Assembly: GCA_051294905.1 (NCBI GenBank)
Contig: CM119377.1
Location: 28,892,001 to 28,956,000, forward strand
DNA length: 64,000 nt
Source: Botryllus schlosseri
Lineage: Eukaryota
Reading direction: 5' to 3'
A program made the position numbers and the translations under genes. Of the stretch, positions 1 to 64,000 are shown one piece after another; within the stretch, counting starts at the first letter, position 1, and the number at the start of each line of letters is the position of its first letter. Below the pieces are notes generated by a model. It made no database searches and was not told the DNA's origin. It saw only the letters and a program-made list of their open reading frames with translations.

Positions 1-99
1 CTCCATTATGGTGGCGTTCTGAAGAAAACGGCTGCGGCCATTTTTTTTCGTTTTGCCCTTCAATTTGAGACCACATCACTTTTTGAGTGCAGGGCCACT
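1..99. mobile_element. Right end of a Kolobok-type non-autonomous DNA transposon (runs off the window)
   Basis: Ends ...GGGCCACT followed by TTAA (100-103). Its reverse complement aligns over about 100 bp with the TTAA-AGGGACAC... end at 60356. Confidence 0.6.
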
Positions 100-1056
100 T
101 TAATTTGTGGTAACCATGCCCCATGGTCCATGCAAGTGAGCACGGTGTTTTGCTAACGAGAAGTAAGGGGCTATAAGGCTGAATGCACTAAATCGAGTGA
201 CAATAAATCGTGCGAACTGCTTAGAAAAATATCAAGTCAAATAAATCTACTACGGAGTATTTTACTTCATGATCATGAATATACAAAGATCTGCGGTGAA
301 TGAGGCTGGTCCTGGGTAAAACAATACGTCAGAACTGATGTTTTATTCATTAACAAATTTTGCGGCCAGGCTAATCAAATGTTCGTTGGCCTTACAATTT
401 CACCTGATCCTACCACTAATTATACCTCGCAGGCCATGCACACAAAACCTTGTCGCAGAACACATGTGACCGCTACACATAGTGGCTAACTGTTCGGACA
501 CCTGTGACCTATACAATCATACCTGTTTTGCGTCGATAGCCAGCAACGTTGACTTGGATCTTAATCGCAAGTTAGTCAATTGTTTCTGGAGAAATAGCAG
601 ACTTTTGACTTCTTTGCTTTCATTTTCTCCCTGGAAAACATTATTTTCATTTAGTATTCGACCCTATGTACGACATGCATTGCACGTGCATGATAATCAT
701 GTATCTTTTTTCCTGTGATCCGTAATTTAATGTAATATACTATTGCATAGATCCGCGGCGCCCAAGAAATATTAAGATATTGATTTATGACGAAAATTGA
801 AATTTATGAAATAGTCTTGCTTGGCTCAGGGTCGTGAGTTTCTAATTAGGATCGCAGGAAAGTTTTATAGTAGACTGCTAACTTCACATCACTGCTGTGT
901 CATTGCAATGTGCGCTAACTTTCCAGTTGAACGAGCAGTAGCTATAGATATAGGTATTGAAAACTAATCCACGGATAGATGTGCTACAACTACAAGTGAT
1001 TCACTGTTGAATACGCCAAGATTGGTACTGCTTAGCCGGCAAAGGCAGCATATAGT

Positions 1057-1200
1057 CAGGGTTGTAATGACTCTGATCGATTTTCTGATGACTCGAGTCA
1101 TGTTCTCAAAATACGTAAATGAATCGACTCGAGTCAATCTGTGTATTGACTCGACTTCGACTCGAGTCGTTGGACATGAATTTCGAGTCGTTGGACATGA
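1057..1200. repeat. Fragment of the CAGGGTTGTAA-terminal, GACTCGAGTC-rich MITE family
   Basis: Starts CAGGGTTGTAATGACTC and resembles one end of the 58255-58783 element. No second TIR seen. Confidence 0.55.
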
Positions 1201-1244
1201 ATTAAAACAAGAAAATGGATCTTCCCCGTTCGCACGGTCGTAGG

Positions 1245-1762
1245 TAGGGCTGGGCAAAATCGAGTACCTGAGTGATTCGATTCTGAATCACTGAATATGC
1301 TTCGAGTCGAGTCGAGTAATCGAGTATCGCTCATTGTGACGTCATAACAGAATGTAATACGTCAAAGTTCAAATATGTACCTTTTATGCGACCACAAAGA
1401 ATATAATGCCTGTCATCCATCACAATAAACATACTTTGGTATTTTTCGACCATGCCGATTTCATTGCACTTGGTAACAATGATGTTGTTGGATGATCATG
1501 ACTTCGAAAATGTGCTATCGCCAGTAGCGTTCGTAGCTTGTACTATATGTCTCGTATGCTACGATACGCCCAATCAAAGTTTCAAGGCTTCAACAGTGAA
1601 AATTAGTATCGAAACTATAAGTCTGGTTGATAAATTAACTTTCAGTTGCGAGGAGCGTATAATTTCAGTACTCGAAAAAAATGTATTTTACTACTCGACT
1701 CGAATCATAAAAATTATTACTCGATTCAGATTCGAGTACTCGAATCATAGTGCCCAGCCCTA
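1245..1762 (+). mobile_element. hAT-type MITE, TAGGGCTGGGC family
   Basis: TIR TAGGGCTGGGC/GCCCAGCCCTA; perfect 8-bp TSD GTCGTAGG (1237-1244, 1763-1770). Confidence 0.95.
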
Positions 1763-2020
1763 GTCGTAGGCCACTCTCGATCGACCCAATAGGGAATGAA
1801 ACGATTGCCATCAAAGAGTAGGGCTGGGCATAATGATTCGAGTACTCGAATCTGAATCGAGTAGTAATTTTAATGACTCTAACAAATCGTAGTTTACTAC
1901 TCGACTCGAGTCATTAAAATTACTACTCGATTCAGATTCGAGTACTCGAATCATTATGCCCAGCTACTCGACTCGAGTACTGAAATTATACGCTCCGCCG
2001 CTGAAAGGTAAGTTATCAAT

Positions 2021-3423
2021 TAGGGATGGTGTGAACGCGATGTTCACGTTCGCGTTCTGTGTGTGAACCTCCGAAATTTAGAGGTTCGCGTTCACAAACG
2101 AACCTTGGTAGGTTCTGCACTGTGAACCTTTTTTTATATATTACAATTTTCACTTCATTATAACATCTTTGGTTGGAATTTATTGCATTTCAACTACGCG
2201 GGCCACTCTATGCATGGCGTTGGCTGCATAAAAATATCAACATTACACGACCATACACCTTGGCAATCTCAAAAATCTTACTTGCTTTGTTTCAAAAGTT
2301 TGCTCGAAATATCCAGCTTTCCGTTTGTGAATATGTAGTGACTCTCTGCTGTGAGCTTGACCCGAAATCACTCAACATCAAGACCAAATACACTATAGTC
2401 AGCGAATGGTGCTTATTCAACCAATCAAGAAACTTGATACCGTTATCCGATATAAAAATAAATCCAGCAGGCGTACGGTGTCATTCTTCATATGTTCATT
2501 GTATCATAAAAACCAAATCCGTGCGACTGGTGGGGGTGTTGGCTACTGCTGTGTAACTTGTTATTGGGGTAATATCGATAGCAAGTATAGAAACTCGTTT
2601 TACACTCTGCTCAATATCAACGTAGCAATACTCAAGACGCCGAATGCATTGTCCGGTCGGGCGTCGACCGTTAAGGCGTAAGCTTATATTCCCTTGCAAG
2701 TCCTCGTCAAAATTGTTGGCAAAGCGACGGAAGATATTGGTTTTATGGGATTATTATATCATTTGATTGCCCTGGTTGATACATTTGGCGAAGTTTAAAA
2801 ATGGAATTCAACATTGTGGCATTATATGGCCCGAGTCGTCGCTAGGTATCGTGTACATCAATATAGTCTATCACAGTGGTTCCCAACCTTTTTCGACTCA
2901 TCGCCCTTTTTTCAAGCTCAACGCCGATCATCGCCCCCCAGATTTTGTAAACCGAAAAATCGGTATACAATCTGTAATCATCGGCGGGTTGACTAAAAAA
3001 AAGGTCAACTGTTCTGCTTGTTGTCGAATTTTTCACTTTTGCAACTAAATTTCCGTGGGTGGACTAAAAAAAAGGTCATTTTTCCGACTTGACTCCAATA
3101 TAGCCATTTTAACGCGTCATCGCCCCCTTCGCTATTTTCGCCCCCTTTGTCCATTTTGGCCCCCCTATGGCCCCCTTCGTCATTTTCGCCCCCCTGTCGC
3201 CCCCTTCGTCGTTTTCGCCCCCTAGACCGCCAAATCGCCCCCTGGGGGGCGATATCGCCCACGTTGGGAACCACTGGTCTATCACTTTACTGAAATGTAG
3301 GGTTAGAATTAGCAATATGACGTCACGTGACGTCATGAGGTTCACGCTCGCGCTCACACAGAACCTTTCAAAAAGGTTCGCGTTCACACGAACCTGAACC
3401 TTTCAGAGGTTCACACCATCCCA
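2021..3423. mobile_element. hAT-type non-autonomous element (TAGGGATGGTG TIR) nested in the previous MITE
   Basis: TIR TAGGGATGGTGTGAAC / GTTCACACCATCCC(A); flanks share TATCAAT (imperfect TSD); GTGAAC/GTTCAC subterminal repeats. Confidence 0.85.
2874..3276. mobile_element. Buster/Charlie-type hAT MITE, CAGTGGTTCCCAAC family
   Basis: 14-bp TIR; perfect TSD GTCTATCA with central TA; same family as 10174-10529 and 38463-38889. Confidence 0.95.
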
Positions 3424-4336
3424 TATCAATAAGAATTATAGTTTCGATACTAATTTTCAGAGAGGAAGCCTTGCTACCTTGACTGGTCGTACCGTAGCAC
3501 ACAATACATAGTACAAAGCTACAAACGTTACTGGGAATAACGCATTTCTGATGTCATGATCATTCCACAACATTGCCACCCAGTGAAATGAAATCAGTGT
3601 GGTCCAAAAAATACCTAGCTATCTTTAACATAATGGATAAAGGACATTATATTCTTTGTGGTGGCATAATTTGTACTTTGAAATACTGTATTCGATGATG
3701 TCGTCATAATAAGTGATACTCGATTACTCGACTCGAAGCAGAATACGTGATTCAGAATCGAATCACCCGGGTACTTGATTTTGCCCAGCCCTATCAAAGA
3801 GGTCATAGACATATTCGATAAACAAATGACGATGAGAGAACATAGAGACAATCTGGAAGCTGCTTTCCAGATAGGGCAAGAAACCTTCAATATATAACTA
3901 TGGTGAATGAGGAATCAAAAAATGCGTTACTAGCAGAAGGAGGTGAATTCCGTTTCAACAGAAAGAAATACGTGTACTGCAGGCGCCCAGAGCACCTCCG
4001 ACATTCGTAAACATCACAGCGTTGCCCTCCAATCAAAGAGTAGCGAAAGCTATGTATTGACCATTACAAGACAGGAAATATCGCAGGAATACGAAAAATG
4101 TACCGCAGAGGAACAAACTTCCATAATGGCTTCAGATCAGTTGCCATAGCTGAATACATACCTGGAAGGCTGCCGGCCTTCATTAGAATCGACGGCGCAA
4201 ACTGCAAAGTCTTCACGCCAAAGATTAAGAACCAAAAGCGGAAAAGAAATGTCACAAATGCCAGCAATCAGGCCACCTGGCTGCCAAGTGCAAGATGGTG
4301 TTCTGTAGCCACTGCAGAGTAACAGGGGACAAAAGA

Positions 4337-4546
4337 GCTGATTGTGAAAAATTACAAGAATTTCCGGCGATTGAAGACGCGAAAAACGGGCAGATGCGGA
4401 GCTCAAAGACATGTGTGAAAAAATAAAGGCTCGGTTACACGATGAGTTGCCGCGAGGCATTCTTTGTTTATTACAAAGACTCCCTGTACCGCGCTCTGAC
4501 TCGCTGATTGTGAAAAATTACAAGAATTTCCGGCGATCGAAGACGC
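4337..4546 (+). repeat. Templated insertion (4381-4505, copy of 7761-7885) flanked by 44-bp direct repeats
   Basis: Direct repeats at 4337-4380 and 4503-4546 differ at one base. The intervening sequence aligns with 7761-7885 with about 8 differences. Confidence 0.9.
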
Positions 4547-7500
4547 CAGGAAAATAACTGATAAGCAACAAGAACTAACAAAGAACCAGTTCTCTGGAAT
4601 TCAATCGGAAAGACAGGAAGAAAAACAAAATAACACGGATGATATAATCAAAGAGGTCCTAGAAATAGCTGAACCTCTCCTCTTCCGGAACAACCTCTCC
4701 TCTTCCGGAACAGACTCGGAGGAGGAAGGAGAAAATGAAACACCGATGAATATAATGAAGACGAAAAGAATGAACAAGCGGACACAAATAGTAGAGACGC
4801 ACAAGGCTTCACAGAAGTCGAGGGTAGATCAAAAAAGAGACAAAGACGCTCAGCAGAAAATCGAAGAGTGGATAGCAAAAAGAGGAATAAAAACAAATCC
4901 CTAAACAATTCAAAATGAAGAAAAAGATAATGTCAGTTATTATTAATGGCTTGATGCGGAATTGGACAGGTGTAACAAACTTAAAAACGAAATACAAAAC
5001 GGAATTCTAATAACGAAATACAAAACGGAATTATACTGCTTCTAAGAATTGACAAGACGAAAATTGAATCGTGGTGTAAAAATAACAATTATGAAATGTA
5101 CCCGAACTGCTGGGGTGTAGACGACACCTGGCTAGACTGTAACAAACAAAAGAAGAACTACTATCAGCGTACCCTGATACTGATGAGGTTCACACTGAAA
5201 AAAGAATTCAACATTACAGAAGAAATGGTAATTAGGAATAGAGTACAGAGGCTAGTTTTACAAAATAATAAGAAAAAATTGGAAATTTGGAATATATATG
5301 CCCCACCAGGGGTATCAAAACAAACAACAGACTTCTACAAAGAATTGATACGAAAATGAACCAAAGCGGGAGAACGTACAATACTAATGATAGACTACAA
5401 CCTAATAATAAATAAATTAGACGCCAAAATAAACTGCAACTTTAAAAATACAGCAGCCGGGGATGTGTGGACGGACTTCAGCAGTGTGAACGAATATCGG
5501 GATGTTTTTCGATATAGAAATCCACACAGGAGAATATTCACTAAAACAACAGGGAGCCAAGAAAGGCGCATAGATAACGCCTATGCCACAAATACCCTCA
5601 CAAAAGATATAGCCAGGTGTGTCTACAAGATTAACATATTATCGGATCATACTTACCTTATGGAAATTAGTATAGAGAATCATTCGCAAGATAGATGGGG
5701 AAAAGTAACGTGGAAGTGCAATAATTCAATTTGAGATAACGGGCAAACGAAAAGCAACATTGAAGATATCATAAAAACTATGAAAATGAACAGGCACAGA
5801 TATACACACATTTTGAAATGGTGGGACGATTTGAAGAAAAAGATTTAAAAAAAACAGACCTGCAAGCCTACGAGAGGGCAGAAAGTAAGACAGAAAAAAG
5901 AAAGATAGAAGAATTATTTAAAAAGATAGATCTTGCGGAAAAGAATGGAGATCTAAGATTAGCAAAATCTCTCTACAAAACGAACTGGAAAAAGTCGAAT
6001 GGAAAAAGCTTGAATTTACGACAACAATAGCAAGAATAAAAGACAAAGAAGTTGGTGAAAAACCAACTAAATCTTTCTTCGAGAGACTGAAGAAAACTAA
6101 ATTCCTTGCAAAAGATAAATAGTATCTTAGACAAACATGGAAAAGAATTAAAAGACCCTCAAGAGATCAAACTCTGACTGGAAGCCTTCCATAATGATTT
6201 ATGGAGAGCACAAACCGGAATAGACGAGAAAGGCCAAGAAGAATTTATGGATTTAATCGAAGAGGTTAATGTGCGAAAGGAAGATATCATCTCCTGAGCA
6301 ACATATAACTCAAGATGAAATAAAAAACACTATAAACGAAATGAGCAGTGGCAAAACACCGAGTAGTGATGGGCTGACGAAGGCCTTTTACACAACCATT
6401 TGGGTGGACCCCAGGGAACACTCGGAAGAAATATATAATAATGCAGTCTTTCTGGGAGACAACTGTAAATCCTGGAATAAAGGAATAAACTGATTTATAA
6501 AAAAGAGAATCACAGAAATATGAAAATTGGAGACAAAAATAACTTTGTTAAAGTTAGACTACAAAATATCAACTGCAATCATCTTAAATAGACTAAATAG
6601 TAACGGAGTATCTAATATTGAACACACAAAAATGCGGAGTAATGACTAGACAAATATCTGATACACTAAAGAACATAGACAAATATCTCATACACTAAAG
6701 AACATTAAGGCAGCACTAGATCAGGCTTGCAGAAAAGAAACAGAATTGATTGTACTATAAATAGATCAGGAAAAGCCCTTCGATAGGGTCCATCATGGAT
6801 ACCTACACAAAATCTTGGAATCCTACGGTATACCGTACGGAATACGGAGACTAATCAAAGAACTGTACGACCAATCGTACATACAGTCAAGTACAATTAA
6901 ATGGAAGTTTAACAAATGAAATACCAATGAGTAGGGGACTTCGACAAGGATGCCCCTCAGCACGTGCTTGTATGCCATAGCGGCAGACCCACTAGTCAGA
7001 AAGATCATGGCTAACGATAACGTAAAAGGATTGAAAATAGACAAAGAAGAACTGCGCCTACAACAATACGCAGACGACCTAACGGCGATAGTGAGAAATA
7101 TAAAAGATCTGTAGAGGAAGTTTTTGAGGATCTCGGACTGTTTGCGAAAGCGACAGGCCAAATAATAAAAAGAAAACAGAAATTCCCTGCACCAAATTAA
7201 TTTAGAAAGAAGAAATCATGTCTACCAACTAAAGAAATTCTAGGACAAAAATTTGAAAAAAAAACATATAAACCTAGACAAAAAATTAGAGCTGATAAAG
7301 ATAATTGTGCATACTTACAAAGAAACTAAAACTCACCTGGTACGGCAAAGCCGTGATTATAAACAGTTTGGCAGCCTCGAAGATTATTCACATCGCCAGG
7401 ATAGTGGAAGTCCCAAAAACAAAGAATCAATTAGAATCACTCCTCTTCAAGTTTCTCTGGGCCCCGGAAAAAATTAAAGCAATAAAGAGGAAACATATGC

Positions 7501-8485
7501 TCTCCAGAGAACGGATGGGTAGCTTAAAAATCACATGCATAAAAAGCAAAATAGAAGCACGCAAGATTGAAAAATATTAAGTGATAAAGAACCTGACAGA
7601 GCCAAAGGAATTTTGGCATCACGAGGCCATTTATGTACTGGGCTCGAAGCGCAAGAGCATAAATGAAAAGTTGTATACAAACTCATCCCCTCACTGCGAA
7701 TCTGTGACGAAAGAGTTGAACAGCATTCTCCACACAGCGAAGAAGTTCGAGTGGAGCAACGAAAAATGGGCAGATGCGGAGCACAAAGACATGTGTGAAA
7801 AAATAAAGGTTCGGTTACACGATGAGTTGCCGCCAGGCATTCTTTGTTTATTCTGAAGACTCCCTGTGCCGCGCTCTGACTCGCTCTGACGCGCACTGGA
7901 GGCGCGAGCTAACGCGAAACTCCCGTCGCGCGGAAGCGCTTGATAATGCTCCTGTAGAATCTTTTGAGCGTCAGCGCGCGGCACTTGAGTTTGTTCAGCT
8001 TGTTGGTCTTGCAAGTGGGGAGTGATGGACGACGACAGAAGACGTCAAATTTTGCTGGCTTCGTCTGCATGCTTGGTCGGTGCATGTTATTTGGTGGAAC
8101 TGAGGAAATTGAATTCAAGGAAAAAAAACGCTCAAAATGGGTGCGGCAGTTGTACCTGCTCGGAAAGTCAAAAGGTATGTACCGGTCTAGTACACTACAA
8201 AGTCCACTCTAGTCAAATGCAAGACAGTAGGTTGATTTGGTATCATTTAGGGTGTAATATTCCTTATCTGTACTTTCCATCCTTAGTTGATTGATTCACG
8301 TTGATTACGCTCACTCTACTTACATAGTGCTGTGAGTAGGTAATCCGTTGTCAGTTGTTCTAGGTGTTGGTCTTGTGTTTATCGTATTTGAACTGTTCAT
8401 CTCATTTGACGTCTGTTGCAGAATAAGTTTAATAAAGCCTATCTCTAGGTCAGAACAATTTATTAAACTCATTTTTACGGCTTCA

Positions 8486-11400
8486 ATGGACAAGGTTCTA
8501 AAACCCCAACGCCTCGACGTCGAGCCAGGCTCGGAGACTGCATTGGCTTAAAACGTTCAACGACTACTTGGAAGCGTTAGCAGCCGCTGACTTACATCCG
8601 GACAAACTCAAGGTGCTAACAAATCTGATATCATTTCAAGTCTTCCACAACATAGCGGATATTGATGATTATGACCTTGCTATTGGTGCTTTGAAAGAGC
8701 TCTTTGTGAACCAGAAGAACACCATTGCGGCTAGGCATGAATTACTGACTTGCAAACAACTGCCTGGCGAGGCTATAGACAGTTTTGTCATTCGACTGAA
8801 GTCACTTAGCAATGACTGCGGGTGTCATGCAGTTTCAGCTGAACAATATCGGTTGGAGCTGATTCGCGATGCCTTGATCGCGGGCTTGCAATCACCGTCA
8901 ATTCGCCAGAGACTTCCGGAAGAAAGCGCGTTGACTTTCGGTGATGCCTTAAAGAAGGCACGTGCAATGGAAATCGCTTCCAGGGATTCTGAAGCCTACC
9001 AACCTACTTCGTCGTGTGCCACAAGACTGCGTGCGCCGAGACAACAAGGCGGGGTAGAGACTCAAAATGAAGATGGCGGTGCTCGCCGAAAACCAATATC
9101 TTCGAAACGGCCTTGCATCTTTTGTGGAGGCACTATGCATCCTCGCATGAATTACCCGGCAAAAGATGCCGTATGCAGATATCGTTATATCACTGGCCAT
9201 TATTCGAAGGTGTGTCAATCTCGCCTACGAAACCTTCCACGAATCAATACGGAAACTGCCTCGATTTAAGGTCCCGCACCTCCCAGCAGAGGAGAAATAG
9301 AATTTAACCCGAAAACGACTATCAGCTACGGATCGGTATAGAGTAGTATGCGATGTCCAGGTTGACAATTTGAACGCTACTTCATTGATGGATACTGGTT
9401 CAGGGGAATGTTTCATAAATCAAAAATTTGCCGACAAATATCGAGAAAAATTAAACATCCAGCCAATCGTTGGCGAGGTCACGCTAACGGAGACTTCTAT
9501 ACGCATGCCAATTGATGGTCAGTGCCTCGCTCGCCTCACCGCGGGGAATAACGACTATCGAAATGTTTCATTTCACATACTGAAGAACTTGGCAACAGAC
9601 GTACCATCGGCGAAAGAATTCTCAAGGAACACGAAAGCGTCACATTCACGTTTTCAGGACGACGGCCTCCGCTCACCCTGAATGGCTTATCCAAAATGGT
9701 AGTTCCGTATCCGAAACCATTCAGTCACCTTAGCAAGGATTGCCACCCTGTCGCGGACAAGCAACGGAGATATCCACGGGCAGATCACGCCTTTATCGCA
9801 GAAGAACACAACATCTACTTGCTGACAATCTTATCGAGCCAAGTAATTCCCCCTGGAGAGCTCAGGTACTCGTTGTCAAAATCGAACACTCTACCAAACG
9901 ACGAATGGTCATTGATTACAGCAGGACAATTAACCGATTCACTCAACTCGACGTTTATCCTCTGCCACGCATCGAGGACATTGTGAATAAGCTTGCTCAG
10001 TATAAAGTATTCACGACAGTTGACTTGAAATCGGCCTTTCATCAACTCGAACTGGATCCGCGTGACCGAGAATTTACTGCTTTCCAGTCAGGGAGCGAGT
10101 TGTTTCAGTGGCGACGACTTAAATTTGGTTTGACAAATGCTGTACTTGACTTTCAACGAACAATCGATTACATCAGTGGTTCCCAACCTTTTTCGCCCCA
10201 TCGCACCCTTTTCAAGGTCAACAGCGATCATCGCCCCCCAAATTTTGTGTACCGGAAATTGGACATACAAACTGTAATCACCGGCGGGTTGACTAAAAAA
10301 AAGTCAAATTTTCGGCACGATTTCTAATTTTACACACTTTTGTAACTAAATTCCCGTGGGTTGACTAAAAAAAAAGAAAGGTCAGCCGCTTTGGCGCGTC
10401 ATCGCCCCCTTCGCTATTTTCGCCTCCTTTGTCCATTTTCACCCCCTGTCGCCGCCTTCGTCATTTTCGTCCCCCTAGACCGCCAAATCGCCCCCTGGGG
10501 GGCGATATCGCCCACGTTGGGAACCACTGGATTACATCGTCAAGCAGAATAACCTGAAAGGGCGTTTTCCGTATCCAGACGATATAACAATCGCTGGGGT
10601 GGATCAGGCTGACCACGACAACAACTTGAGGGCCTTCATGAACGCTGCTTCACGCGCCAATATTACCATCAACGAAGCTAAGACGCAACTTGCTAAGTCC
10701 GAAATAGCTATTTTTGGGTACAAAGTCGGACATCAGTCTGTTCAGCCTGACCCAGAGAGAGTGACTCCACTCCTAAATCTCCCATATCCAGAATCTGAGC
10801 TTCAGTTGAAGAGGATGATAGGGTTGTTCGCCTACTACGCTAGATGGATCGCAAATTACTCGACTAAAATCGGACCGCTAATCAAAGCTACGATTCCTTT
10901 TGACAACGATTCTCGTGAAGCAATTGATCTCATCTAACAAAACCTGGCCAACGCCGCATTACGACCCATCAATGAATCTATGCCCTTCACAGTAGAAAGT
11001 GACGCTTCCGATTTTGCGATCGCTGCAACCTTGAATCAGGAAGGGCGCCCGTTGCATATCACTCGCGCACCCTATCGCCAGGCGAGCAATGACCTTCGAC
11101 TATTGAAAAGGAAGCATATGCTGTGGTCGAAGCGCTGCGAAGTGGAGGCATTTGCTCACCGGGCGGCATTTTACATTGGTCACTGACCAGAAAAGTGTCT
11201 CCTTCATGTTCGACAATCGACACACCAGCAAAATCAAAAACGACAAAATCTCTCGTTGGCGATTGGAACTAATGACATTTAGCTATACTGTCATTCATCG
11301 GCCCGGCGTCGAAAATGTCGGCCCCGACGCTCTAACGCGCGCTCATTGCGGATACATGGGAAAACACCAATTGCGCGATCTGCACATTTCACTCTGTCAC

Positions 11401-12441
11401 CCCGGCGTGACCCGCATGTCTCACTTCGTACGAGTCAAGAATTTGCCATTCTCTATGTCAGAGATACGTACCATGACTTCACAGTGCGATGAGTGTCAAC
11501 AAATCAAACCTCAGTTCATTCGCTCCGGCGAGGAGAAACTAATCGAGGCGACTCAACCCTTCGAACGTCTCAGCCTCGATTTCAAGGGTCCGTTACCCAG
11601 CGTTACGAAAAGCAGGTATTTCCTCACTATAGTCGACGAATATTCACGATTTCCGTTTGCATTTCCCTGCGCAGACATGTCTGCAAAGACGGTTATCAAA
11701 TGCTTAACGACACTGCTTTCTGTATTTGGGATGTATTCATACATCCACTCCGATCGATGGTCGACTTTGCAGTTTTACGAACTCAAATCTTGGCTCAACT
11801 CTAAAGGGGTTTCTACAAGCAGGACTACTAGCTACAACCCTCGTGGAAACGGACAATGTGAAAAGTACAACGGCGTGATCTGGAAGGCTATTCAATGCTC
11901 ATTGAAATCTCGACGTCTTCCTCTCGGACACTGGGAGGATGTTATGTTGGACGCTCTACATTCAATTCGGTCGTTGCTCTGCACATCGACAAATTGCACT
12001 CCTCATGAGAGAATGTTTCATCACTCTCGCCGCTCGACAAATGGCACCTCCATTCCGTCATGGCTGAAACCAGGTCCTATCTATGTCAAGCGACATATGC
12101 GCAATAAGGACGAACCCTTGGTGGATGAGGCGGAGCTCCTCGAGACAAACCCTGCTTACGCCCATGTCAGACTTAACAACGGCAGGGATATTTCACCGCG
12201 CAACAGCACCGACGTAACCAGAAGAGCTGAATTCAGTAACCGCAGCCCGAGCGAAGATTGTTCTGGTGGACAGCTCTTTAACGAAGACGCCACGGTTCGT
12301 GATGTGGCCATTGCCACTAGTACCGAAGAAAGAAATAACGAAGGTTCGAAACTGAACATTGATCGTGAAAGATCACCGCTTCGTCGTTCAACGCGTGTTC
12401 GGAAAGCCGTAGATCGATATGGCGCAGTACCCTATTATTGA
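8486..12441 (+). pseudogene. Gypsy gag-pol (frameshifted, MITE-interrupted)
   Basis: Gag MDKVLKPQRLD with degenerate Zn knuckles; PR DTGSGECF; RT PSNSPW, DLKSAFHQ and YPDD (after MITE removal); RH ESDASD, TDQKS; IN HHCC, LSLDFKGP, HSD, NGQCEKYN. Confidence 0.95.
10174..10529. mobile_element. CAGTGGTTCCCAAC-family MITE inserted in the gypsy RT
   Basis: Perfect TSD GATTACAT; removal restores FQRTIDYIVKQNNLKGRFPYPDD. Confidence 0.95.
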
Positions 12442-12600
12442 CAATGTATCACAAAATTTGTTTCGCTAATATTTTACGGGGGGAGAATGTACTATTCCTT
12501 ATCTGTTCTTTCCATCCTTAGTTGATTGATTCACGTTGATTACGCTCACTCTACTTACATAGTGCTGTGAGTAGGTAATACGCTGTCAGTTTTTCTAGGT

Positions 12601-14456
12601 CACTGGTTCTTAACTTTGCCTCCAGCGCCCCCCAAGGGGCGCTGGCGATTTTGAAGGGGGCGGACACGCTCAGGGGGCGATATAGGGGGGCGCTGGGCTC
12701 AGGGGGCGATATGGGGGCGCTGGAGATGATGTGGTAGTAGGACATATCCTTAATTAGTATTCAGAGCGAATTAACACCGAAAACTTCGTTATATATAGCC
12801 TACAAAAGACATATACGTTATATATAGCCTACAAAAGACATATAGATTTAATTGTCCATAGGCGCCTAAATGACTGGCACCGAATGTTCCTGTCTTGGCA
12901 ATCCGAACCCCAGAAAACGAATTCCATCTGGCGGGTAAACATTATATGGCAGTGAAGAAATACCAATTTGAAATCATGTGGGTCTTTTAGTTTAGTACGA
13001 TGGGGCGACAGGGATATATAGAACTAGATATCCCTGTTGGGCGATTCTATATTTTTTGATATAGCAGACAGGAGGTCACGAAATACTATCATGCAACGAA
13101 GTCATACCAACGAGTCCGCCCGCCCGAATATGTTCAATTATTAGTTATGGGCCATATGGTTTCCAAGACACCTCACAATGTTCCCTCTACGTTTTGACGA
13201 GTCTGCGCACACTCACCAACTCACTTAGCAAACCCTTGGACAACAAACCGTGCGTAACGACTGAAAAAAGGACATAACTCCCGGATTTGTTGTGCGCAAC
13301 GTAGATTTTCTGTGCGCAGAGACCGTGTCAGCACTGCGCACGTGCGCAGCTTAGAGGGAACATTGCACCTCACTCAGCTCTACCGGTAAATCTGGTAACG
13401 TGAGCAGAGAGGACAAGAAGTTGATAGCAATATATATGCAATTCCCGATCTTATTGACCGATTTTATCATGAATTATCGAACATTTTCGTGCTTCGTACT
13501 GGCTCGCTAAACAGTACAGCTGATTTCGTATCAAAAGCGAACAACGTGATGGGGGGCGGTCGGTTTATCACCCTATGGGAGCCCAAGACCCAAGTTTTTT
13601 TCGGGGGGCCTGACGAAGTGTCGTTTCGTTCCTGCCATCGGGTATACGCCCGAAGATGCATAATTATTATTGAGGGGTCTTACCTTTTCAATCACACATC
13701 ACTCAGCTCTACCGGTAAATCTGCTTACGTGAGCAGAGAGAGGATAAAAATTGATATCAATATAATATGCAATTCCCGATCATAGTGACCAATTCAATCA
13801 ATAATTTGTGAAATTTTTCGCGCTTCGCGCGTCTAAGTCAGAATAGCTGGCTCAGTAAATGGACACCCAATGTAGATGACCAGATCAGCAAATAGTGGAT
13901 AGCCGAAGCGGGGTCTTGGGGCGAAGCCACCCGGAAGTTTGGTTTATCACCCTATGGGGGGACCACGACCAACGTTTCTTGGGGGCTGACGAAGTGCTGT
14001 TACGGCCCTGGTAACGAATTAATTGTACCTACGTGCATGCCCGAATATGTTTAATTAGCAATTACGTGCCCTTTATTTTCCAATACAACAGCTCACTCAG
14101 CGCTACTGGTAAATCTGATGAGAGGATAAAAAGTTTATAGCGACATATATATGTAATTACCACCTATTCATTCATGCATTATAGAAAATTTTGGCACCTA
14201 GGGCGACCAGGCCACACAAAGTTTGCTGACCATCGAAATCACGCTACGGGGTTCTTGGGGGCGAAGCCCTCAGAAGTTTGCTTTATTACGCTATGGGTGC
14301 GCAAGGCAATCGTTTTTAGGGGGGTTGACGAAGTGCTGTTACGGCCCTCCCTCTTACTCATTGTCTTTATGACATTCCTTACAATATGAGGTTGGGGGGC
14401 GCTGGAGCGCGATAATCTTTGAAAGGGGGCGCTGGAGGAAAAGGTTAAGAACCACT
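12601..14456. mobile_element. Buster-type non-autonomous hAT element inserted in the 3' LTR
   Basis: TIR CA(C/G)TGGTTCTTAAC; perfect TSD TTCTAGGT; interior has three diverged tandem units of about 330-390 bp containing CTCACTCAGC(T/G)CTAC(C/T)GGTAAATCTG. Confidence 0.92.
13176..13365. mobile_element. Small MITE, CAATGTTCCCTCTA family
   Basis: 14-bp perfect TIR; flanked by 7-bp CACCTCA; reverse-orientation relative at 28363-28537. Confidence 0.88.
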
Positions 14457-15190
14457 GTTCTAGGTGTTGGTCGTGTGTTATCGTATTTGAACTGTTCTTA
14501 TACTGTTTATCTCATTTGTCGTCTGTTGCAGAATAAGTTTAATAAAGCCTATCTCTAGGTCAGAACATAGGGTTTCAGTGATGGAGTTATATCTTGAAAC
14601 TGAGACTGTATATAATATAGATAGTCAAATTTTAACGTATCAGTCTGTTTGGTCTTGTTTTTAGACAAATTTTGCTGATCAAGATAAATTTTGCTAATCA
14701 AGAAAGAACCTGTTGTGGTCTTGAAATTTATACCGGAACGTTGACATTAAAAATAACACAAGACAACTAGCTTACTGAGACAATTTTTGTTGCTTCACTT
14801 TTTTGATCTCGTTTCAAAGACAAATTTTACGACTAGTCTACTGCTCAACAGGCATCGCGGGCCCTGGTCTTAATAAGATAAGAACGCAAGACACAACTAG
14901 GCTCTTGAGACCATTTTTGATGGTTCAGTATTTTTGTCTCATTTTTACTCACCAATGTTCATAACCAACAGGTCATTTCCACCAACTTGTTAAAGAATTG
15001 GCATTGGAGGGAGAAGACATAATCATAAACTTTTTCCAAATGAACGAGGCGCAATACCAAGCTCTACTGCGACTGGTTGGATCAAGTATCACCAAACAAG
15101 CCACGTGTATGAGGGAACCCATTGGTCCTTCTAAGAGGCTTGCTGTGACTTTGAGGCGAACTTCAGTGTGCTTTTGTTGTACCTACTTAT

Positions 15191-15586
15191 CAGAGATGAG
15201 CATGGATTAGGATTAGGTTTTGAAAAAACAGGATTTGTGAAATTTTGTCGGATTTGGATTAGAAATTTTTTTCAGAGAGGATTTGGATTGGATTGACCTA
15301 TTTTCTGGGAGATTGCAATGTCTTGTGGCGAATAGCGACAAACTTTATTCAGATCAGTTATTAATGTACTTATGGTTACTATGTTATCTTGAATGAAGTG
15401 AATCGTTGGCTGTGAAAGAAAATTTTCGAATCCCTCCGTTGCATAAATTAGTATATTTTCTGAATTTCCAGTTGGAGTCGGATTAGGATTGGACATGGAC
15501 TTGAATATGAAAAAATTATGGATTAGGATTTGGATTTCAAGGTTCGGATTTGGATTGGATTAGGACATAGAATCCGCTCATCTCTG
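15191..15586. mobile_element. hAT MITE (CAGAGATGAGC family, GGATT-rich) in Harbinger intron 2
   Basis: TIR CAGAGATGAG/CTCATCTCTG; perfect TSD CTACTTAT. Confidence 0.95.
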
Positions 15587-17323
15587 CTACTTATCTCATT
15601 GAATTGATTGAAACGTAGCTGTTTTTGATAGATTTCTTGCTACCGGAAATGACTACCATTCCCTTGGCTATAGTTTCCGGATACACCGCACAACAATCTG
15701 TAAAATAGTCCCAGAAACATGTCAGGCCATATGGAATTGCCTTCAAACCTATCGTTTTACCTTCTACCTACATCTTCAAGATTCAAGGAGGTATCCATGC
15801 AATTTCAATCAAGGTGGAACTTCCCCAACTGCGTCGGCGCAATCGACGGAAAACATGTGGTAATAGAGGCTCCGCCAACTTCCGGCTCCAAGTACTTCAA
15901 CTATAAAATGACCTTCAGCATGTGTGGGTTTCAATCGGCTCTTATGGACGGAATGCTGATGCTGGGATATTTAGCCATTCCGACTTAGGAAAGCAAAATA
16001 ATAGACGGGACATTGGAATTACCTGCTGACCTGCCATTAGTACCTGGACTGTCCAGTATGCCACATGTTTTCGTTGCGGATGAGGCATTTCCGTTGTGCC
16101 GCAACTTGATGAGACCCTTCCCGGTAAAAAAAAGCTCACTAAGGTCCAAGAAAATTTTCAATTACCGCTTATCAAAAGCCAGACGGACAGTTGAACATGC
16201 TTTCGGAATCATGTCTAGTAAATTCCGCGTTTCGCAATAAACCGCTGTGCAGGAGTATATGGTTGTATTAAGTTCTCAGATTGTTCGGTTAATTACTTAT
16301 AGTCTAACGTTGAATACTACAATGACAAAGGCCTCTGACAAATCATCTGGATCTTCTGTCGGACATGGAAACAAACAAAAGCTCGCCAACGATTCTAATG
16401 TGACTACCGGTACCCGTCAACAAAGTCCTCTGACAAACCATCTGGGTCTTCTGTTGAACATGGAAGCAAACAAAAGCTTGTCAACAATTCTGTTCTGACT
16501 ACCGGTACCCTCCAACAAAGTGTACTGGAGCAAATTCGTACAGAGCTCCCAACCATTATTAGGAACTGTCTTGAAGAAGTTTGTGAAGGAGGAAAATTTC
16601 AATTATACGATCCTAATCTACAAAAATGACTGCTCGAAGTCAATTCTTCCATCAAAGACCTGAAATCTGAACTAGAAGAAATTAAAAAAGTCAGAACTTT
16701 ATTACTGACAAATTTGATGAATTTGAAAAGCAAATTGAAATAAACTTATCAACATTGAAAGAAAATAAAAAGGATCAGGAAACTATGATACAGAGTCAAT
16801 CTGCAGTAATTGAAAAACTCGCCGATAAAGTGGAAGAAATGGATCGCTGCTACAGAATGGATATCCTGGAATTTCATGTAATTCCAGCAACTCATCAAGC
16901 GGATACCGACTCTTTGATTAAAGAAGTTATATCCAGATTAAATATTGCCTTGGGCGAATCCCATATTTCGTATTCACACCGAAAATTTCATGCTGATGAG
17001 ACTGCATCTAAGCCCGCACCAGTAATAGTCAAGTTTTCCTCCAGAAAAATGATTCCGGCAGAGATGAGCATGGATTAGGATTAGGTTTTGATAAAACAGG
17101 ATTTGTGAAATTTTGTCGGATTTGGATTGGATTACGATTAGAGATTTCTTTCTGAACGGATTAGGATTGGATTTACCGATTTTCTGGAAGATTGATATGT
17201 CGTGTGGCGAATGGCGACAAACTTTATTCAGATCAGTAATTGATGTACTTATAGTACACTACACTATGGTTCACTCGGTGCAAATGAAAATGAGAGGTGC
17301 AGACCTATGCTAAGTTATCTTAA

Positions 17324-19855
17324 AGGTCAACTGCATCTTCAAAATGACTTCACCTTATTTCGTACATTATGTGGTTAGGAATATGAATAGAATAATGAAA
17401 ATTGAAATTACCTGATAGTTTTCAAGTAATTTGAATTACAAATCGAAATTCCGGAAAACGGAAACGAAATCACCCAGCCGTGAAATGACGTCAAGTAGTT
17501 GACACAACAAAAGTCCTTGTTATTTCTGTTGGCTGTTAGGTGGGATTATTGCTTAGATTTGCTGTGGATTTGGGTCTTTGAGTGGGATCATGAAAGCTGT
17601 GAAGGAGATAATTCATAGAGTCAGATGTTATGTCACGTATGGTTGGTCCAATACGCAATATGCCGTACCTACAATGCATTGACATCGCTGCCAAAACCCA
17701 TCCATATACCGACAGGCGACCGGACGCCATTAAGACCAAAAGTGCGGACTTATAGACAACCAAAGGCAGAGTCATTTTCAAATGCGAATCACTAACAAGT
17801 ATCTTGCTTCAATGAAGTATCCGAGATACGCAACACGCAAGAAAACTGACTACTGAACACGGGCAACTCTTGCCGACGTACTGCAGTAGTGCCGTTCATA
17901 TTTTATTTCCACGCACCAGTGAAATTGTGGTAATGTCAGAGGAACGCACTTCTAAAGCTATACAAAGTGTCCGAAATCGGTAAGTGAAAATGTACTGTGT
18001 CAGCTATAGTTTTGTAAGAGTGTAACTAACCGCTTATAGTAGTATTGACTGTGGTATGGTAGTCATCGAAGTATTATTATTGTTTACACTCACGTGCATG
18101 TGCAAATAACTGAAATATGTATGCCTTGAAAAACTTGTAAGTAGAAGTGTACATAGTCTGAAATAAAAACACTTGAAAATCAATTAAGAAAAAAAGATCT
18201 ATAAATGCATTAGTTACTATAAAGGGAGTTCATAACCTGCTGACTTCATGACGTATAATGGTTATATATCGCTGACCTCCTATTAATGGAAGAGTTGCTA
18301 TTACTTTTGAAAATACACTTCTTTTTGTGTACGGTACATGTGCGGTCATGTAATCATATTAGTTACTTTAGTTATTGAATGAGGAGTGTCAGATATCTGT
18401 GACTGAGCCTATCAATATTGACCGCTCAGTAAGAGATGAAAACTTATCACTATCATCATAATAGTCGTAAAGTTAGGTAGGATGCAGTTGGCAATCCTTC
18501 ATTTTTATGATACTTCCGAACAGCATTTGATATAGGTCTACTGCCTTCGATTCGACTTTGTTATAAAACTCAGTGATATTTTTACTCCTGCTCTAGATTC
18601 CTGCAATGATGAAGTTGACGCATTCATTAAAGCAAGACCAGAAACGGCCGAGTCGACCAAGTCTATTGTGATGATTCATCCTCATTCGACAAACGGCATC
18701 GTCAAAATTAGTTGAAAGAAGCTATTGCTGGACACAAAACTCTATATTTCTCTCCCTGACACAGTAGTACTGTTGATGGATTGGTTATGTTGCATTTATT
18801 ATTTTCAATACAACTATTCCATCACGAAGCATTGTAAAATTGAAATCCTTTGAAAGTACTGGATTTGATCGGATGCGCGGACAGGATTTTTCGTTGGCTT
18901 TTGTTGCAGAATCCCAGTGGCCAGCCAACAAAATTTCCGTGTACAGTTTTTCTCAGCTTCCTGAAAAGCGTAATTGTTGTGTTACTGACGGGTAATTATT
19001 TGGCACCCGACTCAAAATTTTATGTGAATGAGACTCATTCGCTCATGCATCAAACTGGATGTTATAATTATATGACAATATTCCTGTTGATATCTATAGC
19101 GAGACAATCTCCAATACATACTCTTGATTGAAATCCTGATAATGCTGTGATGCACTAATAATTCATTCGTTGCTCGAGGGACCTGTTTGCAGCACTTCAA
19201 CTCTCCCCTGATAGTTTGCATAAGTTGGCAACCTCCATCCTCTCAACTGTAATTGATAATACCAAGATTAATAACTGAAGGAGGTTCTCCACCACATTAC
19301 ACATACCGGTGTATTTCATTTGGTCTAGACAAGCGGCTTAAGCTGAACAAGCTAGGCTGATCATACTATATATCACTAACATCCTTAGGTTATAGTCATC
19401 AATAATCATACTCAAACGACCCCTCGTTTTCGGAGCAGCAAGAAGTTCCACTGATATGGGATCGAGCACATCAACACTTGAAACGTGTCCTCGTTTCAAC
19501 ATTACTTTCGTAAGTGAGAGGAAAAAGCATACTTACATTCGACATCTGAATACTCGGACTCGCCTGGTGAATCCATTACAAGCGAAACCTCCGCCATAAC
19601 TAACTAAAATAAGCGCCCTGCTACTGCAAGACCGCCAACCCTATAGCATACATCTGCAGCGGCCATAAGAGATGTCAACTACATGACGTCACAATGAACA
19701 TTCCGCTTTTTCTGTAAACATACCAATATTGGGACTTTCGGACCAAATTACGGCAATTTCCGATTAGTTTGAAATACGGAAAGTCGGCCATTTCGGTATG
19801 AAAAAAAATTCTGAACATGATTCCGCAAAGTTGTCTATGAAGATGCAGTTGACCT
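17324..19855. mobile_element. Kolobok-superfamily DNA transposon (decayed)
   Basis: 18-bp perfect TIR AGGTCAACTGCATCTTCA; TTAA on both sides; 5'-AG terminus. Confidence 0.85.
18860..19597 (-). pseudogene. Kolobok accessory (KolX / P2X7-ballast-like) gene remnant
   Basis: ATG at 19597 (MAEVSLVMDSPGESEYSDVE) followed by a GTAAGT donor; downstream remnants GCQLMQTIRGELKCCKQV and KLRKTVHGNFVGWPLGFCNKSQRKIL. Confidence 0.55.
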
Positions 19856-22273
19856 TTAAGTCAAGAGAATCGTTGGTTGTGAAAGTGAATTTTCCAATCC
19901 CTCCCTTGCATAAATTAGCATTTTTTCTGAATTTCAAGTTGGAATCGGATTAGGATTGAACATGGACTATAAAATGAAAAAGTTATGGATTAGGTTTTGG
20001 ATATGGATTTGAAGTTTCGGATTTGGATTGGATTAGGACATAGAAATTCCAAATCCGCTCATCTCTGGATTCCGGACATGGACAAAGTCTTCATTATTGA
20101 AAACCCGACTGAAAATAACCGCAATCTCTTCTTTGCGGCCAGGAAATTGAAAAGGGATCATGGCTACTCATACCTCTGGACAAAGTTTGGAAGAGTTTTG
20201 GTACGGAAGAATGATAAAGCATCGATTCTTTAAGTATCCAATGAAAGTGACTTACAGAAGATCAAGTGACTTGAGTGTCACAATTGTCCCATATTATGAA
20301 GAAAAAACTCTTTGATGCCCTCTTCATCATCACATGATACGGTAATTGCAAATCATCATGATAACCGAATGTTAGACATTTCCAAATTTAACTTTAGCAA
20401 TGTATTTGAATGATACTCCTCAGACCTTGAGAACATTGCACATAAACTGGATAGCATAGCGCACCGTGAAAAAGTTACTTTAATCCACCTCGATCTTAGA
20501 TCTCTAGCTAGTCATATTGATGATCTTAGTGACATGATTGTTAGCCTACATAATGCACCCTCTATTATAGGAATATCCCAAACTAAACTACGCAACACAG
20601 ATGCTCCCGATCTTAATCTAGGTGGTTTCGACTTCTTTCATTCACCATCCCCACAAATGCTGGTGGTGTTGGCCTTTGGCCTTTACATAATATCGATTTA
20701 GTAGGTGTTATCTATAGACATCCTAGTCACTCATTCTCAGATTTCTCTACGGAAGTGAATCGCACATTAACACTACTAAATTCTCATCATCCTCGGTATT
20801 TGCTTACTCTCTACTACAACGGCGACGCTTGACCATCTGAATATTTTGAACTCTCACGGTACAGCTCCTCTTATCACTTTACCAACTCGAGTAACACATC
20901 ATTTTGCAACACTACTTGATCACATTTACACCAACTTGACGGTGTGTCCTATTCATCCTTGTGTCATCCATAATGATCTTACAGATCATTATCCAGTTTT
21001 AGCTGATGTTGTTACTAAATCACCACCATCTCAAAGTAGTTATATTTATAAAAGACTGCCTACAATGGAGTCTTAAGAATTCGTTATTAGCTGAATCATT
21101 CGAGCATTTTCCTGGAAATGATCTTCAGCCGCTCACCAAAGAAAATCTTGATGCTAAGTTTAAAAGTTTTCTGTCTCAGAGATCACTGACCTCGTCAATA
21201 AACACATTCCTATCCAGCGCCTTACACGTAAACAACGCAAGTTATATCTCAATCCTTGGATTACACCAGGAATTCTGCGCTCTATTAGGAAAAGAAATAA
21301 ACTTCATCGTATATGGATTACAAATGGTTCAGATATGGATCGAATCAAGTATAAAACATATGCTAATAAATTAAATCAGATCAGATTCAAGGCAAAAAAA
21401 TCATACTTTTACAAATATTTCAATCAACATAGTGCTAACCAAACACAAATGTGGCGTGGAATTAAGAATCTGATCACTCCTTCCTCACAAAAATCAACCA
21501 AACCATCCAAACTTATTGATGAAAACGGACTGGCGATTTCTGACCCTGCATCAATAGCGTGCACCTTCAACAAGTATTTTACATCCATTGGTCCTTCCCA
21601 TAACAGATGTATCCCTCCTTCATTCCAGAGCAATGCCAACAGCATGTTCAATGTTAAAATGTTGCCAGCAAATGAACACGAAATTTATGAAATTATTAGA
21701 AATATGAAGGGTGGGAAGGCCGAGGGTTATGATAAGTTACCAGTTGAACTGGTCAAAGTAATAACACCAGCAATTACACCATACATTTGCCATTTCTTCA
21801 ATCAGTGTGTAGAAAATGGAATATTCCCTAACGCACTTAAAATAGCAAGGGTGGTGCCAGTTTATAAAAGCGGGAACAAAAGCGACATGTCTAACTATAG
21901 GCCTATATCCATTTTATCCTGCATGACTATAGTGTTAAAGTACTTTGAACCTCTACTAGATCCAAACCAATTTGGCTTCCGTTCCAACTGCAATACTAAC
22001 CAAGCAGTACTCGACCTTCTGCTTCAATATTATTCAGCAATAGTTGAATATGTCAATCGCGTACTCTGATTCATTAATCGCATGTCATTATAATCCATTT
22101 TCTGTCTTATTTGCTATATGCTACTGTTTGAAATTTTGAACTTGCTCGAAACTTTCACTAAAATAATGCTGCACGTGATCTGCATTTTTCAATACTGTTT
22201 GAAAATTAGAACCTGCGCCAAACATTCGCTAAAATAATGATGCACAATGTCTGCATTTTTCAATACAAGTTTA

Positions 22274-23025
22274 TTACTGAATAGCATGGTCATGCTGTTC
22301 ATTGAACAAAGGTAAAAGTATTTGGTGCACAATCATCTCAAATTGAAGAAGAACAGGTTGCGGCAAATTGATTGCTCTTTTCATTAAGCCCCAATGAACT
22401 GGTGCTTTTTCAGCTACCATATTTTGAGGGGCAGCTGGGGGACGAGGTGCAGACGTATCTGACTCGATAGTATTCATTGCTTTCTGGAGTTCACTGATGT
22501 TATTTTATTGTCCAACACAGTAGATGACCTTTTTCGATTTCTTGGAGTTTCCAGGTTGCTGATAGTTTACAACTCTCTTGGAGTTCGTAAATCATGTGGA
22601 GCCGTCTACGAATCTCCTAGTATCAAATTTAAAATGTGAAAATCTTCGTTAGAACTTGGATCCAAACTTTGAATATCAGAGGTATCTAAATTGTTTGTAT
22701 CATCGGTGTTAATCATCGTATTTTTGCGATCCAGAAATGGATCCGGAAATTTCATGGTTTCATCGTATTCCCATATCGGCGAGGTACTCGCTCCTGCACC
22801 AGATGTATAGCTGTCATTCATTTTATTCCTCATTTTCCTGTACTTGTCCCTCAAGTGTTTCCATTGACTTTTCACATCTCGAATTTGCATTGGAATTGAA
22901 AGTGAATTGGTAACTGCGCTCCATGCGCTGTCCTTTACAATCTTGCTATGGTATTTACCGTCGCCAGGGTCGTAAAGGCAAGGATATTGCCGAACACTAT
23001 TAATTATTTCTTCGTAACAGTTCAT
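22274..23025 (-). pseudogene. MADF (Myb/SANT-like) DNA-binding protein, probable Harbinger ORF2
   Basis: IINSVRQYPCLYD...KDSAWSAV...KSQWKHLRDKY...TSGAGA...WEYDETMKF; a BESS-like tail lies in another frame; convergent with the Harbinger transposase. Confidence 0.8.
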
Positions 23026-23084
23026 TCTCGTCAGTACGTGAGTGCAATCGGAGAAAAATACACGCCAGTAGTATAGTAAATCGG

Positions 23085-23567
23085 TCGTGGGGTGCTTGTG
23101 GGCCCTCTGGTGATGTGCCGTGAAACTCGTGTTGGTGATGGTACCCTTTAGACCCCCTCTCGTTAGCATGCTAACATGGGTTCTTATGGGTGCGGTGATG
23201 ATGGTACCCTTCCAGGTATAGGGTGCGGCGATGATGTGCCGTGAAAACTCGTGGTGGTGAGTCGTACTTTCAGGTATAGGCTGCGGCGATGATGTTGTGC
23301 CTGTTATGTATTCTTACGGGGTCTCTGGTGATTCGCCATGTGTTCTTATGGGTGCGGTCGTGAATCGTCCTTTCGGGTATAGGCATCTCTCGCACGGTGT
23401 AGATCAGGTATGGTAAATAGTCACGTGGCTGGTCCTTAGTTATTGTGTGTACCCCAAATTGTTGTACATGACCGATTCGAGTTAATCCTAACGTTTACGG
23501 AGATTGCGACTTTAATATATCGTTATTCTTATGGGCGCGGCGATGATTCGTACTTTCGGGCATAGAC
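23085..23567. repeat. Degenerate GC-rich minisatellite upstream of the MADF gene
   Basis: Recurring TTCTTATGGGTGCGG, GATGATG and TACTTTC(A/G)GGTATAGG motifs; continues for a few bases after 24775. Confidence 0.6.
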
Positions 23568-24775
23568 TAGGGTTAGATTATCCGGATACCGGTTAACCGC
23601 AGGTTTCTCATCATCTGATATCCGGATGTAGTTCTGCCGGTTAACCGGATAAAATAGTAACGTTGATAATGCGTTTTACACTTTGCAGTAAGCTTGAATA
23701 AGTCGTATTATTAGTGTTGCGCGCGGTCAATTAGAGAAAAGCGTGCTACCAGTTAGCGATATACGTCTGTGCACACTGCACAATTTAACGCGACGCAATC
23801 TCCTTCTGAGAAGATCGCCAAATTAGGTCATTGATTGCCGCGAGAGCAGCTGTCGTTGCTGGCCTGATTTATCGAGTCTTCAACAAGCCTACAGTTCCAC
23901 TGATAGAATCGCATCTGCAATAGATCCTGTGGACACTATACCATCACATGGCCTGCACAATTGCATCTGCATTGGCTTTGTGCTCACGATATTATCGCTG
24001 GCCTACACAATCGCATCTGCAATGTAATAGGCATGGCACGATCATCGCTGGCGTAACAACCGCGCCTCGGGCCTGACATGCGTTGGCTCCTATCTATTGG
24101 TGGCTTGGAGCGATTGTGATTATTGAGTGACATCGCGAAACTGAATGACATCGAATGTACCCATTTCGCAAACATGTTCGTGCGTGCAAGCGTACTTGAT
24201 TTCCGCTGAGACTCAATTCGAAAAAAATCGTAACCCCCTCATATTATTCAAAACACCCCCTTATTTTTCGGCTGGCTGCGTGCCTGATCACGTGAATTTC
24301 TCAAGAAGGAATTAGAACGAGCTATCATGTCGGCATAAATTCCAGTATCGGCTACTCGTCCTTCCAGTACTGGAAACCTAAACAGATGAATGGGCAGAAA
24401 GGAAGCACTGCTTACTATATTCAGCCCATTTTGTGGTAGCAGAAAGAGCATTCAATACATGTGGACTCTTTGTTACAAAACTCGGGTCCGGCTACAAGAG
24501 GCCACAATTGATGCAGTGTGCTTTATAAGGCGGGCGTTGCAGAAGCAGTGAACATTAAATTTGCGTGATTTTTCCCGTATTCGCTCGTACTGCGCGTGTA
24601 CGGATAAATCTACAATAACACTGTGTAATGATTTTGCGATCCATTTTTCATACCTCGTGAAACCGATTTTCTCACTTAGCAGTTATTATCCGGTTAACCG
24701 GTTAGCTAAATTCCAAATATACGGATATATCCGTTATCCGGATAGTGAGAATTATTGGTATCCGAACTAACCCTA
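23568..24775 (+). mobile_element. Internally deleted hAT element
   Basis: TIR TAGGGTTAG/CTAACCCTA; TSD G(C/T)ATAGAC; hAT dimerisation-domain remnant AERAFNTCGLFVTK...RLQEATIDAVCFIR at about 24420-24530. Confidence 0.88.
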
Positions 24776-26556
24776 GTATAGACTGCGGGTTAGGGCTCTT
24801 CAAAAATGACTTTTTTTTCTCAAATCGTGCCGGCTACTTGATGAAATTATTAGGTTACCTAATTTAAGCCTACACGCAAAATTTGGTTCAATCCCACCCA
24901 GTAACCGCTTTGCTACAGGAGAAGAAATTTTCAATTTATCATATGAATATAAATAATTTGAAATTTCTCTGTTCACCCCATGAAAGTGTTGGGCTGTCTA
25001 CAGAAACGAGGCTCACCAAATTTGGTTCAATTCCAACCAGTGGAAGCGGAGTTCCGATTGCTGTCGAAATATTCGGATTTTAATAAAATAGTATTTACGG
25101 TGAGCACAACCATAATAAATAAACAAAGAATCGGTCACCGTAAATACTATTTTATTCAAATCCAAATTTTTTCGATGGCAATGACAAACCTGAATATTAT
25201 TGACGCCAATTTTCAAACACATCGGATTATTCACACATTCCACGCCGCTGTTTTCACACCTATAGAATCAATACCAACTAGCTCAATGAGAACCAAGTAT
25301 ACACATACAATCATTGTATTTATTACTGAAAAATCAAACGTTCAACAAAAACACGCAACTTATCATTTGCCAACTCTAGCATTACCAAAAAATTCAGGTA
25401 TTGTTGATTGAAAATCCTTGAGTCCTTATTATCAAAAATGTTATAGTGCGGTGTCAGAATCCAATCGGTAAAGGTAAATTCAGATAATCCAAAGTGAAAT
25501 ATTTCGACTTTGACATAGTCTGTATCAGTGGCGGCTCGTCCTATAGGGCAACTGCGGCATTGCCCCACCTAAAATTCTGTTCAATAACAATTCTTTGCCA
25601 TTTATAGACGCACAACAATCGATATGTACCGAAATCCCAGCAATAATCGTATACTCCTTGTCCTTTCGCTTGTAAATGCCGATGTATAGCGAAGTCTCTG
25701 CGAAAATCGAATTCTCTTCCGTTTTTTTCGCTTTGCGAATGCCTAGCCGGGGCATGCCCCGGTAGCGCTCATAACAAGCTTTCACTGCCTATTCTCTCAA
25801 AGCTGCGCACAATAAAGAAACAGTGCTTTACTCTCTCCTATTCATAAAACTACCCAGCAGGTAGGGCAACATAGCATGGTTGCCCCTAAAGTGTGATGTA
25901 ACAATCGTATCTATATCTGAACTCGCTTACCGTCATATGCGTTTAGTCGACTTTTGCTGGTATAGGTCGATTTTGATGGTGTTTCACACCATGATAATTC
26001 TTGAAACTTGGTATGTCATGTCGTGATGGTGGTATTTAACACTGTCCAAGTTCCAGGGTTTCTACTTAAAGTTTAGGGTAGTAATTCCGTTTCCAAAGTT
26101 GAGTGTGTGCTGATCCGTCATGTATCGCAAACAGATTTTACTCAAAGACGGTATTGGTATCCATTGATTTTGACGATGTTCCATACCGAGATCGGTCATG
26201 ACATTTGGTACGGTAAGTCTAAATGTTAGTATCCAACGCTGTACGAAGTTTCAAGTTTGACACTGAACTATGTTAGTGGTAATTTCGTTTCCTAAGTCGA
26301 GTGAGAGCTGACTCGTCATTTATCGCATACATATTTTACGCGAAGCCGGTATTGGTCTCCATTGATTTTAACGATGCTCCTTAGCTAGATCCGTCATGAG
26401 CTTATACATGGTATGTCTTGATTTTAGTATCGAACGCTGTGCCAAGTCTCAAGGTTGTCACTCAATGATTAGGGCAGCAATTTCGTTATCAAGGTCGAGT
26501 ATGGTAGAGATTTGCGCTGACGGTAGAGATTTGCGCTGATCTGACACTGAGCCTAA

Positions 26557-29500
26557 GGGTGGGTTTCAAAAAGTTGTCTTAATTTAGACCTGGCTTAAGG
26601 CCAGTGATTGACTTGCTCAAGACGCCAGGCGTCGGCGGTCTTAATTCGGTTTCAAATGTCAATTTGGCGCCGCGCTCGGCCAAGTCCGTTAGTTGCGAGT
26701 AATTACTGTCTACTTCGTCGCTGTAGCGAGTTCAACAAGGAACCGAGGCCAGTTGTTATTGTTTTGAGTTGCTTGCTGATGTCGTAAAGTATGGTAGCGA
26801 TGCAGTGAAGGAATATGGAATTGCTTGAGTTGTTGAAATTTACGGACGGATGATCAGAACGGAACCCCGAGGAAGTATCTGGCAAATGATCAGCACGTTA
26901 TCGCAAAGTATTCGAAGAAATAGTGCGGCTGTGATGCCGATTTTTGAAGACACAACTGCTCAGCATATGGCGTATTAATTGATGAAGATTATGCTCTTGG
27001 AGATGCTGAATATCCACTGAGGACTTATTACTCACGCCACTATTATGCCCAAGAACGTTGACCGAAAAAAGTCACTATTGTTTTCATGCATATTGTTACC
27101 CTCTGGCAGAGCGCAGTGCTTTGTGTTGAAGAAAATATCTCGCGCATTGGCTATATTCAAGGAAGAGCCGCAGAATATCGATATGACAATAGCCTGCTTC
27201 TGCCTTTACAATCATAGCAATGCTGACAAGGCAGATGGAGCTGAATTTGATGACATACTGCAACTGGAAGCGTTGACCGCACTCCCACAGTATCGACTCC
27301 TACAGAGAAATCTGCACGACAACGCATGATCTAGAGATTTTTTCTAGCTGGCATTCTTGTTTGCAATACATTTGATTACATTCCAAAACATACTCGTGCG
27401 TTACTTCTTGTGACACGTAAAATGTGCATTATGGCTTTAAGTAAGTTCAAGTTCATAAATTTGGACACAAGATAGCGAAGTTATTGCAAGGGGCTTAGAA
27501 AACTGGAGCAGGCGAACATGAACGGCTGATTTTCAAATCTTCGCTGCTTCATACTTGACTTCGGGCCTGGACTTCGGTGAGCTGTTGGTAGGGATATAAC
27601 TGATAAATTTCGGAGGAATTTTTTAAATTTTTATACTGTTGCTTTCCATACAAAACTCAATAGTCTATTGTAATACATAGCATCAGCAAACTATACGAAT
27701 GTTAATAGCAATAATAATGAGATAATAATTAATAGCAATAATAATGAGATAACAAACAGACAATTGATGGCCTAGTAATGAATGCAAATTTACCTTGATT
27801 TGGTTGGAAATGTTGCCCAAACAACTAGCAGATGCAGCTTCCAACTGCTACTCCATAAGTTGGCAGATCAGATGGGTCAGCATCTATCACAAAACAACTT
27901 ATCAAGCATGGTATAAATATGAATGGTAATGACATACTTATTACAGCCCAGTGTTGGTATCACGGTGCGAGGAACTGGATAAAGCTCGAGCAAAGTGCTT
28001 TCAGAAAAACCTTAATATAAAAGGAACTGGATATTGGTATGCGCATTCACACTCACATATACGGATGGATAGATAAATACCTATTTGATGGCTTGGCACA
28101 TCACTGCTCGTTTGATTTTCTCTGTGTTCCAAAAGAATGGTGCTATCATTTGTTTCACAGCCTGCAGCTCACTCTGGTGGCACATTGCACAGCTCTATAA
28201 TAATTTTTACATTGACTGATTATGCTACTATGTCGATACCATGACTGGGTAGCAAATCTGTGAAAATCAATGTTGAATTGACATATATCTCAAAGCATTT
28301 GGATTACTGAAGCATTAGCATGTACTGCACTTTGAATATTATTGGCATATATCACTTCAAATCAATGGCCCCTTTAAGCTGCATACATGCGCAGATGCGC
28401 AGTGCTGACATGGTTTATGCACACAGAAAATCTGAAGTCATGACCCTTTTTTAGTCGTTACGCACTGTTGTCCGAGGGTCTGCGTAGTGAGTTCTTGAGT
28501 GTACGCACAGACTCGTCAAAAATTAGAGGGAACATTGCTTCACATCTATAGCGTCAAAAATTAGAGGGAACATTGCTTCACATCAATAGCAATTCACTAA
28601 CAACTTCATGCCTAGTCATGTAATTTTTCTTTCCGAAACTTCTGGATCTTTATCCACTATGCTGAAATTCGGTCCGCGTGCAGTGAATGGAATATCAATA
28701 CAATGCTTGTTGAAAAAACACATATTGATCAAAGTTCGATGTAGTCGGCACTATTCTAGAAGGTAGCGGTTAATCATATTCATGACAATGCTCATAGGGG
28801 TGGAGCAAAAATGGATATTTAGGGGAACCCTGAAATCAATCACAGTTGCGTGCAAGTGGTGCAACCTTGATTAGGCTCAACGAAATGAGCATGATACATA
28901 TTTTCCATTTTCTGGTGACTGGTCGTGTGTTCACTTTTTGACTATAACCACAGCAAAGGCAAACTGTCAAAACGTCAACGTGCCTAAGTTAAAAGACGTA
29001 ACCAGTCGAGAAAACTATAATGATGAGTTGACGTAGGACGTAGGCTATCAATAAAGGACCTGTTGATCTGCCGCAACCTAAAATCTCATCTTGGGGCTTC
29101 TTCGATACGTCCACTATATTATCTGATGTTCCCCATGACCACTGATCAGCATCATTACCCATAGCGGATTCTTATCGCTGACCTTTCGTTACCAAAATGG
29201 GCGGGATTCGCAAGTCCAACGCTAGGCACACCTTTACGCCTTACCCCAAATATCACTTCCCGTGTCTCATAGTCATATCATATTCGTAACCAAATTGATT
29301 GGAGTCAGAGGACGAGGGTTACGGTGGTCATAGGGAACATTACTTGATACAATATAGTGCGGTTATGGGAGAAGTGCTGAGGTGTCCAGTGCTCAGGGCT
29401 CTGGCTATCCATTTCAAATGAGATCCGCTTATAAGGAACCCTGCAGCATTTGTTCACTGTAAATCCCATTATATAACGGTATATCATATCAGATTGTCAC

Positions 29501-29794
29501 GTTCATGACAAGATGGATCATGTTATGTGATAAAACATTGCTCCAAACTGCCTGACAGCACTAAACAATAATATCATCTGATTTGACTAGCTGTTCATCA
29601 GAAAAAATGGCCTACCTCCTCCAAAAAACAGCACAACAGTTACCAGCACAGGAGACTTCAGCCTACCCCCTACCAGGCTTGGATATGTGTCTTAACAAAG
29701 ACCAATTTAGGTCACAGTTTTGAAATTGACTTAGGGCTGAGGGGTGTAGCTTAAGCCCGACGACGGGATTAAGTTGACTATTTGAAACCCACCC
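26557..29794 (+). mobile_element. Second, decayed PIF/Harbinger element
   Basis: TIR GGGTGGGTTTCAAA/TTTGAAACCCACCC flanked by TAA and TTA; transposase remnant YALGDAEYPL...IACFCLYN at about 26960-27330. Confidence 0.75.
28363..28537. mobile_element. CAATGTTCCCTCTA-family MITE
   Basis: Reverse-complement match to 13176-13365; TSD CTTCA(A/C)AT; right end tandemly duplicated. Confidence 0.82.
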
Positions 29795-32700
29795 TTAGCC
29801 TACCTAACGCATTGCGGATTTCACGCAAAAGCCGGTGTATCTGTATTAACGCTAACTGTGTTCCATACTGACATAGGTGATGAGATGATGATATCATGAA
29901 ACAGTTTACTAACATCCTCGGTTTGCATTCAAATATTTAGTTTTATTTTATATTCTCCAATGTCAATTTCACCGTGAAATTGTTGCCTTCAGGCCATTTG
30001 CTCACAATTACAACTTCTGTCAAGCGCGATAGCTGTTTCGTTTTCGATGGCGGCTAACAGCAGCTGGTCGCTTGATCAGCCTATTCCTTAGTAAATTTTA
30101 GGCAAAATTCGGTGTTGGTCTGTTCGTATTACTTTTGACAGTGTGCCATACCGAAAACGGCCATGATGAGGCTGCTTCTCCATGATGTCATGTAACAGTG
30201 TACCTAGAGTTCGGCTTTCATCCACGTATTTATTCGATAATATATTTTATGAAGGCGATTTTGCAGCAGAGATATAGACACTATAGACCGTAAGCCGTAC
30301 GTGTCGTGTGACAGTCTCCAGCCTCAAGGCCAAAATCTCCCAAGCTGTACCGGGACCGAATTTCCGAGGCTGCTATCCGTAGTTCTTCAGAATGATGTTT
30401 TGGATTCAATATGACATGTCCAATCTATGAGATAACAATTGCGTATGTGTCCGAACTCGATGACCTTTCCAGTTAGGCTTACGCAATCTCTCGAGTTATA
30501 GTCATTTCCATTTCGGCAGATAATTAGTCAGGTATAGCGCGAACATGAACCGTGTCGAATCTTTGTTCCGTACGCCGTTTACGCAGTTACCACACTTCAA
30601 GTCACAGCTCACCGGCAGACCTCTCGCAGCACATACGTTAAAATCACTGTTGTCGGGAAGTTCGTGTTACCGTACCACCAAGTCACTTGTTTACGTTGGA
30701 AAACGCCATTGTGACGTCATCTTGATAAAAAGTCGCTTGCAGCCCTTGCCCCACCACCGATATTGTCACGAGCCGCCACTGGTCTGTGTTGAAATAGATT
30801 GACAAACAAACATTAAAATAGAATGACAAACTAACTACCAACTTTCACCCAGTCACATTTCGAAATTACACATTGATTTGAAACAAGTAATGAAAGATTA
30901 CAACTCTATTCACGATTCCGTTTGTAAAATAGAGTTTCAGAAATACTATCACTATGACATTTCAACATTTTAACATCTTGCCATACGCAAAAGAGTAAAA
31001 TACAAAAAAACCTTGTCAAGTCAATCTGTTTGTAACTCACCCAACCAAGGCAAAAAGTGTCCATACGAAAAGTAGACAAGACTACGTGAGTAATCACTAC
31101 AACCCGTGAACATATCAAGCTCAGTTGTATCCATATTCCGTCTTTTTTATTCAACTGTAAGATGAAGTAATTACTACTTAGTGCGCGACTTGAAATTAAC
31201 ATATACTTCTAGTATACAAGCTTTGAATGTCTGACCAACATAGTTAAGAATTCATTTCTCACGATCGAACGCTGGTGTTGCATTGATAGATATCATGTTG
31301 TCAACATCCTTAGTAACACATTGGTTTGACATACGAGATTTTGTAATAGTCGATCATGACTTAATTATTAAATTACGACGTAATTGAACCGGTGTTGGTT
31401 AATGTGATATCAACAACATCAATTTGCAAAACCAGACTTGCATGTGTGAAATGTTCTTGATTGGGAAATTATTCCGGGTTGGTACAAAACAATCGTTGTA
31501 ACAGAAAATACTTTACAAATGCAATCGTTTACAATAATTAGGACTAAAGATGAAACAACAATATAGGTATTATTACGTTCAACAACCAGTACAATTATTA
31601 AAATCTATCGTTTGCGATAACTGGATAAACTGTTCGTTTAAAACAGATTTGATGAAACATTAGCTGCAGCAAACTGATTCGATTTAACTAGGAACATTAA
31701 CTGCAACACAAACTATTGAATCGAAAAAAAATCAGAAATGAACATCCAATGTGTAGACACCAAATGTGATGTGATCCAAGATCCATGTGTAGTAGGGTTG
31801 TCCATAATTTGGAAAATCTCAAAGAAGATGCGTATCCATGTCTCATTCTGTAGATTATTGATAAAAAAAAACATCAATAGCCTGCAATAAGCTCATAGGA
31901 AAGTCGTTAACATTTGTCTAAATGCGTTTGAAAGTAGCTGCCGTAGAGTGGGCGTGTTAGCGACCATAGAACGGCGAGAAGACTAGTAATCACGAAATCA
32001 CGTCTCTTGATTGGTTAATCAGCTATGCTTGAATGGTGACGATCACAGCGGCTTGCTGATTATGTGCTTATACTAGTTCAAGAAGTTCGCTAACGGCAAT
32101 GATTCTGTAAGCACATTGTACGTTGGTGATTTAATAATTAAATGAGACATCTGGTCATTGAATGTTTTAGTGTTAAAACTAGGTACCTATAGCTTTAGGG
32201 CAACAATAACCTATTGCAGGCATGACAGAGGTGAAACAGCGGTGAACTTATAGAAGTAAGTATAGATACCAGAAATAGCAAAAATATCTGATATGCGTGT
32301 GATTACACCAAGTGGTTCTGTTTTTCTGGGTGCAGGTAAGGTGTATTAGACATCGTCAAATTGGTGCAGCATACCATGTGATATGGATTCTTGACACAAT
32401 CCTGTATGCTCAGAAGATATGTGGGCCGACCAGATAGCTTACATTGGATTTCTGAAGTAGAGTGATACATTGGATTTCTGAAGAAGAGTGTAACTACCAC
32501 ACCGCTTCAATACTTCATTTTTATGTCCATGTCTCGTTGATTCAAGCATTAGTCGAGATACAGCCGGTAATGAATGATCTAAGATTCATTAAGGACAAGC
32601 TAAGCAATGCAAGAAAACTGTGTTTTGCTGTCTGTGCTCATTTTTAGACCTCTACGCGGCATCATTGAGGACTTTGACTCTAGATAACTAAGGTAAACCG

Positions 32701-33727
32701 GAGATGCGACACTAACGGGCGTCACGTGATTTCGCGCTCTGATGACTGTCTACGCAGCTCGAGTTGTTTTGCTGGGCATTTAAATAGGAATATCTATCCA
32801 TGAGGTTAGTTTAGCGAGTAGCTACTCCGTGTGGTTACTAACTAAGATTATTGGGTTGATGCTACGTAATCAAAGCTAGCAAAACGAGGAAATGAATGTC
32901 GTAATCATTGAATGAATGTGGCTGTTTCAAGTGGTCTGTGGTCTTCATTAAGCAATAGATCGTCCAAGATGACATGACATGAGATGACATACAAATGCCT
33001 GCATTTGATTTACATGTTTATGTTTTCATAGGATTTCATATGGCATTTATATGTTTGCATATGTTTTTTACAGCAAATTTAGTTACTGCGCTGTCAACTA
33101 TCAATTATATTATGCCAACGCACTGCGCCCTCCCTGACTGTAGCTGGTCTCGTTCCAGAAAAGAAAAGCGCAGTTTGTTTACTATTCATCGACCTGATTT
33201 GGCAAGAACTCCCGGCGAAAGAGCTCACCGGGAACAATTTACAAATTATATTTTATCTTTAAGAGATTACACCTGAGGAGATATTATTAAAGACATGTTG
33301 CACAAAGAAACGTAGTTCGTCTAGTTTACAAAAGTATGAGTGTCCGGTAACGTAAATTGGTAGCCAAACCATTTATGGTTAATCATGATCTCGTCGGCAC
33401 AGTTATGTAGTATGTGAAATGTGATATTGCAGGGCTGCCATTTGCGACCATGACTTTGCTCAAGATGATATCATCTGGACTGGTAAAAGATCGAAGCTTC
33501 GTCTTGGTGCTCTGCCGACTAAAAACATCTATAAGGGATCAAACTCCAGCTGCCTACCCCAGAGAAAAACACCGGAAGTTAGAAAAGCTCTTCCTCCGGC
33601 GAAAGTTTACTCCTCTTAGTCAAGTGTAAAAACCGCTGCTAAACATTTGATCGATAATTACAAAGGTAAAATTTCTAGTTGTTCAGCTGGAGTTAGTAAG
33701 CTCTGATAACTAATATAAGCTTATATG

Positions 33728-34052
33728 TGGGCTTACCATATTTTGGAAATCTAAAAGGGGGACACTTTTTCAGAAATCCTCGACTTTCAAAACCGAAGAA
33801 GAATTCTCAAAAACCGGTGACTTTATCCCACTTTCTGATCTGTTGACTAAAAAAAAAGGTCACCGTTTTTCTCTCCGCGTTGCTAGATGGTTGACTAAAA
33901 AAAGGGTCATCTTTCCGCTCTGAGCTCAAATCACCGTGTTTTTCACTCCGAAATACCGACCGGCCTTAAAAAGCGGGACGTTTGTCTGACTGGTCGGGAC
34001 GCCGGGACAAAGCGGGACTGTCCCGCCTAAAACGGGACGTATGGTAAAGCTA
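33728..34052. mobile_element. hAT-type MITE with CGGGAC subterminal repeats
   Basis: Imperfect TIR ending TTACCATA/TATGGTAA; perfect TSD CTTATATG. Confidence 0.85.
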
Positions 34053-34275
34053 CTTATATGCATTCGTAGAGTGCCGGCTCATAACCGAGGAGGATGAAAA
34101 TTTGATAATACAGAAAAGAAATGGAGTGTTTGATGATAGCATAGTACCCGAATTCAGGTTTGAATTACTATTAGGCTACATAGCCTAGTCTGAGATATTA
34201 GTGACATTACGAATTGACATGAATTTTGATCTTGAAAAATTGTGATAGGCAGCGATGTCACAATACAGGCTATTG

Positions 34276-35822
34276 CAGAGGTCTCAAACTCAAATGTGCT
34301 CGCGGGCCAATTTCCTAGTTTTGATGACGCCGCGGGCCGCAGCATCAATGATAGGGATATTTAATGGTCTTATTTGACGGGACCTGGCAGACAGGCATCC
34401 AACAAACGTGGAAATGCAATTTACTATTGTACTATTAACGCTTGACACGGAAAAATCACATTTTCAAATATTTGAATAAAAAGTTTTTTTGTGCCGGGCA
34501 GAATTGTTTTAATAACCGAGGTATAGACATCATGTGAGAAGATGCATCATGACATCGTAAAACTGTCGGGTTATCATATTGCAACTAGTGGACCTATGAC
34601 GAGCAACAACTTTACGTAGTCTATTTTAAAAGCTACTGATGATTGATCTGATATCAGAGCTTTTGAGCGGTGTAGCCTAATCCTATGGTTTTGATATCGT
34701 CGTGGTAAGTATAGGCTATATATTGTTACTGTCATTGCCAAACACAAATTAAATAAGCGTAAGATTTTGCCTTCGATATATCAATAACACCCTAAATACT
34801 ACACTCGTTGAGCCATAGTAATAGCAATGCTTCACAAACTTTTTAGTGATCGTGTACCCCTTGTGCTTCCAATAAGATTTCTAGTAGCCCCTGTCCATTT
34901 TCAACACAATTTCTGATGGTACCGTTCTAAATCAGAAAGCCCACTCACAAAATCGCGCGAAGTGTTGCTTCTAGTTGAATATATTAGCCAAAAAAATATT
35001 CCACAGCATATCGGTATACAAATTCTACAAAGCATCTCTTACTCCCTGATGTGGTGCTTCGTACCCCGATGGGGTCTACGGACCCCAGTTAAGAACCACT
35101 CGAATAGAAATGTCTAATCCACAAAGAATTCGTTGGTGTTACCGCTGTAGAGCTTACTACCACCTTATTCGGCACCCATAATAACATGGATCGGGGCCTA
35201 CGATATTCGAATATCGTAGGCCCCGCATGGATGAAGAGAAAAAACAACATGCATCATGTAATCAACTATATACGTCACGGGGGTAACAGTATGGTTGCCA
35301 CACTTACCAGATTAAATATATATATACCCTACGCAACGCAAGCTACGATCTTTTGCTATATATTACTATTCCCCATGAAAGTTACATAGATTGATGCGAT
35401 CGTAGGATTACCAAGTCACCATTCCGAGTCGCAAGTCCTCCGATTTCAGCGTTTTACCAGACTCAACTCGAGTCAATCCGAAATCAAGTAATTTTACGAG
35501 AAGGTCGTACCAAACCAAATCACAATTTTCTGTCGCGAATCATCAACGGGTCATGTTTTATCATCATGAACTAGAAATGCGACGTATAGCTGATCTTCTT
35601 CCGCACGGTAGCTTTTAAAAGTGATGTGATAGTGATGTTTGTTGGGATTTCGTTGATTTTTATAGCAGTTTTTGCGTGAAATTCAAGTTCTTATATCTTA
35701 AAAAGATATATGGCAGTTAAATATAATGTTGATTACTTGAAATTTCAAAATGCCGTCGCGGGCCGCACAAAATGCTCTGGTGGGCCGCATGCGGCCCGCG
35801 GGCCGCGTGTTTGAGACCTCTG
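34276..35822. mobile_element. Charlie/Buster-type non-autonomous hAT element
   Basis: TIR CAGAGGTCTCAAAC/GTTTGAGACCTCTG; TSD G(G/T)CTATTG; GCGGCCCGCGGGCCGC subterminal motif. Confidence 0.9.
34825..35101. mobile_element. Probable decayed MITE nested in the Charlie element
   Basis: Ends GTTAAGAACCACT, as in the 12601-14456 family; left TIR and TSD are only partial (AATAG). Confidence 0.5.
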
Positions 35823-38462
35823 GTCTATTGCATGCTATGGCTGGCAAGTGCAACCAGAAAATGTACAGCTCCTCAAATATCATTTTGCTCTCTGACATCA
35901 TTTTTAGGTAAGTAGATAGGGCCAGGGTTTATTATAGGGCCAGGGTTTATTATAGTGATTGGTACAACTGCAAAGTTTTCATTCAGGTGAACTGAACAGG
36001 ATTGCTGTATGCAAGGGCCTTGCAGGTAATATGGCGGGCTGCGAGATGCATGCAATTTTAAGTTGCGATGGGAGGAGATTAGTTGCCACGGATGTATTTA
36101 GATCACCAGGATGTCATATAATAGGCAAGTAGCACAATTACTTTCAGATGATTTTTTTTTATATATATAGGCCATCCCTAGCGTAATTTCAGTACATACA
36201 CCTGCAGGAAAAAGTTTTGAGGCAGATGGCATTTGCATGGCTTGCAGCAATTTTATGCCAATTGACACATTCCACAATGAAGAATTAGAAATTGAGGAGA
36301 TAGAATGTGACGAGGAGGTGGTATTGCTGCATCCAGATCAGCTTTATTTATAAATAATGAACAATTTCAGGAGTCAGTCAGTCAAGACAAATGGCAGAAA
36401 ATGTTTTCTTCTAATCAGTCGAGCAACAGATCAGCCCATAAAAATGCTCGTCGATACCCCACTAATGTAATTCAGTGGGCCGTGGAGCTTTTTTCCAGAT
36501 CACCCGCGGCATACAAGTTCGTTCAGGAAAGTGGTCTCTTGACATTGCCAACAGTAAGGACGATTCAACGTTTTCGGTAACCTTTATTCATTCCTATAAG
36601 TGCAAAATTTTTTACCTGATTATAATTGATAATGATAGGAATAAGATCAAGCCTACTCCTGGTCTCAATATGATTGCAGTCAAGGAAATTGAGCGTGATG
36701 GAAAACCATAAGGCTCTTCCGGCATATATTACTCTCGATGAAATAAAAAGTTAGCATCAAGTTTTGTATGAAGATATTATGCATAACAAATAATCCTTCC
36801 TTGTTCGTTGACAGTACGTGAAAATATAGTTGTGAAAGATGGCACGCTGATTGGCTTTGTTAACTCTCCCTTCAATAATAAAGCTGAAATTGCAACACAC
36901 ATTTTAGGTGAGAAGTGACTATTCCAAGCGGTTTCAACTTGTATTCATGGTTTCTTTTTCCAGTTTTCTATGTCCGCTCCATTTGGAAAGAAATTTCGCT
37001 ACCATTGGCATGGTATCCGACCCGGTCTCTTCCTCCTGGTGACCTTGCGGTATATTTCTGGGAGCTGCTATATGCATGCGAAACAAGGGGGTTGAATATC
37101 CATGCTGTGGTAGCAGATGGATTATCCATCAATCGAAGCTTTTTCAAACTGATTTCGGGAGAAAAGAAGATTCCACTGGATAAAGCGTTCACAGGACCGA
37201 ACATTAATGCCCCGGACAGGCTCATATACCTGTGCTATGATCCCCCGCATCTTCTCAAGGTGAGCATATTTTTTATGGGATAGTCTGAAACGTAAAATTT
37301 GTGACACTCTTATTTGCAGACTGCCAGGAATTCTTTGCTCTCGTCGAGGGGGATCAAGATACATGAATATTGATGGCAATGGCAAGGATATATTATGGAG
37401 TCATGTTTTAGACCTTTACAAAACTGAGTCTACCAGCCTTGTCCTGTACTAATCTGGACTAACTAGGGCACATGTAAAGTTGAATCCACGGTCAAAAGTA
37501 TGTGACCACTCAGTGTTGGATGAATTTCGTTTCGAGTGACCCATGTACCATATTTCGTTTGTAGATGAACGTAGCGCTGGCAATGGGTGTCCTATCTGAA
37601 AGAGTAGCTCAGGGTCTGAGGCAAATGGAGCATAATGGAACAGCTGATTTCATTTTGATGAAGTACCAGTATGATGAGTACACAAATTTATTGTGTTTTG
37701 TACTGTCAAAAGTAACTTGGATTTTTGACAGCTGGTTCCACATAGTAACATGCAGGGTCAACTATCCTATTTACAATATGGGGGATAGTAGGATAAGTGC
37801 CCTTCGTGAGTTTGCGGACAAACTCGAAAATTGGATAGTAAACTAAATACACTATACTACCTGTTGATTGCGATTCCAACGCCAATGTTTTTGTTACAGA
37901 AGGAGTCTGAAGCTCGTAAAGAGCCCAAAAGGATGATGGCCCTGCCAACAATGGAGGGTCTTTTATTTTCACCTCGCGTAGTTTGATTGGGCTGTGCGAG
38001 CAGTTGTTACGGCAGATGCCTCGTGTGGCTCTTGGCACATTCACCCAAGATGTTTTGGAAACGAAACGTTCTTCGGGAATTTGGTTTGATTGGTAGCCAA
38101 CTATGCAATAATATGTTAACAAAATCCTAATTTCTCAGAGGCAACGTGGCAGACGCTGTCAAAGTCAGGATATTGGCCCGGCTGCCTATGGCAATATTCA
38201 CCTTTCACAAAGCAAGGTGATTAAACTTTCGGCTATCTTCAACAACAACAAAAAAGCGAAGTTCTCGAAACGGTAGTCATATCTTGTTTGTTTTTTTATT
38301 CGTACCTCATATGAACAATTGAGCAATACAATGCGATTTACAAATATATCTTCTGTCCAATTTTATCCATTCTTGTAAAAGTTTGCGCTTGAGTGTTCAA
38401 GATAGGAAGGTGTCGTCATAACTTGTAGCAATCTTTTCATCAGCAACCCACTTCGTCTAAAG

Positions 38463-38889
38463 CAGTGGTTCCCAAAGCGGGCGATATCGCCACCTAGGAG
38501 GCGATTGCCAGGGTTGTAACCAAGCCAATTTCACTAACAGTTTTGCATCAAGTCGAAAAATTTCAAGTGACTGTTTAGTTTCGAGTTAAGAGTCTTGTCC
38601 ACTTTTTATAACTCTGTTTGGTGACATCGAATGATTCGCAAACATTGATTTTCCTCACTTTCAGCAGCTTCTGGTAGCAAGTACCAAAAAGCGTGATTTG
38701 ATTACTTAAATTACAATGTAATGTAATGTCGGTCTTGGCCGTCTGAGTCTCGAGTCATATGACAAATTTCAGTCAACTCGAGTCATTACAACCCCGGCGA
38801 TGGCGCGTTAAAACGGCTATATTGGAGTCAAGTCGGAGAAATGACCTGACCTGAGTCTGAGAAATGACGAAAAAGGTTGGGAACCACTG
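38463..38889. mobile_element. CAGTGGTTCCCAA-family MITE containing a CAGGGTTGTAA-family MITE (38509-38796)
   Basis: Outer TSD GTCTA(A/G)AG; inner TSD GCGAT(T/G)GC. Confidence 0.88.
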
Positions 38890-39948
38890 GTCTAGAGCAT
38901 GTAGCCTGTATGGGAACCACTGGTCTAGAGCATGTAGCCTGTATAAGAGGCATGAACAGAACACCGAAAGAATAGTAAGCAGACAATTCGAAACTGACAA
39001 ATCAATGAAGTGGCATGCGTCAGTAGGCCCGAGAATCTATAGTGCTAGCTACTATTTCTTGATTGGAACTAATTGCATTTCGACTTGAAATGTTGGGACT
39101 CATTGAAAGAAGTGGGACTCATTGAAAGAAGTAGTACGATAGGCACAGTCTTATATTGCAAGGAAGTGCTACAACGTAAAACAAAATCTAGTCGGCATCT
39201 TTTGAAAGGAACAGTAGGCACAGTATCATGTTGCAAGGAAAGTGATACAAAGTCAATAAAATTATCTTGTCGTCAACTCAAAATGTAGAGATTGACCAAG
39301 TGTTTAACTTTGTAATGGAAATTTGTGAGAGAGATGCTACCTTCTCATCACCTATTGCGATAGCTGACTGCGGAGTGAAACTGCTCAGGTGGTCACTTTA
39401 TCGTGCAGACGTTTAAACAGTCTCTTTGCGAAGCTGTGTGAAAAAACCGGATCATCAATGACGTTACGTAAGTGACGAGCTGTCTTATATCCAACTCAGA
39501 TGCATCCTCAACACACAGGTCGTAAACCCTATGAATGAAAGATTCATAGTACTGACCACTGAAAATGGCGATTTTGGCATTTTCGAAATTGATGAAAGAT
39601 GGGTGACGGTTGGCTTCTTTACGGAATGTCAGATAAACATGTTCACATAAAACATATACTCTTCTGTAGGATACATTAAACACCCAGCCTTCCTTTCTAT
39701 AAATGAAATAAAGGAGCCACGCGGTTGGTCGTTGCAAAGCAGCTTCACAATGTCGAAACGAAAGCGCTCACGTCCATAGGAGGTCCTCGTGCCTTGTTCA
39801 AAGCAATGATATATATACAATGATTGGAAACTACTGTGAGCTCTGCGTTTCAGCGTGTTCCTGGTCACGCTTCATCGCATACACAGTTGTGCTGTAAACA
39901 ATGGCTTCCTCAGCAATACTTCCATGAGGAACTAGCAATGATATATAA

Positions 39949-42900
39949 TAGGGTGGAGTGAAAATGACTTTTTTTTTTCAAATCAAAAAAGGCCTTCCTC
40001 AATCCTGACAAATGACCTAAAACTTCAATTAAAAGTGACTTCAGGGTGTTGCCCCCATTTTCCAGCCGGCAACCCCCCAATTTCTGCGCGTGGGGGGGTA
40101 AAATGGCCCATCTCGGCAACCGCTGGTCGTAGAGTCATGATTAGGGCCATTTTTATATGACCTTAAAAAATCAATTATATGACTTTATTTTTGGGAAAAT
40201 ATGACTTTATATGACTTTATGCGAAAATCGTGTATTTTTACATGTAACCAACGTCACTCATGGAACTGACGAGTAAAACATGAACAACATAACAGTAATA
40301 CACATCCATTTTTATTTTAAACCACTTTTGTAGTACAGTTTCATGTAGTGTGGAATGTTGGAGTCTTCAAAGTTACGATTTGGACGTAAAAATGACTTTA
40401 GTAAGGAAAATGAGCGCTCCACAGACGCTGATGTTGGTTGACACTTCTGCAGTTTGGCATACAGCGCTGGTGAAATGTCTTGTCTTTGTAGCTCCATAAT
40501 TTGTTTCACGTCGGTTTTGTCCAATCGCTTCTTAATGTAATTTTTGAGCTCAAGATGATCTTTTCCGAAATCGAGGGCATTTAGATCAGCATGAGCCTCT
40601 TTGATAGTGTACGCACAACTTTCCATTTTCAGTATCAAGTTTGAAATATTGTTGTAGTGGAGGCATATTTCTGTTAACTGACTCGTCAAATTTGGATCGT
40701 TCACTGAATCTTTGACGCTCTTTACAATAACTCCTTCAGCTTCCCGTGCGCTGACTATTTCTTTCACTTGTGGAAGTCTCTGAACTTCAAATGACGTCCC
40801 ACTTCAGTGCACAGAAGTGAAACAGATTGTGTAGAAAACAATGCAATGTGTGACCTCATAGGTCTGCGACTGTAATGTTATGTAGGCTAACCTTACAGTT
40901 TGCCTTCGTTCAATCAGAAATTGCCTTACGGTACTTTCTTAGTGCGTAATTGCTTCAATTGGCACTTTTTATTTAAAGTATTCAACAATATGACTTTATA
41001 ACTCAAATATGACCTAACCAGGAGAATATGACTTTATATGACTTTATAACTTTCTTGATATACCCTGTATGGATGCGGTTTTTGCGTTAAAATTGATTTC
41101 ACGACTTACTGATGCATAGAAAAAAATATGACTTTAAATGGCCCTAGTCATGATATATAGCTCAAAATCTGCGGAAGCATCATGTTTCTATCTGTCTTCT
41201 GAAGAAAGTTTTCTCTATTGTGAACACAAAATGAGTTATAGCCAAAAAACTATATATACGCACATTTTTGTTGAAATTCAGCATTTATTCTGACGAATTG
41301 TGATCTGTCATTAGTTTTTTTTTAAAGTAAAGTAACACAGTGGCAATGCCGAATATTGGGCCCATATTACAAATATATTCACAACACAGTCCTTTTAAAA
41401 ATCGGTTCAAAACATCATAATGAAAGACTCACATTTAACGACTTTTATTAAAAATGCATTCTTTTGTAAAGTTTTTTCATCAGTTTACGAGACTTAATTT
41501 TTCGGCGAATGAGGCCATCTCGTCTTTGAAATCCCGAAACTATTGCTGATGCTTCTGTTACGAGCTTTACATGTCGTTCCACTGTTTGATTGTGGCATGG
41601 ATGAAACAAAATCAGAGGCTTCTCGCGGCATTCTTCTAACTCTGTATCAGTTAAGTGCTCAATCGTTGGAGGAAGTTGTTGATAAGGTTCAATATCAACC
41701 AATTCGTGGTATGCGTTGGCTTTGGGACACAGAATAAACGAATAGAACCCCAGTTCAATTGGTTGGAACTGCTATGACTTTCAATGTCCACAAGTGAATT
41801 TTATTCAGCGGCATGTTTTCGAAACGCAAGCACCTTGGTCACACCCTTATTTCGTATGTCTTCATTATCATCTACCAGCATTGCAATCATAATATTTTCG
41901 GGGTGTGCGGAATAACCGTTTCTTATCACCACATTCGGAGCAATTTTTCGAACGTTTCGGTCAGAGAAATTCAAAACCTGTTTAATCAAGTTGAAGATGT
42001 TTCTGGGTCCATGTGTTATATGTTTGTTTCCCTTGATCTCAAACCAAGTTGGAAAATATACTTCAAGGCAAAAACGAACCAGAATCTCCAGGTTTAAAGG
42101 TTGTTCATTAACTGTTACATAATACCGTAAAACTCTGCACTGCATCCTAAAGTTAGCCATCTTGAATGCGCAACCGGTGGTCCAACCTCCAAGTAAGCCA
42201 GATCATCATCAGCATTTCCTTGAATAATTGCCCAGCACATTTATAAGCATATAACTGGTCCTTACTTAAGTCACTAACAATTTCCTATGGGAGCTTTTGA
42301 AAGGCCATAAGTGGTGGCGAGAGCTTTTTGAATTGAGTAACTGGCCAACAAGATACACTTCCACGTAGTTTTTTTTCAATTGGGTGTGACCAAGGTGCTG
42401 GCGATTCGAAAACATGCCGCTGAATAAAATTCACTCCTGGACATTGAGAGTCATAGCGGTTCAAACCAATTGAACTGCGGTCCTGTTCGTTTATTCTGCG
42501 TCTCAAAGTTGAACTTGGAAGCAAAGGTATACGACGAGTTGGTTGATATTGAACCTTATATCAACAACTTTCTCAAGCGATTGAGCACTTAACTGATGCA
42601 GAGTTAGAAGAATGCCGCGAGAAGCCTCTGATTTTGTTTCATCCATGCCGCAATCAAACAGTGCATGGAACATCATGTAAAGCTCGTAACAGAAGCATCA
42701 GGGCACGTTTCGGGATTTCAAAGACGCGATGGCCTCATTCGCCGAAAAATTAAGTCTCGTAAACTGATGAAAAAACTTGACAAAAGAATGCATTTTTAAT
42801 ATAAGACGTTCAATGTGAATGTTTCATTATGATGTTTTGAACCGATTTTAAAAGGACTGTGTTGTGAATATATTTGTAATATGGGCCCAATATTCGGTAT

Positions 42901-43283
42901 TGCCAGTGTGTTACTTTACTTTGAAAAAAACTAATGGCAGATCACAATTCGTCAGAATAAATGCTGAATTTCAACAAAAATGTGCGTATATATAGTTTTT
43001 TGGCTATAACTCATTTTGCGTTCACAATAGAGAAAACTTTCCTCAGAAGACAGATAGAAACATGATGCTTCCGCAGATTTTGAGCTATATATCATGACTC
43101 TACGACCAGCGGTTGCCGAGATGGGCCATTTTACCCCCCCACGCGCAGAAATTGGGGGGTTGCCGGCTGGAAAATGGGGGCAACACCCTGAAGTCACTTT
43201 TAATTGAAGTTTTAGGTCATTTGTCAGGATTGAGGAAGGCCTTTTTTGATTTGAAAAAAAAAAGTCATTTTCACTCCACCCTA
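39949..43283. mobile_element. Foldback hATm-like derivative made of two inverted 3' ends
   Basis: Arms 39949-41846 and 42382-43283; termini TAGGGTGGAGTG; flanks ATATATAA on both sides. Transposase C-terminus HPCHNQTVERHVKLVTEAS...RDGLIR occurs on both arms; RNGYSAHPENIMIAML lies in the spacer. Confidence 0.88.
40142..41146 (-). mobile_element. Internally deleted hAT element
   Basis: TIR TAGGGCCATTT; perfect TSD GTCATGAT; C-terminal remnant QPTSASVERSFSLLK (ORF 40312-40767); ATATGACTTT subterminal repeats. Confidence 0.93.
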
Positions 43284-45685
43284 ATATATAATTCATTGGG
43301 TATATTTACCAGTTGCGATTAGCGTTAACGTGTTGAATAGCTTTAAAAGCGCATTTCTTTCGCGCGTCTGGGATTTTTTTCTGATTATGCTAGCGGACCG
43401 CTGCCATATAAACGTTGATTCACGTACACGTACTTCGTACAGTCGTACACCTAGTTCACAAGATAAATTTCTCGCGTATCGCAAATCCAATTCACACATT
43501 GACGACTCGCAATTCGCAACCCCGTGATGAAGCCTTGTGACGACCAACGAGGCTTATGTTCACACAGTCGCGGACGTTCAACCATTGTTGCAAGTGACAC
43601 AACCTGCATTCCAACTTGAGGTGTCGCTTTTCCATCATATTGCTAAATCAATAACATCATATATAATTAAATATCAAGCAGACGTAGTTTTTAAAGAAGT
43701 AATTCTATCATTTTGAGTACTCGAGTAGGTTTGCCTACTTTCTTGACTGATTGTGTTTTCACACTACTCACCAATCAAAACCATCACAACTTGGTTTTTG
43801 CCAGGGATATCTAGATATCCATGGGTTTTGAAAATAGCACCCACATATTCAATGGTCATTTTGCGGTAGTCACTAAGCTTCACCCTGCAATTTCAAAAGT
43901 GACTATTTCCAACTGACTCCGAGCAAACAACGAAATCTAATGTTAGAACTTTTTAAAATTTATATTTTCGCTACTTCTATTTGAACCTGAGTAAATCATT
44001 GTAGCAATACTTCCACTACTTCAGTAGCAACGCTGCATACATCACCCACCTCTGAAAAAAGTCCCCATCCATGATCATTCCACAAAACCTTGATGCCTTA
44101 CAATACAGAATTGAATTTTCAGGATTCCATCATGTTATGTAAAGAAATTAGGAATGATGAAACAAGATACATACACTTCACAGATGGAACATTACGAATA
44201 CATAATTTAATCCTTAAATCCCTAATTTAATGATGCATGCATTTGAAAAAAGTAACATTAATATGCAACTGTACAGAACTAGATCGATGAATTGATAACC
44301 ATGTGGACAACAAAAACAGTTTATGCGTGATTTTTTAGGCAATAACAGTGCTAGATATCAATTTTTGTCATCCTCAACTTGGGAAAAGTATTTGGATGAT
44401 GTCCTTCAAAATTGCAGCAGTACACTCGCTTGGCTCAAAAATGGCCAATTACGACCCGAATGATGCCATATCCACTCTTGATGAAATCTGCCTTGTTTAG
44501 ATGTTTGTCCAGTCCATCTTTGCTTGCTCTCGCCCGAATCATTGGTAGGATGGGGAACAACTGTAGTGCAGAATATGGATTCGGCTATTTGACCGTACCT
44601 GCCCAGGGTTATTAAATGCAATATGGCTTCAAGTCGGCGTTGTAGCTGAACTCGGTTGATGTATTCATAATGTCGAACCACTTGTAAATACCGGCAAACC
44701 ATGCAGAAGCTTCTGTAGCCTCACCTCTCCTCGCTCGCATAATACGCGCAACACTATTGGACCGAAGCTGGGCAACAAAAATCTCCCGCATCTTTGCCAA
44801 GCTTTGCATACGAAAACGTGCATCCGTCAATTTGCAGCATCTCAATTCCGTCGGTTCAAACAGCCGTAAAATGTCGCCATCGAATAAATTTACCATCCTT
44901 GTTGAGAATTTCCGTACCACCAGTACGACTGGCGTAGAGGTTGTTGCGTACGGTTTTTAACAAATAGGGAGGGTCGAAAATCAAAAATATCTCATGCTGG
45001 GGGTTGAACATATTTTTGCATTTGTAAGGATACATATTTTTGCATTTGTAAGGATACTCTTTGTAAGGCTACTCTAAGTTCAATATTCAGCTCTTGGAAC
45101 ATCTTGCGATTTGCACTGAGTCCATCAGCAACAAACGCAGCTACCCGAAATCCACAATCCTCCAAGATGCCGACACACTTACAGAATATATTCGAAAGTT
45201 GAAATGAAGCCACCGACTTTGTTACGTAGTATGTCAAGGGTTTGGAAACAGACGTTACCAGGCCACTGGCATAAACTTGAGGAGCATGTGTAGCTGGTTC
45301 ATCATCATCTACAGGTGTCGACTCCCCAAGAAAAATGAATCCTACCATTCCGTCTTTCGTTGTACTGAATACAATATTCTCTTTCACTGAAACTGCAAAA
45401 AATCAGAAGTAGTTAGACACATGAAACATCACAGTGAACAGCATTGCTGAAATATTCGCGATGAAGTCTTCGACACAGCTATAAAGTCATGAGAACACAA
45501 TATAGCCAATCTACAGGCAAATTTAAGGTTGGAATTGCTCCAATTTTCAAATTGATCGATTTGTGTCCTGTCCGCAAGAGAAAATGCATTAGAAATTAAA
45601 ACGAAACTCGTTTTGTCAGTTTTACCAGTCAACTACCATGGGAATCAAAATAGCGCAGAGGTTTTAGCACACCCTGGTATGCAAC

Positions 45686-47984
45686 CAGTGATGAGCACCG
45701 GAGCGGAGTCGGAGTGGAGTCGGAGCGGAGTTTTGCCAATTTTGTGATACCCGGAGTGGAGTCGGAGTTTACAACAGATATTTTTCCGGAGTTTTACGGA
45801 GTATTGTTAGTTTTGCCCCCGATATCTTTCGATAGCTTTGACCAGAAGACACTATTGATTACAAACCAAAACACAGACAGTTGACACCTTGTAAAGTTGT
45901 AATATGACCGGTAACATGCAAAAATGATTGACAAGTGCATAAAAATCAGCCATCTGGACTGCAATTGGGGACTGGAGAGTAACCTAGTGATCTAGCAAGG
46001 CATATCCGCTGAGCAGTGTCTGTAGTTCACAAACTTGAAGACACCCAATATCGTTCGCAGCGCATCATTTTCTCCCTGCAATGAGATGCAGTCTTTGAAT
46101 CCACTGCTGAATGTCACCATATTATGAGATAAGATCTCCAGAATCTTCCACGTTGCTGTCATTGCAGTCTTCTATAGTCACATCATATTCCTCCTTGCGT
46201 ATTTGTTTCGTGACTAATTTTCATGCTACCCCAGTAATTGTGCGAAACATTTACAATCAGCAACATACAGCGGGGCTTTCCTATGGTACAGCCTTTAGCT
46301 ACCCTGATTCTTCCAGCAAGTTGATGATCATAACGGAATATATCCCATTATCCTGATGACATTCAATATAGTAATAGGTCCATTTTGTGAAAATGTATTC
46401 CCAACGTTGGTATCAGTTGCAACAAGATAATATCCGATACCACTTTTGTGATAACTTTTCGCAACTTTCATCGTACTTGCAATTTGCAGTGAGAGATATC
46501 GATAATAAGTGTTACATCAATATTACCTTTATATCTGTGAGAAATATACATACAACAAGCAAGTATCTGGATGGAAACAATAATAACTTATGCAATGTGT
46601 TACATGATTTAATGACATTGCGACGAATTTTCGCTAGTAAGATCCGCTCACAGAGGCATACCAGCATCTAAGCCCGCTTTAAAGATTTCAACAATACATA
46701 AATCACTAAGGTAAGCTGATCTTACCCTGTAAAAACAGAATATTCCGAATTTCTGAACAGCCACACTAAATAACTACAACCGTCTGCTTTGCTCTGCTCG
46801 CATCAACTCAACTACGCTTCCTTCAATATTGATTGACGTAGTCAGTCATCCAGAACTCTTCTGAATTTTCGTCATGTAATGTTTGGTTTGATTGAGAAAT
46901 GACTTTGATGTGATATGAAAAATCAGCACCGCAATCAAGTTTCTGCTGCTGGTCTGTCACAGACTCCAAATTCCAGATATCATGTATCAGCTTCAAAATT
47001 GGAAGTCACTAGTCAACTTCAAGGAGCGTCGATCGGTGCGTCAGTGATGCATCATGTATGTTTAGTACAGTGCAGTTCCATCAACTGTTTCATGGCGATG
47101 CGGAACTTAATTTACTGAAACCCGTGATGTGATCATCGATTTCAGTGGTGTTAGTGGTAGTTAGTTCGAACTGACTGGTCTTCCTTCGTCGTTTTAATAT
47201 AATGGCTGAAGCACCGTCGACGTCAAGTGGGTTACTCACTAAGACGCAGAAAAAAAATGACGTGTGGAAGGATTTCACTCTGATGCTGCATGATAATAAC
47301 GGCCAGTATACTGGGTTTGCGAGATGTCAAAATTGCAATGTTCAGCTAAAGCATCACAAGTTGACAAGTGGTACGTCGCATCTTCGAAGACATATCGAAG
47401 CTTGTAAGAAGAATTGATCGCAGTTGAAATGCAAGTAAGCGAGTAATCAAAGGAGAAGGTGATCATGGGGAACACTGATCGCCGGGTGGAGAATACCGAA
47501 GAAGTGCCGGTATGCCGTGGTGTTGTGCAGAAGACGTTTTGCTATCCAGATTTACGGTGAAACGTAAGTTCGATGAGGAGGCTTCATCTTTGAAGCAGAA
47601 GCTGTCAGAGGAACTAAGAGTTGCTATTAAGTGTTATGGGCTGGCTGGCATCACCACAGATATGTGGACCGATCTAAAGGGTCGCAGTTCTATTAGCTTG
47701 ACTGTCCATTTTGTTGGAGAGAACTTGACTCTCAGAAGTAATGTTGCGACTGTTCGGCAATTCACGGATACTAAAAAATCTGGTATGAATATCAGACAGG
47801 CTATCGAAAACATCGATTGGGATTCTTCGACAATGGTCTGAATATATTTCGGGGACTGGACAAGATTCTTCGGGTTATCTCGGAGTCTGGGATTGAGATC
47901 CCCGGAGTCGGAGGGACTTTGCCTCAGAGACCAAAGTTGTCGGAGGGACTCGGAGTCTCGAAAAGCAGTCTCCGCTCATCACTG
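45686..47984 (+). mobile_element. Internally deleted hAT element with BED finger
   Basis: TIR CAGTGATGAGC/GCTCATCACTG; perfect TSD TATGCAAC; BED finger VWKDF...CQNC...GTSHLRRH (47202-47417); ITTDMWTD...SLTVHF (47512-47841). Confidence 0.93.
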
Positions 47985-48723
47985 TATGCAACACTATCTC
48001 CCCATTCTGACGCAGCCAACTATTCATCAATAAACTATTAGTGAGAAAAAAGAGTTATAAATATTATAATAGTTTTCAATAAAATTGCTTTCTGTTAAAT
48101 GGGTCTCATCGAATTTTAAGGTTGGCCACCCACCAGCAAAGCAATAAGATTACTCACACAAGCATCTTAATCAGTTTCGCTTTCAAGATATCAGATGGCG
48201 TAATTGATGCTTACCAATGTTCGGATCTCAATCTGTCTTAATTTTCCAAGCTTTTTTACGCTCATCCACAGATGCAAAAACCTAGGCAGCTAGTCAGTAC
48301 CTGAATATTGCGCATTGGCAGAAGTTTGATCAGACCTTAGTATGCAGTACTGTCTCACTATGCTCGCAAAACCTATTAACAATCTACCAACAAACGAAAA
48401 AACAGTGAAATATCTGCCAGCAAAGGTGATAGCAGTACTCCAGCACGGTCAACATTACTCAAGTAAGTGTACGCAGTCAACCTTATCCGCGCACACGCTG
48501 ATTTCGGCGGAAGTAAACCTTACAGCGTTAGGGGGCGTGGCAGTTTCCAATCATTGTATATATATCATTGGTTCAAAGTGTACCCAGCAATGTACTCAAG
48601 AGTTTCACTCTCAAATTGCTGAATTGAACCACCTTTAGTTTCATCTTCTTTGACCGAACCCTTCATTATCATTAATTTCATTGCGTCTAGAAGAAACTTT
48701 GACGCCTCAATCCTAGATGTATT

Positions 48724-50227
48724 GGCACTTCTTCGATAGTAGGTAGACATCGAAAAGTGTTCACCATGATCACCAATGAATGTTTTCCATGAACACGAAC
48801 AAAAATTTATAAACGTCAAAATATATTGTTTTTGCGTTTGGAGAGGGTTAGGGGCAAAGTTGGGTTTAGGGTATCCCAAGATTAGGGTTGGAGTATTTGG
48901 GTGGGAGGGGGGATATTAGGGTTACAGGAGGGGAATATCAGGGTTGCGGAAGGGGGGATATTAGGGTTGGGGTTAGGGGGATATTAGGGTTGCGGGAGGG
49001 AGATATTAGGGTTGTGGGAGGGGGATATTGGGGTTGTGGGAGGGGGGATATTAGGGTTGCGGGAGGGGGGACATTAAAGTTACGGGAGGGGATATTAGGG
49101 TTGTGGGAGGGGGGATATTAGGGTTGGGGTTAGGGGGTAGTGCGGAGCGGATCGACCAATTCTCTGGTCCGGTTCCGATCCGGTTGTTCAATTCTCTGGT
49201 CCGGCTCCGGCCGTATCAGGAAAAGTACTGATCCGGCTCCAATCCGGTCCGGCCAGAAATCCGGCCCTACTCGGTACGGAGGTTCCGTGAATTGATAAAT
49301 ATGCCTCGTTTATGTTCACACTGTATTGGAGGTTACTTACGTGTGGTTGGTTGGTAGTTATATAGTTATAAAAGTCATGCTTATCCATAAAGATTCTGGC
49401 CGGATCAAAAAAGTAGTGATCCGGCTCCGGCCGTAACAGAAAAAGTACTGATCCGGCTCCGATCCGGCCAAAATTGTAAACATCCGGCCGGATATCCAAT
49501 CCGGCTCCGGTCCATGCTCCGCACTATTAGGGTTGGAGTTAGGGGGATATTAGGGTTGGAGGTGGGTTAGGTTCAACGTTGGGGTTAGATTACCCCTAAC
49601 CGGGGTTTAACCCACCTTCAATCTCCCTTTCACCCAACCCTAATATCCCCTCTCCCACAGCCCCTAATATACCCTAACCCCAACATCCCCCTCCCACAAC
49701 CCTAATATCCCCCCTCCCGCAACCCTAATACCCCCCTCCCGCAACCCTAATATCCCCCTAACCCCAATATCTCCCTCCCACAACCCTAATATCTCCCTAA
49801 CCGCAATATCCCCCTCCCACTACCCTAATATCTCCCTCCCGCAACCCTAATATCCCCCTAACCCCAACCCTAATATCCTCGCTCCCACAACCCTAATATC
49901 CCCCCTCCCGCAACCCTAATATCCCCCTTCCTAATCTTGGGATACCTAACCCCAACTTTGACCCTAACCCACCTCCAATCCCCCTTTCCTCAAACCTTAT
50001 TATCCCTCTTTCCCAAACCCTAATATCCCCCTCCCATAACCCTAATATCCCTCTTTCCCCGATCCTAATACCCCCCTCCAACCCGACCCTAATATCCGTC
50101 TCTCCAAAGACACAAAAAACAACAATTCATTTTGACGTTTATGAATTTTTATTCGTGTTCATGGGAAACATTTATTGGTGATCATGGTGAACACTTTTCG
50201 ATGTCTACCTACTATCGAAGAAGTGCC
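48724..50227. mobile_element. Merlin-like foldback MITE with TTAGGG-containing arrays
   Basis: TIRs start GGCACTTCTTCGATAGTAGGTAGACATCGAAAAGTG (over 120 bp unique); perfect TSD GATGTATT; G-rich array of about 22-bp units on the left arm and its complement on the right. Superfamily inferred only from GG termini plus the 8-bp TSD. Confidence 0.8.
49138..49526. mobile_element. hAT-type MITE with CCGG-rich repeats
   Basis: TIR TAGTGCGGAGC/GCTCCGCACTA; flanks TTAGGGGG and TTAGGGTT. Confidence 0.82.
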
Positions 50228-51699
50228 GATGTATTTTCATTGAAGTAGTCCTGTGCGTGAACTTTTTCAGTTGGATAATGCCGTATCACAGTTGCTGATT
50301 CTGGTTTCGATACAAATTCGCGCCAAAATCCATCAATCTTCTGCTTTCCAAATTCAGAAAGTGAAGTGCACTACTGACTTGCTGAATGAAGTCAGCCGGC
50401 AGACTAGAATCGGAAAGGATGGCTCTCGTGCGTTTCCCAATTTTGCTAGCTGGTGCCTCATTTCCTCCACCGTCCTCCATGTCATTGTACAACAGATCTT
50501 GGATCCCATCGTCAGTCAGAAGTGATTCCCAATCAAATTCGCCTACATCAGCCATGTCCGAAAATTTACAACGATACCCACAATTATTCGAATCCCTGTA
50601 GAGAGTATATTGTATAACAACAATTCTCATGTATTCATGTACCGTATAGCCATATTTAATGCTTTAAAATTGTATTCACTTGCCCATCTCTCTAGCACTG
50701 ATTATGTAGCATCAATCGAATAACCTTGGTTAGTAACCACACGGAGTAGCTACTCGCTTAACTAACCTCATGGATAGGTATTTCTATTCAAATGCAGAAA
50801 TTAACATCCTCTTCCACAAGCTCCCAGTAAAACAAATCGAGCGGCGTAGACAGTCATCAGAGCGTGACGCCCGGCAGTGTCGCATCTACGGTTCAACTTG
50901 GTTATCTATACTTTGACAGCACTTGCGGGTATGATTCATTATGCTGTAATAATATGACAAGTGCCAAGCATAAATGACAGATTCATCCAGCCCTTACAGC
51001 ATTCAAGACTTCAATTATATACCACGACAACAGCCTAATAAGATCAGACAAAGTAGTGTCAATGTCAAGCTTTCTATTTGTATTCAATGATGGTACATCC
51101 CCTCGTTCGTTTGCCACTTGCATAAGCGCCTTTGCAATATTTTTCCGCTTGATTTTGTGCTTTCCATCAATGAAATCAAGGCATACAGACTACAACGGTT
51201 ACCTTCACAACAAGCCATCATGTCATGTATTTAAAGATGTTGTGGAGCAGCTGTTATTTGTTCATCATGTGTTTCGTTACTCAAAATGTTCCGAATTAAT
51301 CCTAAATCATGTTTGGCGGACCAAACTACAATGCGCTTACAGAATCACCGCCGTAAGCCGATTCCGTGACCAACAAGCCGCCAATGTCGTGATCAATGAT
51401 TCAATCAAACGCCGTGATTTCGTGATTACTAGTCTGCTTGCCGTTCTATGGTCGCTGACTCGCCCACTCTACGGCAGCTACTTTCAAACGCATTTAGACA
51501 AATGTTAGCGACTCTCCCGTGAGCTTCTTGCAGGTTCGTTGACGTTTCTCAACTATAATCTATAGAATGAGACATGGATACGCATAAATTTTGAGATTTT
51601 CCAAATTATGGACAACCGTAATGTGTAGACACCAAATTACTGTTATTGATGCTGTAACAAAATAAGCTTTGATAATACTTGACGTATGTGGTCTCCTGG

Positions 51700-53610
51700 T
51701 GGCAATTCATTGAACTCGGAACCTAAATGTTTAAGTCTAATTTTGCAATATGTTTTGGAAATACATTTAGTTGGTATACAGCGTGATTGTCTTCAATTTA
51801 AATTTGAAATGTAATTTTTCATATCAGCGAGGAGAGGCTGCCAAAGATGCTGATAGGAAACGTTCAGTGGGGCTTTGTATCCTTTACCAAAGGGGTTACG
51901 TTACGGGAGTTAAAAATATCATGAAGGCGGTCAAAATTCCTGAGGAAAGCTACAGTAGCTTCACTGTCTTTGAATTTAGGAATTTTCAATACTTTATTGC
52001 AATAATCTATTGCATCAGCTACACGGCTGCTGATAGTTTGTGCAGTGCAGCCCATGCAAGTGCAACCTTCATCTTTTGTTGCTTCCAATCAACATGCGCA
52101 TTTTCAGCTTGTTGCTCAAATGTAGACCGTCCTCGGACTGCAATTTTGCTAGACTGACAATATATTCCCAGGAAATTCTACCACCATCTCCATCATGGAG
52201 TGCTCCGTAATCAGCAATCTAGTTCCTCACTAATTTGAGCATGTGGGCAGCATCAAGAAGGACATAAATTCTACTAGCGGGATTGCATGGATTCGGAAAG
52301 CTAGGAACCATGTTACTAGTTGATAAAGTCGGTGAGCGTTACCAACATGGCGAAGTGACATGATAGACCATTACAGGTCGAGGATGCCACTGTAATGCCA
52401 GTCTCGCTCAGGCTCTTGATACACAGATTAACCGAATCCGCTCGCTCTGAGCCGTTGAGTCCTGCAATGATAAAGTACCCCAATGGAATCTTCCATGAAC
52501 CATTCACACATACTGCCATAAAAACGAGTACATCTTTGACCTGTGGAGCAAAGTCGTCGTCTGTATAATTTGTTCCCGAATCAACGAAACCGCGGAATTT
52601 CTTCCCATCAAATTGCCATTTCGTCTAACATAAGAGAACAGACCAGTTGGTTAGGAGATGCGAGTACTTTTTCCTTTATGGCTTTAAAGAAATAGCCGTG
52701 AATCCTGGTTCTGTCGGGAGTCTGGTGTACCAATGCCCGATAGCACTGGGGTGCGGAAGGGCAAGATTCAACGACTTCCGGACAAAATTATATACCGTAA
52801 TTTGTGACACTGTACACGACCTCCAAACATGCAGCAGAGAGACAGACGTATAGAACAATAAACGATCTGGAGCAATATGGAAGAAGATAATATATTGAAG
52901 AAGAGAATATATTGAATTGAAGGGAATACCCGCTACCACGAGACAGAGTCTATCGAAGACCATGTCATGTCAGTTGCCAAGAAAGTAGATGTGATAGTCA
53001 CAAAGCATGACATCGTGTTTGTCATAGACTAGCTCAACCATGATTTCAATATCCAAGTTTTTTAATTGGAATAATGATTACTTTGCACTATCAACTATAG
53101 AGTATACTTCTTTCAATAACGGGTGAATCACTATATATTCAGCTATCCCCTTCTCCAAATTGTTGAAATGTCAGAACAAGATGCCGTTACTGATGACTCG
53201 TACGGTTTATTCTTTTGCAACAGCGTTTGACACTGATGTCTCTTCTGCAACCTCTGTCATTGCAGAACAGATGAGGCCGCCTTTGCTGTAGGACCTCATA
53301 GCAGCAAATGTACATTCAGCAAATTTACAATGTACATAATTTTCCTTAAAACACAACATTCATTGGGGAACTGATTTACTGCAGGGGAAGCAGGATAAAT
53401 CATGTTGGTGAAATGATATTCTGCAGACAACTTTTCCAGGAGAGGACCAGGCATCCATACCTCTTCTTCGTAAACGGAACCCATCCTCCCACTAACTTGA
53501 TGTTCCCAATTGTTACATCTTGTGAGATCAAATGACCGTCATCCAAATGACCGTCATCCTATCCAAAGACTCGAAAAATGGTATCCACAGCTATCCTGCT
53601 AGGCGCTCAG
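51700..53610 (-). pseudogene. THAP9-like P transposase relic P#3
   Basis: THAP remnant at about 53600-53350; LALPHPSAIGHWY; VLVFMAVCVNGSWKIPLGYF; DAAHMLKLVRN; AQTISSRVADAI; FDRLHDIFNSRN; GYKAPL. Candidate terminus ...GACCTCATG at 53668. Confidence 0.88.
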
Positions 53611-53994
53611 CAATCACGGATAGCATGGAGGAGAAAAAAAACGGGGGCGCAGACTAGATGACCTCATGGGGCCGTATCGCAACTCCGTCGCCAAAGCATC
53701 TCGATAATGCAGGCGAGAAAGAATATCATATCTCTCTCTCTCTCTCTTACACAATGACGCATATAACACTCGCCATATCATACGACTCTCGGAAAATTAA
53801 CAGCAATGTACCGGTAATACTGCCAACTGCCATCACGAGAAATAGCATCATTTTCGTCAGCCAACAGCTATTTGATATCTATATGGGTGATTTGTATTGA
53901 TATGGATACATTCTCCATCCTCGTTGTACGCCAAGAGACGACATTTGGTCCATGTTTTGTCCATTCTCATAGTAAAGCATATATAACTATAGAG

Positions 53995-55035
53995 CATGGG
54001 TCACCAACCTGGTGCCCGCGAGGACTAGATGGGTAGCCCGCGAGCCCATTCTAAAAATAGGTGGAATAGCAGCATTTACCAATATTCGTCAGATTTTGCC
54101 AGTGAGCTTTTAAATATATAGATTGGTTGATTCAGCTATTCTTGTTTAAAACACACTAACATGTAACTTGCATATATAAACACTTCAAAATATCTTCAAT
54201 TACAATTAGTAATATATAGATGTATGTGATAGAATCACCAGAAATTAAAGACACGGCGCATTGCCTATACAGGCGACATGACGGAATGCCGTCCACGGTC
54301 TTCTTGAAATGGTGAGGGGTTCCATTACGATAGCTCGACGACCAGGACAATGCCAAAGTAGTGAACAATATTACTATTCGCAGTCAGATGGCCGTGAAGT
54401 ACTAGCAGATTTTCAATATCTGTATACCCAATACGTATTGCATCTTTTGGCACAGCTTGTTTCTGTTACTCAACTCAGTACACTCAACTCAGTTTATTAT
54501 ACCATGTTTCTAACTTTCTGTAATCGTTGCTGCTGTCCGGTATCATGAAATCTTGTCATTTCTGGATGCTGAACAGTAAGAGATTGAAATTGTAACACTG
54601 CAAAATTACCCCCACCTCACTCTGCAGCAAATATTTGGTGCATTGTTGACACGGTAAAGTACAGTGGTGTATGCGCAGCAGCTATGAAGGTTGCAAGCGT
54701 CTATGGTTCAACTTATCGTTGTGAATCAGCCTTTTCGGACATGAAATTCATCAAAAACAAACACAAAACACGCTAAATTATTGCACATGTGGAACACTCA
54801 CTCAGAATTGCAGTGTCAAGTTACATACCAGAGCGCTAGTTGATATCATACAATGCCAGGCTTCCCACTGACTGCTATAGAAACAAATAACATGATGTCC
54901 AGTCCTGCCCAGTGCTATGAATATCAAAGCGGAAATTCAGAGTGGTACGGGTAAACGGTGGGAGTAAATAGTAGCCCGCCGCTTCTATCATTACGCAAAA
55001 GTAGCCCTCGGTTGCAAAAAGGTTGGTGACCCCTG
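53995..55035 (+). mobile_element. Internally deleted Buster/Charlie hAT element
   Basis: TIR CA(T/G)GGGTCACCAACC; perfect TSD CTATAGAG; C-terminal remnant YGSTYRCESAFSDMKFIKNKH at about 54690-54780. Confidence 0.93.
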
Positions 55036-55899
55036 CTATAGAGTATGACTGGAGTGACGACTCAGTCCATTCTCATAGTAAAGCATATAACTAAAGAGTA
55101 TGATTTGAGTGACGACTCGATTGTTCTCCCATTGTTAGCCGGCAGAATGGTCACGGTCAGATGACTACGCCCAAAGCAGGATAGCTCAGTGCTTCTTTCA
55201 ATGGCGTTCAAGGCGATTCGTCGTGTATTTCTCGAAGTTGCGTCGGATTTAGTTAAACAGTTCAACATTTAGGTACCGGTGGCGAGTCGTTATGACGAGT
55301 GAATAATACCGTGTAGCCTATGTTACAATTCTTACGAGATTGATGTGATATAGTGGCTTTGATCCTTTATATTGATATACGTAGCAAACTCTACAATGAC
55401 AGAAGGTATAGAATATCTGGTTCGTGTGCATTGGCTATGTGAGATGAATTCATGGAAAGAAAGACTGAAGAATACTACAAAGTGAACAAGTGGAAAGATC
55501 TTGAACTATATCGATATGCAATATCGTTGATTGAAAATTTGTCCTATATTAACTGCAGAAACTCGAGTATGAATATAACAAATAATATTGCAACTGTCTT
55601 TTAGTCTTATATAATGCCTGTCCGATAAGCGCAGAAACTTGAGCATGTAATGTTAATGTTCTGCTTGAGCTCGACTCACAATAGCCAGAGCTTACTCCTT
55701 GGAAGTGTGAAAAATCGCACTTGAAGGGAACTCGTTGTCATTGCCAAGAATACAGGAAGACGTCTGCCGGTCGACATTAGTAGTAGCCAATGCACCACGA
55801 CAAGGTTTCGACCAACGCATTGGTTTCCTTTTTTAGGTAGGGAACCTCAATGTGGATAGGCAGCATTTGCCACAGAGAGAAAAACTACCATACTATTAC

Positions 55900-57143
55900 T
55901 ACCAAAAACTACATTCGCTTCATTTGCTGCATCTTTTCTTGGTCATTGGTTCCTGACAGACTTTTGTCCAAGAATTTTTGATCAACATAGGCATAGGTTG
56001 TATTCGCACCTTTCACTCTTTTTATAGCCTTACGCTGACATAAAGCATTTACTGAGTAACTGACTTGGCTAATATCTGGATTCCTGCTGTATCTCATCGA
56101 AGACCGCTGTTAAAAAGGCAGTCACGAATTCATTAGTGAATAATATTAATGAATGTTAATTACTGAAGTTACCAAAGATCCAAATGCTGCTTCCAGAACA
56201 TCTTGTGTTAGGACTCTGAAAGATACTGATTCCATGCCACGATTCAAAAGCCGAATTGCTAGCTTGACCATGTCCTTCGTGGCAAACATCAATCCATGCA
56301 ATGTAGGCCTTGCCATAAGACGCTTCTCATCTCCTTTTCTGCTCCACTTCCCGCTTAAAATGGATTAATAAAGTGTTAGCAACAATAAAGCAAAATACAT
56401 TTACAGTCATACCCTCCAGTCATCCAGATATTTCATGAATTGATCTTGTAGCAATGACAATCTTTCATCAGTTGTGCTTTTGATGTCGGTTGCTGTCATG
56501 ATTTTGAACCACTTATCAAAAAGAAGAACAAATTCAGCAGTCCCTTCCGAATTTGGCACTTCATATTCAAGGGATTTTCCGACTTCGTGGCTCAAAACCT
56601 CTTTTGCCAAATTATACTCTCATCTTCAATGAAGATACAATTAGAATATGCAATGGACCAGGACCAATGACAGTTCTCAGACCTTGCTGTATGAATCTAA
56701 TTCAATGTGGGTACGGGTGATTTTATTGGGTGTGTGCAGTGGTTGGTCCATGTTTTTTTTACACAATTCCCTGATGTGAGTCCAAAGTATGTCCTTGCCC
56801 GATTTGCATACATACTTCGTACCAGCAGAGTTGGACGAATAAAATGAATTTCTCGCCGTCTTTAATAAATCACAAAAACGATTGAAGCAATAGTTACAAT
56901 CAATTGTAACTATACCTTCAACAGATGACTTGTGTCGGAACAAATGAAATTTCCTCATGAAGATTGGTAGGATGTGGCGCAGTGTAGTTGAGATAGTTTG
57001 GACGAATCGCACACGACGAATCGCCTTGAACGCCATTGAAACAAGCACTGAGCTATCCTGTTTTGGGTGCAGCCATCTGACCGAGACCATTCTGCCGGCT
57101 AACAATGGGAAACAATCGAGTCGTCACTCCAGTCATACTCTAT
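55900..57143 (-). pseudogene. P-type transposase relic P#4 (related to P#1)
   Basis: DLLKTARNSFYSS, SGKDILWTHI, ELDSYSK, LAKEVLSHEVGKSL, GTAEFVLLFDKWF; a diverged inverted copy of its 5' part lies at 55036-55230. Confidence 0.82.
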
Positions 57144-58254
57144 AAAAAAAGATTTGGGTTGAGTTACCTTTGTCGCCACCACGTGTTCAAAATGATGTGG
57201 AACAGCCCCATTAGATCATCTAGTGACATGACAGAGACCTTAGGCTAATTCACGGCTCATGACCCAAAAAGGAAAGAGAGTTATCAGTCATTTGAATTAC
57301 AGAGACATTAGGACTCTTTTTTCATCAACAAATAACAACAGGGTATATCCAAGCATGAAGTGAGGAATCCATCAGATTCCTACCTAGATCTAGGAAGCAC
57401 AGGTGTCCAGAGTTGCAAATTTTTCGAAAAAAATACCGGTAGGGTATTTGACAGCGCGGTATTTTGCAGCGGTGTAACACACGGTATACATCAGTGTTAC
57501 AAATATGGATTGGGAATTAAGGCTGATAAAACACTGAATAAATCGGTAATTTATCACAATTCTAGCCTGCGGACCGCGTAGAGTTGCGTTTTGACAAACA
57601 ATCGGACGAAACAAAGACAATTGACAGCCAAATTTTCTATTGTCTGGCAGCATTATCTAAACCGGTAGTTACAGCGGTCGTGGACGCGACGCATCAAAAG
57701 CGGTTGCCACATTTACACAAGAACAAGTGTATGCAAACTAAATAGCGCTGTGAAACAGTATATAGAGCACCGCGTTAGAACACTACAACACAAAAGAGCT
57801 GTGTGCTTAAATCATTACAAAAAAAACTGTCCTCGAAGAAAAAAAAGCAATATGTATAAATATACCACGCATGGAACAAGAGGTGTTGAATTTGATTCTC
57901 ACTCAAAAGGATTTAAAACGGATCAAACAGCAGATATTCCAAATATCACAAGACACGTTCAGTATTACGGTACGGGAACAGGGACACCGAGATCAAATAT
58001 TAAACGATCTACAAGACATAAATCACAACGGAAAGAAATATAGAACACGGAAGCTGAAAGCACCGCTTACACACATCAGTGTGAGAGCGGTCCCGGCGGA
58101 AACAACAAATGAAAATTTGGCAAAAATAATGGAAACATGGGGAGCAGGCAGGGTTGTAACCAAGTCACAAGGCCCCGAGTTACAAGTAAATCTCACTTTT
58201 AGGGTTTTGACTGGAGTGAAAATTTGGCAAAAATAATGGAAACATGGGAACAGG

Positions 58255-58783
58255 CAGGGTTGTAACCAAGTCACAAGTAAATCTCACTTGACTGGAGTCA
58301 AGTCGAGTCATTTTCAATCCACCACCGAATCAAGTCCGAGTCCAAGTCAGCGAGCAGAGCGTCGAATACAAGTCATGGTATAATGACTCGAGTCCAAGTG
58401 GGTATTATGACTCGAGTCCAAGTGATTTTGCTAACTGCTCAGTTTCCAGCTAAATTCTTGTTAAACCCCTTTATATAACTCTGGTGATATCGAATGGTTA
58501 GCATTTATAATATACTAATTTTCCTCGTTTTTGGCAGTTTCTGGCCGCATTTTCAAGTGCCAGTACCAATAGACGAAATCCCAATAGTGTGGTTACATTA
58601 CTATTCTTCGAAATCACGATGAAATGTCGGTATTTGCCGTCTCAGTCTTCGAGTCATATGACTTGGTCCGAGTCATGCGCAATGACTCGACAATACACGA
58701 ATTGACTCGAAGCGAGTCGAGTCATTTTCGTATTTTGAGAAAATGACGCAAGTCGAGTCATGACTCGAGTCATTACAACCCTG
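58255..58783. mobile_element. CAGGGTTGTAA-family MITE in LINE ORF1
   Basis: TIR CAGGGTTGTAA/TTACAACCCTG; TSD GGA(A/G)CAGG; removal restores IMETWGAG|KMMRITRG. Confidence 0.92.
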
Positions 58784-59159
58784 GGAGCAGGAAAAATGAT
58801 GCGGATAACAAGAGGTTATCACAGAGAAACCAATTTCGAGAACGGTTGGAGACATCTCTCTTTTGAAGACTATATAGACGGAATCCTTCCGCAATTTATC
58901 ATAAATGGAGCAAGATGTAAAATCTTCTTCCCAACCACCCCACAAAGCACAAATAGAATATGCTACGCTATGGCTGCAAAATGCACGCAAAAGAGTTGCG
59001 GATTCTGCAAATCCAAAGAGCATAATGTGGCGGATTGTCCAGAAAGAAACAAGGAATATCCGCCCTTGACAAAGGAAAAAACAGGAGATCAAGCAGAGAT
59101 GAGCATTTTTGAGGAGATAGAAAGCCCCCGACATATGACGGCAATTGGACCCTGTACAA

Positions 59160-60350
59160 GATACAGATCAAATGTGCATTGCAGCATTATCAGAACAATC
59201 TATATCAACCATCTGCGGTCCAGATGAAGGGCATGAGGCATTCAAAAGTGTATGTTGCGAGCTGCGGAGAGAAGTGGTCTGCCTTCATGTGAAAACGGAC
59301 AAACTAGGGTCCCCTTAAACGGAAACGTCACCCGACCAAATAATTTTTGGACAGATCTGATGGAAACCTTTTACTCTGTCTGGTATGTTATGCACGAAAT
59401 ATACATGAGAAATTGTTTTATACTTCGGATACGAAGGCAGACACCAAATGTGCAGATACCTATGCCAATGCAAGTAATTCCATCATCTAGTGTTGAGATT
59501 GATCCCAGCGTAGAAACTGGCGACCAGCTGCAGGGATCTACCCCAGGCAGTAAGTTGTTAGCACAATGATTCATTCTCAATTTTGAGTACTGCTGTATTT
59601 AAGATGTCACTTCATTTAAAAGCATTCTTGATTTGCAAGATTCAAACCATCAAGAATCTGACCTTGTACCGAGTAACGGTAAGTTTACCGCACATTCTGG
59701 ACAAAATGGCTTTCTTCTAACCAAATCCGTTTTTAGCTGCTTATTGTACATCCACCCCAGCTAAGCTGTGCAATGTCGCATCATCAAGTTCGTCCGTGGA
59801 CAGCTGCAAAGTCTCCTTGCTCAAAGACAGTAAGTTGCAGCTGAGACAGACGCAGTTGCAGCTGAACCAAATGATGGATATCATGAAAGGTCAACAAGAT
59901 AACAATAACACAAAAAGACATCACAGCCCAGTAATATTGGAAGACGTCATCGAAAATCCGTGCGATACCTTGTTGCAACTGGAATGTCTAGAAGACGATT
60001 TAAACAGCGGCGAATACAAAAAGTCTGAACAGGTATGTTTTTGTTACTTATTTCAATGAACAGGTATGGTTTTGTTACTTATTTCAATGAAGTGCTTGAT
60101 GGTCGAGTTTGTGGGTGACTACAGGCTTCAAGCGAGTATGTGGTGATTGTCTGCCTGCACTTTACAATTCATATTCGATTGACTGATTAGAGCCAACATG
60201 AGAGGCATGACCCCTTATAGGACCATGATGCTTTTCAAGGTGCCCCCTTCTAAACCTAGGAACCCCTCGATTAGGGCTAAGTTTCCTCAACTCTGTAACC
60301 TCTTGACATAATTCAAGTTTCCTTGACATAATTCAAGTTTCCTTCACGTA
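59160..60350 (+). pseudogene. Intron-containing gene fragment inserted in LINE ORF1, resembling CACTA/EnSpm accessory (DUF4806-like) ORFs
   Basis: Several GTATGT/GTAAGT donors; exon with LQLNQMMDIMK...ENPCDTLLQLECLEDDL; no termini identified. Confidence 0.35.
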
Positions 60351-60355
60351 GTTAA

Positions 60356-60570
60356 AGGGACACTGGACTCTGAAAATGATGTGGTCTCAAATTGAATGCA
60401 AAACGAAACGAAAATTATAGTCGCAGCTTTTGTCTTCAGAACGCCACAGCAATGGAGCTGCAATTTCGATAGCAACTTCACGCTCCAGCAGTCACGCAGC
60501 GATCGAAATTTATATCGTTGTCAGCCGATGTTATGAAGGAAAAATCATATTTAGAGTGCAGATTTTTTCA
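60356..60570. mobile_element. Kolobok-type MITE
   Basis: TTAA then AGGGACACTGGACTCTGAAAATGATGTGGTCTCAAATTGAA; same family as 1-99; right end degenerate. Confidence 0.6.
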
Positions 60571-63245
60571 ACCTAAGATCGCCACCAACACCTGGTAACA
60601 GTGACCTCCATAACACCATAATAGAAAAACAAGACGAAGAAGATAAGAGCAGTGAGAACAGGACAGAAGAGGAATTAGCAGTGATCACAACCAGCGAGGA
60701 AGACTCACAACAAACCTCGAAAGAAAATAAAAACGAAGATAAACAGAAAAAACTTGAAACAATCGAAAGCCGAACGGGCAAAACTGCGACAATAAAAAAA
60801 GTCTTCGAAGCAAGTCGCTTCACAGAAGAAGAATTCTTCAACGCAAAGTCATATTCGCCGAATAAACGAACTAATGACGATCGCAGTCCATCGATGATAG
60901 CAGAGCAACGGGCCAGAAGAAAACTTCTGAAACCCGACATTGAATCCACAAGCAACATCAAAGGGTAAAACGAAACCAACCCCCATCCCAAATCAAAAAT
61001 GGCTCTTGATATAATGACATTAAACATAAATGGAATAAGGCACATTGGCAACAGCGAAAAAACTTGATAAAAACTACAAAAGATTGGAATATAATGGATA
61101 CACTGCCAGAATTTTTCAACCGCAGAAAACAATAGTCAGGGAAATCGAAAGGATGTTTTTCAGATTCCTATTAGACCCTGAGAAAATGGAAACGATCAGT
61201 CGCAAAACACTGATAAAATCCAAGAATGAAGGAGGACTGGATGTCCCCTACCCAAGTTCTAAAATAACCGCCTCTGATTTAATGAAAATCAACAGGCTGG
61301 TGAAAATAAAAAGACCGAACGAACTTTGGGAGAATGAAGCAATATATCAAATAAGCACAAAAATAAAAAGATTCAATGAAGGAATCTATTCAAACAGTAC
61401 CCCACATGCAGACAAGCCAGCAAAAGATTGGGAAAAGCTGTTAGAATCACAACAGAGAATGAACTGGAATCAAGAAAAATGGGAAGAAGCAAATTTCAAA
61501 ATGATATACAAAGAAGTGAACAAACAATTCGAGAATGCAACAGAAGAGAAAGATAAGAATATATGGTACAAAGTCAACAACACTTACAGAAATGCGGAAC
61601 CGAAACTAACAAACAAAGAAAAAGTCAACAACTACAGAATTGCGATGAATGCATATAACTTTGGAGAAAGAAAGGAGAAGAGAAACCTCTTGACGCCAGG
61701 TCAGGCGAAAAGAGAGAAGTACGAATGCAAATTTTGCAGACATGCGACAGATAATGTCAAGCATGTTTTTGCAAAATGCCAGGTGTCGACTCGGGTTCTA
61801 CGCAAGGTTGCAAGAATACTGAAAATAGGTAAACGGAAAGAAGAACAGATCCTTCAAAATAAAGACAACGGAAGCAGCCTAAAACTGCTGATGATCATAA
61901 TCTTCAAAAGAAAAATATTAAAAACAAAACAAAATAACTGGATATCGAAAACGATTGGCAGAGGGAAACAAAAAGCTGGACACTAAACATGACGAAGAAA
62001 ACCAAAAAAAGAATTCAAACAGGAGAGATGATCTCGTTGAAGGAAGGGGCCGACGAATGGATGACATGCATCCAGGATCAACTTGATGGAAGCGAAGTCG
62101 GACCCAAGTCCGATAGAGAAAACGAGACGAGAGTTGGAAATGAACCTGACGACGACGGCCTGGCTGGAGATGAATCCGACGATGAGGAATCTGAAGGAGA
62201 CGATTCGGCCGATGATGAGTCTGATGCGGACGAACCGGATGATGATGATGGAGAGGACGATGAAACTGAAGCAGGAGCGAACCTGCGAAGAGATGAAATT
62301 ATATAGTGCCGATGATATTTTATTGTCATTTCACAACTGCATATATAATCATGTATATTTGAAATATCTTGTATTGCAATAAGTCATATTAGAAATAAAC
62401 GCCCCCGTCGGGCTCATACAAAAAGAATAAGCAGATTGGGGTATTTGGTTGTATTAAGGTAAGCATCGGAGTATTTGGAGTATTGGAGTATTTGGTTGTA
62501 TTAAGGTAGCAACCGGCGTAAGTATACTAACGGCTATTTCAGATTCAAGGAGCGTACCGGAGCCGATGAGGCATTAGCTACTTACCGTAAACCTCAGTTT
62601 TAACCTAGCGATTTAAGTAGGCTACTTCTTCCTTCCTTCTTTTCGTCAACGTTCGGACTACATTTTCGAGTCTCCTTCAGACTCAATCCTTCTACCTCTC
62701 CAGGACTCGACTCCTCTTCGTGGGTCGAGTCTTGACTCTCTCTCTTGAGTCAGGACAGGACTCGATGAGTCTTTTCTTTGGAGACTTGACTCTCTCTGGA
62801 GTCAAGCCTCCACTTTCTCCTTTCTCTCGCGCCTCTCCCTTGAGACGACGAGAGACTTTAACCATAGTGTCCTATATGGTGTCGACACAAGCAAATCGCA
62901 CGGTTCAATGAAATTGTATCACGTCACAGTTTCCATTTGGCTACAGGCAATTTGACGGTGATTTTTGACCGACTTTCCGAGCATTAAATTTGATGAATCG
63001 GGTATCAATCGAAAGCTGACGCTGTACTGCTTGCGAAAATATAAATTTTATTCCACTCATGGCCCTGGAACCCCCACAATCTGCCCCAAATTATTCATTG
63101 TCGAGTAGATTGGCAGTGTGACGCAACAATGATGTCTGGCGAAACGAGAGACTAGCTCAAGAGCAAGGATGCGGCCGAGCGGCGAGAGTGGGATCAGCTG
63201 ACGTCGCCGCAATAGCAATGTGCAACCGCGCCACAGAGAAACGCT

Positions 63246-63627
63246 GCGCTGTTGATACTTTTTCTATGCGTTTCGCTAAAAGCGAGCACACACCAGCCTT
63301 TCCTTGACTTGTAAGGGTAGAACTGGGTCCACGGAATGTATTAGGGCCCTACCAATTTTCGCGCAATATCCTTGAGCTGATAGAGATATGTAGGCTACGT
63401 CTAAGTAGTCTACATTGGATATGTCAGATTATTATGATATCGATTGCCTTAGCCCGCTTGTTGCGTAGGGCTCCAGAGATGCGTGGCGCTGTTGATACTT
63501 TTTCTATGCGCTTCGCTAAAAGCGAGCACACACCAGCCTTTCCTTGACTTGTAATGGTAGAACTGGGTCCACGGAATGTATTTGGTCCCTACCAATTTTC
63601 GCGCAATCCTTCAGCTGTTAGAGATAT
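63246..63627. repeat. Direct repeat pair of about 142 bp, period 240 bp
   Basis: 63246-63389 and 63486-63627 are both GCGCTGTTGATACTTTTTCTATGCG...GAGATAT, about 93% identical by eye. Confidence 0.85.
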
Positions 63628-64000
63628 TTCTAGTAAGAAAAAGATACTTTCAAGTAATAAGATTCACTCAAGACAGCAAATTTAGATAATGTAAATATAT
63701 CATATTGTAGTAATACAACTACAGTGTTGAGTTTTCACTCTAGTCCCAATAAGCACCACGTCGGTGACCTTGCCAAATTCCGAGAAGGCGAGAAAGTGCA
63801 AACTCTGTTGGGCCGAATGGACAATGGACATTCAGTTATTCACAGATGCGAAAAAAATACTGCAAATCCGTTTTACGTAAGTTACATTAGGAATATATAT
63901 ACAGGCTACAGAATGAATATATTTCAAATATCTGTGATACCACTGTATTACTTTTGACGCAAAAGGTCCCCGGCATTCAAAAAAACTATTTGGTGATTGA

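What the first reader, a model, noticed from the sequence alone, without database searches (positions are those of the whole stretch)
32679..50909. Two-gene P-superfamily transposon with long TIRs and convergent genes (MuDR-like architecture)
Seen: TIRs of about 200 bp and an 8-bp flank duplication. A spliced THAP/P transposase starts about 240 bp inside the left TIR (+), and a second gene starts about 145 bp inside the right TIR (-). The second gene is invisible in the ORF track because two later insertions split it; removing them via their exact TSDs (GATGTATT, GTTCAAAG) rejoins it in frame to about 300 aa. Stripping all nested inserts leaves an element of about 5.6 kb. Established: canonical P elements have short TIRs and a single transposase gene, while long TIRs driving two convergent genes is the maize MuDR layout. 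Inference: this is a distinct P lineage with an accessory protein and TIR-borne promoters. I cannot tell whether repeat libraries already hold it.
Basis: partly seen in the sequence, partly recalled or inferred. Interest (0 to 1): 0.8.

Follow-up and report, generated by a model that had tools for sequence, protein, structure and literature searches.

The report
P transposon with split transposase
This is a dead, insertion-riddled copy of a real jumping-gene family in which the P-element transposase is split into two genes on opposite strands, the second encoding what is normally the enzyme's tail domain; I found no report of this layout for P elements.

Summary
Window 32679-50910 is one P-superfamily DNA transposon with ~220-bp TIRs. 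Its target-site duplication is CTTTGAC, 7 bp in all six copies checked, not 8. Four later insertions swell it. An uninterrupted 5,990-bp copy elsewhere (L001) is collinear with the stripped window copy.

L001 carries an intact 15-exon, 766-aa THAP/RNase H transposase on one strand. On the other strand it carries an intact, apparently intronless ORF2 (307-332 aa).

The two-gene convergent layout recurs in subfamilies whose ORF2 has diverged to 26% identity, and in two foreign contigs. ORF2 is under purifying selection (dN/dS 0.10-0.14). RNA data show spliced transposase transcripts and cover ORF2.

ORF2 is a free-standing homolog of the P-transposase C-terminal domain (CTD). Its model fits the Drosophila CTD in 6p5a with Z 10.6, against 5.5 for the next hit. 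18 of 44 family members match Pfam Tnp_P_element_C. The transposase gene stops just after the RNase H domain in every lineage, so it has no CTD.

Best reading: a naturally split transposase. That ORF2 is required in trans is inferred, not shown.

The window copy itself is a pseudogene in both genes. MuDR resembles it only in layout. I rate it a new variant of a known kind.

The parts
32672..32678 (.). Left target-site duplication, CTTTGAC
   Evidence: A 7-bp TSD is found in 6 of 6 copies checked. In this copy the match extends to 8 bp (32671-32678) only because the base after the right terminus can be read either way.
32679..32897 (+). Left TIR (~220 bp). Its terminus is TCTAGATAAC, one mismatch from the family terminus TATAGATAAC.
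33112..38276 (+). Transposase pseudogene (THAP, HTH, RNase H with GTP-binding insertion, no CTD). 15 exons mapped from L001: 33112-33311, 33433-33665, 34070-34157, 34238-34277 plus 35823-35907, 35987-36124, 36208-36317, 36371-36576, 36639-36749, 36815-36907, 36964-37259, 37320-37497, 37565-37668, 37733-37835, 37900-38083, 38139-38276. Broken by in-exon stops, frameshifts and insert 2.
33728..34052 (.). Nested insert 1 (325 bp, TSD CTTATATG), inside transposase intron 2
34278..35822 (.). Nested insert 2 (1,545 bp, TIR GAGGTCTCAAAC...), inside transposase exon 4
38277..39351 (.). Spacer between the two convergent stop codons. It contains a MITE-like repeat with CAGTGGTTCCCAA-type ends, also present in L001 at 4387-4804.
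39352..39803 (-). ORF2 pseudogene, 3' piece (about aa 184-332), with frameshifts and one stop
39804..48570 (.). Nested insert 3 (8,767 bp, composite; TSD GTTCAAAG; 29-bp TIR CAATGATATATATAC...). Splits ORF2.
48571..48723 (-). ORF2 pseudogene, middle piece (about aa 133-186). 48571-48578 is the second copy of TSD GTTCAAAG.
48724..50227 (.). Nested insert 4 (1,504 bp; TSD GATGTATT; TIR GGCACTTCTTCGATAG...; internal G-rich 22-23-bp tandem arrays in inverted orientation). Splits ORF2.
50228..50555 (-). ORF2 pseudogene, 5' piece. The conserved start (MADVGEF) is at 50555-50553. An upstream in-frame ATG lies at 50630.
50674..50910 (-). Right TIR (~235 bp)
50911..50917 (.). Right target-site duplication, CTTTGAC

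Best explanation
The interval is a decayed copy of an autonomous P-superfamily DNA transposon lineage whose transposase is naturally split into two convergent genes.

Gene 1 (+ strand) has 15 short exons and encodes 766 aa in the intact copy L001. It covers the THAP DNA-binding domain, the HTH, and the RNase H catalytic domain with its GTP-binding insertion. It stops about 30-50 residues after the RNase H C-terminal motif, in a basic tail that could be a nuclear localisation signal.

Gene 2 (ORF2, - strand) appears intronless and encodes ~307 aa. It has a conserved acidic N-terminal peptide followed by an all-helical domain homologous to the P-transposase C-terminal domain (CTD).

Shown here: the architecture, its conservation, the intact copies, purifying selection, transcription and splicing, the CTD homology, and the absence of a cis CTD.

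[quoted passage not shown] If so, transposition needs both genes to be expressed. Gene 1's product alone would resemble the CTD-less 66-kDa Drosophila repressor. Each gene is probably transcribed from the adjacent TIR.
For: Family and layout
- An intact 5,990-bp copy exists, and copies share both ends with 7-bp TSDs.
- The convergent transposase/ORF2 pair is found in L010, L011, L012, L013, L014, L015 and L020.
- It is also found in foreign contigs L021 and L022.
- TIRs enclose both genes in L010 and L011.

ORF2 is a real gene
- Full-length open frames without stops occur at six loci of this subfamily and two of a 78%-identical one.
- dN/dS is 0.137, 0.099 and 0.137 between subfamily pairs.
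- There are 95 representative clusters of mostly stand-alone ~300-aa relatives.

ORF2 is a CTD homolog
- The best PDB hit is 6p5a_B (Foldseek probability 0.99).
- VIA-align gives Z 10.3 and 10.6, rmsd 2.6 and 2.3 A, over 114 of 118 residues (Drosophila residues 617-734). The next hit scores 5.5-6.2.
- The top two Swiss-Prot AlphaFold hits are human THAP9 [633-853] and the Drosophila P transposase [501-748].
- 18 of 44 family members hit PF12596 (best E 1e-5) and 2 hit PF22824 THAP9_C.
- Sub-threshold PF12596 hits in this genome fall on ORF2 loci.
- hhalign against cis CTDs of canonical P transposases from the same genome gives E 0.002.

The transposase lacks a CTD
- Its residues 323-738 align to canonical residues 71-502, ending at the RNase H C-terminal part. 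ORF2 aligns to canonical residues 573-693.
- The last exon stops 30-50 aa after the RQxGRRxxNPD motif in 9 copies, including both foreign contigs. In L022 the two stop codons are only ~40 bp apart.

RNA
- GT..AG joints support 10 of the 14 introns. One 1,275-nt unspliced contig covers ORF2.
- The gene model projects onto L010 with conserved splice sites and reading frame.

Literature (PMC7776569)
- The CTD is all-helical and tethered by a disordered linker.
- It packs against another subunit and contacts transposon and target DNA.
- The Drosophila protein lacking the C-terminal third is inactive and acts as a repressor.
Against: - No interaction or activity data exist. The requirement in trans is an inference.
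- This element's own ORF2 does not reach any Pfam threshold. hhalign probability is only 13% with thin alignments. The homology case rests mainly on predicted structure and on transitive profile hits.
- Introns 3-6 of the transposase have no RNA joints, and RNA contigs from two runs retain introns 5-6. The full-length 766-aa product is therefore not proven to be made.
- No transcription start was mapped.
- Deletion derivatives that keep an intact ORF2 (L002, L003) fit a regulator role as well as a subunit role.
- I could not check Repbase or Dfam, so the family may already be catalogued there.
Confidence: 0.6

Rival explanations
1. ORF2 is a CTD-derived regulator rather than an essential subunit. 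It would be a decoy or inhibitor that titrates the transposase or its DNA ends, while the CTD-less transposase is active on its own.
For: Internal-deletion copies lose the transposase core but keep ORF2 intact (L002, L003) and are transcribed (joint 1079>3726). This recalls repressor-producing P derivatives. ORF2 also has a conserved acidic N-terminal peptide not known from cis CTDs.
Against: In Drosophila the protein lacking the C-terminal third cannot catalyse transposition (PMC7776569). All lineages with a stand-alone ORF2 examined here have a transposase without a CTD, which is what complementation predicts. Strong purifying selection on ORF2 has accompanied the transposase over deep divergence.
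Confidence: 0.22
2. ORF2 is an accessory protein of unrelated function, analogous to MURB or to the Harbinger Myb-like protein. Its likeness to the CTD would be a generic helical-bundle resemblance.
For: ORF2 of this element has no Pfam hit. Helical folds give middling Z scores by chance (note). hhalign probability is low.
Against: The CTD match stands 4-5 Z units above the next hit and covers 114 of 118 residues of the solved domain. Only P and THAP9 transposases score with high probability in Swiss-Prot. 18 of 44 relatives hit PF12596 by sequence. The LEYIAGY and YPS motifs align with canonical cis CTDs of the same genome.
Confidence: 0.1
3. ORF2 is a captured host gene or an independent insertion, or the two TIRs come from unrelated elements.
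For: None was found. The window copy on its own is too broken to exclude this.
Against: The same ends and the same ORF2 recur in ten or more copies with TSDs. The synteny is conserved across subfamilies and in other organisms. There is no TIR or TSD around ORF2.
Confidence: 0.02

Closest known systems
Drosophila P element / THAP9 transposases (canonical P superfamily)
   Same: Both have a THAP N-terminus, an HTH, and a split RNase H with a GTP-binding insertion. Both have many short introns, as I recall was reported for Ciona P elements (not re-read here). The TSD is 7-8 bp. The CTD fold is present in the system.
   Different: Here the CTD is not part of the transposase polypeptide. It is a separate gene, apparently intronless, on the opposite strand at the other end of the element. 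The TIRs are 220-640 bp rather than 31 bp. Canonical single-ORF P transposases with a cis CTD coexist in the same genome (L023-L026).
Drosophila 66-kDa P repressor (IVS3 retention product)
   Same: It is a P transposase without its C-terminal third. Activity is controlled by whether the CTD is supplied (PMC7776569).
   Different: In Drosophila the CTD is added by splicing one exon in cis. Here it would be added as a second protein. Whether gene 1's product represses is untested.
Galileo / 1360 (P superfamily with long TIRs)
   Same: Long TIRs in a P-type element (Galileo, PMC3688188). I also recall a 7-bp TSD for Galileo and 1360; I did not re-read that here.
   Different: No second gene is described in the Galileo papers my searches returned, which I screened by title and abstract only.
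Maize MuDR (Mutator)
   Same: TIRs of about 200 bp flank two convergent genes, each starting next to a TIR. One is the transposase and the other a helper.
   Different: MuDR has a different transposase superfamily and a 9-bp TSD (my knowledge, not tested here). ORF2 is a piece of the transposase fold, which I do not believe is true of MURB (not tested). The likeness is in layout, not membership.
PIF/Harbinger (transposase plus Myb-like protein)
   Same: A two-protein eukaryotic cut-and-paste system.
   Different: To my knowledge the Harbinger partner is an unrelated DNA-binding protein that the transposase needs, not a detached domain of the transposase itself.

Membership tests
P superfamily transposon (transposase gene) | RNase H catalytic domain of TNP/THAP9 type (PF21787, PF21789) with the DDE triad | tested here: met
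   PF21787 scores 25.4 bits against a 24.6 cut-off on one exon. The spliced protein's residues 323-738 align to canonical residues 71-502, E 2e-21. DEM, ADG and QDVLE motifs are present.
P superfamily transposon (transposase gene) | GTP-binding insertion domain inside RNase H | tested here: inconclusive
   The alignment to canonical L023p runs through its GBD, residues 279-400. No exon piece alone reaches PF21788, and GTP-contact residues were not checked.
P superfamily transposon (transposase gene) | N-terminal THAP zinc finger (C2CH plus an AVPT-like motif) | tested here: inconclusive
   The spliced protein has C5-x4-C10 ... C70-x2-H73 and GALPTK. The domain is split by intron 1, so no Pfam hit was obtained on the pieces. 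The C-to-C spacing is slightly longer than I recall as typical.
P superfamily transposon (transposase gene) | C-terminal domain (PF12596 / THAP9_C) in the same polypeptide | tested here: not met
   The last exon ends 30-50 aa after the RNase H C-terminal motif in 9 copies. No downstream GT..AG joints are seen. There is no room for a CTD in L022.
P superfamily transposon (element) | 7-8 bp target-site duplication and terminal inverted repeats | tested here: met
   7-bp TSDs in 6 of 6 copies. TIRs are 220 bp here, 405 bp in L011 and ~470-640 bp in L010.
Tnp_P_element_C / THAP9_C domain (ORF2) | Profile match above the Pfam gathering score | tested here: not met
   ORF2 of this element has no hit at E<=0.1. 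18 of 44 relatives match PF12596 at E<=0.05 (best 1e-5) and 2 match PF22824. One locus reaches 23.5 bits.
Tnp_P_element_C / THAP9_C domain (ORF2) | Fold of the solved Drosophila P-transposase CTD | tested here: met
   Model residues 141-293 against 6p5a_B 617-734: Z 10.6, rmsd 2.3 A, 114 of 118 residues aligned, next hit 5.5. The model's mean pLDDT is 80.8.
Mutator / MuDR | MULE (MURA-type) transposase and 9-11 bp TSD | tested here: not met
   The transposase is P-type and the TSD is 7 bp. Only the two-convergent-gene, long-TIR layout is shared.

The most novel reading that the evidence does not exclude
The CTD works as a detachable licensing subunit. Transposition would occur only where both TIR-driven genes are expressed together. 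The CTD-less transposase alone would bind the ends and repress, like the 66-kDa Drosophila protein. The convergent genes, with stop codons as close as ~40 bp in L022, would give overlapping antisense RNA that feeds small-RNA self-silencing. On this reading the lineage solved with gene architecture the same regulatory problem that Drosophila P solved with IVS3 splicing. It would also be a natural two-component P transposase usable as a split genetic tool.
Probability: 0.3. Interest if true: 0.8.

Novelty: new variant of a known kind. Interest (0 to 1): 0.66.

Why it matters
P elements are a textbook single-gene transposon, and the job of the transposase's C-terminal domain is known only from one cryo-EM structure. 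A lineage that encodes this domain as a separate, selected and transcribed gene gives three things:
- a natural experiment on what the domain does and whether it can act in trans;
- a parallel to the splicing switch (IVS3) that controls P activity in flies;
- a further class of two-protein eukaryotic cut-and-paste transposons, in which the partner is a detached piece of the enzyme itself.

Some AlphaFold DB look-alikes are labelled 'uncharacterized' or 'THAP9'. Finally, it suggests a ready-made split transposase system for genetics.

Tried and rejected
- Pfam on ORF2 and on the exon pieces gave only PF21787 on one exon.
- A PDB sequence search with the ORF2 profile found nothing significant.
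- The word-indexed protein search found only 2 relatives. Cluster look-ups gave no names or taxa.
- The ESM Atlas feature search returned only bacterial noise below the recognition threshold.
- The PDB search with single transposase exons was uninformative. One call failed on reading frame. The other gave a non-significant match at a consistent position, 6p5a_A residues 488-536, E 0.94.
- Three further context look-ups (P0097, P0034, P0047) gave contigs too short, or without DNA, to show neighbours.
- Literature searches for a two-gene or split P element found none. This is absence in the open-access library only. Repbase and Dfam could not be searched.
- Complex prediction was not run. The transposase is spliced and cannot be given as an unaltered reference, and typing it in was not appropriate.
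- A captured host gene or an independent insertion as the source of ORF2 was rejected.
- Membership of MuDR was rejected.
- The hAT-like appearance of ORFs inside insert 3 was not confirmed by Pfam.
Full report

The window lies at C7:28892001-28956000 of a 495-Mb eukaryotic assembly. An earlier scan note calls the organism an ascidian; I did not check that.

The two ends of 32679-50909 are inverted repeats. Arms 32776-32897 and 50674-50795 are 85% complementary. The outer ~97 bp also match, with one indel. That gives TIRs of about 220 bp.

Searching each end against the whole genome finds ten or more loci where a left end and a right end face each other 2.9-14.5 kb apart. One of them, L001 (C8:25263915-25269904, 5,990 bp), is uninterrupted. 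It aligns to the window in five collinear pieces: 32681-33727, 34053-34277, 35823-39803, 48571-48723 and 50228-50909. This defines four later insertions of 325, 1,545, 8,767 and 1,504 bp.

The junctions overlap by 8-10 bp, which are the target duplications of the inserts.

The element's own flank duplication reads ACTTTGAC in this copy. Five other copies all show perfect 7-bp duplications next to the terminus TATAGATAAC. The family TSD is therefore 7 bp (CTTTGAC here) and the element ends at 50910.

**2. The two genes**

L001 has an intact 332-aa ORF on the minus strand at 5213-6211. It is 307 aa when counted from the conserved start MADVGEF.

On the plus strand, RNA data give GT..AG joints for ten introns. 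These data are raw RNA-seq reads of run X24 and assembled contigs of runs X1 and X2. Four more introns were inferred from splice consensus and from comparison with a 75%-identical sister copy.

The resulting 15-exon model translates without a stop into 766 aa. Projected onto L010, it keeps AG/GT at the 13 boundaries that could be projected, including an unusual GC donor. Exon lengths differ by multiples of three, and the frame stays open through exon 12.

The protein begins with a THAP-type C2CH pattern. One exon hits PF21787 above the Pfam cut-off. Residues 323-738 align to residues 71-502 of canonical single-ORF P transposases found elsewhere in the same genome, E 2e-21. In those canonical proteins Pfam sees HTH, RNase H-N, GBD, RNase H-C and a weak CTD.

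An unspliced 1,275-nt RNA contig covers ORF2 from 6 nt beyond its stop to 4 nt from the element's end. RNA-seq reads also cover it.

The window copy is dead in both genes. The transposase exons carry stops and indels, and insert 2 breaks exon 4. After the two inserts are removed in silico, ORF2 still has at least four frameshifts and a stop.

**3. Is ORF2 part of the element?**

Yes.
- Full-length open ORF2 frames without stops occur at six loci of this subfamily and two of a 78%-identical subfamily.
- The same convergent pair, transposase on one strand and ORF2 on the other, recurs in L010 (78% ORF2 identity), L011 (46%), L012 (42%), and L013, L014, L015 and L020 (26-28%).
- In L011 and L010 long TIRs (405 bp; ~470-640 bp) enclose both genes.
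- Two contigs from unrelated ENA assemblies show the same layout (L021, L022).
- dN/dS for ORF2 between subfamily pairs is 0.137, 0.099 and 0.137.
- A full HMMER scan of 1.8 billion representative proteins finds 95 clusters. Almost all are stand-alone proteins of ~280-330 aa, and many sit on ~1.2-1.7-kb contigs of sequencing-run assemblies, which is mRNA size.

**4. What is ORF2?**

It has no Pfam hit of its own. Four independent lines nonetheless identify it as a homolog of the P-transposase C-terminal domain.

(a) Structure. A first AlphaFold model (pLDDT 64) has 6p5a_B as its best PDB hit, Foldseek probability 0.99. That chain is the CTD of the Drosophila P transposase strand-transfer complex. 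VIA-align gives Z 10.3. A second model built on 44 sequences (pLDDT 80.8) gives Z 10.6, rmsd 2.3 A, with 114 of 118 CTD residues aligned (Drosophila 617-734 to ORF2 141-293). The next hit scores 5.5. In Swiss-Prot AlphaFold models, only human THAP9 [633-853] and the Drosophila P transposase [501-748] score with high probability. AFDB clusters add several THAP9 and P C-termini.

(b) Transitive sequence evidence. 18 of 44 members of the extended family hit PF12596 Tnp_P_element_C (best E 1e-5). Two hit PF22824 THAP9_C.

(c) Sub-threshold PF12596 matches in this genome fall on ORF2 loci at the LEYIAGY motif. One of them reaches 23.5 bits.

(d) Direct comparison with the cis CTDs of canonical P transposases from the same genome gives hhalign E 0.002 (27% identity over 106 columns). 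BLASTP aligns ORF2 167-282 to canonical 573-693, E 0.005 against the two-sequence set.

**5. The transposase has no CTD of its own**

The alignment to canonical proteins stops at the end of the RNase H-C part. In nine copies, covering all subfamilies and both foreign contigs, the last exon runs only 30-50 residues past the RQxGRRxxNPD motif. It ends in a lysine/arginine-rich tail.

No canonical splice joint is seen downstream of the last intron. In L022 the two stop codons are about 40 bp apart, which leaves no room for a cis CTD.

The two genes therefore map onto complementary parts of a canonical P transposase.

**6. Mechanism**

The review PMC7776569 describes the CTD as follows:
- It is entirely helical and tethered to RNase H by a flexible, disordered linker.
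- It makes numerous contacts with transposon and target DNA.

A domain that already acts across subunits on a floppy tether is the kind that could tolerate being encoded separately. I therefore favour a split enzyme in which ORF2 supplies the CTD in trans (about 0.6). The main rival is a CTD-derived regulator (about 0.2). Nothing here measures binding or activity.

TIR promoters are implied by geometry. In L010 the ORF2 start codon is 16 bp from the inner edge of the TIR. In L011 the TIR contains the transposase start codon, and a copy of it lies upstream of ORF2. The read data flagged no sharp transcript starts.

**7. Comparison with known systems, and novelty**

The element meets the P-superfamily tests for catalytic core and TSD/TIR type. 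It fails one test: the CTD is not in cis. The GBD and THAP tests are inconclusive by profile, though alignment and motif inspection point the right way.

MuDR shares only the layout: ~200-bp TIRs and two convergent genes. The transposase family differs, and the 7-bp TSD here differs from the 9 bp I recall for MuDR.

My literature searches found no P element described with a second gene or a detached CTD. Repbase and Dfam were not searchable.

A sister first-stage note on the same stretch (s1-249716) had already guessed the CTD likeness. I reached it independently and tested it here.

I rate this a new variant of a known kind, with interest about 0.66.

Noticed in passing
window 44868-45393 (-), inside insert 3: A second, different P-type transposase fragment. 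It hits PF21787 at E 3e-15 and is 32-45% identical to the host element's transposase. One P-like element is therefore nested, within a composite insert, inside another.
   Followed up: partly
window 39942-43290: A foldback-like structure inside insert 3. It has 200-nt arms that are 100% complementary (39942-40141 / 43091-43290), plus nested arms of 85-188 nt at 91-98% around a ~0.5-kb centre. By eye, ORFs here and at 47202-47841 look hAT-like (BED-type finger, SVERSFS motif), but Pfam gave no hit.
   Followed up: partly
window 48891-49157 and 49608-50108 (insert 4): Two arrays of a G-rich 22-23-bp unit (GGGGGATATTAGGGTTG.GGGAG, containing TTAGGG-like cores) lie in inverted orientation inside a 1.5-kb TIR element.
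   Followed up: no
L001:1894-2686 (RNA contigs of runs X1 and X2): The contigs keep inferred introns 5 and 6 (2061-2142, 2253-2305) while the same molecule has the downstream intron spliced out. This is either regulated intron retention giving a truncated THAP-only protein, reminiscent of P-element IVS3 and KP repressors, or pre-mRNA.
   Followed up: partly
L002, L003, L004, L005 (C10:27179384, C3:31826760, C13:7029400, C6:6381022): Internal-deletion derivatives of 2.9-3.65 kb lose the transposase core but keep the ORF2 end. ORF2 is fully open in L002 and L003. Four RNA reads carry the L004/L005-type deletion joint (1079>3726).
   Followed up: partly
L017, L018 and about 15 similar loci (for example C11:14698740-14701923): A ~3.0-3.3-kb related family (TIRs 70-75% identical) carries degenerate ORF2 5' fragments in inverted orientation at both ends. 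These look like two-right-end or foldback-type derivatives.
   Followed up: no
L023-L026 (for example C10:4426290-4428515): Canonical intronless single-ORF P transposases of 704-786 aa coexist with the split lineage in the same genome. They have HTH, RNase H-N, GBD, RNase H-C and a cis CTD. Several have open frames of 792-799 aa.
   Followed up: partly
L001:4387-4804; window about 38878-38943: A MITE-like repeat with CAGTGGTTCCCAA-type TIRs sits in the spacer between the two genes. It is extremely abundant in RNA contigs, with summed depth up to ~6,400. In the window it carries a perfect 33-bp tandem duplication.
   Followed up: no
L011:1231-1636 / 6356-6760: In this subfamily the 405-bp TIR includes the transposase start codon and its first ~15 codons. 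A copy of the THAP start therefore lies upstream of ORF2 on the other arm.
   Followed up: no
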